A stretch of DNA of 64,000 bases. It comes from Nitrospinota bacterium (lineage in GTDB: Bacteria; Nitrospinota; Nitrospinia; JACRGO01). Where the stretch lies: assembly GCA_016212295.1 (NCBI GenBank), contig JACRGO010000181.1, positions 232-64,231 of the forward strand. The letters are read 5' to 3'. This document shows, piece after piece, positions 1-64,000 of the stretch. The translations under genes and the position numbers were made by a program. Numbering within the stretch: position 1 is the stretch's first letter; every line of letters starts with the position of its first letter. Under the pieces are notes generated by a model. It saw only the letters and a list, made by a program, of their open reading frames with translations. It did not search any database and was not told where the DNA came from.

Positions 1-335
1 TATCTCTGTTATTCATGAGTACTTGAGGTGTAGGCATAGTTTAAATTTTTTTTAACAGTCACTTTTATTAACCGTCTCAAAATAGTATTGATATAACCCG
101 CCCCGGCGCTCCGCGCCACCCCTCCAAGGAGGGGAATTTTTATGTGTGTTCTATTTTGAGACGGTTAATATACGTCTTCTGCATTTCAGAAGAGTCTATA
201 CCACGCCACAGTGAGCGTCAAGCATTTTTTGATGAATAACCTGCCGTTTTGGCTGGATTAAACATTTTACAAAAATCTTCGCGCCAAAATTATTTTTCTT
301 CAGCCTTGTCCTGGTTATGGCCGGCGAATATTTCG

Positions 336-1721
336 TCATTTCCCGATACAGAACTCGCTGAAGATCCTGTCCAGGACCTCGTCAGTGAAACTCTCGCCCG
401 TGATCTCGCCCAGCCAGTCCAAGGCCGAGCGCAGGTCGGCTGCCATGAATTCCAAGGGAAGGGAATCTTTCATGGAGGCCAGGACTCCCTCCAGCGCCTC
501 TGAAGCCTTCCGGAGTTTTTCCTCGTGGCGCATGCGCGTGATGAGGACGTTTTCCGTGAGGTCGATCCCTGAGTCCCAAATCTTTTGGTGGATGGCGTCC
601 TCAAGTTCATATATCCCCTCCCTATTTTTTGCGGAGATGAGGACCAGGGGAGCGCCTCCAAGGATTTCCCGCAAGCGGTCCGTGTCCATCCTTAGTTCCA
701 GGTCGCGCTTATTCACTACCGGGATGATTTTTTTTCCAGCCGCGGCAGCCAAGGTTTCCAGGTCCTCGGCGTCCATTTCCCTGGAGCCGTCAAACACGGC
801 CAGGACCAGATCGGCCCCCTCCAGGACGGCCCTCGTCCGCCGGATCCCCTCCATCTCCACTGCGTCTCCGTTGCCGCGGATGCCCGCCGTGTCAATGATG
901 TTGAGGGCTATCCCTCGCACGTTCACGGCCTCTTCTATAATGTCCCGCGTGGTCCCTGGGACCTCCGCCACTATGGCCCTGTCGTAATTGAGAAGGGCGT
1001 TCAGGAGGCTGGACTTCCCCACATTGGGCCTGCCCACTATGGCGGTGGAGACCCCCTCGCGCAAAATCCTCCCCTGCTGGTAGGTTTTTCCGAGGGCCTT
1101 GATTCTTCCGCGGATTTCCTTTACCCTGGCCGCGACCTCTTCAAGCGATATGGACTCAATCTCATCCTCTGGAAAATCAATGTCCGCCTCCACTCTGGCC
1201 AGTAGGCCGATCAGGCCCTCACGGAACCCTGAGATTTCCTTGCGCAGTCCACCTTCGAGCTGCTTTACCGCGGCGCGGAGGCTTCCCTCCGATGTTGATT
1301 GTATAACCGAGATCACGGCCTCCGCCTGGGTGAGGTCGATCCTCCCGTTCAGGAAGGCCCGCTTGGTGAATTCCCCTGGCTCCGCCATTCTCGCCCCTTG
1401 CCGCAGCGCCTCTCGCAGGATGAGCGACAGGGACAGCCGTCCACCGTGGCAGTGGAACTCCACCACGTCTTCCGCTGTGAAGGAATTGGGCTTCAGCATG
1501 GGGAGCATGACCACCTCGTCTATTTTTTCCCCGGTGTGCGGATTAACGAACTTCCCGACCCTGGCCTTGTGGGATTCCAGGGAGCCGGGATCAATGGCTG
1601 GACTAAAGACCTTTCGAGCAATGGAGAGGGCCTCAGGGCCGCTTACGCGGACGATGCCGATCCCGCCTTCCCCCGGCGGGGTGGAAATCGCGGCTATGGT
1701 GTCCTGAATTGAAGGGGTCAT
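336..1721 (-). CDS. mnmE: tRNA modification GTPase MnmE (TrmE)
   Basis: N-terminus MTPSIQDTIAAISTPPGEGGIGIVRVSG. G-domain motifs GRPNVGKSSLLNAL and DTAGIR. C-terminal FCIGK end typical of MnmE. The ATG at 1721 (MTPS...) is preferred over the track start at 1808, which adds a 29-aa non-conserved extension. Confidence 0.92.
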   Translation of the reverse strand: MTPSIQDTIAAISTPPGEGGIGIVRVSGPEALSIARKVFSPAIDPGSLESHKARVGKFVNPHTGEKIDEVVMLPMLKPNSFTAEDVVEFHCHGGRLSLSLILREALRQGARMAEPGEFTKRAFLNGRIDLTQAEAVISVIQSTSEGSLRAAVKQLEGGLRKEISGFREGLIGLLARVEADIDFPEDEIESISLEEVAARVKEIRGRIKALGKTYQQGRILREGVSTAIVGRPNVGKSSLLNALLNYDRAIVAEVPGTTRDIIEEAVNVRGIALNIIDTAGIRGNGDAVEMEGIRRTRAVLEGADLVLAVFDGSREMDAEDLETLAAAAGKKIIPVVNKRDLELRMDTDRLREILGGAPLVLISAKNREGIYELEDAIHQKIWDSGIDLTENVLITRMRHEEKLRKASEALEGVLASMKDSLPLEFMAADLRSALDWLGEITGESFTDEVLDRIFSEFCIGK

Positions 1722-1814
1722 GCGTATGATTATACAATAAATAGAAAAGCCCGGGCGCAAGAAGTTAAAATTTTTGCGTTCATCATGTGTCATGGAAAAC
1801 GGCTTCACTCAAAA

Positions 1815-1935
1815 TTGCAGGGGAAACCACATCCCCCTTGGTCCCCCTTTGGTAAGGGGGAATATGGGAAACGCCCCTAAAATTAGGATCTGTTTTAATT
1901 CCCCCTTGGCAAGGGGGATTAAGGGGGATATAAAA
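1815..1935. repeat. G5/C5 double-hairpin intergenic element (family A), inverted and diverged copy
   Basis: Contains cccccttggcaaggggg and ccccctttggtaaggggg hairpins. The reverse complement aligns with the elements at 31743-31878 and 39810-39945 (shared blocks ccccttgccaagggggaatt and atattccccctta..aagggggaccaagggggatgt), with a roughly 35 bp insertion. Confidence 0.6.
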
Positions 1936-2008
1936 ATAGCTAATGAGGCTTTCCCCGGTTTTCCATGACAACCCTGTGAACGTTGCCAAATTTTTTCATC
2001 AATTGCCA

Positions 2009-2707
2009 ATGAAAAACCGTCTCCTTTTTTTATTTTTGATTATGTTGATTAACGTGTCCTGCGGCGCGGAGGACTTGGCCGTGGAGCGCGGCTCCATGGT
2101 GGAGGAGCAGATCATGGCCAGGGGGGTGAAGGACCAACGCGTCCTCGATGCCATGCGCTTTGTGCCTAGACATTTTTTCGTGCTCCCGGATGACGTTCAT
2201 CTCGCATATGCCGACCAGCCGCTGTATATAGGAGAAGGCCAGACCATATCCCAGCCCTATATCGTGGCCCTGATGAGCGAATTAATGGACCTCAAGGGCG
2301 GGGAAAGGGTCCTGGAAATCGGGACCGGCTCCGGATATCAGGCCGCGGTCCTTTCCCGTTTATGCAAGGAGGTATACACAGTGGAAATCGTGGAGGGACT
2401 GTACCAAAGGTCGGCCGCCTTGCTCCGGAAATTGGGATACGAGAACATCTTTGTCCGCCTGTGTGACGGGTACCAGGGGTGGGAGGAGAAGGCCCCCTTT
2501 GACGCAATAATGGTCACTGCCGCGGTCCGGCGCATTCCACCTAAATTGGTGGAACAATTAAGGGAAGGAGGCCGCCTTGTCATCCCTTTGGGGGACTCCG
2601 CTTTCTCGCAAAATTTGACCGTGGCGACCAAAAAGGGAAAGGATTTGGATATCAGGAAGGTTATTCCAGTGATTTTCGTGCCCATGACTGGGAAGATCAG
2701 GGAATGA
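2009..2707 (+). CDS. pcm: protein-L-isoaspartate O-methyltransferase
   Basis: SAM-binding motif VLEIGTGSGYQAAVL. Conserved ISQPYIVALMSELMDLKGGERVLE block. The N-terminus is hydrophobic and signal-peptide-like (MKNRLLFLFLIMLINVSCG), so the start is uncertain; alternatives are 1943 and the MVEEQ Met at 2096. Confidence 0.85.
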   Translation: MKNRLLFLFLIMLINVSCGAEDLAVERGSMVEEQIMARGVKDQRVLDAMRFVPRHFFVLPDDVHLAYADQPLYIGEGQTISQPYIVALMSELMDLKGGERVLEIGTGSGYQAAVLSRLCKEVYTVEIVEGLYQRSAALLRKLGYENIFVRLCDGYQGWEEKAPFDAIMVTAAVRRIPPKLVEQLREGGRLVIPLGDSAFSQNLTVATKKGKDLDIRKVIPVIFVPMTGKIRE

Positions 2708-2816
2708 ATGGCAAGGGTTGCGGAAATTTTACCTGAATCTAACCCGCCTGGAACTACATCTTTATTTTTGGAAGGCCTGAAAAAACATTAACATACTTGA
2801 TTTTAATTCAAGAAAG

Positions 2817-3431
2817 ATGGTATCAAAATCAGGTATGAATAATGACGACCAGCAACTAGTAGAGGGATTAAAGAAAAAGGACATAAATGCCTTTGAATAC
2901 TTTTTCAATGAATACCACAAGAAAATCTTCGGGCTTATTTATAAATTAACCAAAAATGAAACTGACGCCCAGGATTTGACCCAGGAGGTTTTTTTAAAGG
3001 TCCTTGAGAAAGTGAACACCTTCGAGGGGAGATCGGCCTTTTCCAGTTGGGTTTATAGGATAGCGGTAAACACCGCGTTCATGAGGCTCAGGACAAAGAG
3101 AAACCAGCCCCAGTTGTCCCTGGATTCCCTGTTGCCCCAGTTCCATGAAAGCGGATATCAGAAGCAAATGGCCAAGGACTGGTCCAGGGAGGTGGAAGGG
3201 GCCATTTTGAACGAGGAATTCAAGGAGACAATCAACGCGGCGATTGATAAATTGCCGGAGAAGGAAAAAATCGTCTTTATCCTGCGGGACGTGGAAGAGA
3301 TATCAACGGAAAAAGTGGGTGATATCCTGGGACTTTCCGTGCCGGCGGTGAAATCAAGACTGCACAGGGCCAGGCTTTTTCTGAGGAAAAGACTTTCCAA
3401 ATATTTTGAAAAACTTCAAGAGGTAGGATAA
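2817..3431 (+). CDS. ECF-type RNA polymerase sigma-70 factor (sigma-24 family)
   Basis: Region 2 motif DLTQEVFLKVLEKVNTFEGRSAFSSWVYRIAVNTAFMRLR. Region 4 HTH ISTEKVGDILGLSVPAVKSRLHRARLFLRK. Confidence 0.9.
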   Translation: MVSKSGMNNDDQQLVEGLKKKDINAFEYFFNEYHKKIFGLIYKLTKNETDAQDLTQEVFLKVLEKVNTFEGRSAFSSWVYRIAVNTAFMRLRTKRNQPQLSLDSLLPQFHESGYQKQMAKDWSREVEGAILNEEFKETINAAIDKLPEKEKIVFILRDVEEISTEKVGDILGLSVPAVKSRLHRARLFLRKRLSKYFEKLQEVG

Positions 3432-3432
3432 T

Positions 3433-3675
3433 ATGGTCTGCAAGGAGTGCATTGATACACTTGGAGATTACCTGGACGGTTCGTTGCGGGAAGACCTGAA
3501 GCTGGAGTTGGATGAGCATTTCAAGGACTGCCCTCCATGCGTGGCTTTTTTCAACACTTACAAGAAAACCACCCGCCTTTGCAAGGACGCGCTCACCGAA
3601 GTTTCAGTGCCGGAGGAGGTTTGGGCCGGCATCAGGTCCCATCTATTTGAAAAGATCCGGCTGCAAATTTCATAA
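3433..3675 (+). CDS. zinc-binding anti-sigma factor (ZAS family, soluble, RsrA/ChrR-like)
   Basis: 80 aa with no transmembrane segment. Cysteines at CKEC and an H-x3-C-x2-C motif (HFKDCPPC). The start lies 2 nt after the sigma-factor stop, indicating translational coupling. Confidence 0.7.
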   Translation: MVCKECIDTLGDYLDGSLREDLKLELDEHFKDCPPCVAFFNTYKKTTRLCKDALTEVSVPEEVWAGIRSHLFEKIRLQIS

Positions 3676-3708
3676 GTGCGCTTTTGGGGAATCTACAAAT
3701 TTAAAATA

Positions 3709-3780
3709 TACCGCGGAGACGCTGAGAAAAATTTATTGGCATTAAAGACTTTTTTCTCAGCGTCTCTGTGTCTCAGCGGT
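3709..3780. terminator. GC-rich hairpin element (family C) downstream of the sigma/anti-sigma pair
   Basis: Arms ccgcggagacgctgagaaaaa and ttttttctcagcgtctc flank a 20-nt loop. Related hairpins occur at 25917, 35775, 38663 and 59999. Confidence 0.55.
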
Positions 3781-3834
3781 TCAAATCCATAGCGGTGAAG
3801 ACGCGATAATGATATAAACGGAAAGGCTGGTTTC

Positions 3835-5346
3835 ATGAAGATACTTTTTAAAAAAGGCGATCCTTTAAAGATAAAGACCGATTGTCTGATTTTGGGTCTT
3901 TTCGAAACCGAAAAACTTCCTCGGGAAATCCAGGCCCTGGACCGGATTTTAAACCGGACCATTTCCAAGGCCATTCAGGGAAAAAGCTTCAAAGGCGGAC
4001 TCAAGGAAAGTTTTTTCACCTTTACGCTTGGGAAGATAGAGCCTCTTTCCATTTTGCTGATCGGCCTTGGGAAAAAGGAGGAACTGACGATCGACAGGCT
4101 TCGCCAGGCCGCCGGGATCTCCTGCGGCGAGGCCAGAAAAAACAAGGCGTCCAAAATATGCAGCCTGCTTATTAATATTGAGCGCAAGGGCTTGGCTCGC
4201 GATCTTCTCGCGCAGGCCGCGGCCGAGGGGTCCATTCTGTCTCAATACCGTTTCCTCCAGCACAAGACCGAAAATGAAAAAAACAAGAAAATCGAGGAGA
4301 TCGTCTTTTTAGCCTTGCATGATGATAAAAACGCCAAGGCAATTGCCAATGCCGTGGATGTCGCGAAAAAGATTTGCGACGCGGTTGTCTTCGCCCGCGA
4401 CATGATTTCCCAGCCCGGCAATATAGCCACGCCTGCTTTTCTCGCGAACGAAGCAAGGAAAATGGCCTCAAAGTCCGGCATAAAGAGCAAGATACTGGAC
4501 CGCAAGAACATGAAAGACCTGGGAATGGGAGGATTGCTGGGAGTCGCCAAGGGAAGCGAGGAGGAGCCAAAATTCATTATCCTGGAATATTGGGGAGGAA
4601 ATAAAAAAGACGCGCCCCTTGTGCTGGTGGGAAAAGGGCTGACCTTCGATTCAGGCGGCATATCCATCAAGCCAAGCCAGAACATGGAAGAGATGAAAAC
4701 CGATATGTCAGGCGGCGCCGCGGTTATCGGCGCCCTTAAGGCGGTTTCGGACTTGAAACTGAAACTGAACGTTGTCGGGCTCGTCCCCGCCACTGAGAAC
4801 ATGCCTGACGGGAAGGCAAGCAAGCCAGGGGATGTGCTGGCCACCATTTCCGGCAAGACCATTGAAGTCATAAACACCGACGCGGAAGGACGCCTTATTC
4901 TTGCGGACGCCCTGGGCTACGCCGGGCGGTACAAGCCCTCGGCCGTTATTGATATAGCCACCCTGACCGGGGCCTGCTTTATCGCCTTGGGCCGGCACGC
5001 CTCCGGCCTGATGGGGACAGACAAGGAATTGATGGATTCCCTCGTTGCGGCAGGGGAGCTAACCGGGGAGAGGGTCTGGCCCTTGCCCCTTTTCGATGAG
5101 TATACCGAGCAGATCAAGAGCGACGTGGCGGACATGAAGAACACCGGAGGACGCGGGGGCGGGGCCATCACGGCAGCGGCGCTGCTGAAAAAATTCACCT
5201 CATATAAATGGGCCCACATCGACATAGCTGGAACGGCGTGGATTGATGACAAGGACAAGCCTTATATTCCCAAGGGCGCCGTTGGCGTGGGCGTCAGGCT
5301 TTTCCTGCAATTCCTGCGGGACGCTGAAACAAGAAAGGGTAAGTGA
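3835..5346 (+). CDS. pepA: leucyl aminopeptidase (M17 family)
   Basis: M17 signature NTDAEGRLILADAL and surrounding catalytic-domain blocks (VGKGLTFDSGGISIKP). The RBS ggaaagg lies upstream. Confidence 0.93.
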   Translation: MKILFKKGDPLKIKTDCLILGLFETEKLPREIQALDRILNRTISKAIQGKSFKGGLKESFFTFTLGKIEPLSILLIGLGKKEELTIDRLRQAAGISCGEARKNKASKICSLLINIERKGLARDLLAQAAAEGSILSQYRFLQHKTENEKNKKIEEIVFLALHDDKNAKAIANAVDVAKKICDAVVFARDMISQPGNIATPAFLANEARKMASKSGIKSKILDRKNMKDLGMGGLLGVAKGSEEEPKFIILEYWGGNKKDAPLVLVGKGLTFDSGGISIKPSQNMEEMKTDMSGGAAVIGALKAVSDLKLKLNVVGLVPATENMPDGKASKPGDVLATISGKTIEVINTDAEGRLILADALGYAGRYKPSAVIDIATLTGACFIALGRHASGLMGTDKELMDSLVAAGELTGERVWPLPLFDEYTEQIKSDVADMKNTGGRGGGAITAAALLKKFTSYKWAHIDIAGTAWIDDKDKPYIPKGAVGVGVRLFLQFLRDAETRKGK

Positions 5347-5440
5347 CTAAAGTTTAAAGTGAGCTAAAGTTGCGGTAGAAAAACAATTTTTTGTTTTTAA
5401 CTTTAGTTCACTTTAAATTCGGTTGCGGCGCAGCCGCGCC
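5343..5440. repeat. 'ctaaagt' palindromic element (family B) overlapping the pepA stop codon
   Basis: gtgactaaagtttaaagtgagctaaagttgcggtag ... aactttagttcactttaaatt followed by a GC clamp. Related to the elements at 31628 and 37613. Confidence 0.6.
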
Positions 5441-5511
5441 ATGTTCCTTTGTGGCTTAGTGTCTTAGTGGCAAAAAAAAATGACGGCTTCTAATCAAGGA
5501 AGGACAAAAAG

Positions 5512-6246
5512 ATGGCGAAAATAAGGGTCTACCAACTTGCCGAGAAATGGGGATTCGATAAACTTTGGCTGGTTGAGGAATTGAATAAAAGGGGACACCA
5601 CGTTAAAAATCACCTTTCCTCACTGGATGAATCGGCGCTGGACTTTAAGCCTGAAGACCTGCCGCCTGAAGGGAGAAAGAAAGTTGAAGTATCGGAAGAA
5701 GGCAAGCCAGGGGCAGGTGAAATTAAAAAAATCCCGAAAAAGGCATTCAGTAAAAACACTGGATCCGCCACGGCCGGCATGTTGAAAGAAGCTCCGGCCA
5801 TGTGCACCGGGACCAGCGTAAAGGAAATGCAGGGTTACGGGACGGAAAAACCCGGTGATTCAATGTTATCTCTTCCGGGCGTTTCCCTGGCCATTGCCAT
5901 CGTGGCCGGTCTTATTTCCCTGGCGGCGATATTCGTTGCGCAGTCAGGGGGAGGTTCCGAGCCAAATTCGGCTGTCCTTGCGGCAAAGGCCATGGCAAGG
6001 GAGCAAATCTTAAAGGACCTTTCGCAAAAGTTAAAGGAACAGGAGGCATTGATAAGGGAACTCCTGAAGGATACTGTGGTGAAATCCGAAAAATCCACGT
6101 CCTTGAACCAACTTCATTCCCAGGCCAAAATACTGAAAGAGCTTGCCTCAAGGACCGGCGTGGCGGATAAAGAGCGGCTGGAGGAGGTGGAGAAAGCGGT
6201 GGAGGAATTGGTCCGGTCCGAGGACGAAAGACCTGTTAAGTATTAG
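5512..6246 (+). CDS. hypothetical membrane protein with IF2-N-like N-terminal domain and C-terminal coiled coil
   Basis: The N-terminus MAKIRVYQLAEKWGFDKLWLVEELNKRG resembles the IF-2 N-terminal (IF2_N) motif. There is one transmembrane helix (LAIAIVAGLISLAAIFVAQ) and a K/E-rich coiled coil. RBS aaggaagg. Confidence 0.55.
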   Translation: MAKIRVYQLAEKWGFDKLWLVEELNKRGHHVKNHLSSLDESALDFKPEDLPPEGRKKVEVSEEGKPGAGEIKKIPKKAFSKNTGSATAGMLKEAPAMCTGTSVKEMQGYGTEKPGDSMLSLPGVSLAIAIVAGLISLAAIFVAQSGGGSEPNSAVLAAKAMAREQILKDLSQKLKEQEALIRELLKDTVVKSEKSTSLNQLHSQAKILKELASRTGVADKERLEEVEKAVEELVRSEDERPVKY

Positions 6247-6498
6247 CATGGAAATTTTCATTTTTATCTCTGATGAATCTAACAGTTACATATTATCGGC
6301 ATCCGGCATATTCATTGGTCAATAGTCATTTGTCATTGATAAGCAGTAAGACGCCTTAATGACCGGCGACTAATGACTTCGCCTTAAGGGCGATAGGCTC
6401 AGACGGCGCTACTGTTTTACTGAAAAAAGTAATTAAAGGTATTACAACATCCTGTCGATACATAATTATTGAGTTTAATAATTTAGAGAGGAACCATC

Positions 6499-6684
6499 AT
6501 GAAAGTCTCAGGAGCAGGACCAAAAGTCACTTCAGGCGCCAGCGCCAGCCGTCCAATGCCCCAAAGCAAGCCCCCAGCCGGCGGCCAAGCGGCGGGCGGT
6601 TCCAGCGCGGCCTCCAGTGTTCATGCGCTGAAAGCAGCCATGGCAGGCCAAGGCAAGGGGACAAAAGTTAATATCGTCGCTTAA
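6499..6684 (+). CDS. small Ala/Gly/Ser-rich basic protein (61 aa), hypothetical
   Basis: RBS gagagg lies 7 nt upstream of the ATG and a strong hairpin terminator lies immediately downstream. The sequence is low-complexity and the call is speculative. Confidence 0.3.
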   Translation: MKVSGAGPKVTSGASASRPMPQSKPPAGGQAAGGSSAASSVHALKAAMAGQGKGTKVNIVA

Positions 6685-6698
6685 TAGCGCAAGCAAAC

Positions 6699-6745
6699 CA
6701 TGTCGGATCGCTCCAGGGAAGGAGCTATCCGACATGGTTTTCATC
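6699..6745 (+). terminator. rho-independent terminator-like hairpin
   Basis: A 14-bp perfect stem aaaccatgtcggat / atccgacatggttt followed by a T-run. Confidence 0.6.
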
Positions 6746-6792
6746 TAGGCCGGTTGCCTGCGGCATGCCTGAAGTTCATTCCTCTTTGAAAC

Positions 6793-7749
6793 ATGCTTGA
6801 CCTCTACAGCTTTCCGTTCTCAGCGATGGGGACGGAGTGCAACCTTCATTTTTACTCCACCAACTCTTCCAAAGCCCAGGAAGTGTCCCAAGCAGCCATC
6901 TCCGAAGTAAACAGAATCGAAGCCCGTTATTCGAGGTACAATACAGACAGTCTGCTTTCCGAGATAAATCGCGTCGCTCAGACAGGCGGGAGCATTACGC
7001 TTGATGAGGAAACCGGCGGATTGCTGGACTACGCCTACGCCTGCCATGAACACAGCGGCGGACTATTCGATATCAGTTGCGGAATCCTGCGCCAGGCCTG
7101 GGATTTCTCATCCAACACTCTGCCAAAAAAGGAAACCATGGAAAACCTGCTTGCGAGAATCGGCCTTGATAAAATCTCATGGGACCCGCCCAATCTCAGA
7201 TTTTCGGTCCCGGGCATGGAATTGGATTTAGGGGGGATAGGAAAGGAATACGCCTCGGACAGGGTCGCTGAAATCTGCGTCTCAATGGGAATTCAGCATG
7301 GGTTGGTTGATTTGGGAGGAGATATCAACGTCTTCGGTCCACATCCGGATCAGGAGCCATGGATTATCGGGATCCGGGACCCCAAGCAAACCGGCTCTAT
7401 TTTAGGAGAAGTTCAGATTTTTCAGGGATCTCTTGCCAGCAGCGGTGATTACGAACGTTGCATGGTGATAGACGGGAAACGTTATAGCCATATCATAAGC
7501 CCCATAACCGGATGGCCGGTGTCCGGATTGGCGTCAGTAAGCGTGGTTTCGGATAAATGCATAGTGGCCGGAAGCATTTGCACCATCGCCATGTTAAAGG
7601 GCATTGACGGCATTGAATGGCTTAAGGAAATAGACGCGCGCCATTCATGGATTGATGAAAACGGCAGGCAAGGCGGATCGGCGGGATTTTGGAGCCGGCC
7701 GAAAGCTCCTGGCCTTAACCCGGGCAAGCCGGAACAAGAAGGACTTTAA
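6793..7749 (+). CDS. apbE: FAD:protein FMN transferase (ApbE family)
   Basis: ApbE family blocks (SAMGT near the N-terminus, DLGGIGKEYA, GDYER..). Confidence 0.85.
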   Translation: MLDLYSFPFSAMGTECNLHFYSTNSSKAQEVSQAAISEVNRIEARYSRYNTDSLLSEINRVAQTGGSITLDEETGGLLDYAYACHEHSGGLFDISCGILRQAWDFSSNTLPKKETMENLLARIGLDKISWDPPNLRFSVPGMELDLGGIGKEYASDRVAEICVSMGIQHGLVDLGGDINVFGPHPDQEPWIIGIRDPKQTGSILGEVQIFQGSLASSGDYERCMVIDGKRYSHIISPITGWPVSGLASVSVVSDKCIVAGSICTIAMLKGIDGIEWLKEIDARHSWIDENGRQGGSAGFWSRPKAPGLNPGKPEQEGL

Positions 7750-7951
7750 TACGGAAATTCTCAGAATAGGCGAGTAAGTATCCAATAAAGAATAAAAAAA
7801 GGTAATAGTTCAATTCTTTTTTTGACAGGATGAACAGGACGAAAACATCATGTTCATCCTGTTATCCTGTCTAAAATAGTTTTTATAGGTAAGTATTTAC
7901 AGTAATTTCTGGCCGCGCGAACCTCTAAAACGGGATTGAAATAAACGCCTC

Positions 7952-7980
7952 TTGTAAAAAATGCAAATGTTTCCTATTAT
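7952..7980 (+). promoter_or_regulatory. sigma-70-like promoter for the chemoreceptor gene
   Basis: ttgtaa (7952-7957), a 17-bp spacer, then tattat (7975-7980). The RBS aaggag is at 8001-8006 and the ATG at 8011. Confidence 0.45.
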
Positions 7981-8010
7981 AGTTCAATAATTTACAAAAG
8001 AAAAAAGGAG

Positions 8011-9918
8011 ATGGCTATGAAAACCCTGAAGGGAAAATTTCTGGCGTTGTTTATTTTCTTCATTGCAGTGAATATTTTGGCGGGCGTTTTTGTTATAAAC
8101 ACCATTTCCAAGCAGAAGGCCGATGCGGTGGTCATCAATCTGGCCGGAAAACAACGCATGTTGTCCCAGAAGATGACCAAGGAGGCGTTCGCCATGAGCC
8201 AGGGCATAGAGAAGGAAGACGCCTTGAAAGGCACGATGGAACTATTTGAGAGGACCCTGGTAGGGCTTCTCAACGGAGACAGCGGGCTGGGGCTTCCTCC
8301 AACCAGGAATATCCAGGTAGTCGCCCAACTTAATAAGATAACGCCGCTCTGGAAGGACTTCAAGAAAAACCTTGATGCAATTAAAGGCTCGGCGAATGAG
8401 AGGAGCCAGGCCCTGGCGTTTATCTCCGGGCATGACGCGGAACTAATGGGGAAGATGAACGAGTCGGTTGAAATGATGGAAAAGGCCGGACTTCCTTCCC
8501 AGGTCATCAACCTTGCCGGGAGGCAGAGGATGCTGATACAAAAGCTGTCCAAGGAGTCGTCCCTGCTCTGCCAGGGAAATGTATCCGAGGAAACCCTTTT
8601 AAAGACCTCGGACCTTTTTGGCAAGACCTTGGATGGGCTTATCCAGGGCGACAAGGATTTGGGCCTGGCCGCCTTGGATGACAAGAATATCCTGGCCAAG
8701 CTGAAGGAAACAGAAAAACTCTGGAAGCAATTCCTGGAAAATATCCGGCTGGTCGTCAAGGGCTCCGGGGAGATCAACCAAGCCCTCTCATACGTCCAGG
8801 CCAATAATCTGGCCCTGCTCACGGACAGCAATCTCACAGTTGGAATGTTCGAGGATGAATCAAGGGGCAAGGTGGAGCGGCTGCAGGCCATCCAGTGGAT
8901 CGTGGTTCTCATAATGGTCCTTTCGGTCCTCATGGGCTGGGTCTTTATTGTCAGCCCTTTGGTCAAACTCCTTACCCAGACTGTGCAGGACATGACCGAA
9001 GGCGCCACCCAGGTGTCATCGGCGTCGGAACAGGTTTCCCAGTCCTCTCAAAGTCTCGCGGAGGGGGCCAATGACCAGGCGGCCTCGCTTGAGGAAACCT
9101 CCTCTTCCCTCGAGGAAATGGCGGCCATGACCAATAAGACCTCCGAAGGGGCGGCCTTCGCCAATTCCCTGGCCCAGGAATGCAGACAGGGGGCGGAGGA
9201 AGGGATGAAGGCCATGGAGCAGACCATTGCTTCCATGGGAAAAATAAACGATTCCACGGGCCAGATGGGAAAAATCATCAAGACCATTGAGGAAATCGCC
9301 TTCCAGACAAACCTGCTGGCCTTGAACGCCGCTGTTGAAGCGGCCCGCGCCGGCGAAGCGGGCAAGGGGTTCGCAGTGGTTGCTGAGGAGGTCAGGAACC
9401 TGGCCCAGAGAAGCGCCACCGCGGCCAAGGACACCTCCACTCTGATAGCGGAGAGTATTGCCAGGGCGGAAGAAGGGAAAAAAATCGCGGAAACCGCCGG
9501 CTCGTCCCTCACAAAGGTTTTGGAGGAAATCCAGAAGGTCGCGGAGCACTTAAAGCAAATCACCATGTCCGCGCGGGAGCAATCCGACGGCGTGACGCAA
9601 GTCAGCAAGGCCGTCACCGCAATGGACCGCGTGACCCAGCAAAACGCCGCCACTGCGGAGGAGTCCGCGGCAGCGAGCGAGGAGTTGTCCGCCCAGGCCG
9701 CCCATCTCAAGGAAGTGGTCAACAGGATTTTAAATTTGGTTACAGGCGAGGAAGGCTCGCTTGAAGCGGACCGGATTCCTTCCGTTGCGAGAAAACCGGT
9801 TTTGGCGAGAAAATTTCAGCGTCCCCTTCCCCAGGCGGCGCGAAAAAAGACCAACGGTTTCAAGGCCATCCCCCCGAAACGGGAAGTCCGTCCCGACGAA
9901 GTTATACCAATGGATTAG
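8011..9918 (+). CDS. methyl-accepting chemotaxis protein with duplicated PilJ/NIT-type periplasmic sensor repeats
   Basis: One N-terminal transmembrane helix. Two copies of the INLAG(K/R)QRML(S/I)QK(M/L)(T/S)KE motif. A second transmembrane helix and HAMP domain. MCP signalling domain [39 protein letters not shown]. Confidence 0.9.
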
Positions 9919-9920
9919 CG

Positions 9921-9985
9921 AATTATCGGGGATTTCAGATTTGGGATTTCAGATTTGAGATTTAAATCCAAAATATCGAAAATAA
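9921..9985. repeat. AT-rich tandem octamer repeats (gatttcag/gatttgag), family E
   Basis: gatttcagatttgggatttcagatttgagatttaaatcc. Related to the array at 11828-11908. Confidence 0.6.
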
Positions 9986-9986
9986 A

Positions 9987-10922
9987 ATGTTCAAATCAAA
10001 CTTATTCTTCCTGAGGCGGCTCTTTCCCCTTTTATTTTTTCTTTTAATTCTGTCCTGCGGCAAGGGCAAGGAGGAAGAGATACTTGGGTCCAGTTCCAAC
10101 CCCATAAAAATCTACTTCACACCCTCTATTGACGCGGGCGCCATTGCCTCGAATTCCGCTGAATTCCTCAAATTCCTCGAAGAAGAAACCAAGTATTATT
10201 TTAAGTCAGGCATCCCGTCCAGCTACATAACAGTGGTGGAGGCCCTTGGGTCCAAGAGAGCCGACGTCGCGGTCATGAACTCCTTCGGCTACCTTCTGGC
10301 GCATCAAAAATACGGGGCCGAGGCCAGGATAACCGTCATCAGGAACGGGCATAAATTCTACAAGGGACAGATCATCGCCCACATTGACAGCGGGATCAAC
10401 AAAATCGAGGACATTCAGGGCAAAAGGTTCGCGTTTACCGACTCTTCGTCAACTTCCGGCTACCTGTTCCCAATGAAAATCCTAAAGGAACACGGCGTCG
10501 AGCCTGGAAACACGGTGTTCGGCATGAAGCATGACAACGTTGTGACCATGGTTTATCAAAGGCAGGTGGACGCAGGCGCCACCTTCCACTCCCCGCCTGA
10601 TGAAAATGGAAACATCAAGGACGCCAGGTCATTGGTCCTTACCCAATTCCCGGACGCGGCGGAAAAGATAAAGATCATAGCCGTCACGGAGGACATCATG
10701 AACGACCCGTTTGTTTTCCGTAAAGACCTGCCGGGCGAGATCACGGAAAAGGTCATAGCGGCCATTTTGAAATTCATGGACACCGAGGCCGGCAAAAAGG
10801 TTTTTAAAACCATCTATGGCGTGGACGGGGTCGTGAGGTCCAGCGACGCGGATTACGACGGCCTCCGCAAGATGGTGGAGATCAACAAAATTGATCCAGC
10901 GGAACTCCTGCGGAAAAAATGA
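9987..10922 (+). CDS. phnD: phosphonate/phosphite ABC transporter substrate-binding lipoprotein (PhnD family)
   Basis: Lipoprotein signal (LLILSCGKG). PhnD-family blocks (KRFAFTDSSSTSGYLFP). Lies directly upstream of phnC and phnE. Confidence 0.8.
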   Translation: MFKSNLFFLRRLFPLLFFLLILSCGKGKEEEILGSSSNPIKIYFTPSIDAGAIASNSAEFLKFLEEETKYYFKSGIPSSYITVVEALGSKRADVAVMNSFGYLLAHQKYGAEARITVIRNGHKFYKGQIIAHIDSGINKIEDIQGKRFAFTDSSSTSGYLFPMKILKEHGVEPGNTVFGMKHDNVVTMVYQRQVDAGATFHSPPDENGNIKDARSLVLTQFPDAAEKIKIIAVTEDIMNDPFVFRKDLPGEITEKVIAAILKFMDTEAGKKVFKTIYGVDGVVRSSDADYDGLRKMVEINKIDPAELLRKK

Positions 10923-10932
10923 AAAAAATATA

Positions 10933-11010
10933 GCACGCGGATGAGGCGGATTTGCACGGATAATAAAATTGTTTTTTAAAATCCGCGTAGATCCGTGTCA
11001 TCCGTGTTCC
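10933..11010. repeat. palindromic element (family D, catccgtg arms)
   Basis: cacgcggatgaggcggattt ... aaatccgcgtagatccgtgtcatccgtg. Related copies at 14386, 23401 and 59935. Confidence 0.45.
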
Positions 11011-11026
11011 ATTTTAATTTACCCTA

Positions 11027-11785
11027 ATGCTGAAAATAGAAAATCTGAACAAAATTTACCCCAATGGATGCCAGGCCCTGAAAAACGTGGCCTTCGATGT
11101 GAAGAAGGGTGAGTTTCTCGTTATCATAGGACTCAGCGGCTCCGGCAAATCAACCCTCCTGCGCTGCATCAACAAAATCCACGAGCCTACCTCCGGCAGA
11201 ATAATTTTCGGCGGCAAGGACATTACAACGCTTAAAGGAAAACACTTGAGGGAGGCGCGTTCGGAGATAGGCATGGTCTTCCAGCATTTCAACCTTATTC
11301 CCAGAAGGACCGTCCTGACCAACGTCATGGCCGGGAACCTTGCCAGGATGGGGATCATGCGTTCCCTCATGGGACTGTATTCCGAGGGGGAGAAGAATTC
11401 CACCAGGGAGAAAATAAAGATCGTGGGCCTTGATGGAAAAGAGGACGTCAGGGCCGACAACCTGAGCGGCGGCCAGCAGCAGAGGGTGGCCATAGCCAGG
11501 GCCTTGATGCAGAATCCGTCCCTCCTTCTGGCCGATGAGCCGGTCGCCAGCCTCGACCCGGCCACGTCCCATTCCGTGATGCGTTACCTGGAAAAGATCA
11601 ACAAGGAGATGGGCATAACCGTTATCTGCAATCTGCATTTCCTTTCCCTTGTGCGCCAGTACGCGAGCCGGGTGATAGCCCTCAAGGCCGGAGAAATGGT
11701 GTTCGAGGGAAGCCCAAGCCAGATCGACGAGCAATGGTTCAAGCGCATATACGGGGAAGACGCCATGGAAGTTACTATTCATTAG
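11027..11785 (+). CDS. phnC: phosphonate ABC transporter ATP-binding protein
   Basis: Walker [13 protein letters not shown] signature [15 protein letters not shown], Walker B LLLADEP. PhnC-type N-terminus ([13 protein letters not shown]). Confidence 0.9.
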
Positions 11786-11827
11786 CAATTCATGTTGTTT
11801 TACGCAAAGCTCGCCAAGAACGCAAGG

Positions 11828-11908
11828 GAAATTTGAAATTTGAAATTTGAAATTTGAGATTTGAGATTTGAGATTTTAAATTTTAAATCCGAAATCCGAA
11901 ATAAAAAA
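11828..11908. repeat. tandem octamer array (aatttgaa)x4 (gatttgag)x3 plus aaatccgaaatccgaaat, family E
   Basis: Direct reading of the sequence. The track ORF starting at 11861 begins inside this array. Confidence 0.7.
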
Positions 11909-11992
11909 GAATTCAGTTCCGGCTTGTCCGGGTTGGGGAATAAAGCAATCATCTTAAATCGTATCTCATGCTTGACATGGCAACCGGAAACT

Positions 11993-13018
11993 ATGAGAAA
12001 AAGGGATTATCTTAAGGCATTTCTGCTGGACCTCTTTTTATGGTCTTACTCCATCCTGGTGTGCCACAAGGTCATTTACGAAAAAATAATCCTTGAGGTC
12101 CGCTATCCCAAGTTTTCCTGGACCCAGCCTCTCTTGGCCCTGGCCGCCGGGACCGCCCTTGCGCTGCCGCTCTTTCTTCCCCGATCCTTTTCCCTTGGCA
12201 AGAGAATAATGGGGATTTATCCAGGCGATCAGGGCCGCCCCTTGTTGAGAGAGCCTTATGGCCTTTTCTCTGTCTTCTTTCTTATCATCACCTTTTGGGC
12301 GGGCCTTCATTTCAGCCAGGTATCAGTCAAGGAATTTTTTTCCGAGAGCGGAATGGAGGGGGCTCGGAAAATTTTCGCTTCCCTGTTCCAGCCCAATTTC
12401 TCAATCTTAGGCGAATCCCTGTTCGCGGCCATTGAAACCATTTACATGGCCTTCATAGCAACCGCCTTGGCGCTGCCCCCGGCCTTTTTCCTGAGTTTTT
12501 TTTCAGCCAGGAACCTCATGGCCCAAAACAAGGTCTTGTCCTGGACCTATCTTGTCCTCCGCTTTATTTTAAACGTCACCAGGGCCATTGAGCCCCTGAT
12601 CTGGGCCATTATTTTCTCGGTCTGGGTGGGAATCGGCCCCTTCGCGGGGATGCTTGCCCTTTGCCTCCACTCCGTTTCCTCCCTGGCGAAGCTTTATTCA
12701 GAACAAATAGAAAACATCGATGAAGGTCCGCTGGAGGCCATGACCGCCACCGGGGCGCATCCTGTCCAGGTGGTCTGGTTCGGCGTGGTCCCGCAAATTG
12801 TCCTTCCTTTTTTGTCCTACACGATCTATAGGTGGGACATCAACGTCCGCATGGCCACGGTTATAGGGCTTGTGGGCGGCGGGGGCATAGGAACGCTTCT
12901 CATGCAGTACCAGGGACTCGGCAAGTGGAACGAGGTGGGCCTTATTGTTATTATAATAGCCCTGATCGTCTGGGCCATGGACTATGCCAGCGCCAAGATC
13001 AGGGAGGCGATTAAGTGA
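11993..13018 (+). CDS. phnE: phosphonate ABC transporter permease (PhnE family)
   Basis: Polytopic membrane protein with the ABC permease EAA-like loop. The ATG at 11993 (MRKRDY) is preferred because the track start at 11861 lies inside the tandem repeat. Confidence 0.8.
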   Translation: MRKRDYLKAFLLDLFLWSYSILVCHKVIYEKIILEVRYPKFSWTQPLLALAAGTALALPLFLPRSFSLGKRIMGIYPGDQGRPLLREPYGLFSVFFLIITFWAGLHFSQVSVKEFFSESGMEGARKIFASLFQPNFSILGESLFAAIETIYMAFIATALALPPAFFLSFFSARNLMAQNKVLSWTYLVLRFILNVTRAIEPLIWAIIFSVWVGIGPFAGMLALCLHSVSSLAKLYSEQIENIDEGPLEAMTATGAHPVQVVWFGVVPQIVLPFLSYTIYRWDINVRMATVIGLVGGGGIGTLLMQYQGLGKWNEVGLIVIIIALIVWAMDYASAKIREAIK

Positions 13019-13065
13019 ACTTATCGCCCTTCGGGTGAAATTTAAAGAATTAACACTGAACATCG

Positions 13066-13146
13066 AACGTCGAACGTCGAAAAAGGAAGAAAGGATTTAA
13101 CAAACTTCGATGTTGGACGTTCGACGTTCAATGTTCGATGTTCAAG
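13066..13146. repeat. palindromic array of CGAACGT/ACGTTCG heptamers
   Basis: gaacatcgaacgtcgaacgtcgaa ... ttcgatgttggacgttcgacgttcaatgttcgatgttc. Possible bidirectional terminator or regulator-binding array between phnE and the phosphatase-like gene. Confidence 0.55.
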
Positions 13147-13304
13147 TTTTTCCCTCTTTGATATTTAGTATCTCAATGGCAGTGGGGGAGAACCCTATGA
13201 TCGGAAAAATTTTGTAATTTGAGCTTTGAATTTTATTTGTAATTTGCATTTTGATATTTGGTATTTTTTTAAAATTCAACTTTTAAACAAGCGAGGAAGT
13301 TTTA

Positions 13305-14294
13305 ATGAAAAGCACGCACGTGTCCCTTAACGCAGGAAAAGCCGGATTCCTTATAGCCTTTATGTCCCTTGTCCTGGCCATTGGGGCCTGCGCCCCGACC
13401 CGGCCAGCTCTTGCCCCGGAGGAAAAGTTCAACGCCGAGGCCCATTTCCCGGAGGAATTCCAGGCAGAGCGCGCCATTCCCAACTGCAACCAGAACGTGG
13501 TGTGGCATTCCTCAATGAAGGCGGAAACCCAGGACATGGCCGCTGAAATCCATGCCCTGTACGCCGGCCTGCTTCCAAATCTTGATGACAAGGCCAAGGA
13601 AGACCTTCTGAAAAAATCGCAAAAAAGCCTATCGAAAAGGCTGATCCGGAATTTATTGATTGAAGGGAAAAGCATCAACCTGGGGGCGTTCAGGATCAAG
13701 GGTTATTGCTGGACTGACGAAAACGGAAAAAAACAGCCGCTGGTCGCTTATAGATCGGCCATAACCCCCTGGCCCAAAAGGCCGGACAGCTGCTATCGCT
13801 CCCTGCTGAAAAACGGCCATATAAAAAATATCATCAACCTGTATGACGGCTCCATTCCCCTCAAGGACCATCAAACAATGGAGAAGGAAGTGGCCAAGGA
13901 AATGGGAGTTAATTACATTGATACAACCGACCCGCAAATAAACATTCCGCCTTTCCGCGAACTGGTGGAAAAGGAGGCGGACTTCAACAATCCGGAAAAC
14001 AGGCGGAAGGCGTCGGAGAGCGTGTCGCGCATCATCAACGAATTTGTCCTGAGCTCCAATGGAGAAGCCCCGAAAGGCAATGTCTATTACCACTGCGCCG
14101 GAGGCATGCACCGCACAGGGATTATCAGCGGCGTTATACAGAGGTGCGTGAACGGCATGGACATGGAGACAATCAAGAAAAGCTATGCCCGCCACGTCGC
14201 TTACGAGAACGAGGAAGTCAAGGGCGGCTTCGAGGAATTGAACCTTCGTTTCATTCAAGAGTTTGATTGCGGACTGATCAAGCAAAACCCATAG
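13305..14294 (+). CDS. secreted lipoprotein with protein-tyrosine-phosphatase (CX5R) active-site motif; PTP-like phosphatase or cysteine phytase candidate
   Basis: Signal peptide with lipobox (LVLAIGACAP). VYYHCAGGMHRTGIISGV matches the HC-X5-R-[ST] P-loop of PTP/dual-specificity phosphatases. RBS gaggaag. Confidence 0.6.
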   Translation: MKSTHVSLNAGKAGFLIAFMSLVLAIGACAPTRPALAPEEKFNAEAHFPEEFQAERAIPNCNQNVVWHSSMKAETQDMAAEIHALYAGLLPNLDDKAKEDLLKKSQKSLSKRLIRNLLIEGKSINLGAFRIKGYCWTDENGKKQPLVAYRSAITPWPKRPDSCYRSLLKNGHIKNIINLYDGSIPLKDHQTMEKEVAKEMGVNYIDTTDPQINIPPFRELVEKEADFNNPENRRKASESVSRIINEFVLSSNGEAPKGNVYYHCAGGMHRTGIISGVIQRCVNGMDMETIKKSYARHVAYENEEVKGGFEELNLRFIQEFDCGLIKQNP

Positions 14295-14385
14295 CGCGGC
14301 ATGGACGCAGCCAAAAGGAAAACAACCCCACAAATGGCAAATCACAAAGAACATAGCTTCGCAAATTGATTAATGAAAAGGCTGG

Positions 14386-14482
14386 AACCACGAATTAACA
14401 CAAATTAACACTAATATTTCATGAAACATACTTTTTGGCCTTTAGAAGCAATTAGTGTTCATCCGTGTCCATTCGTGGTTCC
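14386..14482. repeat. family D palindromic element
   Basis: aaccacgaat ... cattcgtggtt outer arms and cacaaattaacactaat ... caattagtgttc inner arms. Confidence 0.45.
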
Positions 14483-14539
14483 TAAGCTTTTGTTTTGTGA
14501 AGAAAAACTTTGAAATTCCGATACAGTACAATCATCGAA

Positions 14540-14650
14540 TGTCCAAAACAATTCCATTGCCTTTTCCTTGTTTGCTCTTTGTAATTTTGGTTATTGAGAT
14601 TTATTTGCTATTTGGCAATTGTGATTTGGAGCTTCACAAAACTTTGTGAT
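14540..14650. repeat. AT-rich 'tttgtaatttt..atttgctatttgg' element (family F)
   Basis: Resembles one arm of the large palindrome at 33925-34072. Confidence 0.35.
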
Positions 14651-14715
14651 CTTTGTGCGCTTTGTGGTAACAATAAGTTTCATGGATTTGCAGCACAGGA
14701 AAGTGAACCCATCCC

Positions 14716-17700
14716 ATGTGGGCCGAAACCATAGAAAAACTGCTTAACGTAAGGCGCGGTGAGTGGAAAAGCGCCCTACTGATGTTTTTCTATTGCATGA
14801 ACTCCATTTCCGCCCCCTTCGTTATAGGCAAAATAGTTTCCAGCACCCTCTTTCTTAAACGGGTCGAGCCTCAATACATCCCTTATACCTACATCGGGGT
14901 CGCGGTCTTCACGTCCCTGGCGCTGTGGTTTTACACCAGGATCAGCCATCTGTTCCGGTTGGACCGCCTGATCATCGGCAGCACTGGCATATTGATAGTT
15001 ATTACCCTCGCCTTCCGGCTGGCCATAGCCGAGACCGCCGACGCCAGCTCCCTTGTGGTCCTGATAGTGATGGGCGGCCTCTATGTTTTCATTCAAATAA
15101 TGGGTTCCCTTTGCATCATCCAGTTCTGGATATTCGCCAACCATCTGTTCAGCACCAGGGAGGCTAAGCGGCTTTTCGGATTAATCGGCACTGGAGGGGT
15201 CCTTGCCAACATGCTCGGCGGAATGGCTGTCCAATGGTTCGTGGAGGACGGCGGCGTTGAAAATATGCTCTATCTTGTGGCCGGGAACCTTTTCGCGTGC
15301 ATCCTATGCGTTTTTTTCCTGGCACGGCCGGGCCATATAAGTTTCATTGAAGAGACGGGCGAACCCAGGCATCCGGCCAAGGCCGAAAAGGAAACCAGCG
15401 CCTCCAAGGGCGTTTTCTCGGATATAGTGAAATCCGATCTCCTGCTTGGAATCGCGGGAATCGTCATTATCACAAAGCTGGTAACCAACATCACGGATTA
15501 TCAGTTTAAAATGGCCATCCGCGCCACTTATGATGAAACGCAATTGGCCTACTTTTTGGGCGGCTTTTACATGTGGATAGGCAGCATAGCCAGCGCGATG
15601 CAGCTTTTGTTCACCGGACGCCTTTTGCAGAGATTCGGCATTTTATTCGCCGTCATTCTGCTTCCCGCCTGCCTGCTGGCCGCCTCCTTGGGCATTCTTC
15701 TTACCCCCTACCTCTTCTGGCCGGTTATAATGCTCAAGGCGTCCGACAGCATGTTCCGTTACTCCATTTATGACTCCACCTTCCAACTGTTCTTTCTTCC
15801 AGTGTCGCCCAAGCTCCGGTCAAGGGCCAAGTCGGCCATTGAAGGCATACTAAAACCCTCCTTCACCGGGATTGCCGGCCTCATGATCATAGGAATGAAT
15901 TATTTCCTCGATCCAGCCCAGCTCTCGTATCCTGTCTCGATTTTTCTGGTGATCTGGATTTGGCTGATAGTCCGCAACCATAAATATTATATAAGTTCAC
16001 TTGCGGACACCCTGCACCGCAGGAAAAGCTTTTCCGGCGGGACCGTCGCCACTGAGGTTGTTGACGATACCCAGGCCAACGCCCTGGTCGCGGCCCTGAA
16101 GTCGCCGGATGAAAGGTTGGTTTTGGCCATAATGGAAGTTCTGGCGGAATCGCCTCGAATCAACTTTGACGAACACGCGGCCGAGCTATTTAGCCACCCA
16201 AGCCCAAGGGTCCGCGCCGCCGCCCTGGCGCGACTCGGCAAGAGAGGGGATTCCCGTTATGCCGCCAGGATCAGCGGATTTCTTTCCGACGCGGATGAAG
16301 CCTGCCGCGCCGAGGCCATAACCGCATATTGCGCCACGGCAAGGGAAAGCGCCATGCCATTGGTGAAGGAATTCCTGAAGGGCAGGTCGCCGCTTATCAA
16401 GAGGGTGGCGCTGGCAGGCATTTTTAAATTTTGCGGCCCTGGGGGGGCATCCTTGGCCCGGGAAGAATTACAGGACATGCTCTCCTCTCCCGACCCACTG
16501 GTCCGCGAGGCCGGGGCCGAGGTCCTGCAGGAAATCAAATCCGGCCTTTTCATCGAACAGCTACAAAAACTGATCAATGATCCTGTTATAGAGGTGCAGA
16601 CGGCCGCCATCCAGGCGGCGGGTGAGCTGAAAAAACAAATTTTCCTGCCAATCCTGCTCGACAAATTGCGGAATCCCAAAACTTCCCGCGTCGCGACGGA
16701 AGCCATCTGGAAATTCGGGGGAGAAATTTGCGGTGCCTTGTCCGTGATTCTATCCGGCCAAGACAAGGACAAAGCCCTTCGTCTCGCCATTCCCAAAATT
16801 CTTTCCCGCATAGGCACGCAGGATTCCCTGGACGTTCTTTTCACGAATTTACAAACCAATGACGAGGACGTTCGCCTTAATATCCTGAAGGCAGTGAACC
16901 GTCTCCTGAAAAACAGCCTGCCCTCCGTCCTCGCGTATCCGAAGGAGCAGTTGGGGCTTCTGCTGCGCAAGGAAATTGAAAATTATTATACGCCTTTGCT
17001 GATAATTAAAGACGTGGGATTGGAAGCCGGCAATACGCTTTTGTATTTTGCCCTTCATGAGCGCATGGAAGACACAATGGCAAGGATATTCAGGATCATG
17101 GGCATTATCCACGGAGAAACCATGGAGACCATTTACATGAATATCTTTTCCAACGCTCCCAAGGCCCGCGCCAACGCCATTGAACTGCTGGACAACATCA
17201 TGGGAAGCGGCCCTGAAAAAAAGGCCCTGTTCGCCCTGCTCGAGTCCGCTGATGTTGAGACGAAACTGGAGGCCGGCAAAACTTTCTTTAACCTGGAGAA
17301 CAGGAAACCCGCTGAGTGGCTTTCGGAGCTTATGGATGACAAGGACCACGAGTGGGTGAGGGCCTGCGCCGTTAAACTTGCAGGAGACCTGAAAATGGCG
17401 GAGTTGCTGCCTGAAATCATGGACGCCTGCGGATCGAGCCGAGGCATAATCCGGGAAGCCGCGGTGTTCGCCCTATGGAAAATCGCTGGGCTTGATAAAT
17501 TGAAAGAGCTGGCGCACAATAGAAAAACTTCCGAGTTGCAAAATGAAATCAATGAATTCATACGCCGTTCAGAGCACGGAAAAAGCGCCATGATTTCCAC
17601 CCTGGAAAAAGTCCTCTTCCTGAAAAGCATAGACCTTTTCTCGCAAATTCCCGGCCAGCATTTGACCCAGGTGGCCAAGGTGGCGAAGGAAGCCGCGTTT

Positions 17701-18018
17701 GAAAAGGATGAGACCCTTATGGAGCAAGGTGAAAAAGGAGACTATCTGTACATCATCGTGGAAGGAGAGGTCAAAATTCTTATCAACGGAAAAGAAGTTG
17801 CACGGCGCGGCAAGAAGGAATGCCTGGGTGAGATGAGCATCCTGGATTCAGAGCCCCGCACCGCCACCGTGGCCGCGGCCACGGATGTCGTCCTCCTTAA
17901 GATCGATGGAGAGGATTTCTCCGATCTACTGAGTGAATACGGCGAGCTTGCCAAGGGGATCATCAGGATACTAAAGAAAAGGCTGGTGGAGGCCGAGGCC
18001 AGGTCTTCAGCAAAATAG
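14716..18018 (+). CDS. TLC/Npt-like nucleotide-transporter-type membrane domain fused to HEAT (PBS-lyase-type) repeats and a C-terminal cyclic-nucleotide-binding domain
   Basis: The N-terminal roughly 430 aa are polytopic and carry a motif (LLMFFYCMNSIS...IGKIVSSTLFL) resembling the conserved N-terminal block of the ATP/ADP translocase family. The middle has multiple HEAT-like repeats (PSPRVRAAALARLG, DPLVREAGAEVL, DPVIEVQTAAIQAAG). The C-terminus has a CAP-family cNMP-binding fold (GEMSILDSEPRTATVAAATDVVLLKIDGEDF). Confidence 0.7.
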   Translation: MWAETIEKLLNVRRGEWKSALLMFFYCMNSISAPFVIGKIVSSTLFLKRVEPQYIPYTYIGVAVFTSLALWFYTRISHLFRLDRLIIGSTGILIVITLAFRLAIAETADASSLVVLIVMGGLYVFIQIMGSLCIIQFWIFANHLFSTREAKRLFGLIGTGGVLANMLGGMAVQWFVEDGGVENMLYLVAGNLFACILCVFFLARPGHISFIEETGEPRHPAKAEKETSASKGVFSDIVKSDLLLGIAGIVIITKLVTNITDYQFKMAIRATYDETQLAYFLGGFYMWIGSIASAMQLLFTGRLLQRFGILFAVILLPACLLAASLGILLTPYLFWPVIMLKASDSMFRYSIYDSTFQLFFLPVSPKLRSRAKSAIEGILKPSFTGIAGLMIIGMNYFLDPAQLSYPVSIFLVIWIWLIVRNHKYYISSLADTLHRRKSFSGGTVATEVVDDTQANALVAALKSPDERLVLAIMEVLAESPRINFDEHAAELFSHPSPRVRAAALARLGKRGDSRYAARISGFLSDADEACRAEAITAYCATARESAMPLVKEFLKGRSPLIKRVALAGIFKFCGPGGASLAREELQDMLSSPDPLVREAGAEVLQEIKSGLFIEQLQKLINDPVIEVQTAAIQAAGELKKQIFLPILLDKLRNPKTSRVATEAIWKFGGEICGALSVILSGQDKDKALRLAIPKILSRIGTQDSLDVLFTNLQTNDEDVRLNILKAVNRLLKNSLPSVLAYPKEQLGLLLRKEIENYYTPLLIIKDVGLEAGNTLLYFALHERMEDTMARIFRIMGIIHGETMETIYMNIFSNAPKARANAIELLDNIMGSGPEKKALFALLESADVETKLEAGKTFFNLENRKPAEWLSELMDDKDHEWVRACAVKLAGDLKMAELLPEIMDACGSSRGIIREAAVFALWKIAGLDKLKELAHNRKTSELQNEINEFIRRSEHGKSAMISTLEKVLFLKSIDLFSQIPGQHLTQVAKVAKEAAFEKDETLMEQGEKGDYLYIIVEGEVKILINGKEVARRGKKECLGEMSILDSEPRTATVAAATDVVLLKIDGEDFSDLLSEYGELAKGIIRILKKRLVEAEARSSAK

Positions 18019-18065
18019 TAAACGCGTAAGAATCAAAACTTAAAATCCGAAATAAGAAACAGCAA

Positions 18066-20150
18066 TTACCTCCCCGTCTCCCGGCCAAGAATCAACTTGG
18101 CGGCGTCACTGATTTCCTCGTTTTGAGACCAAAGGACCTCGTCCTTGCCGGATTTCAGGCATTCAAGGGCCAGCGTTAAGGGGCTTAAGCTGTCGGCGGT
18201 CCCGGCCGGGAAGGCGCTCTTAACAGACTCAAGGGCTTTTTCGCACAAAAGAGCTGTTTCCGGTTTTGCCAGTCCTGAAAAAAATTGGACCGCGGCGGGA
18301 AAAACGGCATTAGCGGGAAGGGACCGGATGAACGCCAGCCTCTCTTCAACGAAAAGGCCGGTTTCCTCGACTTTCCCTTTCAACGCCATTTTTTTGATGA
18401 GATAAAAATACGTCTCGAAGATCAATTGAATCATTGGACCGTTAAGTTGCGCGGTAAGGGATCCCCCTTGAATGTTCTTTTCAAAACGCAAGAAACAGTC
18501 CGCGGCCTCGTCGTATTTCCCTGAATGAAAGCAGGCGTCTCCAAGGTTGGCCAGTGAGGGGGGGGAATCTTTTTTTTCTTTCAACGCGCGGAGAAAACAT
18601 TCCTCCGCCTTCTCCATAAGGCCAAGAAAACGGTAATCACAACCCATGTTGTTCAATGCGCCAAAGTCTTCCGGCTTTTTTTCAAGGCATTTTTTATAAC
18701 AATCCACCGCCTTTTGGTGCTCCCCTTTGAAACTATAGGCAAAGCCGAGTAGAAAAAGGAGAGAGAACATTTGTTCCGGATCGTCACCGGAGTTTTGCAG
18801 AAGGTCCTGAATTCTCTTGATCGCCTCATCCCCTTTTTTCTCCTTCAAAAGCTTGTATGCTTCCGATATTTTGGAGTTTGAAAAAAAAGAGGGGCCCGGT
18901 TCCAGGTAAAAAAGTCCTGGAACCGCGGCCTTTCCGGATTTTACTCCTCCGGCCCCGTTCCCTTCGCCATATTTTTCGCGGGAATGCGCGATGTATAAAA
19001 AATTTATTATTCCCCTTGAACGGCCTCTCAGGTCTTTCACGTGCTCCATGTGGTAATACGAACAGAATAACGGGTCAGCCGCGCCATAAAAGGATTTTTT
19101 CGGCTCCAACCGGACCTTTTTGAGAAGCCCTCTGTTGATGAGCCTCTTCAGCAGGACGCTGACCTCCTTGCCTTCCCAGCCCAGGCGCCGGGCCAATTCC
19201 GACGGGGAAACGCGCTGGCTGTCGCGCAACAGGGTATCCAGAAGCTTCCGTTCCTTTGGCGGAGTATTCTGGATGAGGAACCGGTAATGAGGGGAGAGGA
19301 TATCCAGCATTCTCTGAAATATCCTGAAAGGGGAAAAGGATGGCGCTATTGCCAAGGCCTGATACATGGCAAGGGTCAGCCTGGGATTTCCCCTTGTAAA
19401 GTGGAAGAGGGTTTTAATAGCCGGGAGATTATTTTGAATTTGGCCGTCCAAGCGCTCCTTGCTGTTTAAGGCCGCCATTTTCTCCAGGACCGTTAACGCT
19501 TCCTCTTCCTTAAAAGGGGCCAGGGAAATAGTGGTAAAAGACCTGGACAAAAGAGGGGAAAATTTTTTGTTTTCCAGGGTGCAGGGAACGGCGGTCCCTA
19601 TGATAGACAAGCAGCCACGCGCGGAAAAGAAGGAGGCCATCAACTTGGAGGCAGCCGGATCGTGTAAAATGAAATCCAGCAAGTAGTCGAAATCATCAAT
19701 GCACAAAAGAATTTTCTTGTTGCTTTGGCGGGTGAATTTCTCCAATAATTGGCGGGCCTGCTCCCATTGGGCCGCAGGGTTTCTGAAGAGTCCTTTCACA
19801 ATGCGGTATTCCTCCTGGGAAATTCCGCAGCCACCCGGCAAGCCGGCAAGGGGGGCCAGAACTCTTTCCAGGAAGCAGGAAAAGGATGAAAAAAAACCGG
19901 CCCGACCCGGCAGAAAGACCGGTTCCCATTGAGAATTCAGTGGCGTTTTTTCCCTTGCTGCATGGAACGCCATCAAAAGAAAATGGGTCTTTCCTCCCCC
20001 CCACGGCGCCAAAATCAAGCCGTGCCTTGAGGTTTGGGAATCTCCAAGGGAATCCAGAAGGGAGTTAAACTCCACGTCCCTGGCCGTGAAAAGGGAGGAC
20101 AATTCCTCTCGTCCGTGAAATTGAAAATTAAAAAGGGGGGGGGAAATCAT
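18066..20150 (-). CDS. archaeal-type ATPase (ATPase_2/AAA_16-like P-loop NTPase) with winged-helix and C-terminal TPR repeats
   Basis: FHGREELSSL lead-in with Walker A ILAPWGGGKTHFLLM and Walker B ILLCIDDFDYLL. wHTH-like segment VSPSELARRLGWEGKEVSVLLKRLINRGLLKK. At least three TPR repeats (AYSFKGEHQKAVDCYKKCLE..., ALNNMGCDYRFLGLMEKAEECF..., LANLGDACFHSGKYDEAADCF). Confidence 0.7.
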   Translation of the reverse strand: MISPPLFNFQFHGREELSSLFTARDVEFNSLLDSLGDSQTSRHGLILAPWGGGKTHFLLMAFHAAREKTPLNSQWEPVFLPGRAGFFSSFSCFLERVLAPLAGLPGGCGISQEEYRIVKGLFRNPAAQWEQARQLLEKFTRQSNKKILLCIDDFDYLLDFILHDPAASKLMASFFSARGCLSIIGTAVPCTLENKKFSPLLSRSFTTISLAPFKEEEALTVLEKMAALNSKERLDGQIQNNLPAIKTLFHFTRGNPRLTLAMYQALAIAPSFSPFRIFQRMLDILSPHYRFLIQNTPPKERKLLDTLLRDSQRVSPSELARRLGWEGKEVSVLLKRLINRGLLKKVRLEPKKSFYGAADPLFCSYYHMEHVKDLRGRSRGIINFLYIAHSREKYGEGNGAGGVKSGKAAVPGLFYLEPGPSFFSNSKISEAYKLLKEKKGDEAIKRIQDLLQNSGDDPEQMFSLLFLLGFAYSFKGEHQKAVDCYKKCLEKKPEDFGALNNMGCDYRFLGLMEKAEECFLRALKEKKDSPPSLANLGDACFHSGKYDEAADCFLRFEKNIQGGSLTAQLNGPMIQLIFETYFYLIKKMALKGKVEETGLFVEERLAFIRSLPANAVFPAAVQFFSGLAKPETALLCEKALESVKSAFPAGTADSLSPLTLALECLKSGKDEVLWSQNEEISDAAKLILGRETGR

Positions 20151-20206
20151 TGTCCAATCGCGGGTCTAATGTTCCTTTTTAAGCGGATACCGGAAATGAA
20201 ATTTAC

Positions 20207-21229
20207 ATGAATCTAATGGGGTTGTCAAATCCTTCATTTATTTTGATAACCAGCTTATGTTATCATAAAAAATTAAAAAACTTATATTTTCTTATAAACC
20301 AGGAGAAAAATTCCTTGGCCGAGGAAACCTCAACCAAGCCCAAAGGAAAAGGGAGCCCGGAATCCTACATAAAGCTTGCGAAGATTTCCCTTGGACTTCA
20401 GGAGTTTCAAATTGCCGCGGCCGCGTGTGAAAAGGGTTTGGCTAAATTCCCCCAAAATCCCGGTCTTCTTGTGGCTAGGGGAGAAACCCTTGTTCTGGCA
20501 TATAATTTCGGGAAAAAAGCCGAGCATCTGAAATCAGCCCTGGAGAGCTTTGAATATGCCTTGAAAATAAATCCGCATAATTACACGGCCAAATTTTTAA
20601 CCGGCCAGATATATATTCAATTAAAAAAATACGACTTGGCCGCTAAACGATTTTCCTCCATATTGGAAATCGACCCCAATGATATCCGGGCCAAGTCCCT
20701 TTTGGAAAAGGCCCAAGGCAAAATGGCGCCTCCCAAGGAAAAGCCGAAGGCGGCCCCAGTCAGCGCTGTAAAGGAAAAAATGGAAGACAAGCCGGAGGAG
20801 GAACAAGTCCAGGAAAAAGAAGCGCTTGCCGGTGACCAAAAGGAGGGTATACTGGACATGTCGGATAGCGATGAATCGGCCAACCACGAATTCCTGATCT
20901 CCCGTCTGGGAATCTTTCAGAAGCTGGAAGGAATAAAGAGCATCAATCTGGTGGACAAAAATGGGAATCTCCTGAAATGCCAAAAGAAGTCCGATCTTGA
21001 CCCCGAACTTCTTTCTTCCATGGCCGGGAATGTTTACAGATCCACTGTCAGGGTGGTTGATAGATTCCACAGCGGGGATTTCGTGTACGGCATGGTGATG
21101 TGCCAGAAATCATACATATATATAGTGGCCGCCCGGTGGGCGGTGTTGGTCCTGGAGACCTCCACTGACGCCAGCCTGGAGATTCTGGAGAAAAAAATCC
21201 ATCAATACCTTGGAGAACTGGACCTTTGA
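20207..21229 (+). CDS. TPR-repeat protein with C-terminal Roadblock/LC7 (MglB-like) domain
   Basis: TPR repeats at the N-terminus (ALESFEYALKINPHNYTAKFLTGQIYIQLKKYDLAAKRF), an acidic linker, and a Roadblock-like C-terminus (IKSINLVDKNGNLL...SSMAGNVYRSTVRVVDRFHSGDFVYGMVMCQKSYIYIVAARWAVLVLETST). An alternative TTG start at 20315 with RBS aggaga is possible. Confidence 0.6.
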   Translation: MNLMGLSNPSFILITSLCYHKKLKNLYFLINQEKNSLAEETSTKPKGKGSPESYIKLAKISLGLQEFQIAAAACEKGLAKFPQNPGLLVARGETLVLAYNFGKKAEHLKSALESFEYALKINPHNYTAKFLTGQIYIQLKKYDLAAKRFSSILEIDPNDIRAKSLLEKAQGKMAPPKEKPKAAPVSAVKEKMEDKPEEEQVQEKEALAGDQKEGILDMSDSDESANHEFLISRLGIFQKLEGIKSINLVDKNGNLLKCQKKSDLDPELLSSMAGNVYRSTVRVVDRFHSGDFVYGMVMCQKSYIYIVAARWAVLVLETSTDASLEILEKKIHQYLGELDL

Positions 21230-21591
21230 TACAGGAAATAGCGGCTATATTAAAGCAACTTAACGCCACGGAAGGAATCAAGGGGAGCCTTATAATCACC
21301 CCGGACGGCATGCCGGTCGCGTCTCTTCTGGAAGGGGGCCAGGACATGGACACAGTGGCCGCGATTTCCTCCTCCATTTATCTTTCCATCACAAAGTCCA
21401 TGGAAAAACTTGCCATAGGGGATGTGAACCGCTATCTTCTATGCACTGAATTCGCAAGGTTTTTTATAATAGGTTTAGGAAAGATGATACTAATAGTTTT
21501 AGCGGCCCATAACATACAAATCGCAAAGGTCAATGTGGCGATTTTTCAGGCAGCCAACGCCATCAAGAAATCAGGCAGATTGGACGTTTAA
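21226..21591 (+). CDS. mglB: Roadblock/LC7 family protein (MglB-like GTPase-activating partner)
   Basis: Roadblock fold pattern IKGSLIITPDGMPVASL...DTVAAISSSIYLSITKSM. TTG start overlapping the upstream stop (TTGA), with RBS ggagaa upstream. Lies immediately upstream of the MglA homologue. Confidence 0.7.
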   Translation: MIQEIAAILKQLNATEGIKGSLIITPDGMPVASLLEGGQDMDTVAAISSSIYLSITKSMEKLAIGDVNRYLLCTEFARFFIIGLGKMILIVLAAHNIQIAKVNVAIFQAANAIKKSGRLDV

Positions 21592-21593
21592 AC

Positions 21594-22763
21594 ATGGTTC
21601 AAATAAACTTCGCCAAAAAAGAAGTCAGTTGCAAAATCGTTTATTACGGACCCGGCCTCAGCGGCAAGACAACCAACCTGGAAATCATTTACAAAAAAGC
21701 GCCTGATAGCAACAAAGGCAAGATGACCTCCGTGGCCACGGAAGGGGACCGCACGCTGTTCTTTGATTTTTTGCCGCTGGACATAGGAAAAGTGGGCGGC
21801 ATGAACACCAAATTTCAGCTATATACCGTCCCTGGGCAGGTCTATTACAATTCCACCAGGAAATTAGTCCTCCAGGGCGTGGACGGCGTCATCTTCGTGG
21901 CCAATTCAGAGAAGGGCAAAATGGATGAAAACATCGAGTCCCTTAAAAACCTTGAGGACAATCTTAAGGAGCAGGGGATTAACATAAGCGAAATCCCCCT
22001 GGTGATTCAATTCAACAAAAGGGACCTCCCGGACGCCACGCCCGTGGCGGAGATGGAGGCTAAACTCAATCCTTGGAAGGTCCCTACCTGCGAGGCGTCC
22101 GCCTTCAGGGGGGAAGGCGTGTTCCCGACCTTGAAACTTACGGCCGCCATTGTTCTGGATAGACTGAACAAAAAATACGCCCCTAAGTCCGCCTCCGACA
22201 AGGCCATTGCCGAAGTCAACGGGCATAAGCTCCTCCTGGCCGATTTTGAAAAATTTTGCGTCACTCATTACCGCCTGTCCGGGAAAAAGGAGCCTCCCGG
22301 CGGCGCAAAATTCTCACGGTCGGAAAAAGAGAATTATCTCAACATATACATTAACAATTTCCTGATAAGGTTGGCGGCCAAGGAGCAGGGGATCGAGGCT
22401 GATGAAAAGGCGGTGGCCGCCCAGATAGAAGGCGCCGCTTCCAAATTCGGCTCAAAGGACAATTTTATAAAATACCTGAAAGAAAAAAATCTGACGGAAG
22501 AAGACTATAAAGAGGAAGCCGTTAACAGAACATTGTCCAATAAACTTTTAGCCGGCATAATACCGGACCACCGGGACAGAATCTCCCCTAAGGAAGAACA
22601 GCTTAGGGAGGTTTATGAAAAAAACAGGGACAAATTTCCTGGGGCCTTTGACCAGGAGAGGAAAAAGGTGGAAGCCCAGGCCCTGAAGACGAACAGACTT
22701 CAGGTAATGGAAGAGATGTACAAGGAAATCAGGAGCGAGGCCCGGATTAAAACTTATTTATAG
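21594..22763 (+). CDS. mglA: MglA-type Ras-like GTPase fused to a C-terminal SurA/PpiD-N-type chaperone-like domain
   Basis: Residues 1-195 align closely with Myxococcus MglA (CKIVYYGPGLSGKTTNLEIIY, TDRTLFFDFLPL, YTVPGQVYY, NKRDLPDA). Residues about 200-389 (VNGHKLLLADFEKF...NFLIRLAAKEQGIEADEKAVAAQIEGAASKFGSKDNFIKYLKEKNLTEEDYKEEAVNRTLSNKLL...) follow the SurA/PpiD N-terminal chaperone-domain pattern. One uninterrupted ORF. Confidence 0.8.
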   Translation: MVQINFAKKEVSCKIVYYGPGLSGKTTNLEIIYKKAPDSNKGKMTSVATEGDRTLFFDFLPLDIGKVGGMNTKFQLYTVPGQVYYNSTRKLVLQGVDGVIFVANSEKGKMDENIESLKNLEDNLKEQGINISEIPLVIQFNKRDLPDATPVAEMEAKLNPWKVPTCEASAFRGEGVFPTLKLTAAIVLDRLNKKYAPKSASDKAIAEVNGHKLLLADFEKFCVTHYRLSGKKEPPGGAKFSRSEKENYLNIYINNFLIRLAAKEQGIEADEKAVAAQIEGAASKFGSKDNFIKYLKEKNLTEEDYKEEAVNRTLSNKLLAGIIPDHRDRISPKEEQLREVYEKNRDKFPGAFDQERKKVEAQALKTNRLQVMEEMYKEIRSEARIKTYL

Positions 22764-22792
22764 CACCCAACCTCAAAACGGGGAGAGAGGCA

Positions 22793-23287
22793 ATGGACGA
22801 GTTTAAGGCGTCCCGGTTGATTTTCTACAAGGACGATATAGACCAGATTGAAAAGGTTATCGACGAGTTCATAAAAAAATCGGATTCCAAGTGCTCCATC
22901 CTGATAGACAAGGACGGGCATTTGGTCACCAAGAGAGGCCAGTCCACTCAATTCGATCCGGAGACTTTGTCCGCGCTAGTGGCCGGAAGTTTCGCCGCCA
23001 CAAGGGAAATGGCCAAGTTGCTGGGGGAAACGGAATTCACGGTATTGTTCCACAAGGGCCTGAAGGACAACATCCATCTTTCCCTCGTGGGGAACAGGGC
23101 CATCCTGGCCACCATATTCAACGACCAGACCACCATCGGGATGGTGCAACTGTACCACAAGGAGGCGTCCGAAAAAATAGAAAAGATATTCGAGATTTCA
23201 GCGAAAAAACCGAGGAAGGAAACAAAATTCCACGAGGATTTCGGTAAGGACGCAAAGCAGAAACTGGACGAATTCTTTGGAAGTTAA
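22793..23287 (+). CDS. Roadblock/LC7 family protein (third copy in the locus)
   Basis: CSILIDKDGHLVT...DPETLSALVAGSFAATREMAKLLGE...HLSLVGNRAILATIF Roadblock pattern. RBS ggagagagg. Confidence 0.65.
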   Translation: MDEFKASRLIFYKDDIDQIEKVIDEFIKKSDSKCSILIDKDGHLVTKRGQSTQFDPETLSALVAGSFAATREMAKLLGETEFTVLFHKGLKDNIHLSLVGNRAILATIFNDQTTIGMVQLYHKEASEKIEKIFEISAKKPRKETKFHEDFGKDAKQKLDEFFGS

Positions 23288-23400
23288 AGGATAATTTTTT
23301 ACCTGTGTAATTGTTTTTTGTTCACTTTAATCCCTTTAGCCCTTTTTCCGTTCCCTTCTTCCATAGCGCGACATGGCCGCGGCCAAAAAAAGATAATGTC

Positions 23401-23470
23401 AACCACGAATTTACACGAATATTCACTAATTAAAGGAAAAAAATTAGTGCGAATTAGTGTTTATTCGTGG
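23401..23470. repeat. family D palindromic element
   Basis: ccacgaatttacacgaatattcactaatt ... aattagtgcgaattagtgtttattcgtgg. Confidence 0.45.
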
Positions 23471-23550
23471 CTGAATTTTATATATTTTTTTAAAATCCTG
23501 CTAAAAAACAAAATATTATAAATTCGTAACACAGGAGGCGTCAGGCAATA

Positions 23551-24612
23551 ATGATCGAAACCATTTTAGTGGCAACAGTTGTATTGGGGATATTGATTTT
23601 TATCCATGAACTCGGGCATTACCTCGCGGCAAAGAAGGCCGGGGTTTCCGTGGAAAAATTTTCCCTAGGATTCGGCCCCAAGGTCATAGGAAAAACCGTG
23701 GGAGAAACGGAATACCTGATTTCCGCCTTTCCTCTAGGCGGGTATGTAAAGCTTTACGGTGAAGACCCGGAGGATGAAGTGGAGCATCCGGAGCGTTCAT
23801 TTACCCATGCCTCGGTATGGAAACGCCTTGCAATCGTCGCCGCCGGCCCTGTCTTTAATATGCTGTTCGCGGTGCTCATTTTTTCCCTTGTCTTCATGGC
23901 CGGGGTTCCTACCCTTTCCTCAAAGGTCGGCGAAGTCCAGGAAGGGTCCCCTGCCTTTACCGCTGGACTTCTCCAGGACGACGTCATATTAAGCGTTGAC
24001 GAAAAAGAGGTGCGCCGGTGGGAGGACCTGGTGGGGATCATCCACGAGTCGCCGGACAAACCATTGAGGTTCCGCATACAGCGCGGCTCCGGGGCGGTAT
24101 TCGACGTGAACATCACCCCTGAGGCCAAGAGCACGAAAAATATATTCGGAGAAGAAATCCATGTGGGGCTCATAGGAATTCAGGCGTCACAGGACTATTT
24201 CACGGAGCGTTTCAATCCGATAGTGGCCGTTTGGAAAGGCGCGGAAAAAACCTGGAAGATCACATACCTCACTCTGGTGAGCATCAAGAAAATCGTGGAA
24301 AAAACCGTTCCATCCGACAGCATCGGCGGTCCCATCCTGATTTTTCAAATGGCGGGAGAGCAGGCCAAGATCGGCATAATGAACCTGGTGTTTTTCGTGG
24401 CCCTCCTGAGCGTGAACCTAGGAATACTTAACCTTTTTCCAATCCCGATTCTGGATGGAGGACACATCCTCTTCTACCTCTTCGAGATCATCTTCCGCAA
24501 ACCGCTCAGCGTGAAGATCCGGGAAGCAGCCCAGAAGGTCGGCTTGGCCATGCTCATCACCCTGATGGTCTTCGCCTTTTATAACGACATAATGCGCATC
24601 TTTTCCAAATAA
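23551..24612 (+). CDS. rseP: RIP site-2 zinc metalloprotease RseP
   Basis: HExxH motif (HELGHYLAAK), PDZ domain and polytopic membrane segments. The C-terminal LDGGH motif is present. RBS aggagg. Confidence 0.9.
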   Translation: MIETILVATVVLGILIFIHELGHYLAAKKAGVSVEKFSLGFGPKVIGKTVGETEYLISAFPLGGYVKLYGEDPEDEVEHPERSFTHASVWKRLAIVAAGPVFNMLFAVLIFSLVFMAGVPTLSSKVGEVQEGSPAFTAGLLQDDVILSVDEKEVRRWEDLVGIIHESPDKPLRFRIQRGSGAVFDVNITPEAKSTKNIFGEEIHVGLIGIQASQDYFTERFNPIVAVWKGAEKTWKITYLTLVSIKKIVEKTVPSDSIGGPILIFQMAGEQAKIGIMNLVFFVALLSVNLGILNLFPIPILDGGHILFYLFEIIFRKPLSVKIREAAQKVGLAMLITLMVFAFYNDIMRIFSK

Positions 24613-24668
24613 CGGGATCGTCCGTACAATGGAATAACTGTTTCGCTTTCGACAACTGAGAGGCCGGG

Positions 24669-25154
24669 ATGATTGACACTTCCAAGGCAAAGGACCGGCG
24701 GTCCTTGCGTTTCAACACGATCGATGCGCTGCTGCAAGAGGTTGACCGGCTTGCGGCCGCGGATAAGGCAGGAAAACTCCGGCGAAGCGGAAATTGGACG
24801 CTGGGGCAGGCTTGCGGGCACTTGGCTGCCTGGATCGACTACGGTTACGAAGGTTATCCGATGGCGCCTCTGCCATGGCCCATCCGTATGATCCTTCGGT
24901 TGCGCGTAAAGAAGTACCTGCGCGGCGGGATGCCGGTTGGTGTGCGGATACCAAAAGTCGAGAATGGAACTTTCGCGACGGAACCGCTGTCCCCTGAAGA
25001 CGGGGCCGAGCGATTACGGCGAGCGCTGAAACGGCTGCAAAGCGGCGAACCGGTGAAGTTCGACAGTCCGGCCTTTGGGCCGATGCCGCACGAAGTACGA
25101 ATCGCCCTCCACCTCCGCCACGCGGAATTGCACCTGGGATTTCTGCATCCCTGA
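24669..25154 (+). CDS. DinB/YfiT-like four-helix-bundle protein (DUF1569-like)
   Basis: His-rich C-terminal signature HLRHAELHLGFLHP and WTLGQACGHLAAWIDY. The local GC content is visibly higher than in flanking genes. Confidence 0.5.
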   Translation: MIDTSKAKDRRSLRFNTIDALLQEVDRLAAADKAGKLRRSGNWTLGQACGHLAAWIDYGYEGYPMAPLPWPIRMILRLRVKKYLRGGMPVGVRIPKVENGTFATEPLSPEDGAERLRRALKRLQSGEPVKFDSPAFGPMPHEVRIALHLRHAELHLGFLHP

Positions 25155-25204
25155 AGGCCGCGCCTTGTGTTATTGGCCTATCATCACTCTTCTTAGGAAA
25201 CGCC

Positions 25205-25747
25205 GTGCGCAAGGAAGAAAAACCAAATCTCCTCCTTCACGTATGTTGCGCTCCATGCTCCCCTTACGTGGTGGAACTGCTGAGCAAGGAATTCCATGTG
25301 ACAGCATATTTCTATGATCCAAACATTCATCCTGAAGAGGAATACCGCTTCCGCCTGGAGGAGATGAAAAAAATGTGCGCCGGCATGGGGCTTGGGATTA
25401 TTGAGGCGGAATACGACCCGGACCGCTGGTTTCAATTAGTAGAAGGACACGAAAAGGACCCGGAGAAGGGAGAACGCTGCGGGATCTGTTTCCGGATGCG
25501 ATTGGAGCAGGCCGCTAAATTCGCCGGGGAAAACGGTTTCAGCGCCTTCGCCACCGCGCTCTCAGTGAGCCCTCACAAGGACGCCAAGGCCATCAACAGG
25601 ATCGGAAGGGAGATAGGAAATGCCCACGGCGTGGTTTTCCTTGAAGCTGACTTCAAAAAGAAAAACGGTTTCAAAATAAGCGTGGAGAAAGGCCGTGAAT
25701 TGGGTCTGAAGAGGCAGGATTATTGCGGGTGCGTATTTAGCGCTTGA
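25205..25747 (+). CDS. queH: epoxyqueuosine reductase QueH (DUF208)
   Basis: LLLHVCCAPCSPY N-terminal cysteine motif and CGICF / DYCGC cysteine clusters. GTG start. Confidence 0.8.
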   Translation: MRKEEKPNLLLHVCCAPCSPYVVELLSKEFHVTAYFYDPNIHPEEEYRFRLEEMKKMCAGMGLGIIEAEYDPDRWFQLVEGHEKDPEKGERCGICFRMRLEQAAKFAGENGFSAFATALSVSPHKDAKAINRIGREIGNAHGVVFLEADFKKKNGFKISVEKGRELGLKRQDYCGCVFSA

Positions 25748-25916
25748 CCGGGAACCCTGATTTTCCGGTCAAAAAATTCGAAATCCGAAAAAACATGATA
25801 TTGCCAAGGTTTTAGTTCAGGCGATTTCGCCTTATGACATTAGATACTTACACGGAATATCTGAGAATTCGTCTCTCACAAGCCATTAAGCTTGTTAAAT
25901 AAAAATCCGAAAAATG

Positions 25917-25995
25917 TACCGCGGAGACGCCGAGGCGCAGAGAAAAGATTTTAAAATTACAGAGCTTTTCTCTGCGCCTCAGCGTCTCCGCGGTG
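25917..25995. terminator. family C GC-hairpin (probable bidirectional terminator between convergent queH and thrC)
   Basis: taccgcggagacgccgaggcgcagagaaaag ... cttttctctgcgcctcagcgtctccgcggtg. The arms are near-perfect. Confidence 0.65.
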
Positions 25996-26044
25996 AAAAA
26001 GTTTTTAAATTTAAAATATCTTTTGTTAGATATTAGAGTTTTTT

Positions 26045-27382
26045 TTACTTCCTGGAATCAACTGCGCGAAGGATAGCGTCCCTTACCGAGGTATAATTGG
26101 CGGCCACGTCCACCGGCTGGTTTGCGTGGAGGCTCTTCACCCCTGCCAGGGTCCCTTGGTGGTAGCCCACCTGGAAATCGGTGAACTTCAGCCCATTGGC
26201 GGTGGAGATGACGATCACCCTCGCGTTTCTGGGTATTTCCCCACGCTTCGCGAGCTTGATCAGAGCGGCAAGGGCCACGCCGGTATGCGGACAATTGAAG
26301 AGGCCGTTGCGGTCCGCCCATGCCGCGGCGTTGGCAAGTTCATCCTCCGACGCCTGCTCCACTATGCCGTTGAATTCCTTCAACACCTTGATGGCCTTTT
26401 GGCAGCTCACCGGGTTCCCTATCTGTATGGCGTTGGCGAGGGTCGTTTTGGCCTTGACCGGGTGAAACTCCTTGAATCCGTTCAGATAGCTTAGATAGAG
26501 CGGATTTGCCGCCTCGGCCTGGGCGCAAACTATTCTTGGAAATTTGTTGATCATTCCCAGGTCCTTCATTAGGGAAAATCCCTTGCCCAGGGCGCTCACG
26601 TTTCCAAGGTTTCCGCCTGGAATGATGATGTAGTCCGGGACCTCCCATTCAAACTGCTGCACCAGTTCCATGCTGATGGTCTTCTGCCCCTCTATGCGCA
26701 GGGAGTTCATGGAGTTGGCCAGATAAATTTTATTTTTCGAGCAGACCTCCTGGACTATCTCCATGCAGCCGTCGAAATCGGTGTCCAGGGAAAGGGTAAG
26801 GGCGCCGTGCGCCAGGGGCTGGATCAGTTGGGCGGTGGAGACCTTGTTTCTTGGGAGAAACACAATGGCCTGGAGTCCGGCCACGGCGCAATAGGCGGCG
26901 AGGGAGGCGGAGGTGTCCCCGGTGGAGGCGCAGGCCACGGCCAGGATATCGGTCCCCTCGGAGATCATTTGCTTGACCATTGAGACAAGGACCGTCATGC
27001 CCAGGTCCTTGAATGAGCCCGTGTGGTTGTTGCCGCACTGCTTTATCCAGAGGTCGTCCAGCCCTATTTCCTTGCCGAAGCGTTCGGCCCAAAAGAGGTT
27101 GCTGCCCCCCTCATAGGTGGACACAACGTTTTCATTGTCCACGTTAGGGCAGACGACCTCTTTCTTTCCCCACACGGAACTCCCGTAGGGCCAGTCCGAG
27201 CGGCGGTAGCGCCTTTCAAAGACCTCTTTCCACTCCTGGCCCGGCCTTTCCTTAAGCCTCTCGAAATCGTGGCACACCTCAAGGAGGCTATCGCATTTCG
27301 GGCAGCGGTAGATGATCTCGTTCAGCTCGTGCCTGCCTTCACACCCCTGTATACATTGAAACCAAGCCTTCAAGCCTTCCAT
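26045..27382 (-). CDS. thrC: threonine synthase
   Basis: PLP-lysine motif GSFKDLGMT and the overall ThrC block pattern. Lies downstream of hom. Confidence 0.93.
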
Positions 27383-27383
27383 T

Positions 27384-28691
27384 CTATTTCCCGTCCTCCA
27401 GACGCAATGAAAAAGTTTCCTTCTGTATGATATCTAATTTATCGATCTCTTCCAAGGCTTTTCTTATATTTTTTTCCACGGCCGAGTGCGTGGTCATAAC
27501 CACCGGCACGCCGCTACCCTTGTGCCGCTCCTTTTGAATCACGGATGAGATGCTTATATTGTGGCTTCCAAGAATGCCGGAAATTTTTGAAAGCACCCCT
27601 GGTTTGTCGAGGGCCTTGAAGCGGAGGTAGCACTCGGACTCCACCTCATCCATTGGCCGTATGGGGATTTTTTGAATATTTTCTCTTAGCCATGACCGGG
27701 CCGGGAGGCGGTTCTTGGCGCCGCAGAGGATGCCCCTGGCGATCTCTATCACGTCCCCCAGCACCGCGCTGGACGTGGGCAAGGCCCCGGCCCCTTCTCC
27801 AACCAGCAGGGCCGCCCCGACCGCCCTGCCGTGAATTTCTATGGCGTTCGTGGCGCCGTTTACGTTGGCTATGGGATTGGACGCCTGCACCATCGTGGGA
27901 TGGACCCGGATGTCCAGGGAATCCCCGCACCCCTTGGCAATGGCAAGGAGCTTGATCCGGTAACCTAACTGCCTGGCGAAGGCGATGTCCTCGGAGGTTA
28001 TCCTGGAAATTCCCTCCATGTATACCTTGTCTATTGGGATTTCCGTGCCGAAGGCCAGCATGGCCAGGATGGCGATCTTGTGCGCGGAGTCGTGTCCTTC
28101 GATATCGAAGGTGGGGTCCGCCTCCGCGTAACCAAGCCTCTGGGCCTCCTTCAAAGCGGCCTTGAAGTCGCGTCCCTCGTCGGACATCTTGCTGAGGATG
28201 AAATTAGCGGTCCCGTTGACGATCCCGCGTATGGAAAGGATTTCATCTCCCGCGAAACCTTCCTTGATGGCGCGTATTACCGGGATGCCCCCGCCGACGC
28301 TCGCCTCAAAGCCGATGCATACCCCTTTTTTTTCCACGGCGGCGAAGATCTCGTCCCCATGCTTGGCGAGAAGGGCCTTGTTGGCGGTCACGATGTTCTT
28401 TCCGTTCTCGATCCCCTTTAAAATGAATTCCCGCGCCGGATGGTAGCCTCCCATGAGTTCGAGCACGATGTTTATATCAGGGTCATTAAGAATCTCCTCG
28501 GCGTTTGTGGTAAGGATAGAGCGGTCCACCTGGACGCCCCGGTCGCGGCCAAGGTCAAGGTCCGCGATCCTCTTAAACCTGATTTCAGCGCCGACCCGCT
28601 TGGCGATGATATCCCCGTTCATTTGAAGGGTCTTCACCACGCCAGCGCCGACTGTTCCGAATCCTATGAGGCCTATATAGATGGATTTCAT
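27384..28691 (-). CDS. hom: homoserine dehydrogenase with C-terminal ACT domain
   Basis: NAD-binding N-terminus [14 protein letters not shown] and the Hom catalytic blocks. The ATG at 28691 (MKSIYIG) with RBS aggaa is preferred over the track start at 28718. Confidence 0.92.
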
Positions 28692-28753
28692 TACTGTTCC
28701 TTGTATACTAAATACCAAAAAAATTTACCGTCCCTCTTGAGCACCTTGCTGTG

Positions 28754-29461
28754 TTACTTCTTTTCGGATTCGATGTTTTCCGGGACACTAAGAAGCTTCC
28801 CTTCGTTTTCAAGCGTTCGAAGCGAATGAATTTTTTCCTGAACAACCTTGACCAATTTTTTGTCCGCCGACCGAGGTGACGGAATATTAAGATTGGAATT
28901 TTTACGTCTCATGGTCAGATACTTGTCTATAATATCCAGTTCACCCTTTATCTTATCCTGCTTGTTTCGAAACCAGATATCTTTTATTAGCTCTCTGATT
29001 TCCCTAATTATTTCTCCAATGCCTGAAAAGCTGAAATCCCCTGGTGATGCAATGTGAATTCTCCGCACTCTCAATCTGTTTTCATCTGATGTGTACGATT
29101 CGATATCTAAATAGATATCAAAAGCCATTGAAGGCTTCTCGGCTATGTCATGTGCGAATGGAAACGGAAGTGGCGGAGGGTAAGGTAGCATGATCTTCTC
29201 TTCTCGCCACATTTGAATGTAATCGCGCCATATATGATAGAAATCGCGGCTCATGGGATGGTCCATGTATTTGTGCATTCGTTTCATTGATCGTTCCATA
29301 GCTTCAAAATTTTCTTCCTCCCGACGACGTTGAATCTCGACAGCAAGGAAGGCATCGTAGATTTTTGCAGCACTTGACACAAGAGTGAGGACATCGGAAG
29401 CACCCCAATCCCCTTGAGTCCGAAAGTTAATTAAAAGTGATGTTGATTCCGAATTATTCAT
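28754..29461 (-). CDS. hypothetical protein (no recognisable domain), AT-rich island gene
   Basis: ORF of 235 aa co-oriented with hicBA and hom. Its composition is AT-richer than the flanking core genes. Confidence 0.45.
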   Translation of the reverse strand: MNNSESTSLLINFRTQGDWGASDVLTLVSSAAKIYDAFLAVEIQRRREEENFEAMERSMKRMHKYMDHPMSRDFYHIWRDYIQMWREEKIMLPYPPPLPFPFAHDIAEKPSMAFDIYLDIESYTSDENRLRVRRIHIASPGDFSFSGIGEIIREIRELIKDIWFRNKQDKIKGELDIIDKYLTMRRKNSNLNIPSPRSADKKLVKVVQEKIHSLRTLENEGKLLSVPENIESEKK

Positions 29462-29579
29462 CGTTTTTTTTCTCCTTTTTTCAGTACAATCACTGATTTA
29501 GCAGACTACACAGATTTTTCTTTAATGATATTTTAATCCAGGAAATCCGCGCAATCCGTGGCTAAACGCAATTTTTGAA

Positions 29580-29810
29580 CTACAAGCCATTCCATTCATC
29601 ACTGGTAATTTCACGAGTTATTATACTCTCCACCTCCCTAATCATCATCCGGAGCTGCGGAATTGAATATTCGGCGTTGGAGGGAATTGCAATGCGATGT
29701 TGCTCATATACCATAAATTGATGTTTAGCTCCAATGAAAGGCCCATCAAAACCAAGTTTACGCAGATTGCGAATAAAATCCCGGCGTTTACATGGCGTCC
29801 ACTGACTCAC
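29580..29810 (-). CDS. hicA: type II toxin HicA family (YcfA-like mRNA interferase)
   Basis: KRRDFIRNLRKLGFDGPFIGAKHQFMVY...IPSNAEYSIPQLRMMIRE matches the HicA pattern. GTG start overlapping hicB. Confidence 0.65.
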   Translation of the reverse strand: MSQWTPCKRRDFIRNLRKLGFDGPFIGAKHQFMVYEQHRIAIPSNAEYSIPQLRMMIREVESIITREITSDEWNGL

Positions 29811-30060
29811 GAGCCGGCTCCTTGTTTAAATCAATGCCGCCAATAACCGGCAAGGGATGCCCGAGTTTCAATCCCACAAATATCCAGTCTTCAAGGGTGG
29901 AACGCAGCTCGTTCTGGCACTCACGCAATGTAGCTCCAAAGGCTACTACTCCTTTGCAGGAAGGAATCCGGCCAGCAAATGCGCCGTCTTCAATTTTGTC
30001 ATAGAGGGCTTGCGCCATCGCCTCATCAACATACTCGCTTAGAATATACCGTATGGACAT
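29788..30060 (-). CDS. hicB: type II antitoxin HicB family
   Basis: HicB-like N-terminal domain (IRYILSEYVDEAMAQALYDKIEDGAFAGRIPSCKGVVAFGATLRECQNELRSTLEDWI). RBS aggagg. Confidence 0.65.
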   Translation of the reverse strand: MSIRYILSEYVDEAMAQALYDKIEDGAFAGRIPSCKGVVAFGATLRECQNELRSTLEDWIFVGLKLGHPLPVIGGIDLNKEPARESVDAM

Positions 30061-30176
30061 TGAGAGCCTCCTATTTTAACCTTTTGCAAATTCCTGGCCC
30101 AATCCAGTTTGGCATTCTTCATAATACTCAATTGAAGCATCTAACTCTCTCTTTGCTGAGGTATAAAATGAATACT

Positions 30177-30404
30177 TCACTTCGAAAACCTGTCGCGAAT
30201 TTCCTTGAAGACGGTTTCTCCTGGAATTGTTTTTGCTCCTCCATTTTTAACCTCATTTACTCGTTTTTCCGCTTCCTCAACCCATAGTTCATCAATATTT
30301 TTTTGATGTGGATGCATGCTGTTAAGAAGCTTTTCTACTAGTTGTGTTTTTATGTCTATTGGTAATTCATCCACCATTAACATGAGTTCGCCACTCTTTA
30401 TCAT
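30177..30404 (-). CDS. putative addiction-module antitoxin component (Unstab_antitox-like), orphan
   Basis: LMLMVDELPIDIKTQLVEKLLNS...IDELWVEEAEKRVNEVKNGGAKTIPGETVFKEIRDRF matches the pattern of that antitoxin family. No intact partner toxin lies downstream, only a 26-codon remnant. Confidence 0.5.
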   Translation of the reverse strand: MIKSGELMLMVDELPIDIKTQLVEKLLNSMHPHQKNIDELWVEEAEKRVNEVKNGGAKTIPGETVFKEIRDRFSK

Positions 30405-30423
30405 GAGACTTTCCTCCCGTTCG

Positions 30424-31590
30424 TCACAAAACCTTCTTTATTCCCCGTATCGCCTGCCGGGTGCGGTGTTCGTTTTCCACCAGGGCGAAGCGGACGAACT
30501 CATCGCCCCCTTCGCCAAAACCGATGCCCGGAGACACCGCGACCTTGGCCTCCTTGATCAAAAGCTTGGAAAACTCCAAAGACCCCAACTTTTTGTACGC
30601 TTCGGGAATTTCCGCCCAGACGAACATGGACGCCTTGGGCTTTTCGATTCTCCATCCGATCCGGTTAAGGCCCTCCACCAGCACGTCTCTCCTGGCCCTG
30701 TAATCACCGGTGATCTTCTCGACAACGCTCCGGTCGCTGTTCAGGGCGATGATGGAAGCGATCTGTATGGGCTGGAACATCCCGTAGTCCATATAGCTCT
30801 TCAATCGCTGAAGCGCGAAGATCATGTCCTTGTTTCCAACCGCGAAACCGACCCTCCAGCCAGGCATGTTGTAGCTCTTTGACAGGGTGAAAAATTCCAC
30901 GCCGACGTCCTTCGCCCCCGGGACTTGCAGGAAGCTCGGGGCCTTGTAGCCGTCGAAGACTATGTCCGCGTAGGCGAGATCATGGACCACCATCACGTCG
31001 TTTTCCTTGGCAAAGGCCACCACCTTTTCAAAAAATTCCAGATCAACGCACGCGGTTGTCGGATTGTGGGGAAAATTTAGAAGCAGCAGCTTCGGCCTTG
31101 GCCACAGCCTGTTATGGGTCTGAAGGAGCTTCTCAAAAAAATCGCCGTTTTTCGACAATGGGACATGCGCCACGTCTCCGTTGGCGATGATGACCGCGTA
31201 AGTATGAATGGGGTAGGTGGGGGTCGGGACAAGTACCGTGTCCCCAGGGCCTATGATGGCCAGCATCATGTGGGAAATGCCTTCCTTGGAGCCGATGGTG
31301 GCTATGGCCTCGGTTTCATAATCAAGGTCCACGTTGAAGTTTCTCTTGTACCAATCGGTTATGGCGAGCCGGAGTTTCCTTATGCCCCTGGAGGCCGAAT
31401 ACCTGTGGTTCTTTGGGTCCTTGGCCTTTTCAATCAGTTTGTCAACTATGAAATCCGGGGTGGGCTGGTCCGGATTGCCCATGCCGAAATCTATTATGTC
31501 CTCGCCGCGTCTCCTGGCCTCCTCCTTCAAGGCTACCACTGTGTTAAAGACATAAGGCGGAAGGCGTTTTATCCTGGCGAATTCTTTCAT
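30424..31590 (-). CDS. alaC: class I/II aminotransferase, AlaC (glutamate-pyruvate aminotransferase)-like
   Basis: Near-collinear with E. coli AlaC/YfdZ: [71 protein letters not shown] at 31590 (MKEFARI) with RBS aagagga. Confidence 0.85.
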
Positions 31591-31627
31591 GATTTTTATC
31601 CTCTTAACCTCTGCGCGGCTGAGTCGC

Positions 31628-31736
31628 AATTAAGTTTGAAGTGCCTAAAGTTAGCTAAAGTGACTAAAGTTAAAAATTAAAACAATTGCTTTTCTACCGC
31701 AACTTTAGCTCACTTGACACTTTAGTCACTTTTAAA
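31628..31736. repeat. family B 'ctaaagt' palindromic element
   Basis: ttaagtttgaagtgcctaaagttagctaaagtgactaaagtt ... ctaccgcaactttagctcacttgacactttagtcac. Confidence 0.6.
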
Positions 31737-31742
31737 TAGTAT

Positions 31743-31878
31743 AGGAATTTCCATTTTTAATCTTTTAAAATCAAATAGATATATGAGGCACACCCCCCTT
31801 TGATCCCCCCTTGCCAGGGGGGAATTTTTGAAATATTCCCCCTTAAAAAAGGGGGCCAGGGGGATGTCAATTCTTTAA
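31743..31878. repeat. family A G5/C5 double-hairpin element
   Basis: About 88% identical to 39810-39945. C6-ttgcca-G6 and C5-ttaaaaaa-G5 hairpins bracketed by a C6...G5 outer pair. Confidence 0.7.
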
Positions 31879-31966
31879 AGCCCGCCCGAAGGGCGTTAAG
31901 TTCAACCCGGAAAAACTTTGCAAAAAAAAACACGGTTTTATAAGACATATTTTCCGTTGGTTTAAT

Positions 31967-32443
31967 TTAAAAATACTGCATACTAGTCTTCTTGAATTCC
32001 CTTGAGCTGAAAAGGAGCTTATAATCCGTGATCCCGGTGGCCTCGGATATCCTTTCCGCCACCTCAAAGCATTCCTCCTTGGATTGCCCGTGTATCATGG
32101 TAAAAAGGTTAAAGGGCCACCCTTCAAAAGAGGGCCTTTCGTAACAATGGGTGACCTCCTTGAACGTGGCCATGATTTTCCCGACTCTTTCCCTGTCCTC
32201 TTCCGGCACTATCCACACGCCCATGCCGTTGGCGCTGAATCCGGCCTGTCGATGGCGCAAGGTGGCGCCGAATCTCCTGATATAGCCTTTTTCCTTGAAC
32301 AGCCTAGCGCGTTCGATGAGCATTGATTCGGAAATGCCCATCCTTTCCGCGATTTCCCTGAAGGGCCTTTCCGTGAGCGGGATATCTCCCTGCAAATGGC
32401 GGATCAGGCCCTTGTCCGTTTCGTCAAATATCGGTTCCGTCAT
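31967..32443 (-). CDS. AsnC/Lrp-type protein, siroheme decarboxylase (AhbA/AhbB, NirDL/GH)-like
   Basis: HTH_AsnC N-terminal (LIRHLQGDIPLTERPFREIAERMGISESMLIERARLFKEKGYIRRFGA) plus RAM-like C-terminal domain. One of two tandem paralogues, as in ahbAB pairs. The specific function is inferred only. Confidence 0.5.
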   Translation of the reverse strand: MTEPIFDETDKGLIRHLQGDIPLTERPFREIAERMGISESMLIERARLFKEKGYIRRFGATLRHRQAGFSANGMGVWIVPEEDRERVGKIMATFKEVTHCYERPSFEGWPFNLFTMIHGQSKEECFEVAERISEATGITDYKLLFSSREFKKTSMQYF

Positions 32444-32900
32444 TTCCCGCTCCCTTGAATCTTAAGTTAACAGCTATTTTGAATACCCTGGTGGACGGCA
32501 TTTCCCGGACGTCCAGTATACCGCTCTTTTGGGATATCTCGCCGAGGATCTGGTAAATGCGCTCCCTGGAGGGAGTAATGAGCGTGAACCAGATGTTATA
32601 GGCGTGGTTTCGTAAATAGTTATGGGTCACTTCCGGATACTGGTTAATGATGTCCGCCACCTCGTCCACCCTCTCCTCCGGGACCTTGATGGCGCACAGG
32701 GTGCTTTTGAAGCCGAGTTTCTTGGAGTCGAAACTGGCGCCTATTCTCCGGATAATACCGCTTTCCTTGAGATTTTTGACTCTTTCCAGAGCATCGGCTT
32801 CCTCCAGGCCGAGCTCCTTTCCAAGCTCAAGAAAGGGGCGCTCGGAAATAGGAAATTCCGCCTGTATTTTGTTGAGAATCAATTTGTCTGTATTGTCCAT
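32424..32900 (-). CDS. AsnC/Lrp-type protein, second member of the AhbA/AhbB-like pair
   Basis: DKLILNKIQAEFPISERPFLELGKELGLEEADALERVKNLKESGIIRRIGA plus RAM-like domain. The ATG at 32900 (MDNTDK) is preferred over the track start at 33014. Confidence 0.5.
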   Translation of the reverse strand: MDNTDKLILNKIQAEFPISERPFLELGKELGLEEADALERVKNLKESGIIRRIGASFDSKKLGFKSTLCAIKVPEERVDEVADIINQYPEVTHNYLRNHAYNIWFTLITPSRERIYQILGEISQKSGILDVREMPSTRVFKIAVNLRFKGAGNDGTDI

Positions 32901-32994
32901 AACCCATCCATTAAGAGGAAAAGCGCTGCTGATTCGAAAGGCTAAAATTCCGGTGAAACAGAAAAAAAGGAGGGCGGCTTGAGACCTTAAAAAA

Positions 32995-33276
32995 TTAGAA
33001 CCGTGCCGTTTCAATTTTTCTTATAAGATGCTCCAACTTCTCTTCGGCTATACGGTCGGCTCGGGAGTTTCCGTGTTTCAATTCAAAAAGCTCATGGCAA
33101 ATGTTGAGCGCCGCCAACACAGCCAAATGGAGGGAGGAAGCGGTGGGCGCTGTTTCCGCCAATGCCTTTATCTTGGCGTCCAGAAATTCCGCTATTTCCT
33201 TGACATCTATCCCGCCTTCAGGCTGCTTGATTTTATACTTGTTCCCGTAAATTTCCACTTCCACGGCGTGGGACAT
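32995..33276 (-). CDS. zapA: cell division protein ZapA
   Basis: VEVEIYGNKYKIK N-terminal beta-domain plus coiled-coil tail. Directly follows zapB with stop/start overlap. Confidence 0.7.
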   Translation of the reverse strand: MSHAVEVEIYGNKYKIKQPEGGIDVKEIAEFLDAKIKALAETAPTASSLHLAVLAALNICHELFELKHGNSRADRIAEEKLEHLIRKIETARF

Positions 33277-33554
33277 TAGTTAAAATCAATGCCTTCCAGT
33301 TTTTGAAGAATGGCTTCTATAGAGGACCTTGCCGCGGTCCTGCCTTCACGCAAGACCCTGTTTTCCTCTTTCAAGGATTCAACTGATTGGGCGCCATCCC
33401 TGAGCCGGTCCGCCTCGTCCTTTTGGCCCCGCAGTTCCGATTCAAGGGAACGGACCCTTTCCTCCAATTGCCTCTTTTCCTCCTTCAAGGCCGCGAAGCG
33501 TTCGAGTAATTGGCCTATTTTCGATTCCACAAGGGAAATTTTTTCTATATCCAT
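33276..33554 (-). CDS. zapB: coiled-coil cell division protein ZapB-like
   Basis: A 92-aa all-coiled-coil protein (heptad E/R/L repeats) immediately upstream of zapA. Confidence 0.55.
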   Translation of the reverse strand: MDIEKISLVESKIGQLLERFAALKEEKRQLEERVRSLESELRGQKDEADRLRDGAQSVESLKEENRVLREGRTAARSSIEAILQKLEGIDFN

Positions 33555-33660
33555 AGTGAAAAAATATTAACACAATTATTGAATTAATGGCAAACGCAAA
33601 AGTATATGGCCCTCCTCAAGGGAAATTGACAACCTCTCCGGCGGCGGTTATTATAAAAAA

Positions 33661-33918
33661 ATGAGGAACCTGATTATTATAGCCCTGGTTGTCATCGGCT
33701 ACTTCCAGCTTAAAAGGCTTTTATGGGAAAGCCCCCCCTTGAAAAGGGAGAAGAGAGCGAAGGAAGTCGCGGATGAGATGGTGCAGGACCCTGCCTGCGG
33801 GGTCTATGTGCCAATGAGAAACGCCGTCCCAAGGACCATTTCAGGGCATGAGTTTTTCTTTTGCGGGAGCAGGTGCGCCGAGGATTACGAGCGCAAGATC
33901 GCCTCGCGGAATGCGTGA
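33661..33918 (+). CDS. small membrane-anchored YHS/TRASH-like metal-binding domain protein
   Basis: N-terminal transmembrane helix. DPACGVYVP...HEFFFCGSRCAEDYERK resembles the YHS-domain Cys/His pattern. Confidence 0.45.
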   Translation: MRNLIIIALVVIGYFQLKRLLWESPPLKREKRAKEVADEMVQDPACGVYVPMRNAVPRTISGHEFFFCGSRCAEDYERKIASRNA

Positions 33919-33924
33919 GTGAAA

Positions 33925-34072
33925 CGAAATTCCAAATCTCAATTGTCAAATAACAAATAAATCTCAATAACCAAAATTACAAAAAATAAACAAGGAAAAG
34001 GAATTGTTTTGAACATTCGGTAATTGTAATTTATTTGGAATTTGCTATTTGTCATTTGGAATTTTGTTTTCC
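33925..34072. repeat. large AT-rich palindrome (family F)
   Basis: gaaattccaaatctcaattgtcaaataacaaataaatctcaataaccaaaattacaaa ... taattgtaatttatttggaatttgctatttgtcatttggaatttt. Confidence 0.55.
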
Positions 34073-34128
34073 TTTTGGCTGCGGAGAAGCCGCGCCATCT
34101 GATATTAACAACTCAAGAAGGAATCGAC

Positions 34129-34356
34129 ATGCCTATTTACGAATTTGTTTGCGAGTCTTGCGGCCATCCCTTTGAGGCCATTGTTCCGAATTTTTCCTCA
34201 ACCGCGCCGTGCCCTTCGTGCAAGGGCAGGGAAGTGAAAAAGCAGTTGTCCGTGTTCGCGGCCCACACCAACCCTGGAGGGGAAGCGCCATGCCAGACCC
34301 CGGCGTGCGGATATAAAAGCGGGGCCTGCGGCTCCGGCATGTGCGGCGTGAATTGA
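34129..34356 (+). CDS. FmdB-family zinc-ribbon protein
   Basis: MPIYEFVCESCGHPFE...CPSCKG with a Cys-rich tail. RBS aagaaggaa. The track start at 34042 lies in the palindrome and is rejected. Confidence 0.65.
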   Translation: MPIYEFVCESCGHPFEAIVPNFSSTAPCPSCKGREVKKQLSVFAAHTNPGGEAPCQTPACGYKSGACGSGMCGVN

Positions 34357-34376
34357 TTTTAAGGAGGCCTTTAAAA

Positions 34377-34592
34377 ATGTATGCTGTCGAATTCAGAACA
34401 AAAATTAAAAATGGAATTATTTATATTCCAAAAGAATATAGAGATAAGTTGCAAGAGAATGTGAAAGTAATTGTATTAAAAGATGAAGAAGAGGGGAAAA
34501 ACGCAAATATGATTGACCAGCTTCTCGAAGCCCCTCTTAAGATGAATAATTTCAGGCCACTTTCAAGAGAAGAGATATATGGGCGTAATTAA
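34377..34592 (+). CDS. vapB: AbrB/SpoVT-type antitoxin (VapB-like)
   Basis: MYAVEF...IIYIPKEYRDKL..VKVIVLKD swapped-hairpin pattern. RBS aaggagg. Overlaps the downstream PIN gene. Confidence 0.55.
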   Translation: MYAVEFRTKIKNGIIYIPKEYRDKLQENVKVIVLKDEEEGKNANMIDQLLEAPLKMNNFRPLSREEIYGRN

Positions 34593-35016
34593 GCAAAAAA
34601 CCCAATGCTTTGTGGATACAAATATATGGCTTTACTCATTTATAGAGACTGATGAAGCAGAAAAAACAAAAATCGCTAAATCCATTATTCGAGATAATGA
34701 GGTTTTTATTTCGTCCCAGGTTGTAAATGAGACGTGTGTAAACCTTTTGAGGAATGCACGGTTTTCAGAAGAAAATATCCAACTGCTTATTACATCGTTC
34801 TATCATAAGTATACGGTTTTAAAAATTAGCAAGGGTATATTGTTTCATGCATCTAAATTGCGAGGGCACTATAATTTGTCATTTTGGGATAGTATTGTTG
34901 TGGCAAGCGCCCTGGACTCTAATTGCCGTTACCTTTATTCCGAAGATATGCAAAATGGGTTAATCGTTGAGGAAAAAATGACAATCGTAAATCCCTTTAA
35001 AGAAAATAAAACATGA
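34579..35016 (+). CDS. vapC: PIN-domain ribonuclease toxin VapC
   Basis: CFVDTNIWLY (first acidic residue), later SEDM and D-containing PIN motifs. A 145-aa protein directly after the antitoxin. Confidence 0.75.
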   Translation: MGVIKQKTQCFVDTNIWLYSFIETDEAEKTKIAKSIIRDNEVFISSQVVNETCVNLLRNARFSEENIQLLITSFYHKYTVLKISKGILFHASKLRGHYNLSFWDSIVVASALDSNCRYLYSEDMQNGLIVEEKMTIVNPFKENKT

Positions 35017-35031
35017 CGCGGCTTTCCATTT

Positions 35032-35715
35032 TCAAGCCTGATTTTCCTGTTTCAGGTAATCCTCAAGTCTATGCCGCACTATTTCCCCCTCGGCCATGAA
35101 TATGATATCTTCCGCGATATTGGTGGCCAGGTCCGCGATCCTTTCCAGATGGCGCGAGGCGGAGAGGGTATGGATGGCCCTTTGAATGGTGTCAGGGTCT
35201 TCCCGCATCAGGTCCTGCAACGCCACGTACATTTCCTTATTCATTTCATCCACCGCGTCATCCTCTCGCCAAACCTTCCTGGCAAGGGCCGTGTCTGAGT
35301 TGACCAAGGCGTTAAGGCTTTCATGGACCATGGCCTGGACCCTTTCCATCATTTTTGAAAAATTAAGCGGCGCCCGGATGGGGGGCTGAGTGGATAGATA
35401 AACGCCCCGTTCCGCTATGTTCACAGCCAAGTCGCCCATCCTCTCAAGGTCGTTATTTACCTTCATCACTGTGATGATAAAGCGAAGGTCCTCGGCCACA
35501 GGCTGGTGCAGGGCAAGGACCTTGAGGCATTCCTCCTGAATCTCGTTTTCCTTGGCGTCGATTTCGTCGTCCCCCTTCATCACATCCTCTGCCCATTCAG
35601 TGTTTCTCGCGACCAGGGAGTTGATGGCCTTGTTAATGGCCCCCTCCACCATTGACCCCATGTACAGCATTTCTTTTTTCAAATTTTCCAAATCCCGTCT
35701 AAGGTGTTTGGGCAT
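35032..35715 (-). CDS. phoU: phosphate signalling complex protein PhoU
   Basis: Two PhoU repeats with the conserved E/D..D motifs (DDEIDAKENEI, DDAVDEMNKEM). Downstream of pstB. Confidence 0.9.
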   Translation of the reverse strand: MPKHLRRDLENLKKEMLYMGSMVEGAINKAINSLVARNTEWAEDVMKGDDEIDAKENEIQEECLKVLALHQPVAEDLRFIITVMKVNNDLERMGDLAVNIAERGVYLSTQPPIRAPLNFSKMMERVQAMVHESLNALVNSDTALARKVWREDDAVDEMNKEMYVALQDLMREDPDTIQRAIHTLSASRHLERIADLATNIAEDIIFMAEGEIVRHRLEDYLKQENQA

Positions 35716-35774
35716 TTTTTTTCTCCTGAAAAATCATGGCGCTTTTTAAAAAGCGTTAACTATGTTTGTAATAG

Positions 35775-35925
35775 TTCACCGCGGAGACGCAGACGCGGAG
35801 AAAATTTAGAGTCTATTTGTAATACGCTCGATTCCATCTCTTAGGAAGGCTATAGGCTGAAGGAAAGAAATAATTTTTTTCTTTAATTTACATACTCAGC
35901 GCCTTTGCGTCTCCGCGGTGAACTA
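35775..35925. repeat. family C GC-hairpin (long-loop variant) between pstB and phoU
   Basis: caccgcggagacgcagacgcggagaaaa ... 90 nt ... gcgcctttgcgtctccgcggtg. Confidence 0.6.
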
Positions 35926-35936
35926 TTATCTATATT

Positions 35937-36701
35937 TTACCCGAATCTCCCGGTCACGTAGTCTCCGGTCTTTTTCTTCTTTGGACGGGTGAACACTTGC
36001 GTCGTCTCCCCGAACTCCACCAATTCACCGCCGTCCAGGAACACGGTAAAGTCAGACACCCTGGACGCCTGCTGCATGTTGTGGGTGACGATCACGATGG
36101 TATATTGCTCCTTCAACTCGAAGAGAAGGTCCTCTATTTTGGATGTGGAAACAGGGTCCAGGGCGGAGCATGGCTCGTCCATTAGAATGATCTCAGGCTG
36201 CATCGCCAGGGTCCTGGCTATGCAAAGCCTTTGCTGCTGTCCTCCGGAAAGGGCCAGGGCCGACCCGTTCAGCCGGTCCTTGACCTCCTTCCAAAGCGCC
36301 GCCTTTTGAAGGGAGGTCTCCACCAGTTCCTGAAGATTTTCCGTGTTTCCGTGAATTGAAGGTCCCCATGAAACGTTCCTGAAAATCGACTTGGGAAAGG
36401 GATTGGGCTTCTGGAAGACCATGCCGATTCTGCGCCGCACCTCAACCGGGTCGACTTCCGCGCCGTATAAGTCTATGCCCCTGAAAAGGATCTTGCCGTC
36501 CATGCTGACGTTCTCTATGAAATCATTCATCCGGTTAAAGGCCCTGAGCAGGGTGCTTTTCCCGCAGCCTGAAGGCCCGATAATGGCCGTGATTTTCCTG
36601 TCGGCTATGCTTAAGCTGACGTCTTTAACCGCGGAGGAGTCTCCATAGCGAATCGTCAGATTTCGCGTCTCCAGAGTCGGCGTGGAAGGAGTGTTTACCA
36701 T
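35937..36701 (-). CDS. pstB: phosphate ABC transporter ATP-binding protein PstB
   Basis: Walker [10 protein letters not shown], signature [16 protein letters not shown], Walker B ILMDEP. ATG at 36701 (MVNTPS) overlapping the pstA stop. The track N-terminal extension is rejected. Confidence 0.92.
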
Positions 36702-37555
36702 TTCTTGTCCCTCAGCGAACGATGTCTGATAAGAATGGCCGAGCCGTTCATGATGATAAGGACCGCGAGAAGCACTATTATACCGGCGGCGGCCAATTGA
36801 TGAAATTCCTCTTGGGGACGCGAGGCCCAGTTGAAGATCTGGATAGGCAAGGCGGTAAAGGCGTCCATCGGCCCCTCCGGCGTAAAGGCCACGTAGGTCA
36901 GGGCCCCCAGCATGACCAGAGGGGCGGTCTCGCCCATTGCCCGGGACAGCGCTAAAATGAACCCGGTGAGAATTCCAGGCAGCGCCGTGGGAAGAACATG
37001 GTGCCGTATGGTTTGCCATCGCGTCGCGCCCAGGGCAAAGGCCGCCTGCCTTAGAGACGTCGGCACCGCGCGTATCGCCTCCCTGGAGGAGATTATTATG
37101 ACGGGAAGGACCAGCAGGCTGAGGGTAAGGCTCCCGGCCAGCACGCTGCGGCCTAAAGCCAGGCCCCGGACAAAGATGGCCAGGCCGAGGATGCCGTAAA
37201 CTATGGAAGGGACCCCCGCCAGGTTCGCGATATTGATCTCAATAAGCGTGCTAAGGCGTCCGGGCTTGGCGTATTCCTCCAGATAAATAGCGGCGGCCAC
37301 GCCCAATGGAATGGAAAAAAACGCGGAAAAGGAAATGAGCCATACCGTGCCCCACAGGGCGGATTTGATCCCTGCCTTTGCCGGAAAGCGTGAGGGAAAA
37401 TTATCAAGGAACTGCCAACTCAGCCAGGGCAGCCCTTCTATGGTCACATGGTAGAGCATGACGGCAAGGAGAAGGACGCAAATCCATGTCATTGACATGC
37501 AGGTGATTTTAAACGCGCTTGCTATAAATTTTCGTTTTTTAAGATTGGAGGACAT
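36695..37555 (-). CDS. pstA: phosphate ABC transporter permease PstA
   Basis: PstA permease blocks (EAA loop [13 protein letters not shown]). The start is uncertain: the ATG at 37555 or the TTG at 37597. Confidence 0.88.
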
Positions 37556-37612
37556 AAGTAATTTTTTCGGAATTTTAAAGTTTTCATTACAAATCAATGG
37601 AATTGCTGTGCG

Positions 37613-37738
37613 AGTGACTAAAGTGAGCTAAAGTTTAAAGTGACTAAAGTTGTGGAAGTTCTTTTTTACTATAAACAAGAAACCTACCACAACTTTAGTC
37701 ACTTTAAACTTTAGCTCACTTTACACTTTATTACTCAC
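37613..37738. repeat. family B 'ctaaagt' palindrome between pstC and pstA (overlaps the pstC stop)
   Basis: agtgactaaagtgagctaaagtttaaagtgactaaagttgtgg ... ccacaactttagtcactttaaactttagctcactttacact. The arms are about 42 bp and near-perfect. Confidence 0.7.
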
Positions 37739-38643
37739 TGATACACCTCCCTGTACTTGCCCAATACCTGATGGGCTATCAAATTCGATCCCAATGTAAT
37801 GGCGAAAAGCAATAAGCCCACCGCGAAAATGGTCTGGTATTCCAAGGTCCCGGCCGGGGTGTCGCCCAGGCTCACCTGCACGATGTAAGCGGTCATGGTC
37901 TGTATGCTTTCCAGCGGATTCAGTGTCAATTTGGGAGTGGCGCCGGCGGCAAGGGTCACCGCCATTGTCTCTCCTATGGCCCTGGACAAGGCAAGGACAA
38001 AGGACGCCATGATGCCGGACAAGGCCCCCGGCACAACTATTCGGGTGGAAACCTCGAAGGAAGTCGCCCCGACCGCGTAGGCCCCCTGTCTAAGGGAATC
38101 AGGCACGGCGCGCAAGGAGTCGTCGCAAAGGGAGGCTACCATTGGCAGGATCATTATCCCCACCACGATTGCCGCGCTGGCGGCGTTGAACACCTGCGCG
38201 GACGGGAAAAGAAATTGCAGAATGGGAGAAATAAAGGTAAGGGCGAAATAGCCGTACACCACGGTGGGTATTCCGGCCAGGACCTCCAGTACGGGCTTGA
38301 CGATATTCCGCGCGCGCGGTGACGCGTATTCGCTTAAATAAATGGCGGCAGTGAGCCCCACCGGAATGGCGATCAGGCTTGCCCCTGCCACAACCAGAAA
38401 GGTCCCGCAAACAAGGGGCAACACGCCGAATGAGCGCGGCATCAGCAGAGGCGACCAATTAGTCCCAAAAAGGAATTCCCAAGGAGAAACCTGAATGAAA
38501 AAGGCAAAGGACTCCTTGACCAGGACAAAAATAATCCCGATGGTGGCGGCCACTGAAATGAGGGCGCATAAGAGCAGGACGATCTTGACGCACTCCTCCC
38601 GCCACTGTTTTCTCCAATTTTTTTTTAAATCATCTTCGAGCAA
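37735..38643 (-). CDS. pstC: phosphate ABC transporter permease PstC
   Basis: PstC permease blocks ([16 protein letters not shown]). No ATG is available, so the TTG start at 38643 is taken. Confidence 0.88.
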
Positions 38644-38662
38644 TTCTTGTCCACCGTTTTAT

Positions 38663-38728
38663 TAACCGCGGAGGCGCAGAGAAAAGTTCTTTAATTTCAA
38701 TATATTTTACTCTGCGTCTCTGCGGTAT
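38663..38728. repeat. family C GC-hairpin between pstS and pstC
   Basis: aaccgcggaggcgcagagaaaag ... ctctgcgtctctgcggt. Confidence 0.6.
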
Positions 38729-38748
38729 ATTTTAAATTTCTAAGTCCC

Positions 38749-39756
38749 TTACTTATTAACTTTTCCCATCAACTCCTCCAAGCTCTTTCCCGCGGCTTCC
38801 TTGCCGTTGAAAATAGATCCTGTTACGCGTTTTTGGAAACGCTCAAGCGCCAGCTTATAAACCTTTTCGGGCAGGGGGACATAACCCACTTCCTTCACCA
38901 AGGCAGGCGCGTTTTCCAGATAGTACTCGACGAATGCCTTGACTTCCGGCCTGTCCGCCGCCTTCTTGTTTATATAGATGAATATGGGACGGGAAAGAGG
39001 ATAGGTCCCGTTCTTGATGGTAAGCTCGGACGGGCCCACTGGGCCCTTGCCCGCGTCGATCATGGCCGCCTTGAGTTTGGCCTTGTTCGCCTCGTAATAG
39101 GAGAAGCCAAAAAAACCGAGCGCGTTGGGATCCCCGGCCATGCCTTGCGCGAGGACGTTGTCGTCCTCGCTGGCGGTGAAGTCAGGCCTGCAGGACTGGG
39201 CCTTTCCGTTCACGGCTTCGGTGAAGTAATCGAAGGTGCCGGAATCCGTCCCAGGACCGTAAAGATTTATTTTCTGCTTGGGCCATTCAGGACGCGCGTC
39301 GCTCCAGAGTTTTACCTTGCTTTCCGGCTGCCAGATTTTTTTTAAGTCCTCAAATGTAATGGTGTTTACCGTCGTGTTTTTTGGATTCACCACCACGGAA
39401 ATGCCGTCGTAGGCCACCGGGAGTTCTATATAGTCCACCCCATGCTCTGTGCCTTTTTTTATCTCCTGCTCCTTGATGGGCCTGGAGGCGTCGTTTATGT
39501 CCGTGTCCCCGGCGCAGAACTTCTTGAATCCGCCGCCGGTGCCGGAAATGCCGACCGTTACGCGGACCCTGGGATTTGCTCCCTGGAACTCCTCCGCCAC
39601 GGCTTCGGTGATGGGGAACACGGTGCTGGACCCGTCAATGGTTACGGTCCCTTGAAGAGGAGAGGCGGCGTAAGCGCCGCCGCCGTTTAAAATCATGAAA
39701 TTCAAAATAGCGCCAAACAAAAAAACAATGGCTTTTAAAGAAAATCCGGGCCTCAT
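38749..39756 (-). CDS. pstS: phosphate-binding protein PstS
   Basis: Signal peptide, then [16 protein letters not shown] and [20 protein letters not shown] PstS blocks. Confidence 0.9.
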
Positions 39757-39809
39757 GAAAATCTCCTTGATTTATTTTGAAAAGTTAATCGTAAATAATT
39801 TAGCCGTAG

Positions 39810-39945
39810 TAGGAATTTCCATTTTCAATTTCCAAAAATCAAACAGATACATGAATCACACCCCCCTTGATCCTCCATTGCCAGGGGGGAATTTTTGAGA
39901 TATTCCCCCTTTAAAAAGGGGGCCGGGGGGATGTCAATTCTTTTG
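39810..39945. repeat. family A G5/C5 double-hairpin element upstream of pstS
   Basis: taggaatttccattttcaatttccaaaaatcaaacagatacatgaatcacacccccc..ttgccaggggggaatttttgagatattccccctttaaaaagggggccggggggatgtcaattc. Confidence 0.7.
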
Positions 39946-39993
39946 GTTGCGGCCATGTCGCGCTATAAAGATAAATCATGTTATCCACCCCTG

Positions 39994-40593
39994 TCAATTG
40001 CCTTCTTCGTGTATTTCCGGGTACAGGATTTTGGAACATTCCGGGCAGATGGAATGGGAGAACTGGACGTCGATATGCGATTCGATATAGGTCTCCACGG
40101 TTTCCCAATAATTTTTGTCGTCGTGGATCCTCTTGCAGTTCGCGCATATCGGCAGGAGGCTTCGGAGTTGGAGCAGTTCGCTTATATCCTCCATTATCAG
40201 TATGGAAAACGTTTTGCCTCCATGCTTCAGGGGCGAGGTGGTCACCAGGATATGAGCATCGATTATTTTCCCTTTTTTGAGAAACTCCATCTTGGTCTTT
40301 TTGCGTATTATCTTATCACCCCGTATGGCGTCTTGTACTGAGCTCCTGACCACGCAATCCTTGCAAAACCCGGCATGGCCGCAGCCACGCGGGTCTTCGG
40401 TGGAATGGATGCAGCCCAAGGCGTCCCCGCCCCTCTTCCTGTAAACCCCCTCCTTGATAAAACCAAAGGTTTCCGTCGCGGCGGAGTTCAGGTACAGGAT
40501 GCGGACGTCATCATCCACGATGAATATGGGGGACGGAATTGAGTCGAACAGATTTTGAAAAAACTCGTTATTTTCCAGGAAAAATGGGTCCAT
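39994..40593 (-). CDS. PAS-domain sensor with C-terminal Cys4 (zinc-ribbon-like) module
   Basis: PAS block FQNLFDSIPSPIFIVDDDVRILYLNSAA. Internal GCGHAGFCKDCVV. C-terminal LLPICANCKRIHDDKNYWETVETYIESHIDVQFSHSICPECS. Confidence 0.65.
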   Translation of the reverse strand: MDPFFLENNEFFQNLFDSIPSPIFIVDDDVRILYLNSAATETFGFIKEGVYRKRGGDALGCIHSTEDPRGCGHAGFCKDCVVRSSVQDAIRGDKIIRKKTKMEFLKKGKIIDAHILVTTSPLKHGGKTFSILIMEDISELLQLRSLLPICANCKRIHDDKNYWETVETYIESHIDVQFSHSICPECSKILYPEIHEEGN

Positions 40594-40597
40594 AAAT

Positions 40598-41560
40598 TCA
40601 GGAAATCTTTATCCTTGGATCGGCCAGGGCGTATAGAATATCTGAAATAAAGGTCCCGATCAGGACCAGCACCGCAGAAATGAAATTAAGGGTCAGGATG
40701 ACCGGGAAATCGCGGGAGAGGATCGCCTCGTACCCAAGCCTCCCCATGCCCGGCCACGCGAAGATGGCCTCGAAAATAACCGACCCGCCGATGAGTCCCG
40801 GAAGCATTAGCCCGAACATGGTGATGAACGGCAGGAGGGCGTTTCGCAGGGCGTGTTTATAAATCACCACGTCCCTGGGCAGACCCTTGGCCATGGCAGT
40901 CCGCACATAATCCTGCCCTATGACTTCCAGCATCTGTGACCGCACGTATCGCGACAGGACCGCTATCCCTCCGAAGGCGGACATAAGGGAAGGCACGGCA
41001 AGGTGCCATATATGGTCCATTCCAACAAAGAACGCGCCTGCGTCCTCGAACCCGAAGGTTTTCATCCCGATCACAGGGACGTTGAATGCCTTGACGAGAA
41101 AAATGATGACGATATAGGAAAGGAAAAAGCCCGGGATGGAAATCATGGTATAGGCAAGGAAGGTGGTGGATTGGTCAAATAGCGTCCCCCTCTTCAGCGC
41201 CGCGTGGATCCCCAACGGAAAGGAGAGACCCCAGGTAATCAACGTGCTGCATAGGAACAGCGGAAGGGAGTTCAGGAACCGCAGCCATATTTTGTTCAAG
41301 ACGGATTGATTGTCCTTGAAGGACCGGAGCTCTCCGTTGAAAAGATCACGCATCCAGTAAACGTATTGGATGTGTATTGGGTCGTCCAGATGGAAGGCCT
41401 GGCGGATCTTGGCGATATCCTCAGGCTTCATCCTTGGATTGGAGGGGTCCACGAGGGAAGGCTCCCCCGGGGCCAGAAGCACAATGGCGTGGGAGATGAC
41501 GGAGATGAAGAAAAGCAGGACGATCCTCTGCCCTATGTTTCTTAATAAGAAGGCGCGCAT
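40598..41560 (-). CDS. ABC transporter permease, peptide/opine (DppB/OppB/YejB) family, solitary
   Basis: BPD_transp_1 pattern with EAA-like loop (YVRTAMAKGLPRDVVIYKHALRNALLP). The ATG at 41560 (MRAFLL) is preferred over the TTG at 41569. No cognate ATPase or binding protein lies adjacent. Confidence 0.75.
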   Translation of the reverse strand: MRAFLLRNIGQRIVLLFFISVISHAIVLLAPGEPSLVDPSNPRMKPEDIAKIRQAFHLDDPIHIQYVYWMRDLFNGELRSFKDNQSVLNKIWLRFLNSLPLFLCSTLITWGLSFPLGIHAALKRGTLFDQSTTFLAYTMISIPGFFLSYIVIIFLVKAFNVPVIGMKTFGFEDAGAFFVGMDHIWHLAVPSLMSAFGGIAVLSRYVRSQMLEVIGQDYVRTAMAKGLPRDVVIYKHALRNALLPFITMFGLMLPGLIGGSVIFEAIFAWPGMGRLGYEAILSRDFPVILTLNFISAVLVLIGTFISDILYALADPRIKIS

Positions 41561-41610
41561 GGGGTTCAATCATAGCAAAGTAAAGGCGTTTTTAAAAGTC
41601 CGGCATGGGC

Positions 41611-44559
41611 CTATAAAATATATTTTTTCACCCTGGAGATTAAATCCTCCACCGCCACCGCTTTCCCCACGAAGTCATCGGCCCCCAAGCGAAACGCCTT
41701 TTCCCTGGTTTCCGATAGGGCGTCGTTGGTGATGACAATTATGGGAGTTGATTTTGCCTTGGGAAGGTCTCTCAATCTTTCAATTAATTCAAAGCCGTCC
41801 ATCACCGGCATCATAAGGTCCGCAATGATCAAATGGGGCTCAAACTTTTCAAGGACAGCCAAGGCGTCCCGTCCGTTTTCCGCCTCTCTGATCTCCACGT
41901 CCATGCTGCTTAAATGTTTTTTAAAAAGCTCCCTGATCACGGGCTCATCGTCCACTATGAGAATACATGGCTTTATACAAGGCAACTGAACGTAGAAGAC
42001 GCTTCCAACCCCCTCCTCCGATTCCACTCTGATCGAGCCTCCGTGAGCGGCCACAATGTCATGGCACATGGGCAGCCCTAAACCGGTCCCTTTTTCCCCT
42101 GCTGTTCCTATGGCGCTGGTCTTGGCGTCGCTCTTGAAAAGGTCAGGGAGAAATTTCCCGGGTATCCCGGTCCCGGTGTCTTTTACCGCTATGGTATCGG
42201 ATTGGCCGGGAGGAACAAAAACCGTGACCTTGTCGTCCTTCCTGCAAAACTTGATGGCGTTGGACAAAAGATTTTGAATGACCCCTGGGAACAGGTCCAT
42301 GTCCGCGTAAATCCTTGTGCCTTTGGGAACATCATTGACCAACTCTATTCCTTTTTTGTCGGCAAGATAGTGCAAACTGCTCATGGAAAAGGCGATAGGA
42401 ACGCGCGCGTCCATGAAATGGCGCACGGGTGAGAGGATGCCGGTCTGAAAGCGGCTCAACTTGAGAAGCTCGTCAATCATGTGGAGCATGTTCTTTCCCG
42501 AGGCCAATATGCGATGGAATTTTTCCCTGTGCTCCTCGTGGAGGGGACGGGCTGAATCATTCAGTATAATCTGCAGGAAACCCATGATCGCCGTGAAAGG
42601 CGACTTCAGGTCATGGGCCACCAGGGAAATGAATTTGTCCTTCAATTTCGTGGCGTCCTCGGCCTTGTTTTTCTCCACGGTCAGATTTTCCTGTATCTGT
42701 TTCAGTTGAGTTATGTCCGTTCCAACAAACACCACCCCCTGGAATTCTCCGCACTGGGAGCGCATCATGAAAGCCGAGCACAGGGCCGGTATTTTATTGC
42801 CGTTTTTCGACAGGAAGTCTGTTTCCATTCCAGCGGACAGGCCTTGTTCCTTTAGTTCCTTCTGGAATTGATGAAATACTTTTTCCTCTTCCGGAAATAG
42901 AATGGACAGGGGACGGCCATCCAATTCCCCCTCAGCGTATTCAAGTGTGCGATGCGCCGCCATGTTGGTCCTTTTGATCAACCAGTTTTTTAATTCCGCG
43001 GTCTCTTCGTTACCGGGAGGATGCGCCACCACCATTATTTCGTTCAGGGAACGGAGAAGGTTATCCAGATAGTCCTTGGACACCGAGGTGGTTTGCAGGT
43101 CCTCGGCCATTTTGTTGAAGGATGACGCCAATATGCCGATTTCATCCCTGGAAGCCGCCCGGACCCTGCGGGAAAGGTCTCCTTTCCCCAATGCCTCGGT
43201 CCCCCGGATCAACTGGATAATGGGATCTGAAAGGGCCTTGGAAAACAAAAACCCAAAGGCCACCACAAGGACCGAAATCCCAAGCAACTTGAATATCAAT
43301 CTTTTCTTCAACTGATGAATCAAGGCAAAGGCCTCGCTTTCGTCAATCTTGGCAAGAAGAAACCAGTCAACGTCCGGTATGCCCAAAGGAGTGAAAGAGG
43401 ACAAGGCCAGGACTCCTCTATAGTCCTCGGCGATGATGGCGCCGGTTTTTCCTCTCAGCGCCTCTTCCACGGCGGCCGTCCTGGCTTCCTGCAAAAGGAT
43501 GGTGGTGGAAAAGGCCCTCATCTCCTCAATCACCTTTTTATCCACCCCCTGTTCTTCCAGTCGGGCCAAGTATTCATCTGGATGTTCTATTATAAACCTG
43601 GAGTCGCTCCGCATTTTGTGGTCGGACCCCACAAGATATGTTTCCCCGCTTTTTCCAAGGCCGATCTTTTCCCACTCCTTGTTGCCGGTCATCACGCTGT
43701 TCATTTCGCCCAGGGGCATTTGGAAAACAAGGACCCCGATTTTTTGGTTTCCGTCGAAGACGGGAGAGGCTATGAACGATTGCGGGGCGGCATAAGCCGG
43801 GTAGTGAGGCGCGAAGTCCACCATCTTCACAAAATCCTTGCTCTTTGTCCGGCTGGCTTCCTGGAAAACCTTGGCAAGGTTGGTGTCCTTGTAAGGACCG
43901 TTTATGAGGCTTGTCCCGAACTCCACCTCTTTAAATACGGAATACACTATGTCGCCGGTTTGATCGTCCACCAGGAAAATATCCTTGTAGCCGAATTGCT
44001 TTTGGAAGTGATGCAAAATCTGGTGATACCGCAAGTGGACCATGCTGTATTTGCTGCCGTCCTCAATTGTTTCAAGTTCGTTTTTCGTGCCGGTTGGATG
44101 GGGATTTTCCGCTATGTATTTGTATTGGAGTATGATGGCGTTGTCATTGGAAGGCCAGAATTCTTCCGCTGTCTTTGGCAATTTGATGTTTTTGTTCAGT
44201 CTCGGGATGAATTCAGTCTGATAATATTTCATGACGCTTTCCCTGTATTCCGTTATTTGTCCTTCAGTGATACCGATGTCCTCGTCAATGCCGTCAAACG
44301 CCTCTTTAAATTGCCTCATGGCCTCGATAATCATCCGGTCTTCCGCAAGGGTCAAGACCTGGTTCCTGATTTGATTAAAGTAGGCCTTTATCTGCGTTTT
44401 TTTTATTTCCCGGATGGTGGTCAGATGATTGAATGACGCCAGTTCCAAGTCCTTTCTCGCTATGCGGTAATCCTGCCAGCCGGAAAAAAGCACAGGCAGT
44501 AAACCGATGAAAAGAAAGACTATTAGAAATTTGGCCCTGAATTTCAGATTTTTAAACAT
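41611..44559 (-). CDS. hybrid sensor histidine kinase/response regulator (TM, Cache-like periplasmic domain, HAMP, PAS, HisKA, HATPase, REC)
   Basis: N-terminal transmembrane helix, a roughly 270-aa periplasmic Cache-like domain, a second transmembrane helix plus HAMP. H-box LVAHDLKSPFTAIMGF, G-boxes GTGLGLPMCHD, receiver ILIVDDEPVIREL...DLMMPVMDGFE. Confidence 0.9.
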   Translation of the reverse strand: MFKNLKFRAKFLIVFLFIGLLPVLFSGWQDYRIARKDLELASFNHLTTIREIKKTQIKAYFNQIRNQVLTLAEDRMIIEAMRQFKEAFDGIDEDIGITEGQITEYRESVMKYYQTEFIPRLNKNIKLPKTAEEFWPSNDNAIILQYKYIAENPHPTGTKNELETIEDGSKYSMVHLRYHQILHHFQKQFGYKDIFLVDDQTGDIVYSVFKEVEFGTSLINGPYKDTNLAKVFQEASRTKSKDFVKMVDFAPHYPAYAAPQSFIASPVFDGNQKIGVLVFQMPLGEMNSVMTGNKEWEKIGLGKSGETYLVGSDHKMRSDSRFIIEHPDEYLARLEEQGVDKKVIEEMRAFSTTILLQEARTAAVEEALRGKTGAIIAEDYRGVLALSSFTPLGIPDVDWFLLAKIDESEAFALIHQLKKRLIFKLLGISVLVVAFGFLFSKALSDPIIQLIRGTEALGKGDLSRRVRAASRDEIGILASSFNKMAEDLQTTSVSKDYLDNLLRSLNEIMVVAHPPGNEETAELKNWLIKRTNMAAHRTLEYAEGELDGRPLSILFPEEEKVFHQFQKELKEQGLSAGMETDFLSKNGNKIPALCSAFMMRSQCGEFQGVVFVGTDITQLKQIQENLTVEKNKAEDATKLKDKFISLVAHDLKSPFTAIMGFLQIILNDSARPLHEEHREKFHRILASGKNMLHMIDELLKLSRFQTGILSPVRHFMDARVPIAFSMSSLHYLADKKGIELVNDVPKGTRIYADMDLFPGVIQNLLSNAIKFCRKDDKVTVFVPPGQSDTIAVKDTGTGIPGKFLPDLFKSDAKTSAIGTAGEKGTGLGLPMCHDIVAAHGGSIRVESEEGVGSVFYVQLPCIKPCILIVDDEPVIRELFKKHLSSMDVEIREAENGRDALAVLEKFEPHLIIADLMMPVMDGFELIERLRDLPKAKSTPIIVITNDALSETREKAFRLGADDFVGKAVAVEDLISRVKKYIL

Positions 44560-44590
44560 CGTTTATTGGACCGGTGAGGGTGGAAAAAGT

Positions 44591-44848
44591 TCAAGGCCGC
44601 TGGAAAAATGGTCCACCCGGGGCCGCAAAAAACGTCAAGCTTCGCTGAACATCGAGCGGTCCCGCATTGCCATAATTTCCATGTTTCTCCCTGAGGAAAC
44701 GGAAGCGGGCGGGAACAGATAGGCCATCGTGTAGGGCAATTTCTTCCCAATACTTGCGGGCATTGTCTTTCTTTCCAAAAAGTCCGGATTTTTCCAGGCA
44801 GTAAAATCCATGCTCCACGGCTATTTCATAGAACTCGGTTTTTGGCAT
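44591..44848 (-). CDS. small hypothetical protein
   Basis: Strong RBS aaggag before the ATG at 44848. The first 40 aa or so (MPKTEFYEIAVEHGFYCLEKSGLFGKKDNARKYWEEIA) look protein-like, but the C-terminal half looks like read-through. Possibly a gene fragment. Confidence 0.3.
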   Translation of the reverse strand: MPKTEFYEIAVEHGFYCLEKSGLFGKKDNARKYWEEIALHDGLSVPARFRFLREKHGNYGNAGPLDVQRSLTFFAAPGGPFFQRP

Positions 44849-45086
44849 GAGAATCTCCTTTTAGTTATTGCCGCGCCGTCTTTGCCTGCGGGAAAACGGA
44901 TACATCTGGAGGAATTTTCATGCGGAAGCGAATGTATAAGTCAGTATACAGAAATTCAAAAATATATCAAGACTCAAACAACAAATAAATCTCATGAATT
45001 CCATTTTGGGAATAGCCGGCCTTCTCATGGAAACCAGGACTGAAAAATTTACGAGAGACGCATTATTTTTGTCCCTCCCGATGATC

Positions 45087-45509
45087 TTATCTTGGTTTCT
45101 TCGCGCCCTTGGGAGGAATCTGCTTGACCGTTTGTTTCGTTAAATCTTGGCCGCTTCTCTTGTAAAAGACGGAAAAACCTCCCGCGAAAAGGGAATACAC
45201 AAAGGCAAAAAACACACATAAGATTAAAATAATGACCCAAGGGTTTGTGAAAAACCTGGGAAAAGCGAACTTGAAACCAGTGGAAATGGGGATTTTTTTC
45301 TTCTCTTGTTCCAATAGGATATGGCAGCGGACCTTATATTCACTTTGCAGCATTCGGGCGGCCCGTCGGCATTCCAGGCTATGCACGGCAATGATCAACT
45401 CGACTCCCGGATTGTCCAGGTATTTTTTCCAATGCTCCACGGTCTTGGGATTCAAGAGGGATTCCATGCTTTCCACGGAGATGGCTTTTCTTTTTTTTCC
45501 CTTTTCCAA
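45087..45509 (-). CDS. hypothetical protein with C-terminal transmembrane anchor
   Basis: ORF with a C-terminal transmembrane helix (WVIILILCVFFAFVYSLFAGGF). No recognised domain. TTG start, or the ATG at 45467. Confidence 0.35.
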   Translation of the reverse strand: MEKGKKRKAISVESMESLLNPKTVEHWKKYLDNPGVELIIAVHSLECRRAARMLQSEYKVRCHILLEQEKKKIPISTGFKFAFPRFFTNPWVIILILCVFFAFVYSLFAGGFSVFYKRSGQDLTKQTVKQIPPKGAKKPR

Positions 45510-45590
45510 CAGAAGATCCGGGAGAGGACCGATCCATGTAGGTGGAGTCCCGCAATAGCTCGGAATAAGAAAGGAATAAACGCACAGAGT

Positions 45591-47396
45591 CTATTCCCGC
45601 TTCATCGCGTCCTTGGGGGTCAGACTGACGATGGTCCATCCGGGGCCGCAGTTTATCTTTTCCCCGGACACGAACACGCTGAGTTTTCCCTTGGGGTCCA
45701 ATGCGAACAATGGAATGGCCTTGCTATCGTATTGCCGCGAATAGTCCTCCATTGAAAAATTGTCCGTGAGGGAGGAGCCGCGCACTTTTCCGCCGTGATA
45801 AATGATTTCCGCCAAGGCGGCATAAGTGGCGTCCTCGCCAAAAAGTGCTCCTTCCTTTAGGGTGGGCATTTTTTTTCCGCTCACGCTTTTTCTTTCCTGC
45901 TCCGCTTGCAGGGCGAAGACCCTTGTCCTTCCAAACGCCTTGCGGAAATACAGGCTCGCCAGGACGTTCAGGTGGCCGTTGGGCGACACTGCGAGCATCC
46001 CTCCAAGGCCCACCAAGTCCAGATGCAGGTTGGCGTGTTCAGACAGTGGATTGCCGTAAAAGGTGGGAAGCCCCTCCATGCGAGCCTTTTTAATATTTTC
46101 CCAATTCGTGTCCGCAAGAAGGACCCCATGTTTTATTTCCTGAAGGGCCTTGGCAATGGCCCTGCCCACGGCATTGGCCCCTATAATAAGGAAGCCGTTT
46201 GGTTCCGGCTCCGCGACGCCAAGCCATTTCGCAAGAGTGCGGGACGTAGCGCCTTGCAGTATCACGGTCCCCATTATGACCAGGAAAGTCATGGGAACGA
46301 GCAGGTTCGCGTTTTCAAACCCTCGTCGCTCCAACCGCAGGGCGAACAGGGCCGCGATGGAGGCGGCCACGATCCCACGAGGAGCGATCCAGCAGAGAAG
46401 GGCGCGTTCACGCCATGAAAGGGACGACCCAGCCGTGGAAATCGCGGCATTGACTGGACGGCTGATAAACTGCATGGCAAGAAAAACCCAAAGACCCGGC
46501 CACCATAGCTCAACGAACTGGGAAAACTCAATGCGGGCCGCGAGAATTATAAACAGAACGGAAACCAGCAGGATGCTCAGGCTTTCCTTGAAGTTCACTA
46601 TCTCATCAATATGCACGTCCTTCATGTTGGCCAGGCAAAATCCCATGGCCGTCACCGCTAGGAGGCCGGATTCCGGATGGACTGCGTTAGACCCGGCGAA
46701 GAGGCCGAAGACCGCGGCCAAAGCGGCGAGGTTGTGCAGGAATTCAGGGACCACGTAATTGCGCAAGGCCAGGCCGAAAATATATCCAGCGGCCCCGCCG
46801 GACAACAGGCCAGCGGCCGCCATTTTCCCAAAGTCCAGGACCATGGGCGCGACTGTGAAATCAACGGGTTCGGATATAATAAATTCAAAAACAAGGACCG
46901 AAAACACCGCGCCTAGGGGATCGATCATGATTCCCTCCCACCGGAGTATGTTCGCTATGGACGCCTTGGGCTGGACCGCGCGCAACAGGGGGACAATGAC
47001 AGTTGGGCCAGTGACCACAGTGATGGCGCCAAAGAGGGCCGAAAGTTCCCAGGACCATTTCAAGGCGAGCCTCGCCGCGCAGGCGGTGATCATGAAGGTC
47101 ACGAGAATCCCCAGGGTCAGAAGGTTCCTCACAACGCGCTCCAGCCCCTTTATTTCCCGCAGCTTCAGGGTGAGGCTTCCCTCAAAGAGAATCACCGCGA
47201 CGGATAGGGAGATCATGGGAAAAAGAAAATTTCCGAACAGGGCGTCGGGCCGCAGCAAACCGGTGGCGGGCCCGGCCAGAATCCCGGCCATAAGCAGGAA
47301 AAGAATGGATGGGAGCTTTGCCCGCCACGCGAACCATTGGCATGCGATGGAGGCCAGGACAATCCCGGCTATACTGAAAATTATGCGTTCATTCAT
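45591..47396 (-). CDS. nhaP: CPA1-family Na+/H+ antiporter (NhaP-type) with C-terminal cytoplasmic regulatory domain
   Basis: About 12 transmembrane segments with NhaP/CPA1 blocks (GEGLLNDPLGAVF-like IMIDPLGAVFSVLVFE). ATG at 47396 (MNERIIF). The track N-terminal 147 aa are rejected because they overlap the treZ remnant on the other strand. Confidence 0.8.
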   Translation of the reverse strand: MNERIIFSIAGIVLASIACQWFAWRAKLPSILFLLMAGILAGPATGLLRPDALFGNFLFPMISLSVAVILFEGSLTLKLREIKGLERVVRNLLTLGILVTFMITACAARLALKWSWELSALFGAITVVTGPTVIVPLLRAVQPKASIANILRWEGIMIDPLGAVFSVLVFEFIISEPVDFTVAPMVLDFGKMAAAGLLSGGAAGYIFGLALRNYVVPEFLHNLAALAAVFGLFAGSNAVHPESGLLAVTAMGFCLANMKDVHIDEIVNFKESLSILLVSVLFIILAARIEFSQFVELWWPGLWVFLAMQFISRPVNAAISTAGSSLSWRERALLCWIAPRGIVAASIAALFALRLERRGFENANLLVPMTFLVIMGTVILQGATSRTLAKWLGVAEPEPNGFLIIGANAVGRAIAKALQEIKHGVLLADTNWENIKKARMEGLPTFYGNPLSEHANLHLDLVGLGGMLAVSPNGHLNVLASLYFRKAFGRTRVFALQAEQERKSVSGKKMPTLKEGALFGEDATYAALAEIIYHGGKVRGSSLTDNFSMEDYSRQYDSKAIPLFALDPKGKLSVFVSGEKINCGPGWTIVSLTPKDAMKRE

Positions 47397-47399
47397 GGG

Positions 47400-48182
47400 G
47401 AGAAGGCGATAAGCCAAGGCTATGTCTATTCGGGACAGTATTCCAGGCACAGGAAAAGAAGGCATGGAAATATGGCGATGGAAAGGCCGCCATCGCAATT
47501 CATCGTCTTCTCCCAAAACCACGACCAGATAGGGAACAGGGCCGCTGGGGACAGGCTGAGCCGCACCCTTTCGCTTGAAAAGCTGAAACTTGCCGCCGGC
47601 ATGGTGGTCCTTTCTCCTTATATTCCCCTCCTGTTCATGGGCGAAGAGTATGGGGAAACCGTTCCTTTTCAGTATTTCGTGAGCCACTCGGACGAGGCCC
47701 TTATCGCTTCCGTGCGCGAGGGAAGGAGGAAGGAATTCGAGTCCTTCCTTTGGCATGGGGAAGTCCCGGACCCCCAGGACGCGGAGACCTTTCGCAGGTC
47801 CAAACTGGACTGGAAAAAAAAAGAGACCGGCGACCACCGGGTCCTGTTGGATTTTTACAAACGAATCATAAGGTTAAGAAAGGAGACGCCAGCCCTTTCC
47901 CGTCCCGATAGAAAAAACATCCGTGCGCAAGGTTTTGAAAGTGAAATGGTTTTGTTAATGACAAGATGGAACGAACGCAGCCGCCTTTTCTGCGCCTTTA
48001 ACTTTAATGAGGCTGATATAAAAGTCACAACCTCTCCATCGGAGGGGACATGGAGGAAGATACTGGATTCCTCGAGCGGGACATGGAACGGCCCAGGACC
48101 GCTTTCTCCCGATGCAATAAAGAAAGGCGGCGTTTTGTCCATAAGGGGAAGCAGTTTTGTTGTCTATGAAAAGGAGGAATAA
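47400..48182 (+). pseudogene. treZ: 5'-truncated malto-oligosyltrehalose trehalohydrolase (TreZ, GH13) remnant, C-terminal roughly 260 aa only
   Basis: GYVYSGQYSRHRKRRHGN and FIVFSQNHDQIGNRAAGDRLS match the conserved C-terminal TreZ blocks. The catalytic N-terminal roughly 350 aa are absent; that space is occupied by nhaP on the opposite strand. The stop abuts the treY start at 48182/48183. Confidence 0.7.
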
Positions 48183-51152
48183 GTGAAAAAAGAGGCTTTG
48201 GGGGCGAGGATACCCCTCTCCACATACAGGCTTCAGTTCAACCGGCTCTTCGGATTCTCCGACGCAAGAAAGAGAATCTCCTACCTCCATGACCTCGGCA
48301 TCAGCGACATTTACTCGTCCCCCTGCCAGAAGGCCAGGGAGGGAAGCCTCCACTGCTACGATATCGTCGACCACAACGCCCTGAACCCCGACATGGGCAG
48401 TGAAAAAGACTACCACGGCATGGTCGGGGAACTGCGGAGGCGCGGGATGGGGCAAATCCTCGATATTGTCCCCAACCATATGTGCATCGCGAGCAGGGAG
48501 AATGCGTGGTGGATGGACGTCCTGGAAAACGGCCCAAGCTCCGTGTATTCAGGCCTCTTTGACATAAACTGGAACCCTGTCAAGGAGGAATTGAAAAATA
48601 AGGTGCTCCTCCCCATCCTGGGCGACCAGTATGGAAAGGTTCTGGAAAACCAGGAACTGCGACTAAGTTTCGAGGAAGGCTCCTTCTTCCTCCACTATTT
48701 TGAACACAAGCTGCCCATAAGGCCCCAGACATACAATTTCGTCCTTGAGTATGCGTTCGACGGGATCAAAGGGCTTCTCCCGGAGGGTGACGCGCGGATG
48801 GAAGAGCTTTTGAGCATCATGACCGCCATAAACCACCTGCCTCCCTACACTGAAACCGTCCCTGAAAATGTCAAGGAGAGGCGCCGTGAAAAAGAGATCA
48901 TAAAAAGGCGCCTGGGGGAAGTCTACATGAAATACTCCGAGGTCAAGGAATTCATCGACGGGAATGTCCTGGCCTTCAACGGAGTGAAGGGAGAGCCCAG
49001 AAGCTTTGACCTCCTGGACAGGCTGATAAGGGAGCAGGTCTACAGGCCTTCCTTCTGGAGGGTCGCCACGGATGAGATAAACTACCGGAGGTTCTTTGAC
49101 ATAAGCGAGCTTGCAGCCATCAGGATGGAAGACCCGCCCGTCTTCCGGGAGACCCATAGGCTGATCCTCAGGCTCATAAGGGAGGGAGCGGTCACCGGCC
49201 TCAGGGTCGACCACCCCGACGGTCTTTACAATCCAGGGGAGTATATGCTGGCCCTCCTGAAGGCATGCTGCCTGCAAGCAAGGCTGGCCGAAGCCGGGGG
49301 AGAAGATGAAGAAGGCGCCATGAGGGAATGCGACCGGCTTTTTTCTTCCGATCCCCGGGCAAAGCCCTTCTATATCATGGGAGAAAAAATACTCGTCAAG
49401 GGGGAAAAAGTACCTGAAGACTGGCCTATCTTCAGCACGACGGGATACGCCTTCTTGAATTCCCTGAACGGAGTATTCATTGATGCGTCCAATGCAAGGG
49501 CATTTGAAGGCATTTACTCCAGGTTTACCGGCATCAAGAGGGATTTCGCGGACATAGTATACGAAAAAAAGAGGCTTGTCATGAAGGTCGCCATGTCCAG
49601 TGAGATCAATGCCCTTGCCCACATCCTCAACAGGATATCGGAAGACGACCGGCACACGCGGGATTTCACGCTGAACAGCCTGAGGGCCGCGATCATGGAG
49701 GTCATTGCCTTCTTTCCCGTGTATAGAACATACATAACCGCGAATGGGATCAACGACAGGGACAAGAGATATATTGATGCGGCGGTATCAAGGGCCAAGC
49801 GGAGGAACCCGGCCATCAGCGAATCCACATTCAACTTCCTGAAGGACGTCCTTGAGCTCAATTATCCGGCCTATATCGAAGAGGACAAGCGAGGCGGCTG
49901 GCTCGATTTTACCATGAGGTTCCAACAGATCACAGGTCCGGTAATGGCAAAAGGGGTGGAAGACACCGCTTTTTACGTGTACAACCGTTTCGTCTCGCTG
50001 AATGAGGTGGGCGGGAGCCCCGAAAGATTCGGGACTTCCCTTGACGCCTTTCACGGACAGAACATAGAGAGAAACAAGCTTTGGCCCCATGCCCTCGTGG
50101 CCACTTCCACCCACGACACCAAAAGGAGCGAGGATGTGAGGGCCAGGCTGAACGTCCTTTCCGAGATGCCCCGCGAGTGGCGGTTACACGTCGTTTACTG
50201 GGGGAGGATAAATAAAAAGAACAAGGCCGCCGTTGACGGCGGCCTGGCCGCGCCGGACCGGAACGAGGAATATCTTTTTTATCAAACCCTTGTTGGAGCG
50301 TGGCCGCTTGGCGCAATGGATGCCGCATCGCGTAAGGAGTTCACAAGGAGGATCAGGGAATATATGCTGAAGGCCATCCGTGAGGCGAAGGTAAACTCCA
50401 GTTGGATAAATCCGAACACGGCTTACGAAGACGCAGTAACCGCCTTCATTGAGAAAACCTTGACGCCTTCGAGGGAGAACCGTTTCCTCATGGACATGGA
50501 GGCGTTTCAAAATAATATATCATGGTACGGAAAATTCAATTCATTGTCCCAGACCCTCCTCAAAATACTCTCTCCCGGGGTCCCGGACTTTTATCAGGGG
50601 AACGAGTTGTTCGACTTCAGCTTGGTGGACCCGGACAACAGGAGGCTGGTGGACTATGGCCTGAGAATCAGTATGCTGGAGGAATTAAAAAAAAGGGAAA
50701 AGGAAATACTGGCGGGTGAGCTGATGTCCGGCATGGGCGGCGATCCCGGCAGGATAAAACTTTATCTCACCTGGAAGGCGCTGAACTGGCGCAAGGAAAA
50801 CCGGGAACTTTTCGAAAACGGGGAATACATCCCCCTCGACGCGGACGGGGAAAGGAAAGACCATATCTGCGCCTTTTCAAGAAGACTGGAGGGGAGAGAG
50901 GCGATTGTCGCGGTCCCGAGGTTCCTCGCCAGGCTCGCCCCTCCAGGCAGGCCGCCGCTCGGAGAAGAGGCGTGGGGCGACTCTTTCGTTATCGTCGAGG
51001 CCGGAAGTTACAGGAACATATTCACAGGCGAGGTGGTCGAGGCCGTGGAACGGGAAGAACGCCCGGCGCTTCCTGCTTCCGCATTATTCAAGGACCTGCC
51101 GTTCGCCATGATGGAAAAAATCGCCGCGAAAGCAGGAATCCAGCGGTTTTAA
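48183..51152 (+). CDS. treY: malto-oligosyltrehalose synthase TreY
   Basis: N-terminus PLSTYRLQFN...DLGISDIYSSP...DIVPNHM (GH13-like TreY blocks). About 989 aa. GTG start. Confidence 0.88.
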   Translation: MKKEALGARIPLSTYRLQFNRLFGFSDARKRISYLHDLGISDIYSSPCQKAREGSLHCYDIVDHNALNPDMGSEKDYHGMVGELRRRGMGQILDIVPNHMCIASRENAWWMDVLENGPSSVYSGLFDINWNPVKEELKNKVLLPILGDQYGKVLENQELRLSFEEGSFFLHYFEHKLPIRPQTYNFVLEYAFDGIKGLLPEGDARMEELLSIMTAINHLPPYTETVPENVKERRREKEIIKRRLGEVYMKYSEVKEFIDGNVLAFNGVKGEPRSFDLLDRLIREQVYRPSFWRVATDEINYRRFFDISELAAIRMEDPPVFRETHRLILRLIREGAVTGLRVDHPDGLYNPGEYMLALLKACCLQARLAEAGGEDEEGAMRECDRLFSSDPRAKPFYIMGEKILVKGEKVPEDWPIFSTTGYAFLNSLNGVFIDASNARAFEGIYSRFTGIKRDFADIVYEKKRLVMKVAMSSEINALAHILNRISEDDRHTRDFTLNSLRAAIMEVIAFFPVYRTYITANGINDRDKRYIDAAVSRAKRRNPAISESTFNFLKDVLELNYPAYIEEDKRGGWLDFTMRFQQITGPVMAKGVEDTAFYVYNRFVSLNEVGGSPERFGTSLDAFHGQNIERNKLWPHALVATSTHDTKRSEDVRARLNVLSEMPREWRLHVVYWGRINKKNKAAVDGGLAAPDRNEEYLFYQTLVGAWPLGAMDAASRKEFTRRIREYMLKAIREAKVNSSWINPNTAYEDAVTAFIEKTLTPSRENRFLMDMEAFQNNISWYGKFNSLSQTLLKILSPGVPDFYQGNELFDFSLVDPDNRRLVDYGLRISMLEELKKREKEILAGELMSGMGGDPGRIKLYLTWKALNWRKENRELFENGEYIPLDADGERKDHICAFSRRLEGREAIVAVPRFLARLAPPGRPPLGEEAWGDSFVIVEAGSYRNIFTGEVVEAVEREERPALPASALFKDLPFAMMEKIAAKAGIQRF

Positions 51153-51205
51153 TTCTTCTTTCAGAAAAACAATATGAACCACGAATAAATCACCGCCATA
51201 CCGCC

Positions 51206-52684
51206 ATGAATAAAAATTCCAAAAAACTAATCACCGCCGATGATCCAGGCTGGTATAAGGATGCCGTTATTTACCAGCTTCATATCAGGTCCTTTTTTGA
51301 CAGCAACAATAACGGCATCGGAGATATCAACGGAGTCACCGCCAAGCTTGGTTATCTGGAGAGCCTGGGCGTCACCGCCGTCTGGCTCCTTCCCTTTTAT
51401 CCGTCGCCGCTTAAGGATGACGGGTATGATATCGCCGATTATTACGGAATCCACCCGGATTACGGGACCTTGAATGATTTCAAGAGATTTTTGCGGGAGG
51501 CCCATCTGCGGGGGATGAAGGTCATCACCGAGCTTGTCCTGAACCACACCTCGGACCGGCATGAATGGTTTCAAAAATCGCGCAACGCCCCCAAGGGAAG
51601 CCCCTGGCGAGACTATTATGTCTGGAGCGACACGCCGGACAAGTATAATGGCGTGCGCATCATCTTCCAGGATTTCGAGACCTCCAACTGGAGCTGGGAC
51701 CCGGTTGCGAAGGCATATTTCTGGCACAGGTTTTATTCGCATCAACCGGACCTGAATTTTGATAATCCGCAAGTGCGCAAGGAAATGTTCAAGGTCATTG
51801 ATTACTGGATGGAGATGGGGGTGGACGGCATGAGGCTTGACGCCGTGCCGTATCTCTTGGAGCGTGACGGCACCAATTGCGAGAACCTGCCCGAGACCTA
51901 TGATTTTCTCCGGCAGCTCAGGTCGCATCTCGACAAAAAATTCAAGAACCGCATGCTCCTGGCCGAGGCGAACCAGTGGCCCGAGGACGCAGTTGCCTAT
52001 TTCGGGAAGGGGGACATCTGCCACATGGCCTTCAATTTCCCGCTCATGCCCCGCATGTTCATGGCCCTGCAGATGGAGGACTGGTTTCCCATCGTTGACA
52101 TTTATGAGCAGATCCCGCCCATACCGGAGGAGTGCCAATGGGCTATCTTTCTGCGGAACCATGATGAGTTGACGCTTGAGATGGTCACCGACGAGGAGCG
52201 CGACTACATGTACAAGGTCTATGCCCACGACCATACGGCCAGAATCAATTTAGGAATACGCCGGAGGCTTGCGCCTCTTTTGAACAACAGCCGGCGGAGG
52301 ATCGAGATACTTAGCCTGCTTCTCTTTTCCCTGCCCGGCACTCCCGTGATTTATTATGGAGATGAAATCGGCATGGGGGACAATTACTACCTGGGGGACC
52401 GCAACGGGGTAAGGACGCCAATGCAGTGGACCGGCGACCGGAACGCCGGGTTCTCCACCGCGAACCCCCAGAAAATTTTCCTGCCGGTCATAATAGACCC
52501 GGATTATCATTATCACTCCATAAACACGGAAAACCAGGAAAAAAGCCTCTCGTCATTGCTATGGTGGATCAGGCGCATCATCGCCATGCGCAAACAACAC
52601 AAGGCGTTCAGCCGCGGCGGCATCAAATTCCTGCATTGCGAAAACCAGGCCGTTTTGGCCTTTGTCCGCCGCTTTCGAGGATGA
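51206..52684 (+). CDS. treS: trehalose synthase (maltose alpha-D-glucosyltransferase) TreS, N-terminal frame of a frameshifted treS-mak fusion
   Basis: WYKDAVIYQLHIRSFFDSNNNGIGD, GVTAVWLLPFYPSP, LVLNHTSDRHEWF, GMRLDAVPYL are GH13 TreS blocks. The frame ends prematurely at FVRRFRG* and the next frame continues EDEHILVIVNLS. Confidence 0.85.
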   Translation: MNKNSKKLITADDPGWYKDAVIYQLHIRSFFDSNNNGIGDINGVTAKLGYLESLGVTAVWLLPFYPSPLKDDGYDIADYYGIHPDYGTLNDFKRFLREAHLRGMKVITELVLNHTSDRHEWFQKSRNAPKGSPWRDYYVWSDTPDKYNGVRIIFQDFETSNWSWDPVAKAYFWHRFYSHQPDLNFDNPQVRKEMFKVIDYWMEMGVDGMRLDAVPYLLERDGTNCENLPETYDFLRQLRSHLDKKFKNRMLLAEANQWPEDAVAYFGKGDICHMAFNFPLMPRMFMALQMEDWFPIVDIYEQIPPIPEECQWAIFLRNHDELTLEMVTDEERDYMYKVYAHDHTARINLGIRRRLAPLLNNSRRRIEILSLLLFSLPGTPVIYYGDEIGMGDNYYLGDRNGVRTPMQWTGDRNAGFSTANPQKIFLPVIIDPDYHYHSINTENQEKSLSSLLWWIRRIIAMRKQHKAFSRGGIKFLHCENQAVLAFVRRFRG

Positions 52685-54542
52685 GCATATTCTCGTAATA
52701 GTCAATCTGTCACGCTTTCCGCAGGCCGTGGAGCTGGACCTGGCCGAGTACGCCGGCTGGTATCCAGAGGAAATGTTCGGCAAAAACCGTTTCCCGGCGA
52801 TAAAGGCACAGCCCTATGTCTTTACCGCCGGGTCACACTCCTACTTCTGGTTTTTACTGCACCAGGAAGAATCGCATTCAACCATGTCCGCTTCAAGCAA
52901 GACGCCTGAACTGGAGGTCCGGAACGGCTGGGGAGATATTTTAAAGGGCCGTTTGCTGGACAGGCTTGAAAAGGAAATTCTTCCATCCTACCTTGCCCGG
53001 CAACGATGGTTTGTGCCAAAGGGCAAAATTTCAGGCGTCACGGTTCTTGACGTACTGGACAAGGCAAAACGAAAACTGGATTTTCAATTTTTGCTGTTGG
53101 AGGTAAAGCATACATCCGGGCTGCAGGATATTTATTTCCTGCCCGTGGCCCTTTACTCCATTGAGCGCCTTGATGCCATGATGAAGGAATGCCCTGAAGC
53201 GGTCATCGCTGTCATACGCGGAAAGACGGCTGGAGTGCTGATGGATGGATGCCACGCGGAAGGCGTCCGGCGGGAATTATTTTCCTGCGTGCTGAATAAG
53301 CGGTCCCTTCGCGCCTTGAAGGGGACCTTCGAAGGCTCCCTCGCAGGAAAATATCTTTCGAGAAACAATAAAAATATGCTGGCCGGATCGAGGGCCACGC
53401 TTGTAAGGGTCAACCGGCACAACACCGCCCTTTCCCTGGACGACAAACATTATCTCACGCTTTTCCGCATGTGCGATTTCGGGACTAATCCAAACGCGGA
53501 AGTGGTTTCCTTTCTTTCCCGGAGGACGATGTTCAATAACTTCGCCCCGCTCGTCGGGTTGCTGGAATACCGGAGCAACGGGGAATCCATTATCCTGGGC
53601 ATGGCGCAGGAATTTGTCGCGTCCACCGGAAATGCCTGGACATATACCCTGGGCGCGCTGAAGGGATATTTTGAGATGGTCCTTCTGAAAAAAAACAAGC
53701 TCCAAGCGCATATCCGCGAAGTGCTGCCGTTTCCGTTGGAACGTAGGATAGGGGAGGTCCCGGATTGGTTCGCGAAGTTGATCGGCGGAGGTTTTCGCGG
53801 CGCGGTGGAAAGGATGGGGGTTTGCACCGCGAGAATGCATCGCGCCCTGGCGGAGGAAATTTCCGATCCCGCTTTCATGCCCGAACCGTTCACGCTCCTG
53901 TTCCAGCGGTCCATGCGCCAGTCTCTGCAAAACCGGGCGAAACGGGTTTTCATGGCCCTGAAGAGGAGGGTGAAGCATGTACCCCCGCCGGCGCGCGCCA
54001 GGCTTGAAGGGGTCATTAAGATGGAGAAGAGCGTCCTGGAGGCTTACAGCCAGGTGTCACGGGAAAAGTTGAACTTGTATAAGACGCGGATTCATGGCGA
54101 TTACAACCTCACTCAGCTTCTGTGCACCGGCCAGGACTTCACCGTGATCGGGTTCGGAGGAAGGCCGTCCAGGACCCAGAGCGAACGCCGTCTCAAGCAG
54201 TCGCCCATCCGTGACGTGGCCGGCCTTATCCGCTCCTTTCACTATGCGGCATACACGGCGCTGAGGAATTATGCCCATCTCTTTCCGCATGGGGCCGAAG
54301 AGGAAGGATTTTCTCCATGGGCGGACGTATGGTATAAACTCATCGTGGAAATTTTTCTTAAATCCTATCTCGACGAAGTGGAGAGCCGGCCGGTCCTTGC
54401 CCCGCGCCAGGAACTGAAACTAATGGCGAAGGTGATGATCCTGGATGAGGCGATGGGCGAGTTGGACAGGGAAACGGAGTTGAATTCCGATAATATCGCC
54501 ATACCCATTCTCGCCATTGAGCATGTTATCAATGGCGGATAG
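52662..54542 (+). CDS. TreS C-terminal domain fused to maltokinase (Mak/Pep2), continuation after a +1 frameshift
   Basis: EDEHILVIVNLSRFPQAVELDL...YVFTAGSHSYFWF is the TreS C-terminal beta-domain. LARQRWF..., RIHGDYNLTQLL and RDVAGLIRSFHYAAY are maltokinase motifs. Confidence 0.8.
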   Translation: MSAAFEDEHILVIVNLSRFPQAVELDLAEYAGWYPEEMFGKNRFPAIKAQPYVFTAGSHSYFWFLLHQEESHSTMSASSKTPELEVRNGWGDILKGRLLDRLEKEILPSYLARQRWFVPKGKISGVTVLDVLDKAKRKLDFQFLLLEVKHTSGLQDIYFLPVALYSIERLDAMMKECPEAVIAVIRGKTAGVLMDGCHAEGVRRELFSCVLNKRSLRALKGTFEGSLAGKYLSRNNKNMLAGSRATLVRVNRHNTALSLDDKHYLTLFRMCDFGTNPNAEVVSFLSRRTMFNNFAPLVGLLEYRSNGESIILGMAQEFVASTGNAWTYTLGALKGYFEMVLLKKNKLQAHIREVLPFPLERRIGEVPDWFAKLIGGGFRGAVERMGVCTARMHRALAEEISDPAFMPEPFTLLFQRSMRQSLQNRAKRVFMALKRRVKHVPPPARARLEGVIKMEKSVLEAYSQVSREKLNLYKTRIHGDYNLTQLLCTGQDFTVIGFGGRPSRTQSERRLKQSPIRDVAGLIRSFHYAAYTALRNYAHLFPHGAEEEGFSPWADVWYKLIVEIFLKSYLDEVESRPVLAPRQELKLMAKVMILDEAMGELDRETELNSDNIAIPILAIEHVINGG

Positions 54543-54594
54543 GGTTATTAAGGGTCGCATAGCGCGGCGTGGACGGGCGGAGATGCTTGCTTTC

Positions 54595-54995
54595 CTACGA
54601 GATGTATTTTTTCACCCTGGAAATCAGGTCCTCCAGCGTGACCGTTTTTCCCACGAAGTCATTGGCCCCAAGCCTGAACGCCCTTTCCCTGGTTTCCAGC
54701 AGGGCATCGGAGGTGATCACGATTATGGGGGTTGATTTCGTCCCGGGAAGGTCCCTCATTTGCTTTATGAATTCAAAGCCGTCCATGGCCGGCATCATGA
54801 GGTCCACTATAATCAAATGCGGGTCAAAGCCTTCAAGCGAGGCAAGGGCTTCCCGTCCGTCCGCAACCGCCATGATCTCAAGGCATATAGGAAGTCCCAA
54901 GCCCGTCCCCTTTTCCCCCGCGGTCCTCGACGACTTGATGTTTTTGTTCAGGTTGGGGACGAATTCATCCTGATAATATTTCCTGGCGTATTCCG
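54595..54995 (-). pseudogene. mosaic remnant of a duplicated copy of the hybrid histidine kinase gene (REC segment, HATPase fragment and N-terminal Cache fragment)
   Basis: 54595-54900 encodes ...PHLIIVDLMMPAMDGFEFIKQMRDLPGTKSTPIIVITSDALLETRERAFRLGANDFVGKTVTLEDLISRVKKYIS, about 80% identical to the last roughly 90 aa of the kinase at 41611. 54900-54940 matches the kinase region near 42060. 54940-54995 (ttgatgtttttgttcaggttggggacgaattcatcctgataatatttc) matches the kinase region near 44170-44230. Confidence 0.7.
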
Positions 54996-56065
54996 GTTAT
55001 TAGTTTGCTGGACGGGTCGCCTGGGGTGAAAAACGCCTTTGTTTCAGCGTAACTGGTAAGCGGCGATTTGGACAATGGGCCTGTCTTGGAGTGGCATACG
55101 ACGCATTTTTTGTCAAGGATGCCCTTTATATTCGCGATATAAGTCAAAACCTGGGCCGCGTTTCCACCGCCGCCCGCATTGCCGGAGTTATTCCCGCCAA
55201 TGGCGCTTCCCTGATTTATCTTCAGTTGGGCTTTATCATTGATAATCCAGCTTTTAAGGATTTCAGTCTCGGCAGGGGTCAGATAATAGCTCATTGAACC
55301 GCCCTTTTGGGTTTTTTTCAAGAGCTTGCTCCTGACGCTCCCGGGCTTGACGTACCTCATGACCTTGCCATAGTAATTAAGGGGCGACTTGCCCCTGGCA
55401 TGGCATTGGGTGCATTTCTGATCGAGGATTTTCTTTACGTGAGGATTATATGCATAGGAAGAACTTGTTTTATTGTTGCCTCCATTGCCGGCATTTCCCG
55501 CATTCCCGTTTCCAGGGCCTGCCACGGTGGCCTGATTATTTATGTAAACCCTGGCTAAGGATTTTCCTTCATGGCAACCTGTGGAATTGCATCCTCCGTA
55601 GGAAGGTTGTGTCGCCATTGCCGCAGTCCTGGAACCTTGCGTTATGGTTATGGCGTATGGGCCGTAAAAATTTTGTTTTGTATAAAAATTTCCAAGGCGG
55701 TCGGTTTCCATGGTGATTATTCCCTGGCTTGTCCGGGCGCTGACTATGGCCCCCTGCGCTGGAGCGCCCCCGCTTGGATTTGAGTAAACTGTCCCGGAAA
55801 GGGTGAAATGGTGGCAACTGGAGCAGTCCCGCCCAGGATTATGGGTCCCATCATCCCCATTGCTACTTTCATGGCCGTCATCATGATCGCCGCCATCCTC
55901 GCCAAAATCTTCCCTATCGCCGCCTTCGTCATCGCCGCGCATGAAAATATTTTCCGTTTTACTGGAGTTCGATGAGGCATGGGCGGCATCAATGGCATAA
56001 ACAATAAGGAAAGCAATGGCCGCCAATATTATTGATGCGATTTTAAATCTGTTTTTGCTTGGCAT
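54965..56065 (-). CDS. secreted multihaem c-type cytochrome with CarboxypepD_reg-like domain and two class-I cytochrome c-like repeats
   Basis: Signal peptide. CXXCH motifs CSSCH, CTQCH and CVVCH, plus an atypical CNSTGCH. Ig-like block TLSGTVYSNPSGGAPAQGAIVSARTSQGIITMETDRLGNFYT. Gly/Asn-rich linkers. Its 3' end overlaps the kinase remnant. Confidence 0.65.
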   Translation of the reverse strand: MPSKNRFKIASIILAAIAFLIVYAIDAAHASSNSSKTENIFMRGDDEGGDREDFGEDGGDHDDGHESSNGDDGTHNPGRDCSSCHHFTLSGTVYSNPSGGAPAQGAIVSARTSQGIITMETDRLGNFYTKQNFYGPYAITITQGSRTAAMATQPSYGGCNSTGCHEGKSLARVYINNQATVAGPGNGNAGNAGNGGNNKTSSSYAYNPHVKKILDQKCTQCHARGKSPLNYYGKVMRYVKPGSVRSKLLKKTQKGGSMSYYLTPAETEILKSWIINDKAQLKINQGSAIGGNNSGNAGGGGNAAQVLTYIANIKGILDKKCVVCHSKTGPLSKSPLTSYAETKAFFTPGDPSSKLITGIRQEILSG

Positions 56066-56343
56066 GGGTCATCTCCTTGAAAATTTTTACCCCTCACCCT
56101 CTTATTACGCAACATGCATACCATTGCTTACGAAAAATTTAGATTTTGGTTTGTTCCTTTAAAATCAAGGAATTAGGCCGTGCCGCCGCAACAGGGCTGA
56201 TTCGCGGACTGTTACCATGAGAGACACTTACGGGGAAAAGACTGGTTAAGGCAAGGCTGATTGCAGGCTGATTTGCTATGAAGAAACGAAAAAAGCCGAT
56301 GGCCCTATAAAGATCCATCGGCTTTTTCATGAAGGCGGGCTGA

Positions 56344-56970
56344 CTACATTTCACTGATCTTGACAACGCCATAATAAGCAGCGTCATTGGTTGATATGGC
56401 GTCTCCATTTCCGGCAATCAAGCCGTAATAAAACGTGACAGTTCCGGTCCCAACCGCCGGCGCTGTCCATTTAAAGGACCATGAAGAAACTTTGGTTTTA
56501 TTGTTGTGCGTATTTTCAATCAACTGAATTTTTTTCCTTGTGTCGGAATCCGTGTCATAATAAGCCAAACTGAATTTCCCTTTTATAAATTTTCCGGCGC
56601 TGTTGCCATTGGGATCACGAGCGGACATCTGGAAGCCATTTATATTGCCGGGTTTCGGGACGGAGATGGCCAGGTTGTACGTTTTCCCCGGTGAATATTT
56701 TACAAATTTTTTTCGTCCATCCTTCAACTGAAGATTTTTCAATATTCCTTTTGACTTATTGCTGCTCTTGGTATGGCAAGTGGCATTGGTCGCGCAGGTT
56801 CCAGCGGAGGCAACAGAGCCGTCCACTATTTTATTCCACAGGATTCCCTTTGGGTCTGATGTTTTTTTTTGGGTAATGTTGTATGCCTCACCCTTATTCG
56901 ATGCCGCGAAAAACAATACCGCTCCCAAAACCAATGAAACCATCCCTTTTACATTATTACGCTTGTCCAT
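56344..56970 (-). CDS. secreted hypothetical protein with CX5CH motif
   Basis: Signal peptide MDKRNNVKGMVSLVLGAVLFFAA (ATG at 56970, RBS ggaga). CATNATCH motif. Predicted beta-rich. Confidence 0.45.
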   Translation of the reverse strand: MDKRNNVKGMVSLVLGAVLFFAASNKGEAYNITQKKTSDPKGILWNKIVDGSVASAGTCATNATCHTKSSNKSKGILKNLQLKDGRKKFVKYSPGKTYNLAISVPKPGNINGFQMSARDPNGNSAGKFIKGKFSLAYYDTDSDTRKKIQLIENTHNNKTKVSSWSFKWTAPAVGTGTVTFYYGLIAGNGDAISTNDAAYYGVVKISEM

Positions 56971-57171
56971 GCCATTCTCCAAGGTTGATAAATTTTGATT
57001 CTTATAAAATGAGGGAGCAAGCATCATGCCAATCACCATAGCTACTGTATGCAAGGCGTCAAAAATAAATACAGGTGAAAAATGACCTGCATGAAGACAA
57101 ATTATGTTCCTCTTCTGAACATAAAAAAATTTGTACTTATGAAACTTGCCTATTGCCAATGCCGCCAGGAT

Positions 57172-58353
57172 TTATCGCGCTTCGCTGTCCGCCTCGGATT
57201 TTTGAGCGCGCAGAATAAGAAAGCCCGCCACGCCCTTCGACAGAGAACCGGTCAAAACGGCGATCTTGGAATTCTGGATGAGTCCGGTATCGTCGAAAGC
57301 CAGGAGCGTGATGAAGATCGACATGGTAAACCCGATGCCGCCCAGGAAACCAGCGCCCGCGATATGCGGCCAGCAGACGCCGTTCGGCAGCCGTGACAGG
57401 CCCGACTTGACGGCCAAAAACGTGAAACCGGCAATACCCAACGGCTTGCCGAGAAACAGCCCGGCTAAAATTCCCAAGCTGTTCGGGGACGCCAGGGCCT
57501 TGATCCAGCCGTCTGTCAGAACAACGCCTGTGTTCGCCAGCGCGAAAAGCGGCATGACCAGGAAGGAGACCGGTTTATGCAGGAAATGTTGCAACCGGTA
57601 GGAAGGCGACTCTTCATCCCCTCGCCCGAAGGGAACGGCAAAGGCCAGGATCACACCCGTTATCGTCGCGTGAATGCCTGATTCCAGCATGAAATACCAC
57701 ATGGCAATGCCTGGAACAAGGTAAAAGGACAACCGGCGCGCGCGAAGGCGGTTCAATAGGAGCAAGCCCGCGAATATTCCCAAGGCCAGAAAGAGATGCG
57801 CGGGAGAAAAATCCTTCACGTAAAACAAGCCAATAATGATGATCGCGCCCAGGTCGTCGATGATGGCCAAGGCGGCGAGGAAAATCTTCAGCGAAACCGG
57901 GACCCTGGCGCCCAGCAGGGAAAGCGCCCCAAGGGCGAAGGCGATATCCGTGGCCATGGGGATGCCCGCGCCCCCTTGGGTCTCGCCGCCGTAATTGAGT
58001 GAAAAATGCAGCAGGGCCGGGACCGCCATGCCGCCGATGGCGGCTACGACCGGCAATAACGCATTCCTAGGGTCGGACAGCTCGCCGACATACAATTCCC
58101 TCTCGATTTCCAAGCCGATCAGCAGAAAGAAAATCGTCATCAACCCTTCGTTGATCCAGGACTCCACGCTATGCCTGAAATGAAAATTCCCGATTTCCAT
58201 GCCCGCCTCGATGCGCCAAAAATCCAGAAAACCTACTCCCCACGGAGAATTGGCAATGGCGATCGCGGTTATAGCGCACAGAATCAAGATAACCCCGGAA
58301 GCTTGCTCGCTTTCAGTAAACTCTAGGAATAGTTTTGTCAGCTTGGTTTTCAA
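57172..58353 (-). CDS. nhaA: Na+/H+ antiporter NhaA
   Basis: N-terminus ...ESEQASGVILILCAITAIAIANS matches the E. coli NhaA start. Conserved DDLGAIIIIGLFY region. TTG start. Confidence 0.88.
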   Translation of the reverse strand: MKTKLTKLFLEFTESEQASGVILILCAITAIAIANSPWGVGFLDFWRIEAGMEIGNFHFRHSVESWINEGLMTIFFLLIGLEIERELYVGELSDPRNALLPVVAAIGGMAVPALLHFSLNYGGETQGGAGIPMATDIAFALGALSLLGARVPVSLKIFLAALAIIDDLGAIIIIGLFYVKDFSPAHLFLALGIFAGLLLLNRLRARRLSFYLVPGIAMWYFMLESGIHATITGVILAFAVPFGRGDEESPSYRLQHFLHKPVSFLVMPLFALANTGVVLTDGWIKALASPNSLGILAGLFLGKPLGIAGFTFLAVKSGLSRLPNGVCWPHIAGAGFLGGIGFTMSIFITLLAFDDTGLIQNSKIAVLTGSLSKGVAGFLILRAQKSEADSEAR

Positions 58354-58418
58354 GACGTTCCTCCTTTAAAAAAGACCGCCAATTCCGGAGCTGCTTCGTT
58401 CATATCTTCTCCCTTCCA

Positions 58419-59651
58419 CTACAAAGCGCTGATTGGCACGGCATACATCCGGCCGCCAAAGGATAAAACCATTTCGCCGTCATAAAGAACGATGCCTGCT
58501 TTCCATGCTTTGCCCACGGCGGCCTGCAATTTTTTCAACCCCCTGAAATCCTTCTCAAAGACAGTGGCTGCCGCTTTAACCTCCACGGCGGCGATTCCGC
58601 CTCCACTCTGTTCCATCACGATATCAACTTCAATCTGATCCTTATCCCTGAAATGATAAAAACCGAGACGGGGCTCCGTCCAACTCGCCTGGCGGCGCAG
58701 TTCATTGTACGCATAGCTTTCCAGCAGATGTCCCAGCATAGCGCGATCCGAATCCAATTGTCCGGCTGTCACCCCCAACAGCGCCGCCGCCAGCCCCGTA
58801 TCCGTCATGTGTATTTTAGGCGCCTTTATCAGCCTCTTTCCCCTGTTGCCGCACCATGCGGGCAAAACATCCACCAAAAAAATGTTTTGCAGCAGGGAAA
58901 AATAGGAGGAAACGGTTTGCCGGCTGATCTGAAATGGGGCGGCAATTTCGCTCATGTTTAACAGTTGCGCGCTCTGTGCGGCCGCCAATTTAAGAATTTT
59001 AGGCATGGCGTCGAGACTGCTGATGCGCGCCAGGTCGCGTATATCTCTTTGCACCAATGTATCCAGATAATTGTGATACCACTGGCTTTTACGCCCTTCA
59101 CCCCTTCTCCGCAAAGGCTCAGGGAAACCACCGGCCACAACGCGGGCGGATAATCCGGCGCCCAGCCTGCCCGCGCAGCGAAACTCAAAATCATTTCGGA
59201 AAAGCCGAGACAGCAGCCCTGTTCCGGCATCTTCAATTTCGCAACGCGCCAGGGGGCGCAAATTCATGATCTCCATGCGCCCTGCCAGCGAATCGGCGAG
59301 TCTTGGGAGTAACAGCACATTGGCCGAACCAGTGAGGAGAAAACGGCCCGCCTTCCGGTTGCGGTCCACGGCATGTTTAATGGAACTGAAAAGTTCCGGC
59401 ACATGCTGAACCTCATCAAGAATCACCTTTTCATCAAGGCGGTCCACAAAGCCCACGGGATCAGTCCGGGCCGCCACAACCAGGTTGGCGTCATCGAAGG
59501 AGAGGTAGGTGTAGCCTCGTTGCTTCCCTATCTTTTGGGACAGCGTGGTTTTACCGCATTGGCGAGGGCCATGAATAAGCACCACCGGCGTATCGTCCAG
59601 CGCTTCTTCCAGCCGTGATTGCAAAAAACGTGGGTAATCGGTTTCACTCAT
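58419..59651 (-). CDS. AAA-family ATP-binding protein (AAA_14 + DUF4143-type)
   Basis: Walker A VLIHGPRQCGKTTL, Walker B ILDEVQ, and a C-terminal DUF4143-like region. Confidence 0.75.
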   Translation of the reverse strand: MSETDYPRFLQSRLEEALDDTPVVLIHGPRQCGKTTLSQKIGKQRGYTYLSFDDANLVVAARTDPVGFVDRLDEKVILDEVQHVPELFSSIKHAVDRNRKAGRFLLTGSANVLLLPRLADSLAGRMEIMNLRPLARCEIEDAGTGLLSRLFRNDFEFRCAGRLGAGLSARVVAGGFPEPLRRRGEGRKSQWYHNYLDTLVQRDIRDLARISSLDAMPKILKLAAAQSAQLLNMSEIAAPFQISRQTVSSYFSLLQNIFLVDVLPAWCGNRGKRLIKAPKIHMTDTGLAAALLGVTAGQLDSDRAMLGHLLESYAYNELRRQASWTEPRLGFYHFRDKDQIEVDIVMEQSGGGIAAVEVKAAATVFEKDFRGLKKLQAAVGKAWKAGIVLYDGEMVLSFGGRMYAVPISAL

Positions 59652-60061
59652 AGCGTCTGATAGTAAAACAGACAGCCGTCCAATTGCAAACTTTCATGGC
59701 GTCTGATTGTAAACTTAACTATCGTCTATTTGTAAATGCAACTGGAGGAGCGGCGGTTATTATTCGGCTCATTTCCAGTTTTCCGCTGCCTAAGAAAGGG
59801 GATATCCTGAAAGATGAAAGGAAATTTGTATCTATTCAGCGAGCCGCAAAGTTCGCAAAGGAAAACAGAGCAGGAAAAACCATTGCACACGGATTTTCAC
59901 GAAAAAAAAGATTCTCGCTGATCTTTCGTGGTTAAATCCGTGTTCATCCGCGCAGTTTCCGCGTTTATCCGCGTTCTATTTGTTTTTTAAGCTCTCTTGG
60001 CGTTCTCTGCGCCTCCGCGGTGAAAAGAGTTTTGCCGGTTTGGGTTTCAAGGCTTCTTCCT

Positions 60062-61534
60062 TCAAAAAAGCCCGGCGTTTACCCAGAGATGGCACCCGAT
60101 GCTGGCCGCGTAGCCCAGGACAATGGCCGGGGTCCATTGGAGATGGGAAAAAAATGTATAGCTCCCCTTGGTCTGGCCCATCAAGGCCACGCCGGCGGCG
60201 GAGCCGATGGAAAGGATGCTCCCGCCGACCCCGGCGGTGAGCGTGACCAGCAGCCACTGGCCCTGGGACATGTCCGGATCCATGGTCAGGACCGCGAACA
60301 TGATGGGGATATTGTCCACGATGGCGGAGAGAACTCCCACCATGACATTGGCGTAAGTCGGGCCCCACTCCACGTACATGACATGGGAGGCCAGGCCCAG
60401 GTATCCGATGAACCCCAACCCTCCCACGCACAGGATCACCCCGTAAAAAAACATGAGGGTGTCCCATTCGGACCTTGCCAGCTCGTTGAAGATATTGAAA
60501 GGGACGGCATCCTCCAGGGGACCGTCCGTGGCGCGTCTCCCGTAAACCGCGTCCCTGGAGTGGGTCGCCTTAAGATAATAAGCGAAAAATTTTAAATATC
60601 CCAGGCCGGTCATCATGCCCAATACCGGCGGGAGGCCCAGGAAATTATGGAAGCTGACCGCCGTGATGATCGTGCAAAGAAAGAGTCCCATGATGGCCCA
60701 GGCCCCGCGTTTCATGGGAACTATTTCCCCGGAGGCGGGCGGGGAGGCGTCCGGGACCGCGAAATGCATGAGGGCGGCGGGGACCAGGAAATTCACGACG
60801 GACGGAATAAAGAGGTTGAAAAAAGTCCAGAAGCCTATGATCCCCTTCTGCCAGACCATCAGGGTGGTGATGTCGCCGAAGGGACTAAAGGCGCCGCCCG
60901 CGTTGGCGGCCACCACGATGTTGATGCACGAGAGACCAACGAATTTGGGATTGTCCGCTCCCACGGCCATGACCACGGCGCACATGAGAAGGGCGGTGGT
61001 GAGGTTGTCCGCGAAGGGAGAGATGAAAAAGGCGAGGGTCCCGGTGATCCAGAACATCCGGCGGAAACCGAACCCCCTGCGCACTAGCCACGCGCGAAGC
61101 GCCTCGAAGGCCCGCCTCTCCTGCAAGGTGTTGATGTAGGTCATGGCCACGAGAAGAAAGAGGAAGAGCTCGGCGTATTCCAGAAGATTGTGCCGCGCCG
61201 CCTCCTCCGCCGCGTGCGACATCCCCCGCCCCGCGTAAACCGCGCCGATCATCCCCCAGATAAGGCCCGCGGCCAGGATGACCGGCTTGGATTTTCTGAG
61301 GTGGGTGAATTCCTCTGCCATGACCAGGCCATAGGCAAGGACAAACAGGGCCAGGGAAAAATACCCGACGCCGTGGGCGGTGAGGTCCAGGCGCTCAAGG
61401 CCTCCCCCGGAGGCCAGGACCGGCATGGGAAGGCACACGCAAACAAACAGGATAAAAGAGGCAACCAGAGCGGGTTTATTGATCAATCGTGCTAGCGCAG
61501 GACCTAACGCAGGATTTTTTCTGTTTATTTTCAC
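60062..61534 (-). CDS. nhaD: NhaD-type Na+/H+ antiporter (ArsB/NhaD permease superfamily)
   Basis: About 13 transmembrane segments. NhaD-like blocks FFISPFADNLTTALLM and SAIVDNIPIMFA. GTG start; the true start may be internal. Confidence 0.75.
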   Translation of the reverse strand: MKINRKNPALGPALARLINKPALVASFILFVCVCLPMPVLASGGGLERLDLTAHGVGYFSLALFVLAYGLVMAEEFTHLRKSKPVILAAGLIWGMIGAVYAGRGMSHAAEEAARHNLLEYAELFLFLLVAMTYINTLQERRAFEALRAWLVRRGFGFRRMFWITGTLAFFISPFADNLTTALLMCAVVMAVGADNPKFVGLSCINIVVAANAGGAFSPFGDITTLMVWQKGIIGFWTFFNLFIPSVVNFLVPAALMHFAVPDASPPASGEIVPMKRGAWAIMGLFLCTIITAVSFHNFLGLPPVLGMMTGLGYLKFFAYYLKATHSRDAVYGRRATDGPLEDAVPFNIFNELARSEWDTLMFFYGVILCVGGLGFIGYLGLASHVMYVEWGPTYANVMVGVLSAIVDNIPIMFAVLTMDPDMSQGQWLLVTLTAGVGGSILSIGSAAGVALMGQTKGSYTFFSHLQWTPAIVLGYAASIGCHLWVNAGLF

Positions 61535-61574
61535 TTGGAAATTCTCAAAGCGCTTTGAAACTACAGGATAGCCG

Positions 61575-62030
61575 TTAGATATTGAAATTTTCGATCCTTC
61601 GCTTTAAAGTATCATTGTAAGAGGGCTCTTCCGTAAGAAATTCGTGGATGGCTGAATAAGCTTTTTCTTTTAAAACCCTGGCCAAAATTTCATTGTCAAA
61701 GTCCATGTAGTCATGAATCATGGCGTTTCTAAGTCCAACGGCTTTAATCAAGGCGGTATATGTTTCCCTTGAAATCAACCCCATTTCGTGCATGAAATTA
61801 AAAACATCCCTGCCTCTTATCGGAACCACGGGACAATTATAATGCTTTAATATTTGCTTGCCCTTGCCAATGGCGTTTTCTATCAACACCTGCAAGGAAT
61901 TCTTGGCGGCCCTTAGTTGTATGGGGTCCAGTGAACCCTTATTCAAGCAAGCATCGGACAATTCATCCAAAACCTTTTTTTCTTCCCCCGCGATCTCATT
62001 TGTTTTGTTCAAATAATCGGCAAACCTCAT
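61575..62030 (-). CDS. hepT: HepT-family (DUF86) RNase toxin
   Basis: R-x4-H-x-Y motif (RNAMIHDY). Overlaps the upstream nucleotidyltransferase gene. Confidence 0.72.
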   Translation of the reverse strand: MRFADYLNKTNEIAGEEKKVLDELSDACLNKGSLDPIQLRAAKNSLQVLIENAIGKGKQILKHYNCPVVPIRGRDVFNFMHEMGLISRETYTALIKAVGLRNAMIHDYMDFDNEILARVLKEKAYSAIHEFLTEEPSYNDTLKRRIENFNI

Positions 62031-62364
62031 TTCCGTCCCCCTTTAAAACAACAAAGCTTTCTTTAATATTGTTCAATATAAGTTTGTCCGCGTTCTTTAG
62101 GTCAACAATATCCAGATCACATTCAGCAATTTCCAGAAGGCCGCTGATGTCGGCCCATGCCCTTGCCTGCATTCCCCATGTTTCCTCCGGCAATTCATCC
62201 ATTAAAAGGGCAAGGTCATAATCGCTTCTGGAGTCATCCTTTCCAATGGCCCTGGACCCAAAAAGCAAGGCAATTCTTACATAGGAAAGGCCGGCTAAAA
62301 CTTCCTTTAAACGTTCAATGCTTAATTTCCTGGTTTTCCCGAAAACTCGTTGTTTTAGCTCCAT
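61996..62364 (-). CDS. mntA: MntA-family minimal nucleotidyltransferase antitoxin
   Basis: GS-x10-D-x-D motif (GSRAIGKDDSRSDYDLAL). Confidence 0.72.
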   Translation of the reverse strand: MELKQRVFGKTRKLSIERLKEVLAGLSYVRIALLFGSRAIGKDDSRSDYDLALLMDELPEETWGMQARAWADISGLLEIAECDLDIVDLKNADKLILNNIKESFVVLKGDGNEVCRLFEQNK

Positions 62365-62370
62365 GATTAA

Positions 62371-62820
62371 TCACTTCAAAACCAATTCCTTTACCCTTCC
62401 ATCCACCATCTCCTTGGGGATGTAGCCGATCCCGCCATCATTTTCCGCCACGAAACCCAACACATCCGACGGTTTGTCCAATGCCTTTGGAGGAGAGCCT
62501 CTGCCGGAAAAAATTATCTTGACCCAGTATCTCTTTATTTTTTCAATGTCCTTGTCTAAAAATCGTTCGTAAAAATCCTTTTTAAGGCCGGAGGAATCCG
62601 TATAATCCACGGGCCTGATGGCCCCGTTTCCCTCGAAGTTGGTCATCTTCCCCATGTATATGGCCACTAACTGCGTTTGTGAAATTTCCTTCATGGGATT
62701 GGCGGGATTGACGATCACGGCCAATTCGGAACTCCACGCAGATGGAGGCTGAAAGCATGTCCACCAGGAAACAGTCAACAAAAGAAGGATTAAATTTCTG
62801 TTAGGATATCTCTGTGTCAT
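62371..62820 (-). CDS. small exported PBP-like (PstS-family-like) protein
   Basis: Signal peptide, then LAVIVNPANPMKEISQTQLVAIYMGKMTNFEG, which resembles the N-terminal lobe of phosphate-binding proteins. Only 149 aa. Confidence 0.45.
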   Translation of the reverse strand: MTQRYPNRNLILLLLTVSWWTCFQPPSAWSSELAVIVNPANPMKEISQTQLVAIYMGKMTNFEGNGAIRPVDYTDSSGLKKDFYERFLDKDIEKIKRYWVKIIFSGRGSPPKALDKPSDVLGFVAENDGGIGYIPKEMVDGRVKELVLK

Positions 62821-62979
62821 CGCATGAATTACTTAGTTAAATCAGCCGCCGCGGCCTTCATTAAAAAGCGTAACCGTTCACGGTTCAGGGTTCAGGGTTG
62901 AAAAATCGCCAAACACGGCAATGTAAGGGCGTTGATACAGGGTTTTCTAAAACCTGGAGCCCTGAACCGTGAACAGTTA

Positions 62980-64000
62980 CTAAAAAGCTATGGCCACTTG
63001 GCCCACGAACTCATTGTAGCGTCTCATGTTATTATAAACCTCGCTGTTGTCCCGTCCCCGGAGATGGCTGTGGAATTCCGCCTTTAGGAAGAGGCCGTCC
63101 ATGACCTTGAAATTGACGCCGACTCCGAGGTCGTGCCAATCATAATCCTCTTGTTCAAGGACATTCAGGTATTCATACTTTATATGGGGCGTAATCCTTC
63201 CAAGGAAGGTGTAGGACGCCTGGACGTAACTGGCCTGCTGTTCGATATTGCGTATCTTGGAATCAAAAAACTCTCCAGTCAAGTTGAAGTTGTCCCACTC
63301 AAAAGCCAAGGAAAATCCGTAGGAGGCATGTGTCTTGTCCAGGTTTTTTTTCACGGCTATATCGCCGTAGAAGACGGAAAACCCAAGGGTGAGGAAATCC
63401 CATGGAGTAAAAAGGACCCTGCCACCTAATGCCTTATTCGCATTGTCGTCAAATTCCGCCTCATTGGTTTGTCCGGTATTTTCCCCGTTGGCGATATAAA
63501 ACACGTAATCCAAGCCCATATCCTCGAATAGGAAAAAATTCCCCAAAACGCCGGCGCCGGTTGACCATTCCGGGAAGATGGCTTCTCCCCCCCGCTTCTG
63601 GGCCGAGTAAAGAGTCAGGGGGGCTTCCACCGTTAAAAGGGCGGGGGTGGCGTCGTGGATTTCATTTAAAAAACCATAAGGGGTCAGCATCTTTCCGGCC
63701 CTGATCTTAAAATAGTCGGCGAAGGCGTATTGCCCGAAGGCGTATTCCGTCACGATCCTTCCATTGTTGAACCCGATGGCGCTTTGGTCGAGTCCGTGTT
63801 CCATGCCGATCATGGCCGCGACCAATAATTTTTCGTTTACCGGGGCGTCCAAAACCAGATTGAAATGGTGGGCGTCAAAAGACCCGTTTTTATAGTTATG
63901 CTGTCCGCTCCAGTTTCTGTCCGCCTTGGTGTACTCCATGTCCAGGTAACCGTGAAAATGGACGTTGCCGAATTCAAAGGCATCGACAGTTCCAGGGAAC
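62980..64000 (-). CDS. outer-membrane beta-barrel porin (partial, N-terminus beyond window end)
   Basis: Alternating amphipathic beta-strands with a C-terminal ...QVAIAF Phe terminus. The reading frame stays open upstream of 63939 to the window edge. Possibly a phosphate-selective OprO/P-like porin given the adjacent PBP-like gene, but that is an inference. Confidence 0.55.
   Translation of the reverse strand, partial: FPGTVDAFEFGNVHFHGYLDMEYTKADRNWSGQHNYKNGSFDAHHFNLVLDAPVNEKLLVAAMIGMEHGLDQSAIGFNNGRIVTEYAFGQYAFADYFKIRAGKMLTPYGFLNEIHDATPALLTVEAPLTLYSAQKRGGEAIFPEWSTGAGVLGNFFLFEDMGLDYVFYIANGENTGQTNEAEFDDNANKALGGRVLFTPWDFLTLGFSVFYGDIAVKKNLDKTHASYGFSLAFEWDNFNLTGEFFDSKIRNIEQQASYVQASYTFLGRITPHIKYEYLNVLEQEDYDWHDLGVGVNFKVMDGLFLKAEFHSHLRGRDNSEVYNNMRRYNEFVGQVAIAF

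Follow-up and report, generated by a model that had tools for sequence, protein, structure and literature searches.

The gene at positions 14716..18018 on the plus strand of the 64,000-nucleotide stretch of DNA analysed here (the window) is complete and encodes a 1100-aa protein in which an NTT-type membrane domain is fused to a HEAT solenoid and a C-terminal cyclic-nucleotide-binding domain (cNBD); we regard this family identity and three-domain architecture as close to certain. Architecture and function taken together, we see an even chance for our reading of it as a cytoplasmic-membrane NTT-type transporter tuned by cytoplasmic cyclic nucleotides (cNMPs) through its HEAT-cNBD arm. In textbooks, NTTs mark energy parasitism in Chlamydia, Rickettsia, microsporidia and plastids; the Nitrospinota lineage is one of free-living marine nitrite-oxidisers. 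The source organism, a free-living Nitrospinota bacterium represented by a MAG, has no host cytosol as a source of ATP, and its protein is another case in which ATP theft is implausible, supporting a different substrate or role.

An earlier, sequence-only reading had proposed one tripartite protein, with a polytopic NTT/TLC-like domain at the N-terminus, a run of HEAT repeats after it and a CAP/PKA-type cNMP-binding domain at the C-terminus, and each of these parts is borne out. The ORF list and translation give a single frame with an ATG start and no internal stops, and the product is identical to the NCBI nr entry MBI5186534.1, which comes from a Nitrospinota MAG and bears the name 'MFS transporter [Nitrospinota bacterium]'. 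In the Pfam scan that the reading had named as a check, all relevant models exceed their gathering scores: TLC (PF03219; 65.8 bits vs 21, E 4e-18, best stretch aa 123-326), MFS_1 (40.5 vs 33.4), HEAT_2 (104.7 vs 27.7, in four stretches), HEAT (51.9 vs 23.5) and cNMP_binding (76.1 bits vs 27.5, E 2e-21, aa 994-1075). The AF2 model (mean pLDDT 86.8, pTM 0.76) has 12 TM helices, followed by a solenoid of about 28 helices and then a beta-roll. A lack of TLC/MFS or cNMP-binding matches, which would have spoken against the proposal, is thus contradicted by the significance of these scores, and a mis-joined pair of genes by the intact frame and by distant homologues that keep the domain order. Since some genomes carry the cNBD as a separate downstream gene (Major et al., PMC5381601), two or three adjacent genes for a transporter, a HEAT protein and a cNBD might have been fused by a sequencing or assembly frameshift. 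We reject such an annotation artefact as vanishingly improbable: beyond the uninterrupted frame, P0002 (1099 aa, 76% identity), encoded in an independent JGI metagenome, has the same start and end, the three domains occur in this order in no fewer than 29 distant homologues (25-33% identity) and the full-length fusion in dozens of distant lineages, and in the confident AF2 model the TM12 helix continues to aa 440, reaching the short linker before the HEAT arm.

The architecture itself is not new. In 2017, Major, Embley & Williams (Genome Biol Evol 9:480; PMC5381601) catalogued the NTT-HEAT and NTT-HEAT-cNBD fusions as a monophyletic clade, uncharacterised and widespread, that is far commoner in environmental bacteria than the canonical transporters and present also in Chlamydia trachomatis and oomycetes; regulation of transport by cNMP was already offered there as a hypothesis. 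The window gene adds modest detail to this very common family: a search of the text of PMC5381601 for 'nitrospin' gave 0 matches, so that neither Nitrospinae nor Nitrospinota is mentioned. The description of the architecture as poorly characterised was fair, as our literature search, including the years after 2017, found no functional study of fusion-family members. The strong matches to the window protein are all fusion proteins (E 1e-84 to 1e-172), the best of them keeping the domain order and reaching 1e-172 at 33% identity; canonical NTTs match it weakly (9e-12 and 8e-07), and a scan of genome contigs with the single window protein found no relative. All 150 best representatives of 50%-identity clusters score E < 1e-250 against the family profile and are of fusion length, the taxonomic spread of the family being taken from the source names of the matches and the 2017 paper. 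In a sample of 146 sequences, made up of the top 50%-cluster representatives together with the window protein and P0002, 53 belong by length class to proteins with no cNBD, 82 to those with one and 11 to those with two, a spread consistent with an NTT-HEAT core machine to which a regulatory module is optionally added.

The membrane domain (aa 1-440; 14716..16035, plus strand) is modelled as a 12-helix NTT/TLC (MFS-fold) transporter, set in the cytoplasmic membrane so that its N- and C-terminus both face inwards. Its TM helices span approximately aa 17-424, with boundaries taken from the AF2 helices in preference to a crude Kyte-Doolittle scan, in which the TM calls were fragmented; TM12 (helix aa 400-440) leaves the membrane and reaches a short, flexible, low-confidence linker at aa 438-446. 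A profile of the family's N-terminal domain finds the solved NTTs 9j3n (E 5e-33, profile 13-432 aligned to chain 18-509) and 9j3j (E 1.5e-27, whole domain aligned), and Foldseek gives target-normalised TM-scores of 0.69 for AtNTT1 (9j3m) and of 0.63 and 0.60 for CpNTT1 (9j3o and 9j3n). The topology check suggested by the earlier reading agrees, the K+R count being 24 on the side proposed to be cytoplasmic and 5 on the outer side; this bias puts the HEAT arm and the cNBD in the cytoplasm, the compartment where cNMPs are made. The most conserved stretch of the entire fusion family lies at the TM4-TM5 turn, REAKRLFGLIGTGGV (aa 148-162; 15157..15201, plus strand), where K151, R152, L153 and F154 show no or almost no variation among 48 family sequences. 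By column conservation and alignment, it corresponds to the EAKRFY/EAKKFY of 9j3n and 9j3j and has the canonical NTT motif EAKRFYxLFG in common with them.

Four charged TM residues define canonical NTT function, K155, E245, E385 and K527 in AtNTT1 numbering (PMC4256464), and we mapped them through the 9j3j alignment (offset 84, giving chain residues K71, E161, E301 and K443). Their equivalents in the window protein are Y59, Q127, D261 and T384, so three of the four are not conserved and only E385 is conservatively kept, as D261. This extends to the family: the K155 column holds Y or F in 124 of the 146 sequences and other non-lysine residues in the remainder, and the K527 column is variable and never K, with the conserved K380 lying one helical turn from that position. 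The Pfam TLC score, set beside a TIGR00769 score of 63.6 bits vs a cut-off of 387.2, makes the window protein a member of the superfamily, not an equivalog. Judged from its residues, a classical ATP/ADP exchanger is unlikely, because the canonical NTT lysines for nucleotide-phosphate handling are missing. An ATP/ADP (NTP/NDP) antiporter of the NTT type known from Chlamydia, Rickettsia and plastids, merely with extra domains, could claim the TLC match, the fold agreement with AtNTT1 and CpNTT1, and the automatic JGI names of homologues ('AAA family ATP:ADP antiporter', 'ATP/ADP translocase/HEAT repeat protein'), and microsporidian NTTs do tolerate changes at the canonical charged positions (PMC4256464). 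We nonetheless give it very little credence, in view of the missed equivalog cut-off, the replaced lysines and glutamate, a free-living host offering no cytosol for ATP exchange, and the placement of the fusions in a separate monophyletic clade (Major et al., PMC5381601). As NTT substrates are not predictable from sequence (Heinz et al. 2014), the absence of the lysines is compatible with transport of some nucleotide.

A second set of substitutions characterises the window protein and its 76% relative. At four positions where the common family pattern is R42, D43, E127 and D/E143, column counts in our alignment A1 and in the 146 representatives show S42-S43 in TM1 (14839..14844, plus strand), Q127 (15094-15096, plus strand) and H143 (15142-15144, plus strand), removing charged residues of TM1 and TM4; the TM1 pair is R-D in most family members and K-D (RDTKD) in canonical NTTs. 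Among the 146 sequences, the S42/S43/Q127/H143 combination occurs in only these two proteins, and by these counts it is a minority, charge-depleted variant. The loss of the four charges could mean altered coupling or lost transport. We had considered a degenerate, non-transporting domain on the strength of S42, S43 and Q127, and downgraded it to a minority variant because roughly a third of the 146 representatives lack the TM1 R-D pair.

The same substitutions bear on a broader alternative, in which the protein would be a membrane-anchored signalling scaffold or 'transceptor', its NTT-like domain serving without net transport as an anchor or ligand sensor and its HEAT repeats recruiting partners under cNMP control. 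The neutralised charges in the window protein and its relative, E127 corresponding to the functionally important E245 of AtNTT1, would suit such a role, as would the HEAT region, which belongs to a classical class of protein-protein interaction surfaces (PMC5381601) and has a conserved motif of its own with an invariant E823. Yet it is the membrane domain that is most strongly conserved in the entire protein, at AKRLFG, DYQFK, Q296, R302 and K380, and these together with R348 and R370 are all kept in the window protein; such a peak, we argue, points to selection on transport and not on mere anchoring. The loss of so variable a pair as the TM1 R-D is not unusual, and no conserved candidate partner gene adjoins the locus in the relatives examined. 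We therefore rate the scaffold as improbable, while giving it more weight than any other rival considered here.

Between the membrane domain and the sensor lies a cytoplasmic alpha-solenoid of approximately 28 helices, or 14 HEAT-like hairpins (aa 451-953; 16066..17574, plus strand), delineated by the HEAT_2 and HEAT matches, the AF2 model (pLDDT mostly 85-93) and conservation. Its conserved motif is RANAIELLDN (aa 817-826), which contains E823 and is followed by N827. Cyanobacterial members of the fusion family are often annotated as phycobilisome lyase/NblB-type HEAT proteins. The window protein stays below the corresponding equivalog models (NblB 25.3 bits vs 300, CpcE 13.3 vs 330), and HEAT_PBS is matched by only 2 of 48 family members.

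The C-terminal cNBD (aa 962-1099; 17599..18012, plus strand) is supported by Pfam, PDB sequence matches, Foldseek and AF2. In the model, N-terminal helices precede a beta-roll (aa 991-1064) and C-terminal helices; its sequence matches in the PDB include PKG, PKA-R, MloK1 and CRP, and Foldseek superimposes it on 2pqq with a TMt of 0.75-0.79 and an rmsd of 2.2-2.5 Å. The phosphate-binding cassette (PBC), G1038-E1039-M-S-I-L-D-S-E-P-R1048-T1049-A1050 (17827..17865, plus strand), matches the PBCs of PKG cNMP-binding domains (FGERALLYDEPRTA/SA) residue for residue; of the 29 sequences in alignment A1 that bear a cNBD, essentially all keep its G, E/D, R, S/T and A. At the level of sequence, the ligand-contact residues of the sensor are thus intact and conserved, and the predicted specificity is equally compatible with a PKG-like (R-T-A), a MloK1-like or a PycTIR-like domain. 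The last of these raised the question of an anti-phage Pycsar-type effector, whose cNBD would sense cCMP or cUMP from a pyrimidine cyclase and trigger a membrane-damaging domain: the PADLOC PycTIR model scores the cNBD at 87.2 bits (E 3e-25), vs 76.1 bits for the Pfam model, and the solved PycTIR cNBD (8jsk) is among the PDB matches. That PADLOC match, however, is confined to the cNBD part of the model (positions 31-142 of 288), and the window protein has neither a TIR nor a Pycsar TM effector domain. The gene is flanked by those for a PTP-like lipoprotein and a TPR protein; neither these neighbours nor the larger ORFs scanned in the 64-kb window include a nucleotide cyclase. A very large family with many cNBD-less members and a conserved 12-TM transporter fold looks housekeeping-like, not like a sporadic defence-island system. 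On domain coverage and context we rejected the Pycsar effector, which we consider highly improbable.

The genomic setting had been described as lying between a phosphate-scavenging cluster and an MglA module, and this largely holds. On the upstream side lie a PhnD/PhnC/PhnE-like ABC transporter (9987-13018) and the PTP-like lipoprotein gene (13305-14294); downstream, the TPR gene is convergent with the fusion gene, and beyond it lies a Roadblock/MglB-like and small-GTPase-like module (20207-23287). No gene neighbourhood is conserved in the 76% and 33% relatives, where the phosphonate and MglA-like clusters are not linked to the fusion gene; the upstream PTP-like gene is common to the window locus and the 76% relative, which is uninformative at that distance. 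With gene order not conserved in the relatives examined, the neighbourhood gives no hint of the substrate. In the 5' intergenic region Rfam detected no riboswitch, only sub-threshold miRNA-precursor-like matches reflecting a long hairpin, and a promoter/terminator consensus scan did no better than shuffles.

We return to the reading of the protein as a cNMP-tuned transporter. The membrane domain would still function as a secondary transporter, its solute being nucleotide-like or another phosphorylated organic compound. A cyclic nucleotide from the cytoplasm, on binding to the C-terminal domain, would change how the HEAT arm packs on the cytoplasmic face of the transporter, and the changed packing would tune the rocker-switch cycle, so that transport is matched to the cNMP state of the cell. 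The allosteric path from the cNBD through the HEAT arm to the transporter is something we purely infer; 'ligand-gated transport', as the earlier reading suggested, is accordingly offered as a hypothesis, and we put the cNMP-tuned mechanism at slightly under an even chance. Extended to the family, a bolder proposal that we make tentatively, and would sooner bet against, is that these proteins are widespread cNMP-gated secondary transporters of free-living bacteria, with the HEAT arm as a mechanical lever linking the cNMP sensor to an NTT/MFS-fold carrier, and with a cargo other than ATP/ADP; in a more daring variant, the carrier would export or import the cyclic nucleotide itself, and the cNBD would act as a substrate-level sensor. 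If true, a signalling-linked role in free-living cells would fall to NTTs, which are regarded as hallmarks of intracellular parasitism. Comparison with the 2025 NTT structures yields targets for mutagenesis, namely the positions of the absent K155 and K527 lysines, K380, AKRLFG and DYQFK, and the intact PBC.

Among known systems, the closest are the NTT-HEAT-cNBD fusions (PMC5381601), which have the identical order of NTT (PF03219), HEAT (PF13646/PF02985) and cNBD (PF00027); the nearest relatives have 25-36% identity over 80-100% of the length, and the window protein and P0002 differ from them in having S42/S43/Q127/H143 in place of R/D/E/D-E. With the canonical NTTs (AtNTT1, 9j3j/9j3m; Chlamydia pneumoniae NTT1, 9j3n/9j3o; TC 2.A.12, TIGR00769), the protein has in common the FWxFAN...EAKR motif, the 12-TM fold (TMt 0.60-0.69) and, where they have E385, an acidic residue (D261). 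It departs from them in its identity of only 16-18%, its score below the TIGR00769 cut-off, the lack of K155, E245, K527 and the TM1 K-D pair, some 660 extra cytoplasmic residues and a free-living host. Pycsar effectors (PycTIR/PycTM) resemble it in cNBD sequence (8jsk, E 8e-14, besides the PADLOC match), but here the TIR, the adjacent cyclase and the defence-island context are absent, and the partner of the cNBD is a conserved 12-TM transporter. SLC9C1 (the sperm Na+/H+ exchanger), the bacterial channels MloK1 and SthK, and HCN/CNG channels likewise carry a C-terminal cytoplasmic cNBD, with the same fold and PBC, on a membrane transport domain. Their membrane domains, with an NhaA fold or a voltage-gated-like channel, bear no relation to the NTT/MFS fold, and a C-linker or VSD takes the place of the 500-residue HEAT solenoid in joining the cNBD. 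For SLC9C1, which gave the top Foldseek E-value with a global TM-score of only about 0.11, we discarded similarity of fold and keep an analogy of composition; as such, it is a precedent for a secondary transporter that bears a cNBD.

The 1100-aa fusion protein is encoded by one open reading frame of 1100 codons (window 14716..18018, plus strand), starting with ATG and ending with TAG. Since 420 bp of non-coding DNA directly precede it and a minus-strand gene (18066..20150) converges on its 3′ side, the gene looks monocistronic. Its translation is a 100% match to NCBI MBI5186534.1 from a Nitrospinae/Nitrospinota metagenome-assembled genome (contig of origin, 64,502 bp); the protein is already public, under the generic label “MFS transporter”. 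The sequence-only reading had allowed for a mis-joined pair of genes. P0002, a 1099-aa relative from an independent JGI metagenome, is 76% identical with matching start and end points, and at least 29 distant homologues (25–33% identity) carry the three domains in identical order, which leaves an assembly artefact with a negligible probability. [quoted passage not shown]

The initial observation, a nucleotide-transporter-like membrane domain followed by HEAT repeats and a cyclic-nucleotide-binding domain, is confirmed and its reading supported. Pfam recovers every domain named there above its gathering score: TLC (65.8 versus 21), MFS_1 (40.5 versus 33.4), HEAT_2 in four stretches (104.7 versus 27.7), HEAT (51.9 versus 23.5) and cNMP_binding at aa 994–1075 (76.1 versus 27.5). 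An N-terminal-domain profile made from 13 family members matches the solved canonical NTTs of C. pneumoniae (CpNTT1, 9j3n; E 5e-33, profile 13–432 on chain 18–509) and Arabidopsis (AtNTT1, 9j3j; E 1.5e-27), which align with it over nearly the entire membrane domain. The AlphaFold2 model, based on 48 family sequences, is confident (mean pLDDT 86.8, pTM 0.76) and comprises 12 transmembrane helices (aa 17–424), the last of which leaves the membrane, reaches aa 440 and meets a short low-confidence linker (aa 438–446), followed by a solenoid of ~28 helices (aa 451–953) and a C-terminal beta-roll with flanking helices (aa 962–1099). In Foldseek comparisons, the membrane domain gives target-normalised TM-scores of 0.69 with AtNTT1 (9j3m) and 0.60–0.63 with CpNTT1, and the C-terminal domain matches bacterial cNBDs (TMt 0.75–0.79, rmsd 2.2–2.5 Å). 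With helix boundaries taken from the model, lysines and arginines number 24 on one side of the membrane versus 5 on the other, an imbalance that gives the 12-helix domain an N-in/C-in topology and makes both the HEAT arm and the cNBD cytoplasmic. Taken together, these data show a cytoplasmic-membrane carrier of NTT fold, a short linker, a cytoplasmic HEAT solenoid and a terminal, ligand-competent cNBD.

NTT-HEAT and NTT-HEAT-cNBD architectures were already described by Major, Embley and Williams in 2017 as a monophyletic clade, spread broadly across bacteria and passed by transfer to oomycetes, whose C-terminal end is evolutionarily labile through repeated cNBD fusion and fission (PMC5381601). 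These authors gave the function as unknown and speculated that the cNBD may bind cAMP, adjusting NTT-mediated uptake (PMC5381601). Our literature search for a functional study of these fusions found none, the later papers it covered only citing that work, which agrees with the earlier description of the architecture as poorly characterised. The protein studied here almost certainly belongs to the NTT-HEAT-cNBD family. The NTT-HEAT(-cNBD) family as a whole is very large: a full-length profile run against 1.84 billion 50%-identity representatives returned 20,821 proteins with E ≤ 1e-30, an upper bound since partial matches are counted too, and the best 150 representatives all had E < 1e-250. Among 146 sampled sequences (the top 50%-cluster representatives, the fusion protein and P0002), 53 fall below 1000 aa and have no cNBD, 82 span 1000–1200 aa with one cNBD, and 11 reach 1200 aa or more, probably with two. 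The finding is a re-discovery: the fusion family has been published, is very common and still awaits characterisation. New here are a member from Nitrospinota whose TM1/TM4 variant is depleted in charge, a comparison at residue level with NTT structures that were solved only recently, the topology assignment and the evidence for an intact sensor.

The membrane domain is homologous, not equivalent, to a canonical NTT. Four strongly conserved charged residues are important for transport in the Arabidopsis carrier (K155, E245, E385 and K527), with K527 linked to nucleoside-triphosphate transport, and Heinz et al. 2014 caution that NTT substrates are unpredictable from sequence (PMC4256464). These residues correspond to K71, E161, E301 and K443 of the 9j3j chain (offset 84; expected residue type at 4/4). 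The fusion protein has Y59 at the K155 position, where 124 of the 146 sequences have Y or F and none has K; Q127 at E245 (E or D in 127/146); D261 at E385 (D in 134/146); and T384 at K527, a variable column again devoid of K. The conserved K380 (K or R in 118/146) lies four residues ahead of the K527 column, and, being one helical turn away, could take a K527-like role. Also, where canonical NTTs carry the TM1 motif RDTKD, aligning with GRTxRDTLFL of the fusion family, the present protein reads GKIVSSTLFL. The resulting S/S/Q/H combination (the two TM1 serines, Q127 and H143) occurs only in this protein and P0002 among the sampled sequences, the common family patterns being R/D/E/D or R/D/E/E; since the TM1 R-D pair is absent in about one third of the family, we regard it as a minority variant and not as proof of degeneracy. 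A classical ATP/ADP exchanger, to which the fold and the TLC match might point, is improbable, because the canonical lysines are missing, the NCBIfam equivalog for NTP/NDP exchange transporters fails (TIGR00769; 63.6 bits versus a cut-off of 387.2) and the host is free-living. Across the full length of the protein, conservation peaks in the membrane domain, at REAKRLFGLIGTGGV (aa 148–162), which is kept here, as are DYQFK, Q296, R302, R348, R370 and K380. This pattern of conservation argues that selection keeps the domain working as a transporter. A scaffold or transceptor whose membrane domain would move no solute is unlikely, though the most serious of the alternatives.

The sensor retains a phosphate-binding cassette, G1038-E-M-S-I-L-D-S-E-P-R1048-T-A, that aligns residue for residue with those of PKG cNMP-binding domains, and the 29 cNBD-bearing sequences in the 48-sequence family alignment keep its G, E/D, R, S/T and A positions with essentially no exception. 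Judging by this cassette, the domain very likely still binds a ligand. Its R-T-A form resembles that of PKG, MloK1 and CRP-type domains are good matches too, and PycTIR, the PADLOC model of an effector that senses cyclic pyrimidines, scores 87 bits; together, these likenesses mean that nucleotide specificity is not readable from sequence. As the PycTIR match covers the cNBD portion only, a Pycsar-type effector is highly improbable.

The sequence-only reading, which put the gene between a phosphate-scavenging cluster and the MglA module, is largely right. Upstream are a PilJ-type MCP, a PhnD/PhnC/PhnE-like ABC transporter (9987–13018) and, immediately 5′ of the fusion gene, a predicted 329-aa lipoprotein (13305–14294, plus strand) with a signal peptide ending LAIGAC, a CX5R phosphatase motif (HCAGGMHRT) and only weak Pfam matches, to Y_phosphatase3 and Y_phosphatase2; at another locus, L001, the homologous gene is likewise preceded by a similar C-terminus. 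The convergent gene encodes a 694-aa protein with TPR repeats, a MarR_2-like winged helix (aa 303–347) and faint CARF/Csa3-like PADLOC matches (E ~2e-3). Beyond it, a Roadblock/LC7 and GTPase-like cluster (20207–23287, plus strand) comprises a TPR-Roadblock fusion (340 aa), two more Roadblock/LC7 (MglB-like) proteins of 121 and 164 aa, and a protein of 389 aa in which a weak Arf/small-GTPase match (aa 63–162) is followed by a SurA_N_3-like region; if real, this would be an unusual MglA-like architecture. These neighbours are not conserved beside family members of the other lineages examined, and the scan of the larger window ORFs turned up no nucleotide cyclase; the context thus says nothing on substrate or ligand source. 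Elsewhere, PhoU, a PstB-like ABC ATPase, permeases and a PBP_like_2 binding protein form a second phosphate-acquisition cluster (35032–41569, minus strand), adjoined by a hybrid histidine kinase of 982 aa (41611–44559) that carries dCache, HAMP, PAS and receiver domains; counting the Phn-like genes as well, the window is rich in genes for phosphorus uptake. Three consecutive, partly overlapping ORFs (48183–54542, plus strand), whose domains are alpha-amylase, Malt_amylase_C and maltokinase N-cap, resemble an alpha-glucan cluster of the TreS/Mak (GlgE-pathway-like) kind; the start at 50972 overlaps the preceding ORF by ~180 bp, which may point to misplaced start sites or a fusion.

The 420-bp intergenic region holds a long imperfect hairpin (14377–14491) with 32-nt arms (14384–14415 and 14451–14482; 84% complementary), folding at −40.8 kcal/mol over 14370–14495 (z = −6.7 versus shuffles). 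Its arm sequence occurs once in the window, an Rfam scan gave only sub-threshold miRNA-precursor-like matches, and the P0002 gene has no such hairpin upstream. Three tandem 9-bp units, CTTTGTGAT, CTTTGTGCG and CTTTGTGGT, lie 48–74 bp 5′ of the ATG (14642–14668), overlapped by an imperfect palindrome, TCACAAAACTTTGTGA (14634–14649). These elements (14634–14668) may form a regulator binding site; their order is not that of CRP half-sites.

We envision that the carrier would move a nucleotide-like or phosphorylated solute, and that cNMP binding would shift the HEAT arm against its cytoplasmic face, thereby modulating the alternating-access cycle. Such cNMP-tuned transport is put forward tentatively, at slightly under an even chance. 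A candidate interface with the transporter is the HEAT motif RANAIELLDN followed by N827 (aa 817–827; window 17164–17196), which is conserved family-wide; its E823 does not vary in any of the 48 aligned members, cNBD-less ones included. That there are relatives without a cNBD, and others with two, fits an NTT-HEAT core machine with the cNBD as an optional regulatory add-on. A precedent for a secondary transporter bearing a cNBD is SLC9C1, although its fold is unrelated to that of the fusion protein (TM-scores ~0.11).

Follow-up and report, generated by a model that had tools for sequence, protein, structure and literature searches.

MglA in its canonical form has one domain and a length of about 195 amino acids. 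In the MglA/MglB systems of Myxococcus xanthus and Thermus thermophilus, mglB lies upstream of mglA. The C-terminal helix of M. xanthus MglB binds a pocket involving MglA helix α5 and controls nucleotide exchange (PMC6785124), and a second Roadblock protein of the same organism, MglC, does not act as a GAP and serves instead as a scaffold for MglB and further regulators (RomR/MglC/MglB complex) (PMC10329633). The MglA/MglB pair encoded on the forward strand of the window (the whole 64,000-nucleotide stretch of DNA that was analysed) resembles these Group-1 systems in its GTPase (E of about 1e-69, arginine finger R53) and in having a cognate mglB, with a conserved C-terminal extension, adjoining the mglA gene. 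However, the MglA carries a covalent 186-residue SurA-like domain, mglB lies downstream of mglA, and two more Roadblock genes, one of them TPR-fused, lie 5' of mglA; genes for RomR, RomX or Frz were not found within the window.

The fusion is encoded by ORF 21594-22763 (+ strand, 389 aa, zero internal stops). Its product is GenBank MBI5186538.1, auto-annotated in both GenBank and UniRef and named 'SurA N-terminal domain-containing protein'. No paper describing a MglA-SurA_N fusion was found in the literature searched, and the statement in an earlier note on this DNA that such a fusion had not been reported is accordingly upheld for the papers searched but not for the databases. All four ORFs described in that note (the fusion and the flanking ORFs) are present, and orthologous fusions in related genomes, about which it had asked, were found at 20 other distinct loci, every one from Nitrospinota-type MAGs, with the ORF uninterrupted in all. 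These loci are independent, deriving from different assemblies and sources, and their products are 44-83% identical to the window's fusion protein, a recurrence which argues against an assembly or sequencing error (a lost stop or a frameshift) having merged adjacent mglA and SurA_N genes; no stop or frameshift interrupts the ORF in any locus examined. Public annotation does at times give the C-terminal domain as a separate protein of 190-204 aa (P0121, P0281 and P0282), as such an error would have it, but the DNA behind each of the three is one unbroken ORF of 408-409 aa whose annotated start is an internal Met/GTG, and these apparent stand-alone proteins were rejected as start-codon artefacts. 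Likewise, when 1.84 billion representatives were searched exhaustively with a profile, no stand-alone protein gave a score like that of the fused domain: its closest stand-alone relatives reached about 1e-20, and fusion-family members with a complete domain 1e-49 or better. The probability of an artefact is thus negligible and that explanation is effectively refuted. Purifying selection acts on both halves of the protein (dN/dS of 0.02-0.085 for the GTPase half and 0.03-0.15 for the C-terminal half), neither a signal peptide nor a membrane-spanning hydrophobic segment was found in it (maximum KD19 over the whole protein 1.03), and the ORF is shown to be a genuine single gene for a soluble cytoplasmic two-domain protein.

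The GTPase half (residues 1-195, 21594..22178, +) was assigned as a Group-1 MglA-type Ras-like GTPase on the basis of phmmer searches of the PDB and of its motifs. Residues 2-193 match T. thermophilus MglA (3t12_A) with E=4.9e-70 and M. xanthus MglA (5ymx/6h17/6hjh) with E of about 1e-68. Across 49 homologues the residues G19-P20-G21, S23-G24-K25-T26-T27, R53-T54, D58, V79-P80-G81-Q82 and N141-K142-R143-D144 are invariant, and T78 of the TVPGQ motif, while not invariant, reaches a conservation of at least 90%. Group-1 MglA has as its hallmarks the P-loop, R53/T54, TVPGQ and NKRD-type motifs (PMC4316618). An MglA orthologue with conserved P-loop, switch and NKRD motifs, as first read from the letters of the sequence, is therefore confirmed, and the conservation of these motifs is far more than chance would give. 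The AlphaFold2 (AF2) model of this half shows an alpha/beta GTPase fold with pLDDT mostly of 80-95.

The C-terminal domain (residues 204-389 plus the stop codon, 22203..22763, +) has a SurA/PrsA/PpiD-type helical chaperone fold without PPIase. Pfam SurA_N_3 matches residues 199-318 with 33.2 bits, or 36.2 bits when the C-terminal half is searched alone, a modest margin over the gathering score of 27.2 bits, and a family profile of the domain searched against the PDB recovers the SurA-like chaperones PEB4, Cj1289, HP0175 and SurA; the SurA/PpiD-type character that the earlier note gave to this half, and had left to profile searches to contradict, is thus borne out as significant similarity. The full SurA-like fold is kept in the AF2 model of the domain (pLDDT 94). 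In comparison with the periplasmic SurA-like chaperones SurA, C. jejuni PEB4/Cbf2 and Cj1289, H. pylori HP0175, PrsA, PpiD and leptospiral LIC12922, the fused domain is only 12-22% identical, lacks the parvulin PPIase insert, the signal peptide or anchor, and is cytoplasmic. It is far nearer the SurA, PrsA and SurA_N_3 family than trigger factor, and in comparison with the trigger factor C-terminal domain and Mycoplasma MPN555 the fusion has no ribosome-binding or FKBP domain. Its closest non-fused relatives are small, exported or membrane-anchored SurA_N_3-only proteins of 200-300 aa (e.g. P0125-P0180), most of them without PPIase, and these match the whole domain profile end to end with E of about 1e-17 to 1e-22. 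A signal peptide, lipobox or membrane anchor precedes the domain in 45 of the 47 closest stand-alone relatives sampled, in agreement with the earlier description of the domain as normally periplasmic. The fused domain is shown to have its origin in a large family of SurA_N-only proteins that are small and either exported or anchored in the membrane, and since MglA occupies the place of the relatives' signal peptide or anchor, it is itself cytoplasmic.

The two halves of the fusion evolve at different rates, the mean pairwise identity being 40% for the C-terminal domain and 72% for the GTPase, such that the C-terminal half diverges far more quickly; a loosely constrained spacer or tether would be in line with this observation, too. 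However, about 12 positions of the domain are conserved in at least 80% of fusions and present in less than 20% of exported relatives, and these fusion-specific positions are mostly polar or charged (C222, Y226, R227, K239, E244, K298 and E308). This patch suggests the interface for a particular partner rather than a generic holdase, although a contact with the GTPase of its own molecule would explain it equally well. Its composition also bears on the proposal of a GTP-gated targeting chaperone, in which nascent envelope or pilus-type proteins would have their hydrophobic or unfolded segments held by the SurA-like domain, to be delivered and released at a membrane receptor through the GTPase cycle. 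An analogous logic is provided by SRP54, in which a GTPase is combined with a helical signal-binding M domain, and by Get3. To our knowledge no role in targeting cycles is known for MglA-type GTPases; the fusion-specific positions do not form a hydrophobic groove, no data point to a receptor, and the neighbourhood links are circumstantial and differ among clades, making this proposal decidedly improbable.

Residues 196-203 (22179..22202, +) were delineated as an inter-domain linker from the AF2 pLDDT and the family alignment. The linker is short in the window's sub-clade and is replaced by a longer Ala/Pro/Lys-rich stretch in other family members, the distance from N192 to the start of the domain ranging from 12 to 74 residues (median 27). 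In the full-length AF2 model pLDDT falls below 50 only at residues 196-200, and the pTM of that model is 0.51 with each domain confident separately, as expected if the domains are placed independently; the two domains are connected by a flexible linker. In the window's sub-clade the SurA-like domain starts about 9 residues past GTPase helix α5, which forms part of the pocket for the MglB C-terminal helix in M. xanthus (PMC6785124), and the window's MglB retains its conserved C-terminal segment. The C-terminal domain might therefore dock, through its fusion-specific polar patch, on the α5 allosteric pocket or the switch face of its own GTPase and modulate exchange or hydrolysis or compete with the MglB C-terminal helix, acting as an auto-inhibitor or exchange factor and not as an output. 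However, with a pTM of 0.51 and a disordered linker the model gives no confident prediction of a fixed packing between the domains, the linkers of other members, which reach 74 residues, disfavour a geometry-dependent contact, and the GTPase surface is nearly as conserved as that of non-fused MglA (70-74% identity to Planctomycetota-type MglA lacking the SurA-like domain). Such an intramolecular role is considered unlikely.

The fusion gene is the third of a tightly packed four-gene module encoding a TPR-Roadblock protein, a 121-aa Roadblock protein, MglA-SurA_N and MglB, and this module is shown to be conserved. The first gene, an orthologue of the TPR gene that heads the module in other Nitrospinota loci (tblastn E=2e-38), encodes TPR repeats at the N-terminus (Pfam TPR_19, E=4e-13), then an acidic/Lys-rich linker, and at the C-terminus a Roadblock/LC7 domain (Robl_LC7, E=6e-7, residues 237-315 in the 340-aa ORF). 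Its longest ORF starts at ATG 20207 and was the one taken previously; the domain fusion stands, but the start is most likely TTG 20315 (20315..21229, +, 304 aa), as an AGGAG lies 9-13 nt upstream of this codon and the sister-locus gene calls (L020 and L021, 304-305 aa) start equivalently. The second gene (21226..21591, +, MBI5186537.1) encodes a small Roadblock/LC7 protein (Robl_LC7, E=9e-9), 41% identical to its equivalent in L002 and 38% (E=3e-25) to that in the Planctomycetota-type locus L022. Its TTG start overlaps the stop of the first gene (TTGA), so that the two are translationally coupled, and the 4-nt overlap recurs in L002, L003, L004, L020 and L021; the 121-aa protein and the TPR-Roadblock protein may dimerise with each other. 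This overlap, and the presence of three Roadblock proteins of which one is TPR-fused, had been recognised in the earlier note, and a Robl_LC7 match was obtained for all three. However, the designation there of the 121-aa protein as the canonical MglB-like one has to be revised. In the PDB its top hits are Roadblock proteins of the generic kind (9jue_D, 6e-6, and 7yh1_D) and do not include an MglB, whereas the product of the fourth gene (22793..23287, +, 164 aa, MBI5186539.1), with a Roadblock/LC7 domain as well as a conserved C-terminal extension, matches M. xanthus MglB (6h5b_B/6izw_B) with E=1e-30 and T. thermophilus MglB (1j3w) with 1e-17 by phmmer. NCBIfam MglB (Thermus type) matches this protein end to end with 93 bits, short of the 200 bits set as equivalog cut-off. 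Identity to its equivalents in five other loci is 49-77%, with the C-terminal LD[ED].F motif kept, and members of the cluster carry the JGI label 'predicted regulator of Ras-like GTPase activity'. The gene follows the fusion gene after a gap of 29 nt, with the sequence GGAGAGAGG ahead of its ATG, and the MglB orthologue is predicted to be the GAP for the fused MglA. MglC offers a precedent for an extra adaptor-type Roadblock protein beside MglB; in comparison, the window's module has two such extra proteins, one TPR-fused and the pair translationally coupled, and the PDB search with the 121-aa protein detected no sequence similarity to MglC.

Beyond these four genes the neighbourhood varies among clades. 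A gene for an RseP-type M50 site-2 protease with a PDZ domain (23551..24612, +; Peptidase_M50 E=3e-68, PDZ_6), an uncertain member, is the gene directly 3' of the module throughout the three-locus sub-clade of the window (the window, L020 and L021), separated from mglB in the window by 263 AT-rich nucleotides with promoter-like sites. It is absent next to the module in the main clade, where a TPR membrane protein and a PatA_N protein occupy its position. A divergently transcribed gene upstream (18066..20150, - strand) encodes a 694-aa P-loop NTPase/winged-helix/TPR protein, likewise an uncertain member, with strong TPR matches, MarR_2 (27.2 bits) and HTH_24, weak matches to KAP_NTPase, AAA_16 and ATPase_2 (E of 0.005-0.04) and a GGGKTH P-loop in its sequence. 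Its orthologue is found upstream of the module in L021 but not in L020, and thus in two of the three sub-clade loci, and neither it nor the transporter-HEAT-cNMP gene was found by the module in the gene tables of the main-clade loci L001-L005; of the two upstream neighbours linked to the system previously, the latter is not conserved and the former, in the sub-clade loci and gene tables read, was seen in those two loci only.

Main-clade modules continue with a large TPR protein bearing several long hydrophobic stretches and also carry the PatA_N protein, in which a hydrophobic stretch is found together with a T2SSG-like domain. In Synechocystis, PATAN domains have type IV pilus motor components as binding partners (bioRxiv 10.1101/2021.06.11.447907). 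No genes for the TPR membrane protein or the PatA_N protein were found near the module in the window's sub-clade, for which the membrane link consequently rests on relatives. The Planctomycetota-type loci L022 and L023 share an orthologous four-gene core, comprising a TPR protein, a Roadblock protein (about 120 aa, 38% identity to the window), an MglA with a C-terminal appendage (73% for the GTPase) and MglB (52%), and a PatA_N protein is encoded near the module in L022. Their MglA appendage, however, is not a folded SurA-like domain but a Pro/Ala-rich linker with one membrane-spanning terminal helix (KD19 of 3.06 and 2.64, respectively). This hydrophobic tail stands where Nitrospinota have the linker and SurA-like domain, and raises the possibility that the domain is an equivalent tethering or localisation module, which binds no client and only attaches or concentrates MglA at a site, for example through oligomerisation or by binding a membrane protein that the module encodes, with MglA still signalling to separate effectors through its switch regions. 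The flexible linker of variable length is typical of tethers, and the rapid evolution of the domain outside its small patch and the membrane-type proteins encoded by the main-clade module are in line with this. However, a 186-residue domain retaining its full fold under the purifying selection described above exceeds the needs of a simple anchor, the window's sub-clade retains it though the membrane-protein genes are not adjacent, and no amphipathic or hydrophobic membrane-binding segment is evident in the fusion protein. A tether is regarded as possible, at distinctly less than even odds.

The favoured reading, to which a probability of about 0.5 is assigned, is that the fusion would be a GTP switch carrying a built-in binding or adaptor domain, and we infer from the sequence comparisons that its output may pass through this chaperone-like or peptide-binding domain. 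By comparison with Thermus and Myxococcus, an MglB dimer would stimulate GTP hydrolysis by positioning MglA's own R53 and Q82, and the conserved C-terminal segment of MglB would possibly also affect nucleotide exchange. The coupled TPR-Roadblock and Roadblock proteins could pair as another Roadblock dimer, with an MglC-like or GEF-like part in scaffolding or regulating the switch. The SurA-like domain would serve as the built-in effector or adaptor, its family-specific conserved surface holding one particular polypeptide as partner. This would probably be part of a membrane-associated protein, a link to the membrane suggested by the tail-anchored MglA of the Planctomycetota-type modules and by the TPR and PatA_N proteins of the main-clade modules. 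With the partner held in this way by the switch protein itself, the nucleotide state and location of the GTPase would set the place and time at which it is bound on the cytoplasmic membrane's inner face.

The four plus-strand ORFs of the GTPase module described in the earlier note were all present, at 20207-21229, 21226-21591, 21594-22763 and 22793-23287. Pfam assigned TPR repeats and Robl_LC7 to the first (longest ORF 20207-21229), Robl_LC7 to the 121-aa product of the second, a small-GTPase signature together with SurA_N_3 to the 389-aa product of the third, and Robl_LC7 (E=7e-11) to the 164-aa product of the fourth, bearing out the latter as a third, downstream Roadblock gene. The TTGA stop/start overlap reported for the two upstream Roadblock genes was confirmed at 21226-21229. 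The ATG of the fusion gene (21594) follows the preceding gene after a gap of 2 nt, and the ATG of mglB (22793) is preceded by a 29-nt gap containing GGAGAGAGG. The TPR-Roadblock gene exists as claimed but probably begins at TTG 20315 and not at ATG 20207, since AGGAG lies 9-13 nt upstream of this TTG and the gene calls of the two nearest relatives place the start at the equivalent residue. In a terminator scan of the window, hits were no more frequent than in shuffled sequence and the plus strand of the module gave none, and Rfam (gathering score) and tRNA scans of the whole 64 kb returned no match.

The 389-aa ORF is unbroken, as expected of the single-gene fusion proposed earlier. Fusion integrity was examined in 20 distinct loci besides the window. 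In 18 of these the fusion was recovered as one tblastn segment spanning residues 1-412 of a reference member, and in the other two, the nearest relatives (L020 and L021), translation of the called gene gives the complete fusion; the fusion is in frame in all 20 loci. Both domains were found together in about 80 clusters of 376-454 aa, sharing 39-83% identity with the fusion of the window. Three database proteins (P0121, P0281 and P0282), which comprise only the C-terminal 190-204 residues from an internal Met or GTG start and whose records miss the GTPase half, were considered as naturally split, stand-alone C-terminal proteins and rejected, as the DNA behind each is one uninterrupted ORF encoding an MglA-SurA_N protein of 408-409 aa (L005:3386-4615, L017:5353-6579 and L018:5353-6579). 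When 1.84 billion representative proteins were searched exhaustively with a profile, no stand-alone protein scored like the fused domain; fusion members with a complete domain scored 1e-49 or better and the next tier began near 1e-22. Purifying selection acts on both halves: in pairs with unsaturated dS, NG86 dN/dS is 0.02-0.085 in the GTPase and 0.03-0.15 in the C-terminal domain. That the fusion arose from a sequencing or assembly error is exceedingly improbable, given that start-codon artefacts explain the short records and that the ORF is intact in the window and in the 20 further loci.

The exact protein is deposited in GenBank as MBI5186538.1 ('SurA N-terminal domain-containing protein [Nitrospinota bacterium]', from a 64.5-kb MAG contig). 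The statement that the fusion had not been reported holds in that no paper describing it was found in the literature searched, and fails in that the protein had already been annotated automatically. The main survey of prokaryotic small GTPases was restricted to single-domain proteins (PMC4316618), and one comparative-genomics paper on Nitrospinota makes no mention of pili, motility or GTPases. The database record also illustrates an annotation problem, as pipelines use one domain to name the protein and the GTPase half is sometimes lost to an internal start codon.

In comparison with solved structures in the PDB, residues 2-193 of the fusion matched MglA of T. thermophilus (3t12_A, E=4.9e-70) and of M. 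xanthus (5ymx, 6h17 and 6hjh, E about 1e-68), upholding the MglA identity proposed for the N-terminal half. The G1 motif GPGLSGKTT and the G4 motif NKRD are both in the sequence. Across an alignment of 49 family members, the P-loop residues G19-P20-G21 and S23-G24-K25-T26-T27 are invariant, as are R53-T54, D58, V79-P80-G81-Q82 and N141-K142-R143-D144, and T78 is conserved in at least 90%. Group-1 MglA proteins, as defined by Wuichet & Sogaard-Andersen 2014 (PMC4316618), have as hallmarks an intrinsic arginine finger beside the G2 threonine and a TVPGQ G3 motif instead of DxxGQ. Since the arginine finger, TVPGQ, the P-loop and NKRD are all kept, the GTPase half is assigned from its sequence as a bona fide Group-1 MglA domain and is predicted to be a GTP switch, with all catalytic residues conserved. 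An MglB-family gene within four genes, a further mark of the group, is found after a gap of only 29 nt on the downstream side, and the fusion gene is preceded by two other Roadblock genes. The whole protein is best classed as a multidomain variant that departs from Group 1 in just one respect: the group comprises single-domain small GTPases of about 160-200 aa and the fusion, at 389 aa, carries a second folded domain.

The SurA/PpiD-type reading of the C-terminal half was borne out by a profile check, in which Pfam SurA_N_3 (PF13624) aligned to residues 199-318 with 33.2 bits, and with 36.2 bits when the C-terminal half was scanned alone, above the gathering score of 27.2; nearly every member of the family has a precomputed PF13624 hit. 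A profile built from 18 C-terminal domains retrieved only SurA-like chaperones at significance from the PDB, with C. jejuni PEB4/Cbf2 (3rfw, 5.7e-5) as the best match, followed by Cj1289 (3rgc), H. pylori HP0175 and SurA (about 1e-3), and with PrsA as a weaker hit. The aligned regions cover the N-terminal segment and the extreme C-terminal helix-strand of these chaperones and skip the intervening parvulin domain. AlphaFold2 modelled the domain alone with a pLDDT of 94.3 and a pTM of 0.84 as two short strands, eight helices and a terminal strand. The top Foldseek match of this model was SurA (8pzv_F, E=2.8e-4, TM 0.61/0.65), with LIC12922, PrsA, PpiD, Cj1289, MPN555 and trigger factor next in order; the model has the helical fold of SurA-like proteins, including the N-terminal segment and the C-terminal helix-strand. 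The sole Rotamase hit of the fusion in Pfam (E=0.08 over 39 residues) is at noise level, and the domain, with 186 residues that are all helical, is too small for a parvulin insert. As the parvulin domain is absent, the domain corresponds, by the profile matches and the model together, to the chaperone module ('N plus C') that SurA-like foldases have, without the PPIase. In this the fusion differs from the SurA, PrsA, PpiD and PEB4 foldases, which have a PPIase domain and an export signal, lipobox or membrane anchor, where it has neither. Searched by itself against a word index, the C-terminal half found no homologue and missed even the parent protein, which was taken as a limit of the index and not as evidence.

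The next tier of the exhaustive profile search comprised 2,116 representatives at E 1e-10 or better. Its top-ranked proteins listed are mostly 200-300 aa long and match the whole domain profile end to end, with the domain starting 30-110 residues in. Among 47 inspected relatives, 45 carry a strongly hydrophobic segment (KD15 of at least 2.1) ahead of the domain, in the form of a signal peptide, a lipobox or a single membrane anchor, and a parvulin motif is present in only about six; these closest stand-alone relatives thus agree with the view of the earlier note that the domain type is normally extracytoplasmic. All five relatives scanned against Pfam gave a strong SurA_N_3 match, and the strand VA.VNG..I at the start of the domain is common to the scanned relatives and the fused domain. 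In the fusion, the MglA GTPase occupies the place of the export signal or anchor, and no hydrophobic segment was detected (maximum KD19 1.03, maximum KD15 1.43), on which grounds the fused domain is judged to be cytoplasmic. The C-domain of trigger factor is related and likewise cytoplasmic. A topology with a membrane-spanning segment between the two domains, placing the GTPase inside and the chaperone outside, was rejected, as no such segment exists in any of the 49 aligned members. The family is a clean example of how an exported chaperone fold can become cytoplasmic once another domain takes the place of its signal or anchor.

The two halves are conserved to different degrees. Mean pairwise identity is 72% for the GTPase versus 40% for the C-terminal domain, and between the window and the main clade of Nitrospinota loci the values are 69% and 27%; the GTPase is far more constrained. 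The linkers of the family are rich in Ala, Pro and Lys and range from 12 to 74 residues (median 27). In the full-length AlphaFold2 model both domains are confident, the junction is disordered (residues 196-200, pLDDT <50) and the pTM is only 0.51, so that no fixed inter-domain packing is predicted. Alignment of 49 fused domains with 38 exported relatives revealed about 12 positions conserved in at least 80% of the fusions and in <20% of the exported relatives, namely C222, Y226, R227 and L228, where the first helix ends, as well as K239, E244, K/R298, E308, A309, P324 and two lysines near 364 and 368. This mostly polar patch is a new feature on an old scaffold and is read as a specific protein-protein interface, directed either at another protein or at the protein's own GTPase.

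By sequence, the 164-aa product of 22793-23287 is the MglB orthologue. It matched M. xanthus MglB (6h5b_B and 6izw_B, E=1e-30) and T. thermophilus MglB (1j3w, 1e-17) in the PDB, and the NCBIfam model for MglB of the Thermus type spanned the whole protein with a score of 93 bits, short of the equivalog cut-off of 200. Its C-terminal extension of about 25 residues ends in LD[ED].F, a motif kept in six orthologues. In M. xanthus, the C-terminal helix of MglB binds an allosteric pocket of MglA involving alpha5 and promotes nucleotide exchange (PMC6785124). The SurA-like domain of the window's fusion begins only about 9 residues past alpha5, and because of this proximity an interplay between the domain and the C-terminal helix of MglB is conceivable by analogy. 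As a rival to an output role, the C-terminal domain might act on alpha5 or on the switch surface of its own chain as an intramolecular regulator; the conserved patch could serve such a contact, the full-length model predicts no settled arrangement of the two domains, and this role is considered unlikely.

The earlier description of 21226-21591 as a canonical MglB-like gene was not sustained. No MglB chain appeared among its PDB hits up to E=10, the best of which were generic Roadblock proteins at about 1e-5, and no NCBIfam match was found for it; the 121-aa product is thus classed by similarity as a Roadblock protein and not as an MglB orthologue. The 4-nt overlap of its gene with the TPR-Roadblock gene is present in the window and in L002, L003, L004, L020 and L021. 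Roadblock domains act as dimers, and on this basis the TPR-Roadblock and the 121-aa Roadblock proteins may form a heterodimer. A precedent for a second Roadblock protein as an adaptor is provided by MglC (PMC10329633), and a subset of Group-1 MglA genes is coupled to two MglB-family genes (PMC4316618). RomR-like genes were not seen in the window. Just one gene with a link to pili or chemotaxis was noticed there (8011-9918, plus strand); it encodes a methyl-accepting chemotaxis protein with two PilJ-type N-terminal sensors (PilJ E=5e-35, MCPsignal E=4e-46).

A scan of species-representative genomes, performed with the main-clade alignment and two peptide patterns and hence liable to miss members, located 14 loci, all in uncultured MAGs that bear the label Nitrospinota or Nitrospinaceae, or 'Nitrospirae' in three cases. 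No cultured Nitrospina species was among the hits, which with a two-pattern scan of this kind is not evidence of absence. The main-clade module consists of seven genes in fixed order, strictly conserved in main-clade Nitrospinota: a TPR(-Roadblock) protein, a Roadblock protein of about 120 aa, MglA-SurA_N, MglB, a TPR protein of ~640 aa with several long hydrophobic stretches and Cys-x2-Cys pairs (L002:9818-11734, with equivalents in L003-L019), a 410-aa protein that combines a hydrophobic stretch with a PatA_N/DUF4388 (PATAN) domain at the N-terminus and a T2SSG pseudopilin-like domain at the C-terminus (L002:11738-12970, likewise with equivalents in L003-L019) and a MoCF_biosynth protein. 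PATAN genes are known as occasional neighbours of MglA and MglB genes (PMC4316618). The sub-clade formed by the window, L020 and L021 has kept only the first four genes, and the TPR membrane protein, PatA_N and MoCF genes of the main clade are absent across the entire 64-kb window. In all three sub-clade loci a gene for an RseP-type M50 protease with a PDZ domain directly follows mglB (window 23551-24612, plus strand; L020:4189-5250; L021:7002-8063), in the position held by the TPR membrane protein gene in the main clade; this could be coincidental synteny or a functional link.

Two neighbours that the earlier note had placed immediately upstream were considered as parts of the system and dropped. 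The ATPase-wHTH-TPR gene was set aside, being upstream in just two of the three sub-clade loci, and the transporter-HEAT-cNMP gene was ruled out, as it occurs in the window only and is missing even from the nearest relative. The latter (14716-18018, plus strand) encodes a 1100-aa protein of unusual architecture, with an N-terminal TLC/MFS-type transporter, HEAT repeats and a C-terminal cyclic-nucleotide-binding domain. Ahead of it, the plus-strand ORF 13305-14294 (329 aa) begins like a lipoprotein (LAIGACAP) and did not match Pfam at E 1e-5 or better; its HCAGGMHRTG motif resembles the CX5R active site of protein tyrosine/dual-specificity phosphatases. Several further ORFs of 235-335 aa in the window (28754-29461, 51227-52234 and 62980-63939) are likewise devoid of Pfam matches at E <=1e-5.

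The nearest non-fused relatives of the GTPase are proteins named Planctomycetota, with 70-74% identity to the GTPase half of the window. In these, MglA continues into a long Pro/Ala-rich low-complexity linker and one strongly hydrophobic C-terminal helix with a KD19 of 2.6-3.1 (L022:6001-7122 and L023:6001-7080; also the database proteins P0083, P0088 and P0091), so that they look like tail-anchored membrane forms of MglA. The core in L022 and L023 is orthologous to that of Nitrospinota, with a TPR protein, a Roadblock protein of about 120 aa (38% identical to that of the window, E=3e-25), MglA with its tail, and MglB (52% identical); in L022, a PatA_N-TPR-beta-propeller protein is encoded just upstream of this core. 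It follows that the module is broader than Nitrospinota and that what varies in it is the appendage at the C-terminus of MglA, consisting of a linker and membrane-spanning helix in the Planctomycetota-type modules and of a folded SurA-like domain in Nitrospinota. The parallel favours a role of the SurA-like domain as a pure tether or localisation module, the counterpart of the tail anchor; with a folded domain bearing its own conserved patch set against a bare helix, this is regarded as possible, though a minority view.

The explanation preferred here, with a probability of roughly 0.5, is that the SurA-like domain acts as a built-in adaptor or effector, with MglB as the GAP and the Roadblock pair as scaffold or regulator. 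In such a system, MglB would be the GAP of the fused MglA, the Roadblock pair would scaffold or regulate the switch, the SurA-like domain would hold a particular partner polypeptide at the inner membrane face, and the GTPase cycle would control its engagement of that partner. The SurA-fold domain is covalently tethered, selectively maintained and furnished with a new conserved surface. A nucleotide-gated chaperone or targeting factor, in which the captured domain would hold a client polypeptide, such as a membrane protein or one of a pilin-like or secretion-system type, and release it at a defined membrane site under the control of MglB and the Roadblock/TPR proteins, is improbable. A GTP-gated targeting chaperone with the logic of SRP54 or Get3 is likewise considered unlikely as an account of the fusion. 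If the chaperone or targeting reading were true, SRP54/Get3-like logic would have been built from entirely different parts, and polarity GTPases would be tied directly to envelope protein biogenesis.

The components are all of known kinds, namely MglA, MglB, Roadblock, TPR and the SurA-like fold. What is new is a lineage-wide MglA module whose switch carries a relocated chaperone-fold domain, and a parallel tail-anchored version elsewhere. No published study of the MglA switch in the lineages with these modules was found. MglA is the model bacterial Ras-like polarity switch and, to our knowledge, is in every studied case a free single-domain protein with separate effectors. Throughout the lineage with the fusion, MglA bears a second, permanently attached folded domain whose family is otherwise extracytoplasmic. 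If this domain is the output or adaptor, the fusion would apparently be the first bacterial small GTPase with its effector on the same chain, and the isolated domain could be used to fish out the partner. The tail-anchored parallel suggests a wider class of MglA module, composed of TPR-Roadblock, Roadblock, MglA-X and MglB, that seems to work at the membrane.

Follow-up and report, generated by a model that had tools for sequence, protein, structure and literature searches.

A probable relic of a second hybrid histidine kinase gene, reduced to three collinear pieces beside a clipped cytochrome c gene in a Nitrospinota genome

Results

Three pieces of a hybrid histidine kinase gene lie downstream of a cytochrome c gene

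The window analysed here is a stretch of 64,000 nucleotides from a metagenome-assembled Nitrospinota genome (GCA_016212295.1, contig JACRGO010000181.1, positions 232 to 64,231). Near its far end, a multi-haem cytochrome c gene is followed on the same strand by a short open reading frame (ORF) that GenBank annotates as a response regulator. The segment that holds this ORF has its closest relative within the window itself, an intact gene for a hybrid histidine kinase of 982 aa. The features that matter at the locus are the following:

41611 to 44559, minus strand: hybrid histidine kinase with the domains dCache-HAMP-PAS-HisKA-HATPase_c-REC (Pfam)
54594 to 54882, minus strand: receiver (REC)-derived piece, equivalent to kinase residues ~888 to 982 plus the TAG stop
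54595 to 54900, minus strand: 101-codon ORF with a TTG start at 54900, GenBank "response regulator" MBI5186571.1
54861 to 54885, minus strand: breakpoint zone of an in-frame deletion of 165 nt (55 codons) that joins the G2 box to receiver strand beta-2
54869 to 54924, minus strand: piece derived from the HATPase_c G2 box, kinase aa 819 to 837 (segment TAGEKGTGLGLPICLEIMA, kinase TAGEKGTGLGLPMCHDIVA)
54918 to 54924, minus strand: junction of a 2,067-nt (689-codon) in-frame deletion, with a 7-nt microhomology
54918 to 55004, minus strand: piece derived from the N-terminal periplasmic sensor (dCache), kinase aa 106 to 132, of which 54995 to 55004 is a possible extension
54965 to 56065, minus strand: multi-haem cytochrome c gene (MBI5186572.1), its last haem-binding unit shortened
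56290 to 56327, no strand assigned: terminator-like hairpin (dG -19.9 kcal/mol) with A and T runs on either side (AAAAAGCCGATGG...CCATCGGCTTTTT)

Screening 54500-55100 against 41500-44700 with BLASTN resolved 54594-54994 into three pieces of the kinase gene, all on the same strand and collinear with it. The receiver piece is the longest: 54594-54860 matches 41610-41876 (78.4% of 269 nt, E = 1.6e-60), and TBLASTN aligned kinase aa 888-981 with 54882-54601 (73% identity, E = 4e-37). The G2-box piece, 54869-54924, matches 42050-42105 (75% of 56 nt, E = 3e-6; motif TAGEKGTGLGLP) and retains just 19 codons of the kinase ATPase. The Cache-region piece, 54918-54994, matches 44166-44242 (79% of 77 nt, E = 6e-15), and in TBLASTN it is matched by kinase aa 107-133 (E = 6e-5). 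These plus/plus matches confirm the proposal of an earlier note, made from the sequence alone, that the segment is a mosaic of three non-contiguous kinase pieces in their original order and strand. Some of the measurements in that note need correction. The receiver piece is 73% identical to the kinase in amino acids (94-95 residues compared) and not ~80%, and both small pieces are real but longer than was given, the G-box piece measuring ~49-56 bp rather than ~40 and the Cache piece 77, possibly 87, bp rather than ~55.

The two small pieces stand well clear of chance. We compared best ungapped scores with those of dinucleotide-preserving shuffles, and the 136 nt upstream of the receiver piece scored 74 (shuffle maximum 29); the G-box piece alone scored 38 (shuffle maximum 27), which none of 300 shuffles reached. 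An ungapped search upstream of 54995 gave no kinase homology above shuffles, and it is a gapped extension that reaches 55004, with 16 of 17 nt matching at the collinear position (segment ACTAATAACCGGAATAC, kinase ACAAATAA-CGGAATAC). Kinase homology may thus continue past the Cache piece through 54995-55004, to about aa 101. At the other end, the TAG stop is shared by both genes, as the earlier note had said, but the ~25 bp of shared 3′ flank that it also described is missing: similarity stops 1 nt past the stop codon, and the local score of the two flanks (14) is close to the shuffle mean (13).

The three pieces form one open frame of 134 codons, and its codon phase is that of the kinase gene. 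Their architecture is of the same origin as that of the intact hybrid kinase with its dCache sensor, with 75-79% nucleotide identity in the three pieces. Compared with the intact kinase, the segment lacks the transmembrane segments, most of the sensor, HAMP, PAS, the His box of HisKA, and the N, G1, and F boxes of the ATPase. It has no Pfam match to HisKA or HATPase_c, and the histidine kinase His box (DHp) is not present. A TBLASTN search with the kinase found no other kinase fragments, such as relocated deleted parts, elsewhere in the window.

At least one deletion junction carries a short microhomology

The Cache and G2-box BLASTN matches overlap by exactly the 7 nt of the junction between them. 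This 7-nt microhomology reads ACCGCGG in the segment and ACAGCGG and ACAGCAG at the two sites in the intact kinase. Between the G-box and receiver BLAST matches, 8 nt in the segment stand for 173 nt of the parent; the breakpoint of this 165-nt deletion may fall anywhere in 54861-54885, where the "LEIMA" codons fit both parental sites equally. The third junction is that with the cytochrome gene. The segment has no kinase codons before ~101-106, and the kinase-derived sequence directly abuts the 3′ end of the cytochrome gene. The gapped extension suggests a microhomology of ~8 nt at this junction too, although this is uncertain. It also entails a possible 9-nt gap and a 1-nt insertion within the Cache piece.

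Deletions in bacterial pseudogenes are often flanked by microhomologies of 2-11 nt and are biased to multiples of three (Danneels et al. 2018, PMC6054270). Because of this bias, the in-frame state of both internal deletions is not evidence of selection.

The annotated response regulator is an incomplete receiver domain

The 101-codon ORF described in the earlier note is present at 54595-54900 (minus strand). Its TTG at 54900 is the sole start codon of the open frame, with no in-frame start upstream, and its conceptual product includes the peptide STPIIVITSDALLETR. The stretch ahead of the TTG (GGGGAAAAGGGGACGGGC) corresponds to former GEKGTG codons and offers a weak Shine-Dalgarno (SD)-like AAGGGG, compared with the AGGAGG or AAGGAG of good genes in the window.

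The ORF matches the Pfam profile Response_reg (PF00072; E = 4e-21), though over profile positions 24-111 of 111 only, and its residue 8 aligns with residue 27-30 of solved receivers (e.g., 3dge_C and 4h60_A). It therefore begins at the alpha1-beta2 loop, without beta-1 and alpha-1, and falls short of a complete (beta-alpha)5 fold. In the CheY fold, beta-1 is the central strand of the 2-1-3-4-5 sheet. Neither the ORF nor the rest of the 134-codon frame contains the Mg2+-binding acidic pair (D12/D13 of CheY; "IVDDEP" in the intact kinase). Alignment with the kinase and outgroups shows that the phospho-acceptor Asp (IIVDLMMP), the Thr (IIVITS), and the Lys (FVGKT) are retained, and the receiver piece has no frameshift and no stop, its replacements being mostly conservative. 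The ORF thus resembles single-domain CheY-like response regulators in matching their profile, keeping Asp, Thr, and Lys, and being similarly annotated, and differs from them in lacking beta-1, alpha-1, and the acidic pair, which leaves the receiver domain incomplete.

Substitutions record past purifying selection and recent relaxation

Substitutions between the segment and the intact kinase were estimated by the Nei-Gojobori method. Over 95 receiver codons, dS is 0.87, dN 0.18, and omega 0.21, and omega is the same over all 140 codons. The G-box fragment has a pS of 0.77 and a pN of 0.09, and the G-box and Cache pieces, which now lie mostly outside the ORF, together show an equally low dN/dS. 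Had the copy been non-coding since its origin (e.g., through patchy copying), non-synonymous differences would be at least twice those observed, and the data reject a history without any protein-level selection after the copying event, both for the receiver piece (z = -5.3) and for the two small pieces taken together (z = -3.7). The two small pieces lie for the most part upstream of the only start of the ORF and are nevertheless constrained, so they once belonged to a full-length gene under selection, and the deletions came late. At a dS close to 0.9, any homology between non-coding flanks would have faded beyond recognition, which explains the missing shared 3′ flank.

A relative-rate test placed 15 replacements on the branch of the segment and 3 on that of the kinase (binomial p = 0.0075), although its four outgroup receivers (L004, L005, P0017, and P0002) are only 46-56% identical and, with 95 codons, its power is low. 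The estimated omega is ~0.35 on the former branch and ~0.07 on the latter, which indicates relaxed constraint on the lineage of the segment and, as a rough estimate, would fit neutral evolution over about the last third of its branch.

The cytochrome c gene is clipped where the kinase-derived sequence starts

The earlier note had observed that the far end of the segment overlaps the stop region of the cytochrome gene, and this holds: the last 10 codons of the gene (54965-54994) lie in the Cache-derived piece, in another frame. What that note missed is that the cytochrome gene upstream was clipped by the same process. The second C-terminal haem unit of the cytochrome runs ILDKKCVVCH...PGDPSSKLIT and stops after GIRQEILSG. 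Native sequence extends only to about ...PGDPSSKLIT, and the last 10 codons and the stop come from kinase sequence read out of frame. The terminal haem unit breaks off exactly where the kinase-derived sequence starts. In the cytochrome's own first unit and in the homologues P0175, P0193, P0212, and P0266, the unit continues for ~30 further residues (..TQ.GG.M....L....WI..), and the missing tail of ~30 residues includes the conserved Met of the GG.M motif. We also considered a +1 frameshift that would join the cytochrome to the frame of the segment, and rejected it by reasoning from the sequence at that site, UCA GGA UGA A, which has no slippery or cognate re-pairing codon.

The symmetric hairpin at 56290-56327 sits between a Reeler-domain gene and the cytochrome gene. 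Its position suggests that the cytochrome gene and the segment belong to one predicted transcription unit. Scanning around the segment revealed no promoter-like or terminator-like site near it and no terminator between the cytochrome gene and the ORF. The segment is probably transcribed as a 3′ tail by read-through from the cytochrome gene.

The kinase and the segment are lineage-specific paralogs

Relatives were sought in 5.8 billion proteins, 1.84 billion representative proteins, the GTDB species genomes, and JGI metagenome contigs. For the segment, the kinase, or the cytochrome, these searches gave, among the matches listed, no relative closer than the kinase in the window, the best being 43-56% identical. 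That kinase is by far the closest relative of the segment, no match above ~50% identity having come from the 5.8 billion proteins, the GTDB species genomes, or the JGI contigs. The best match of the kinase to the GTDB species genomes, among the matches listed, has 43% identity and comes from a Nitrospinaceae MAG, in a scan to which the common receiver pattern MMPVMDGF probably contributed many matches. In the protein database, the 133-aa conceptual product matched itself and otherwise sequences of at most 47% identity, the sensor half of the kinase reached 46-53% at best, and the cytochrome matched only itself; an exhaustive search of the representatives gave best matches of 36-45% for the cytochrome. 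JGI metagenome contigs yielded 45-51% at best, in the receiver only. No homologous short ORF occurred in any database searched, and no sister genome with an intact locus or a syntenic cytochrome-kinase arrangement was found in the collections searched. With best matches of 43-56%, the kinase and the segment are lineage-specific paralogs, and the proposed deletions are read against a paralog and not an ortholog. An Rfam scan of the whole window found no family.

Discussion

A decayed second copy of the kinase gene is the most probable origin

We conclude that the segment is, with high probability, a pseudogene, the non-functional remnant of a second hybrid histidine kinase gene that was specific to this lineage. 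It combines collinear homology to an intact gene with disabling lesions, namely the loss of its start and of whole domains. The past duplication followed by deletions that the earlier note had proposed is supported by the collinearity, the shared codon phase, and the low dN/dS, which extends to fragments outside the ORF. The second copy would once have lain directly downstream of the cytochrome c gene, with which it was probably co-transcribed, and purifying selection would have held it full-length for most of the time since duplication (synonymous divergence ~0.87). It would then have been destroyed by three or more deletions, of which at least one ran between short direct repeats. One deletion of at least ~0.4 kb would have removed the last ~30 cytochrome codons, the spacer, and kinase codons 1 to ~100-105; another, of 2,067 nt and in frame, most of the sensor, HAMP, PAS, HisKA, and most of the HATPase; and a third, of 165 nt and in frame, the end of the HATPase together with beta-1 and alpha-1 of the receiver. 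The remnant would do nothing, and the 101-codon ORF is most probably an accidental open frame: each internal deletion preserved the frame by removing a multiple of three nucleotides, and stops have not had long enough to arise. Some residual selection may act on the ORF, judging from the retained Asp, Thr, and Lys, the freedom from frameshifts and stops, and the mostly conservative replacements.

Gene decay of this type is textbook erosion of bacterial pseudogenes (PMC2817411, PMC2916853, PMC6054270). Like the eroded pseudogenes described by Danneels et al. 2018 (PMC6054270) and by Kuo and Ochman 2009/2010 (PMC2817411, PMC2916853), the relic has lost its start and essential domains and shows deletions rather than insertions, a 7-nt microhomology, deletion sizes that are multiples of three, and accelerated replacement. 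It differs from them in that its reference is a paralog in the same genome rather than an ortholog, and also in its large deletions (165, 2,067, and at least ~400 nt), the tiny islands that remain, and the clipping of the neighbouring cytochrome gene by one of these deletions. What is new in this instance is only the mis-annotation as a response regulator.

The metagenomic source of the genome invites the question of whether kinase reads, of this or another strain, were joined into a chimera. At 21-25% divergence from the kinase, the segment does not consist of misplaced reads of that gene. The junction microhomologies of at most 9 nt are far below assembler k-mer sizes, and together these two observations make an assembler mis-join very unlikely. 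Moreover, run SRR12113407 was assembled separately in Logan, perhaps from the same read set, and its contig is 100% identical over 52178-58477 (6.3 kb), across all three junctions and both flanking genes. Of the inspection for mis-assembly that the earlier note had asked for, the comparison of assemblies thus gave no sign of a chimera, and we regard an artefact as very improbable. Scarcely credible is ordinary paralogy, by which the segment would be a small stand-alone response regulator that shares its receiver domain with the kinase. Such domains are common and the receiver part is indeed the strongest match, but the G2-box and sensor pieces lie upstream of it in the right order, strand, and codon phase, and the N-terminus of the receiver is incomplete. 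The earlier note had named similarity confined to the receiver domain as the observation that would count against a mosaic; BLASTN matched two further kinase pieces instead, and these matches and the shuffle test refute ordinary paralogy.

A surviving function for the ORF deserves more weight than either of these and still appears improbable. Expressed by read-through of the cytochrome operon, it would supply a truncated, unphosphorylated receiver that binds the kinase or its partners as a decoy or dominant-negative. This would accord with a frame open over 134 codons in which both internal deletions are in frame, with the retained Asp, Thr, and Lys of the receiver, with the lack of a terminator-like site between the cytochrome gene and the ORF, and with a purine-rich stretch ahead of the TTG in an ORF that the annotation pipeline names a response regulator. 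Yet a product that lacks beta-1, alpha-1, and the acidic pair is unlikely to fold stably or to be phosphorylated, replacement has been faster on the branch of the relic, in-frame deletions are expected from the bias of microhomology deletions to multiples of three (PMC6054270), and the databases searched hold no short homologous ORF. A little less probable again is the specific version in which the receiver lacking beta-1 is translated, docks on the intact kinase or a phosphotransfer partner, and damps signalling; if true, it would be a naturally evolved "headless" receiver decoy arising from gene decay. The "truncated REC decoy" of the earlier note is unsupported, given an ORF without beta-1 and the acidic pair, a weak SD-like stretch, and a roughly five-fold excess of replacement. 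A different alternative concerns the mode of decay and, although unlikely, is the one that we would take most seriously: a single complex replication-based event (serial microhomology template switching, MMBIR-like) instead of three deletions. Rearrangements by MMBIR/FoSTeS template switching have been described mainly in eukaryotes. The relic resembles them in its closely spaced junctions (three within ~140 nt), short microhomologies (one clear, of 7 nt, and another possibly of ~8 nt), and small retained islands of only ~49 and 77-87 nt, and the retained pieces are similarly diverged from the kinase (75-79% identity). It differs in having no inversions, duplications, or templated insertions. 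It is indistinguishable from serial simple deletions, one event and several looking alike in these data. Successive microhomology deletions are, however, the common mode of pseudogene erosion (PMC6054270, PMC2916853), and the Cache piece, with its possible 9-nt gap and 1-nt insertion, points to additional small events that were independent.

Read as a decayed kinase copy, the locus bears on annotation. The "response regulator" MBI5186571.1 is almost certainly a piece left over from an inactivated hybrid kinase, and the cytochrome MBI5186572.1 is truncated at its C-terminus; both entries call for a pseudogene or partial flag. More generally, a small receiver ORF in a metagenome-assembled genome may be a relic. 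The locus would also exemplify the loss of a redundant two-component paralog, in which long purifying selection was followed by rapid in-frame deletion down to islands, with microhomology flanking one deletion or more.

Other features of the window

A fusion gene for trehalose synthase-maltokinase (treS-mak, 50972-54542) is apparently split by a 1-nt frameshift at ~52662-52684. The first ORF encodes a complete alpha-amylase catalytic domain and ends in ..ENQAVLAFVRRFRG*, and the next ORF continues in another frame with ..AAFEDEHILVIVNLSRFPQAVELDL (Malt_amylase_C and Mak_N_cap). The split is also found in the Logan contig and represents either a second damaged gene beside the relic or a shared sequencing error. 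A 989-codon ORF at 48183-51152, with a partial alpha-amylase match only, overlaps the mechanical start of the treS ORF (50972-52684) by 180 nt; the true treS start is probably further downstream.

The intergenic regions of the window contain at least two families of long near-perfect inverted repeats with predicted hairpins of -60 to -67 kcal/mol (37619-37723, 25918-25994, 5341-5415, 31656-31731, 3694-3766, 38671-38742, and 13052-13142). They match no Rfam family and look like REP- or MITE-like elements. In addition, a direct repeat of 135 nt occurs at 31742-31876 and 39810-39943, the two copies being 89% identical, 8 kb apart, and carrying C6/G6 hairpins inside.
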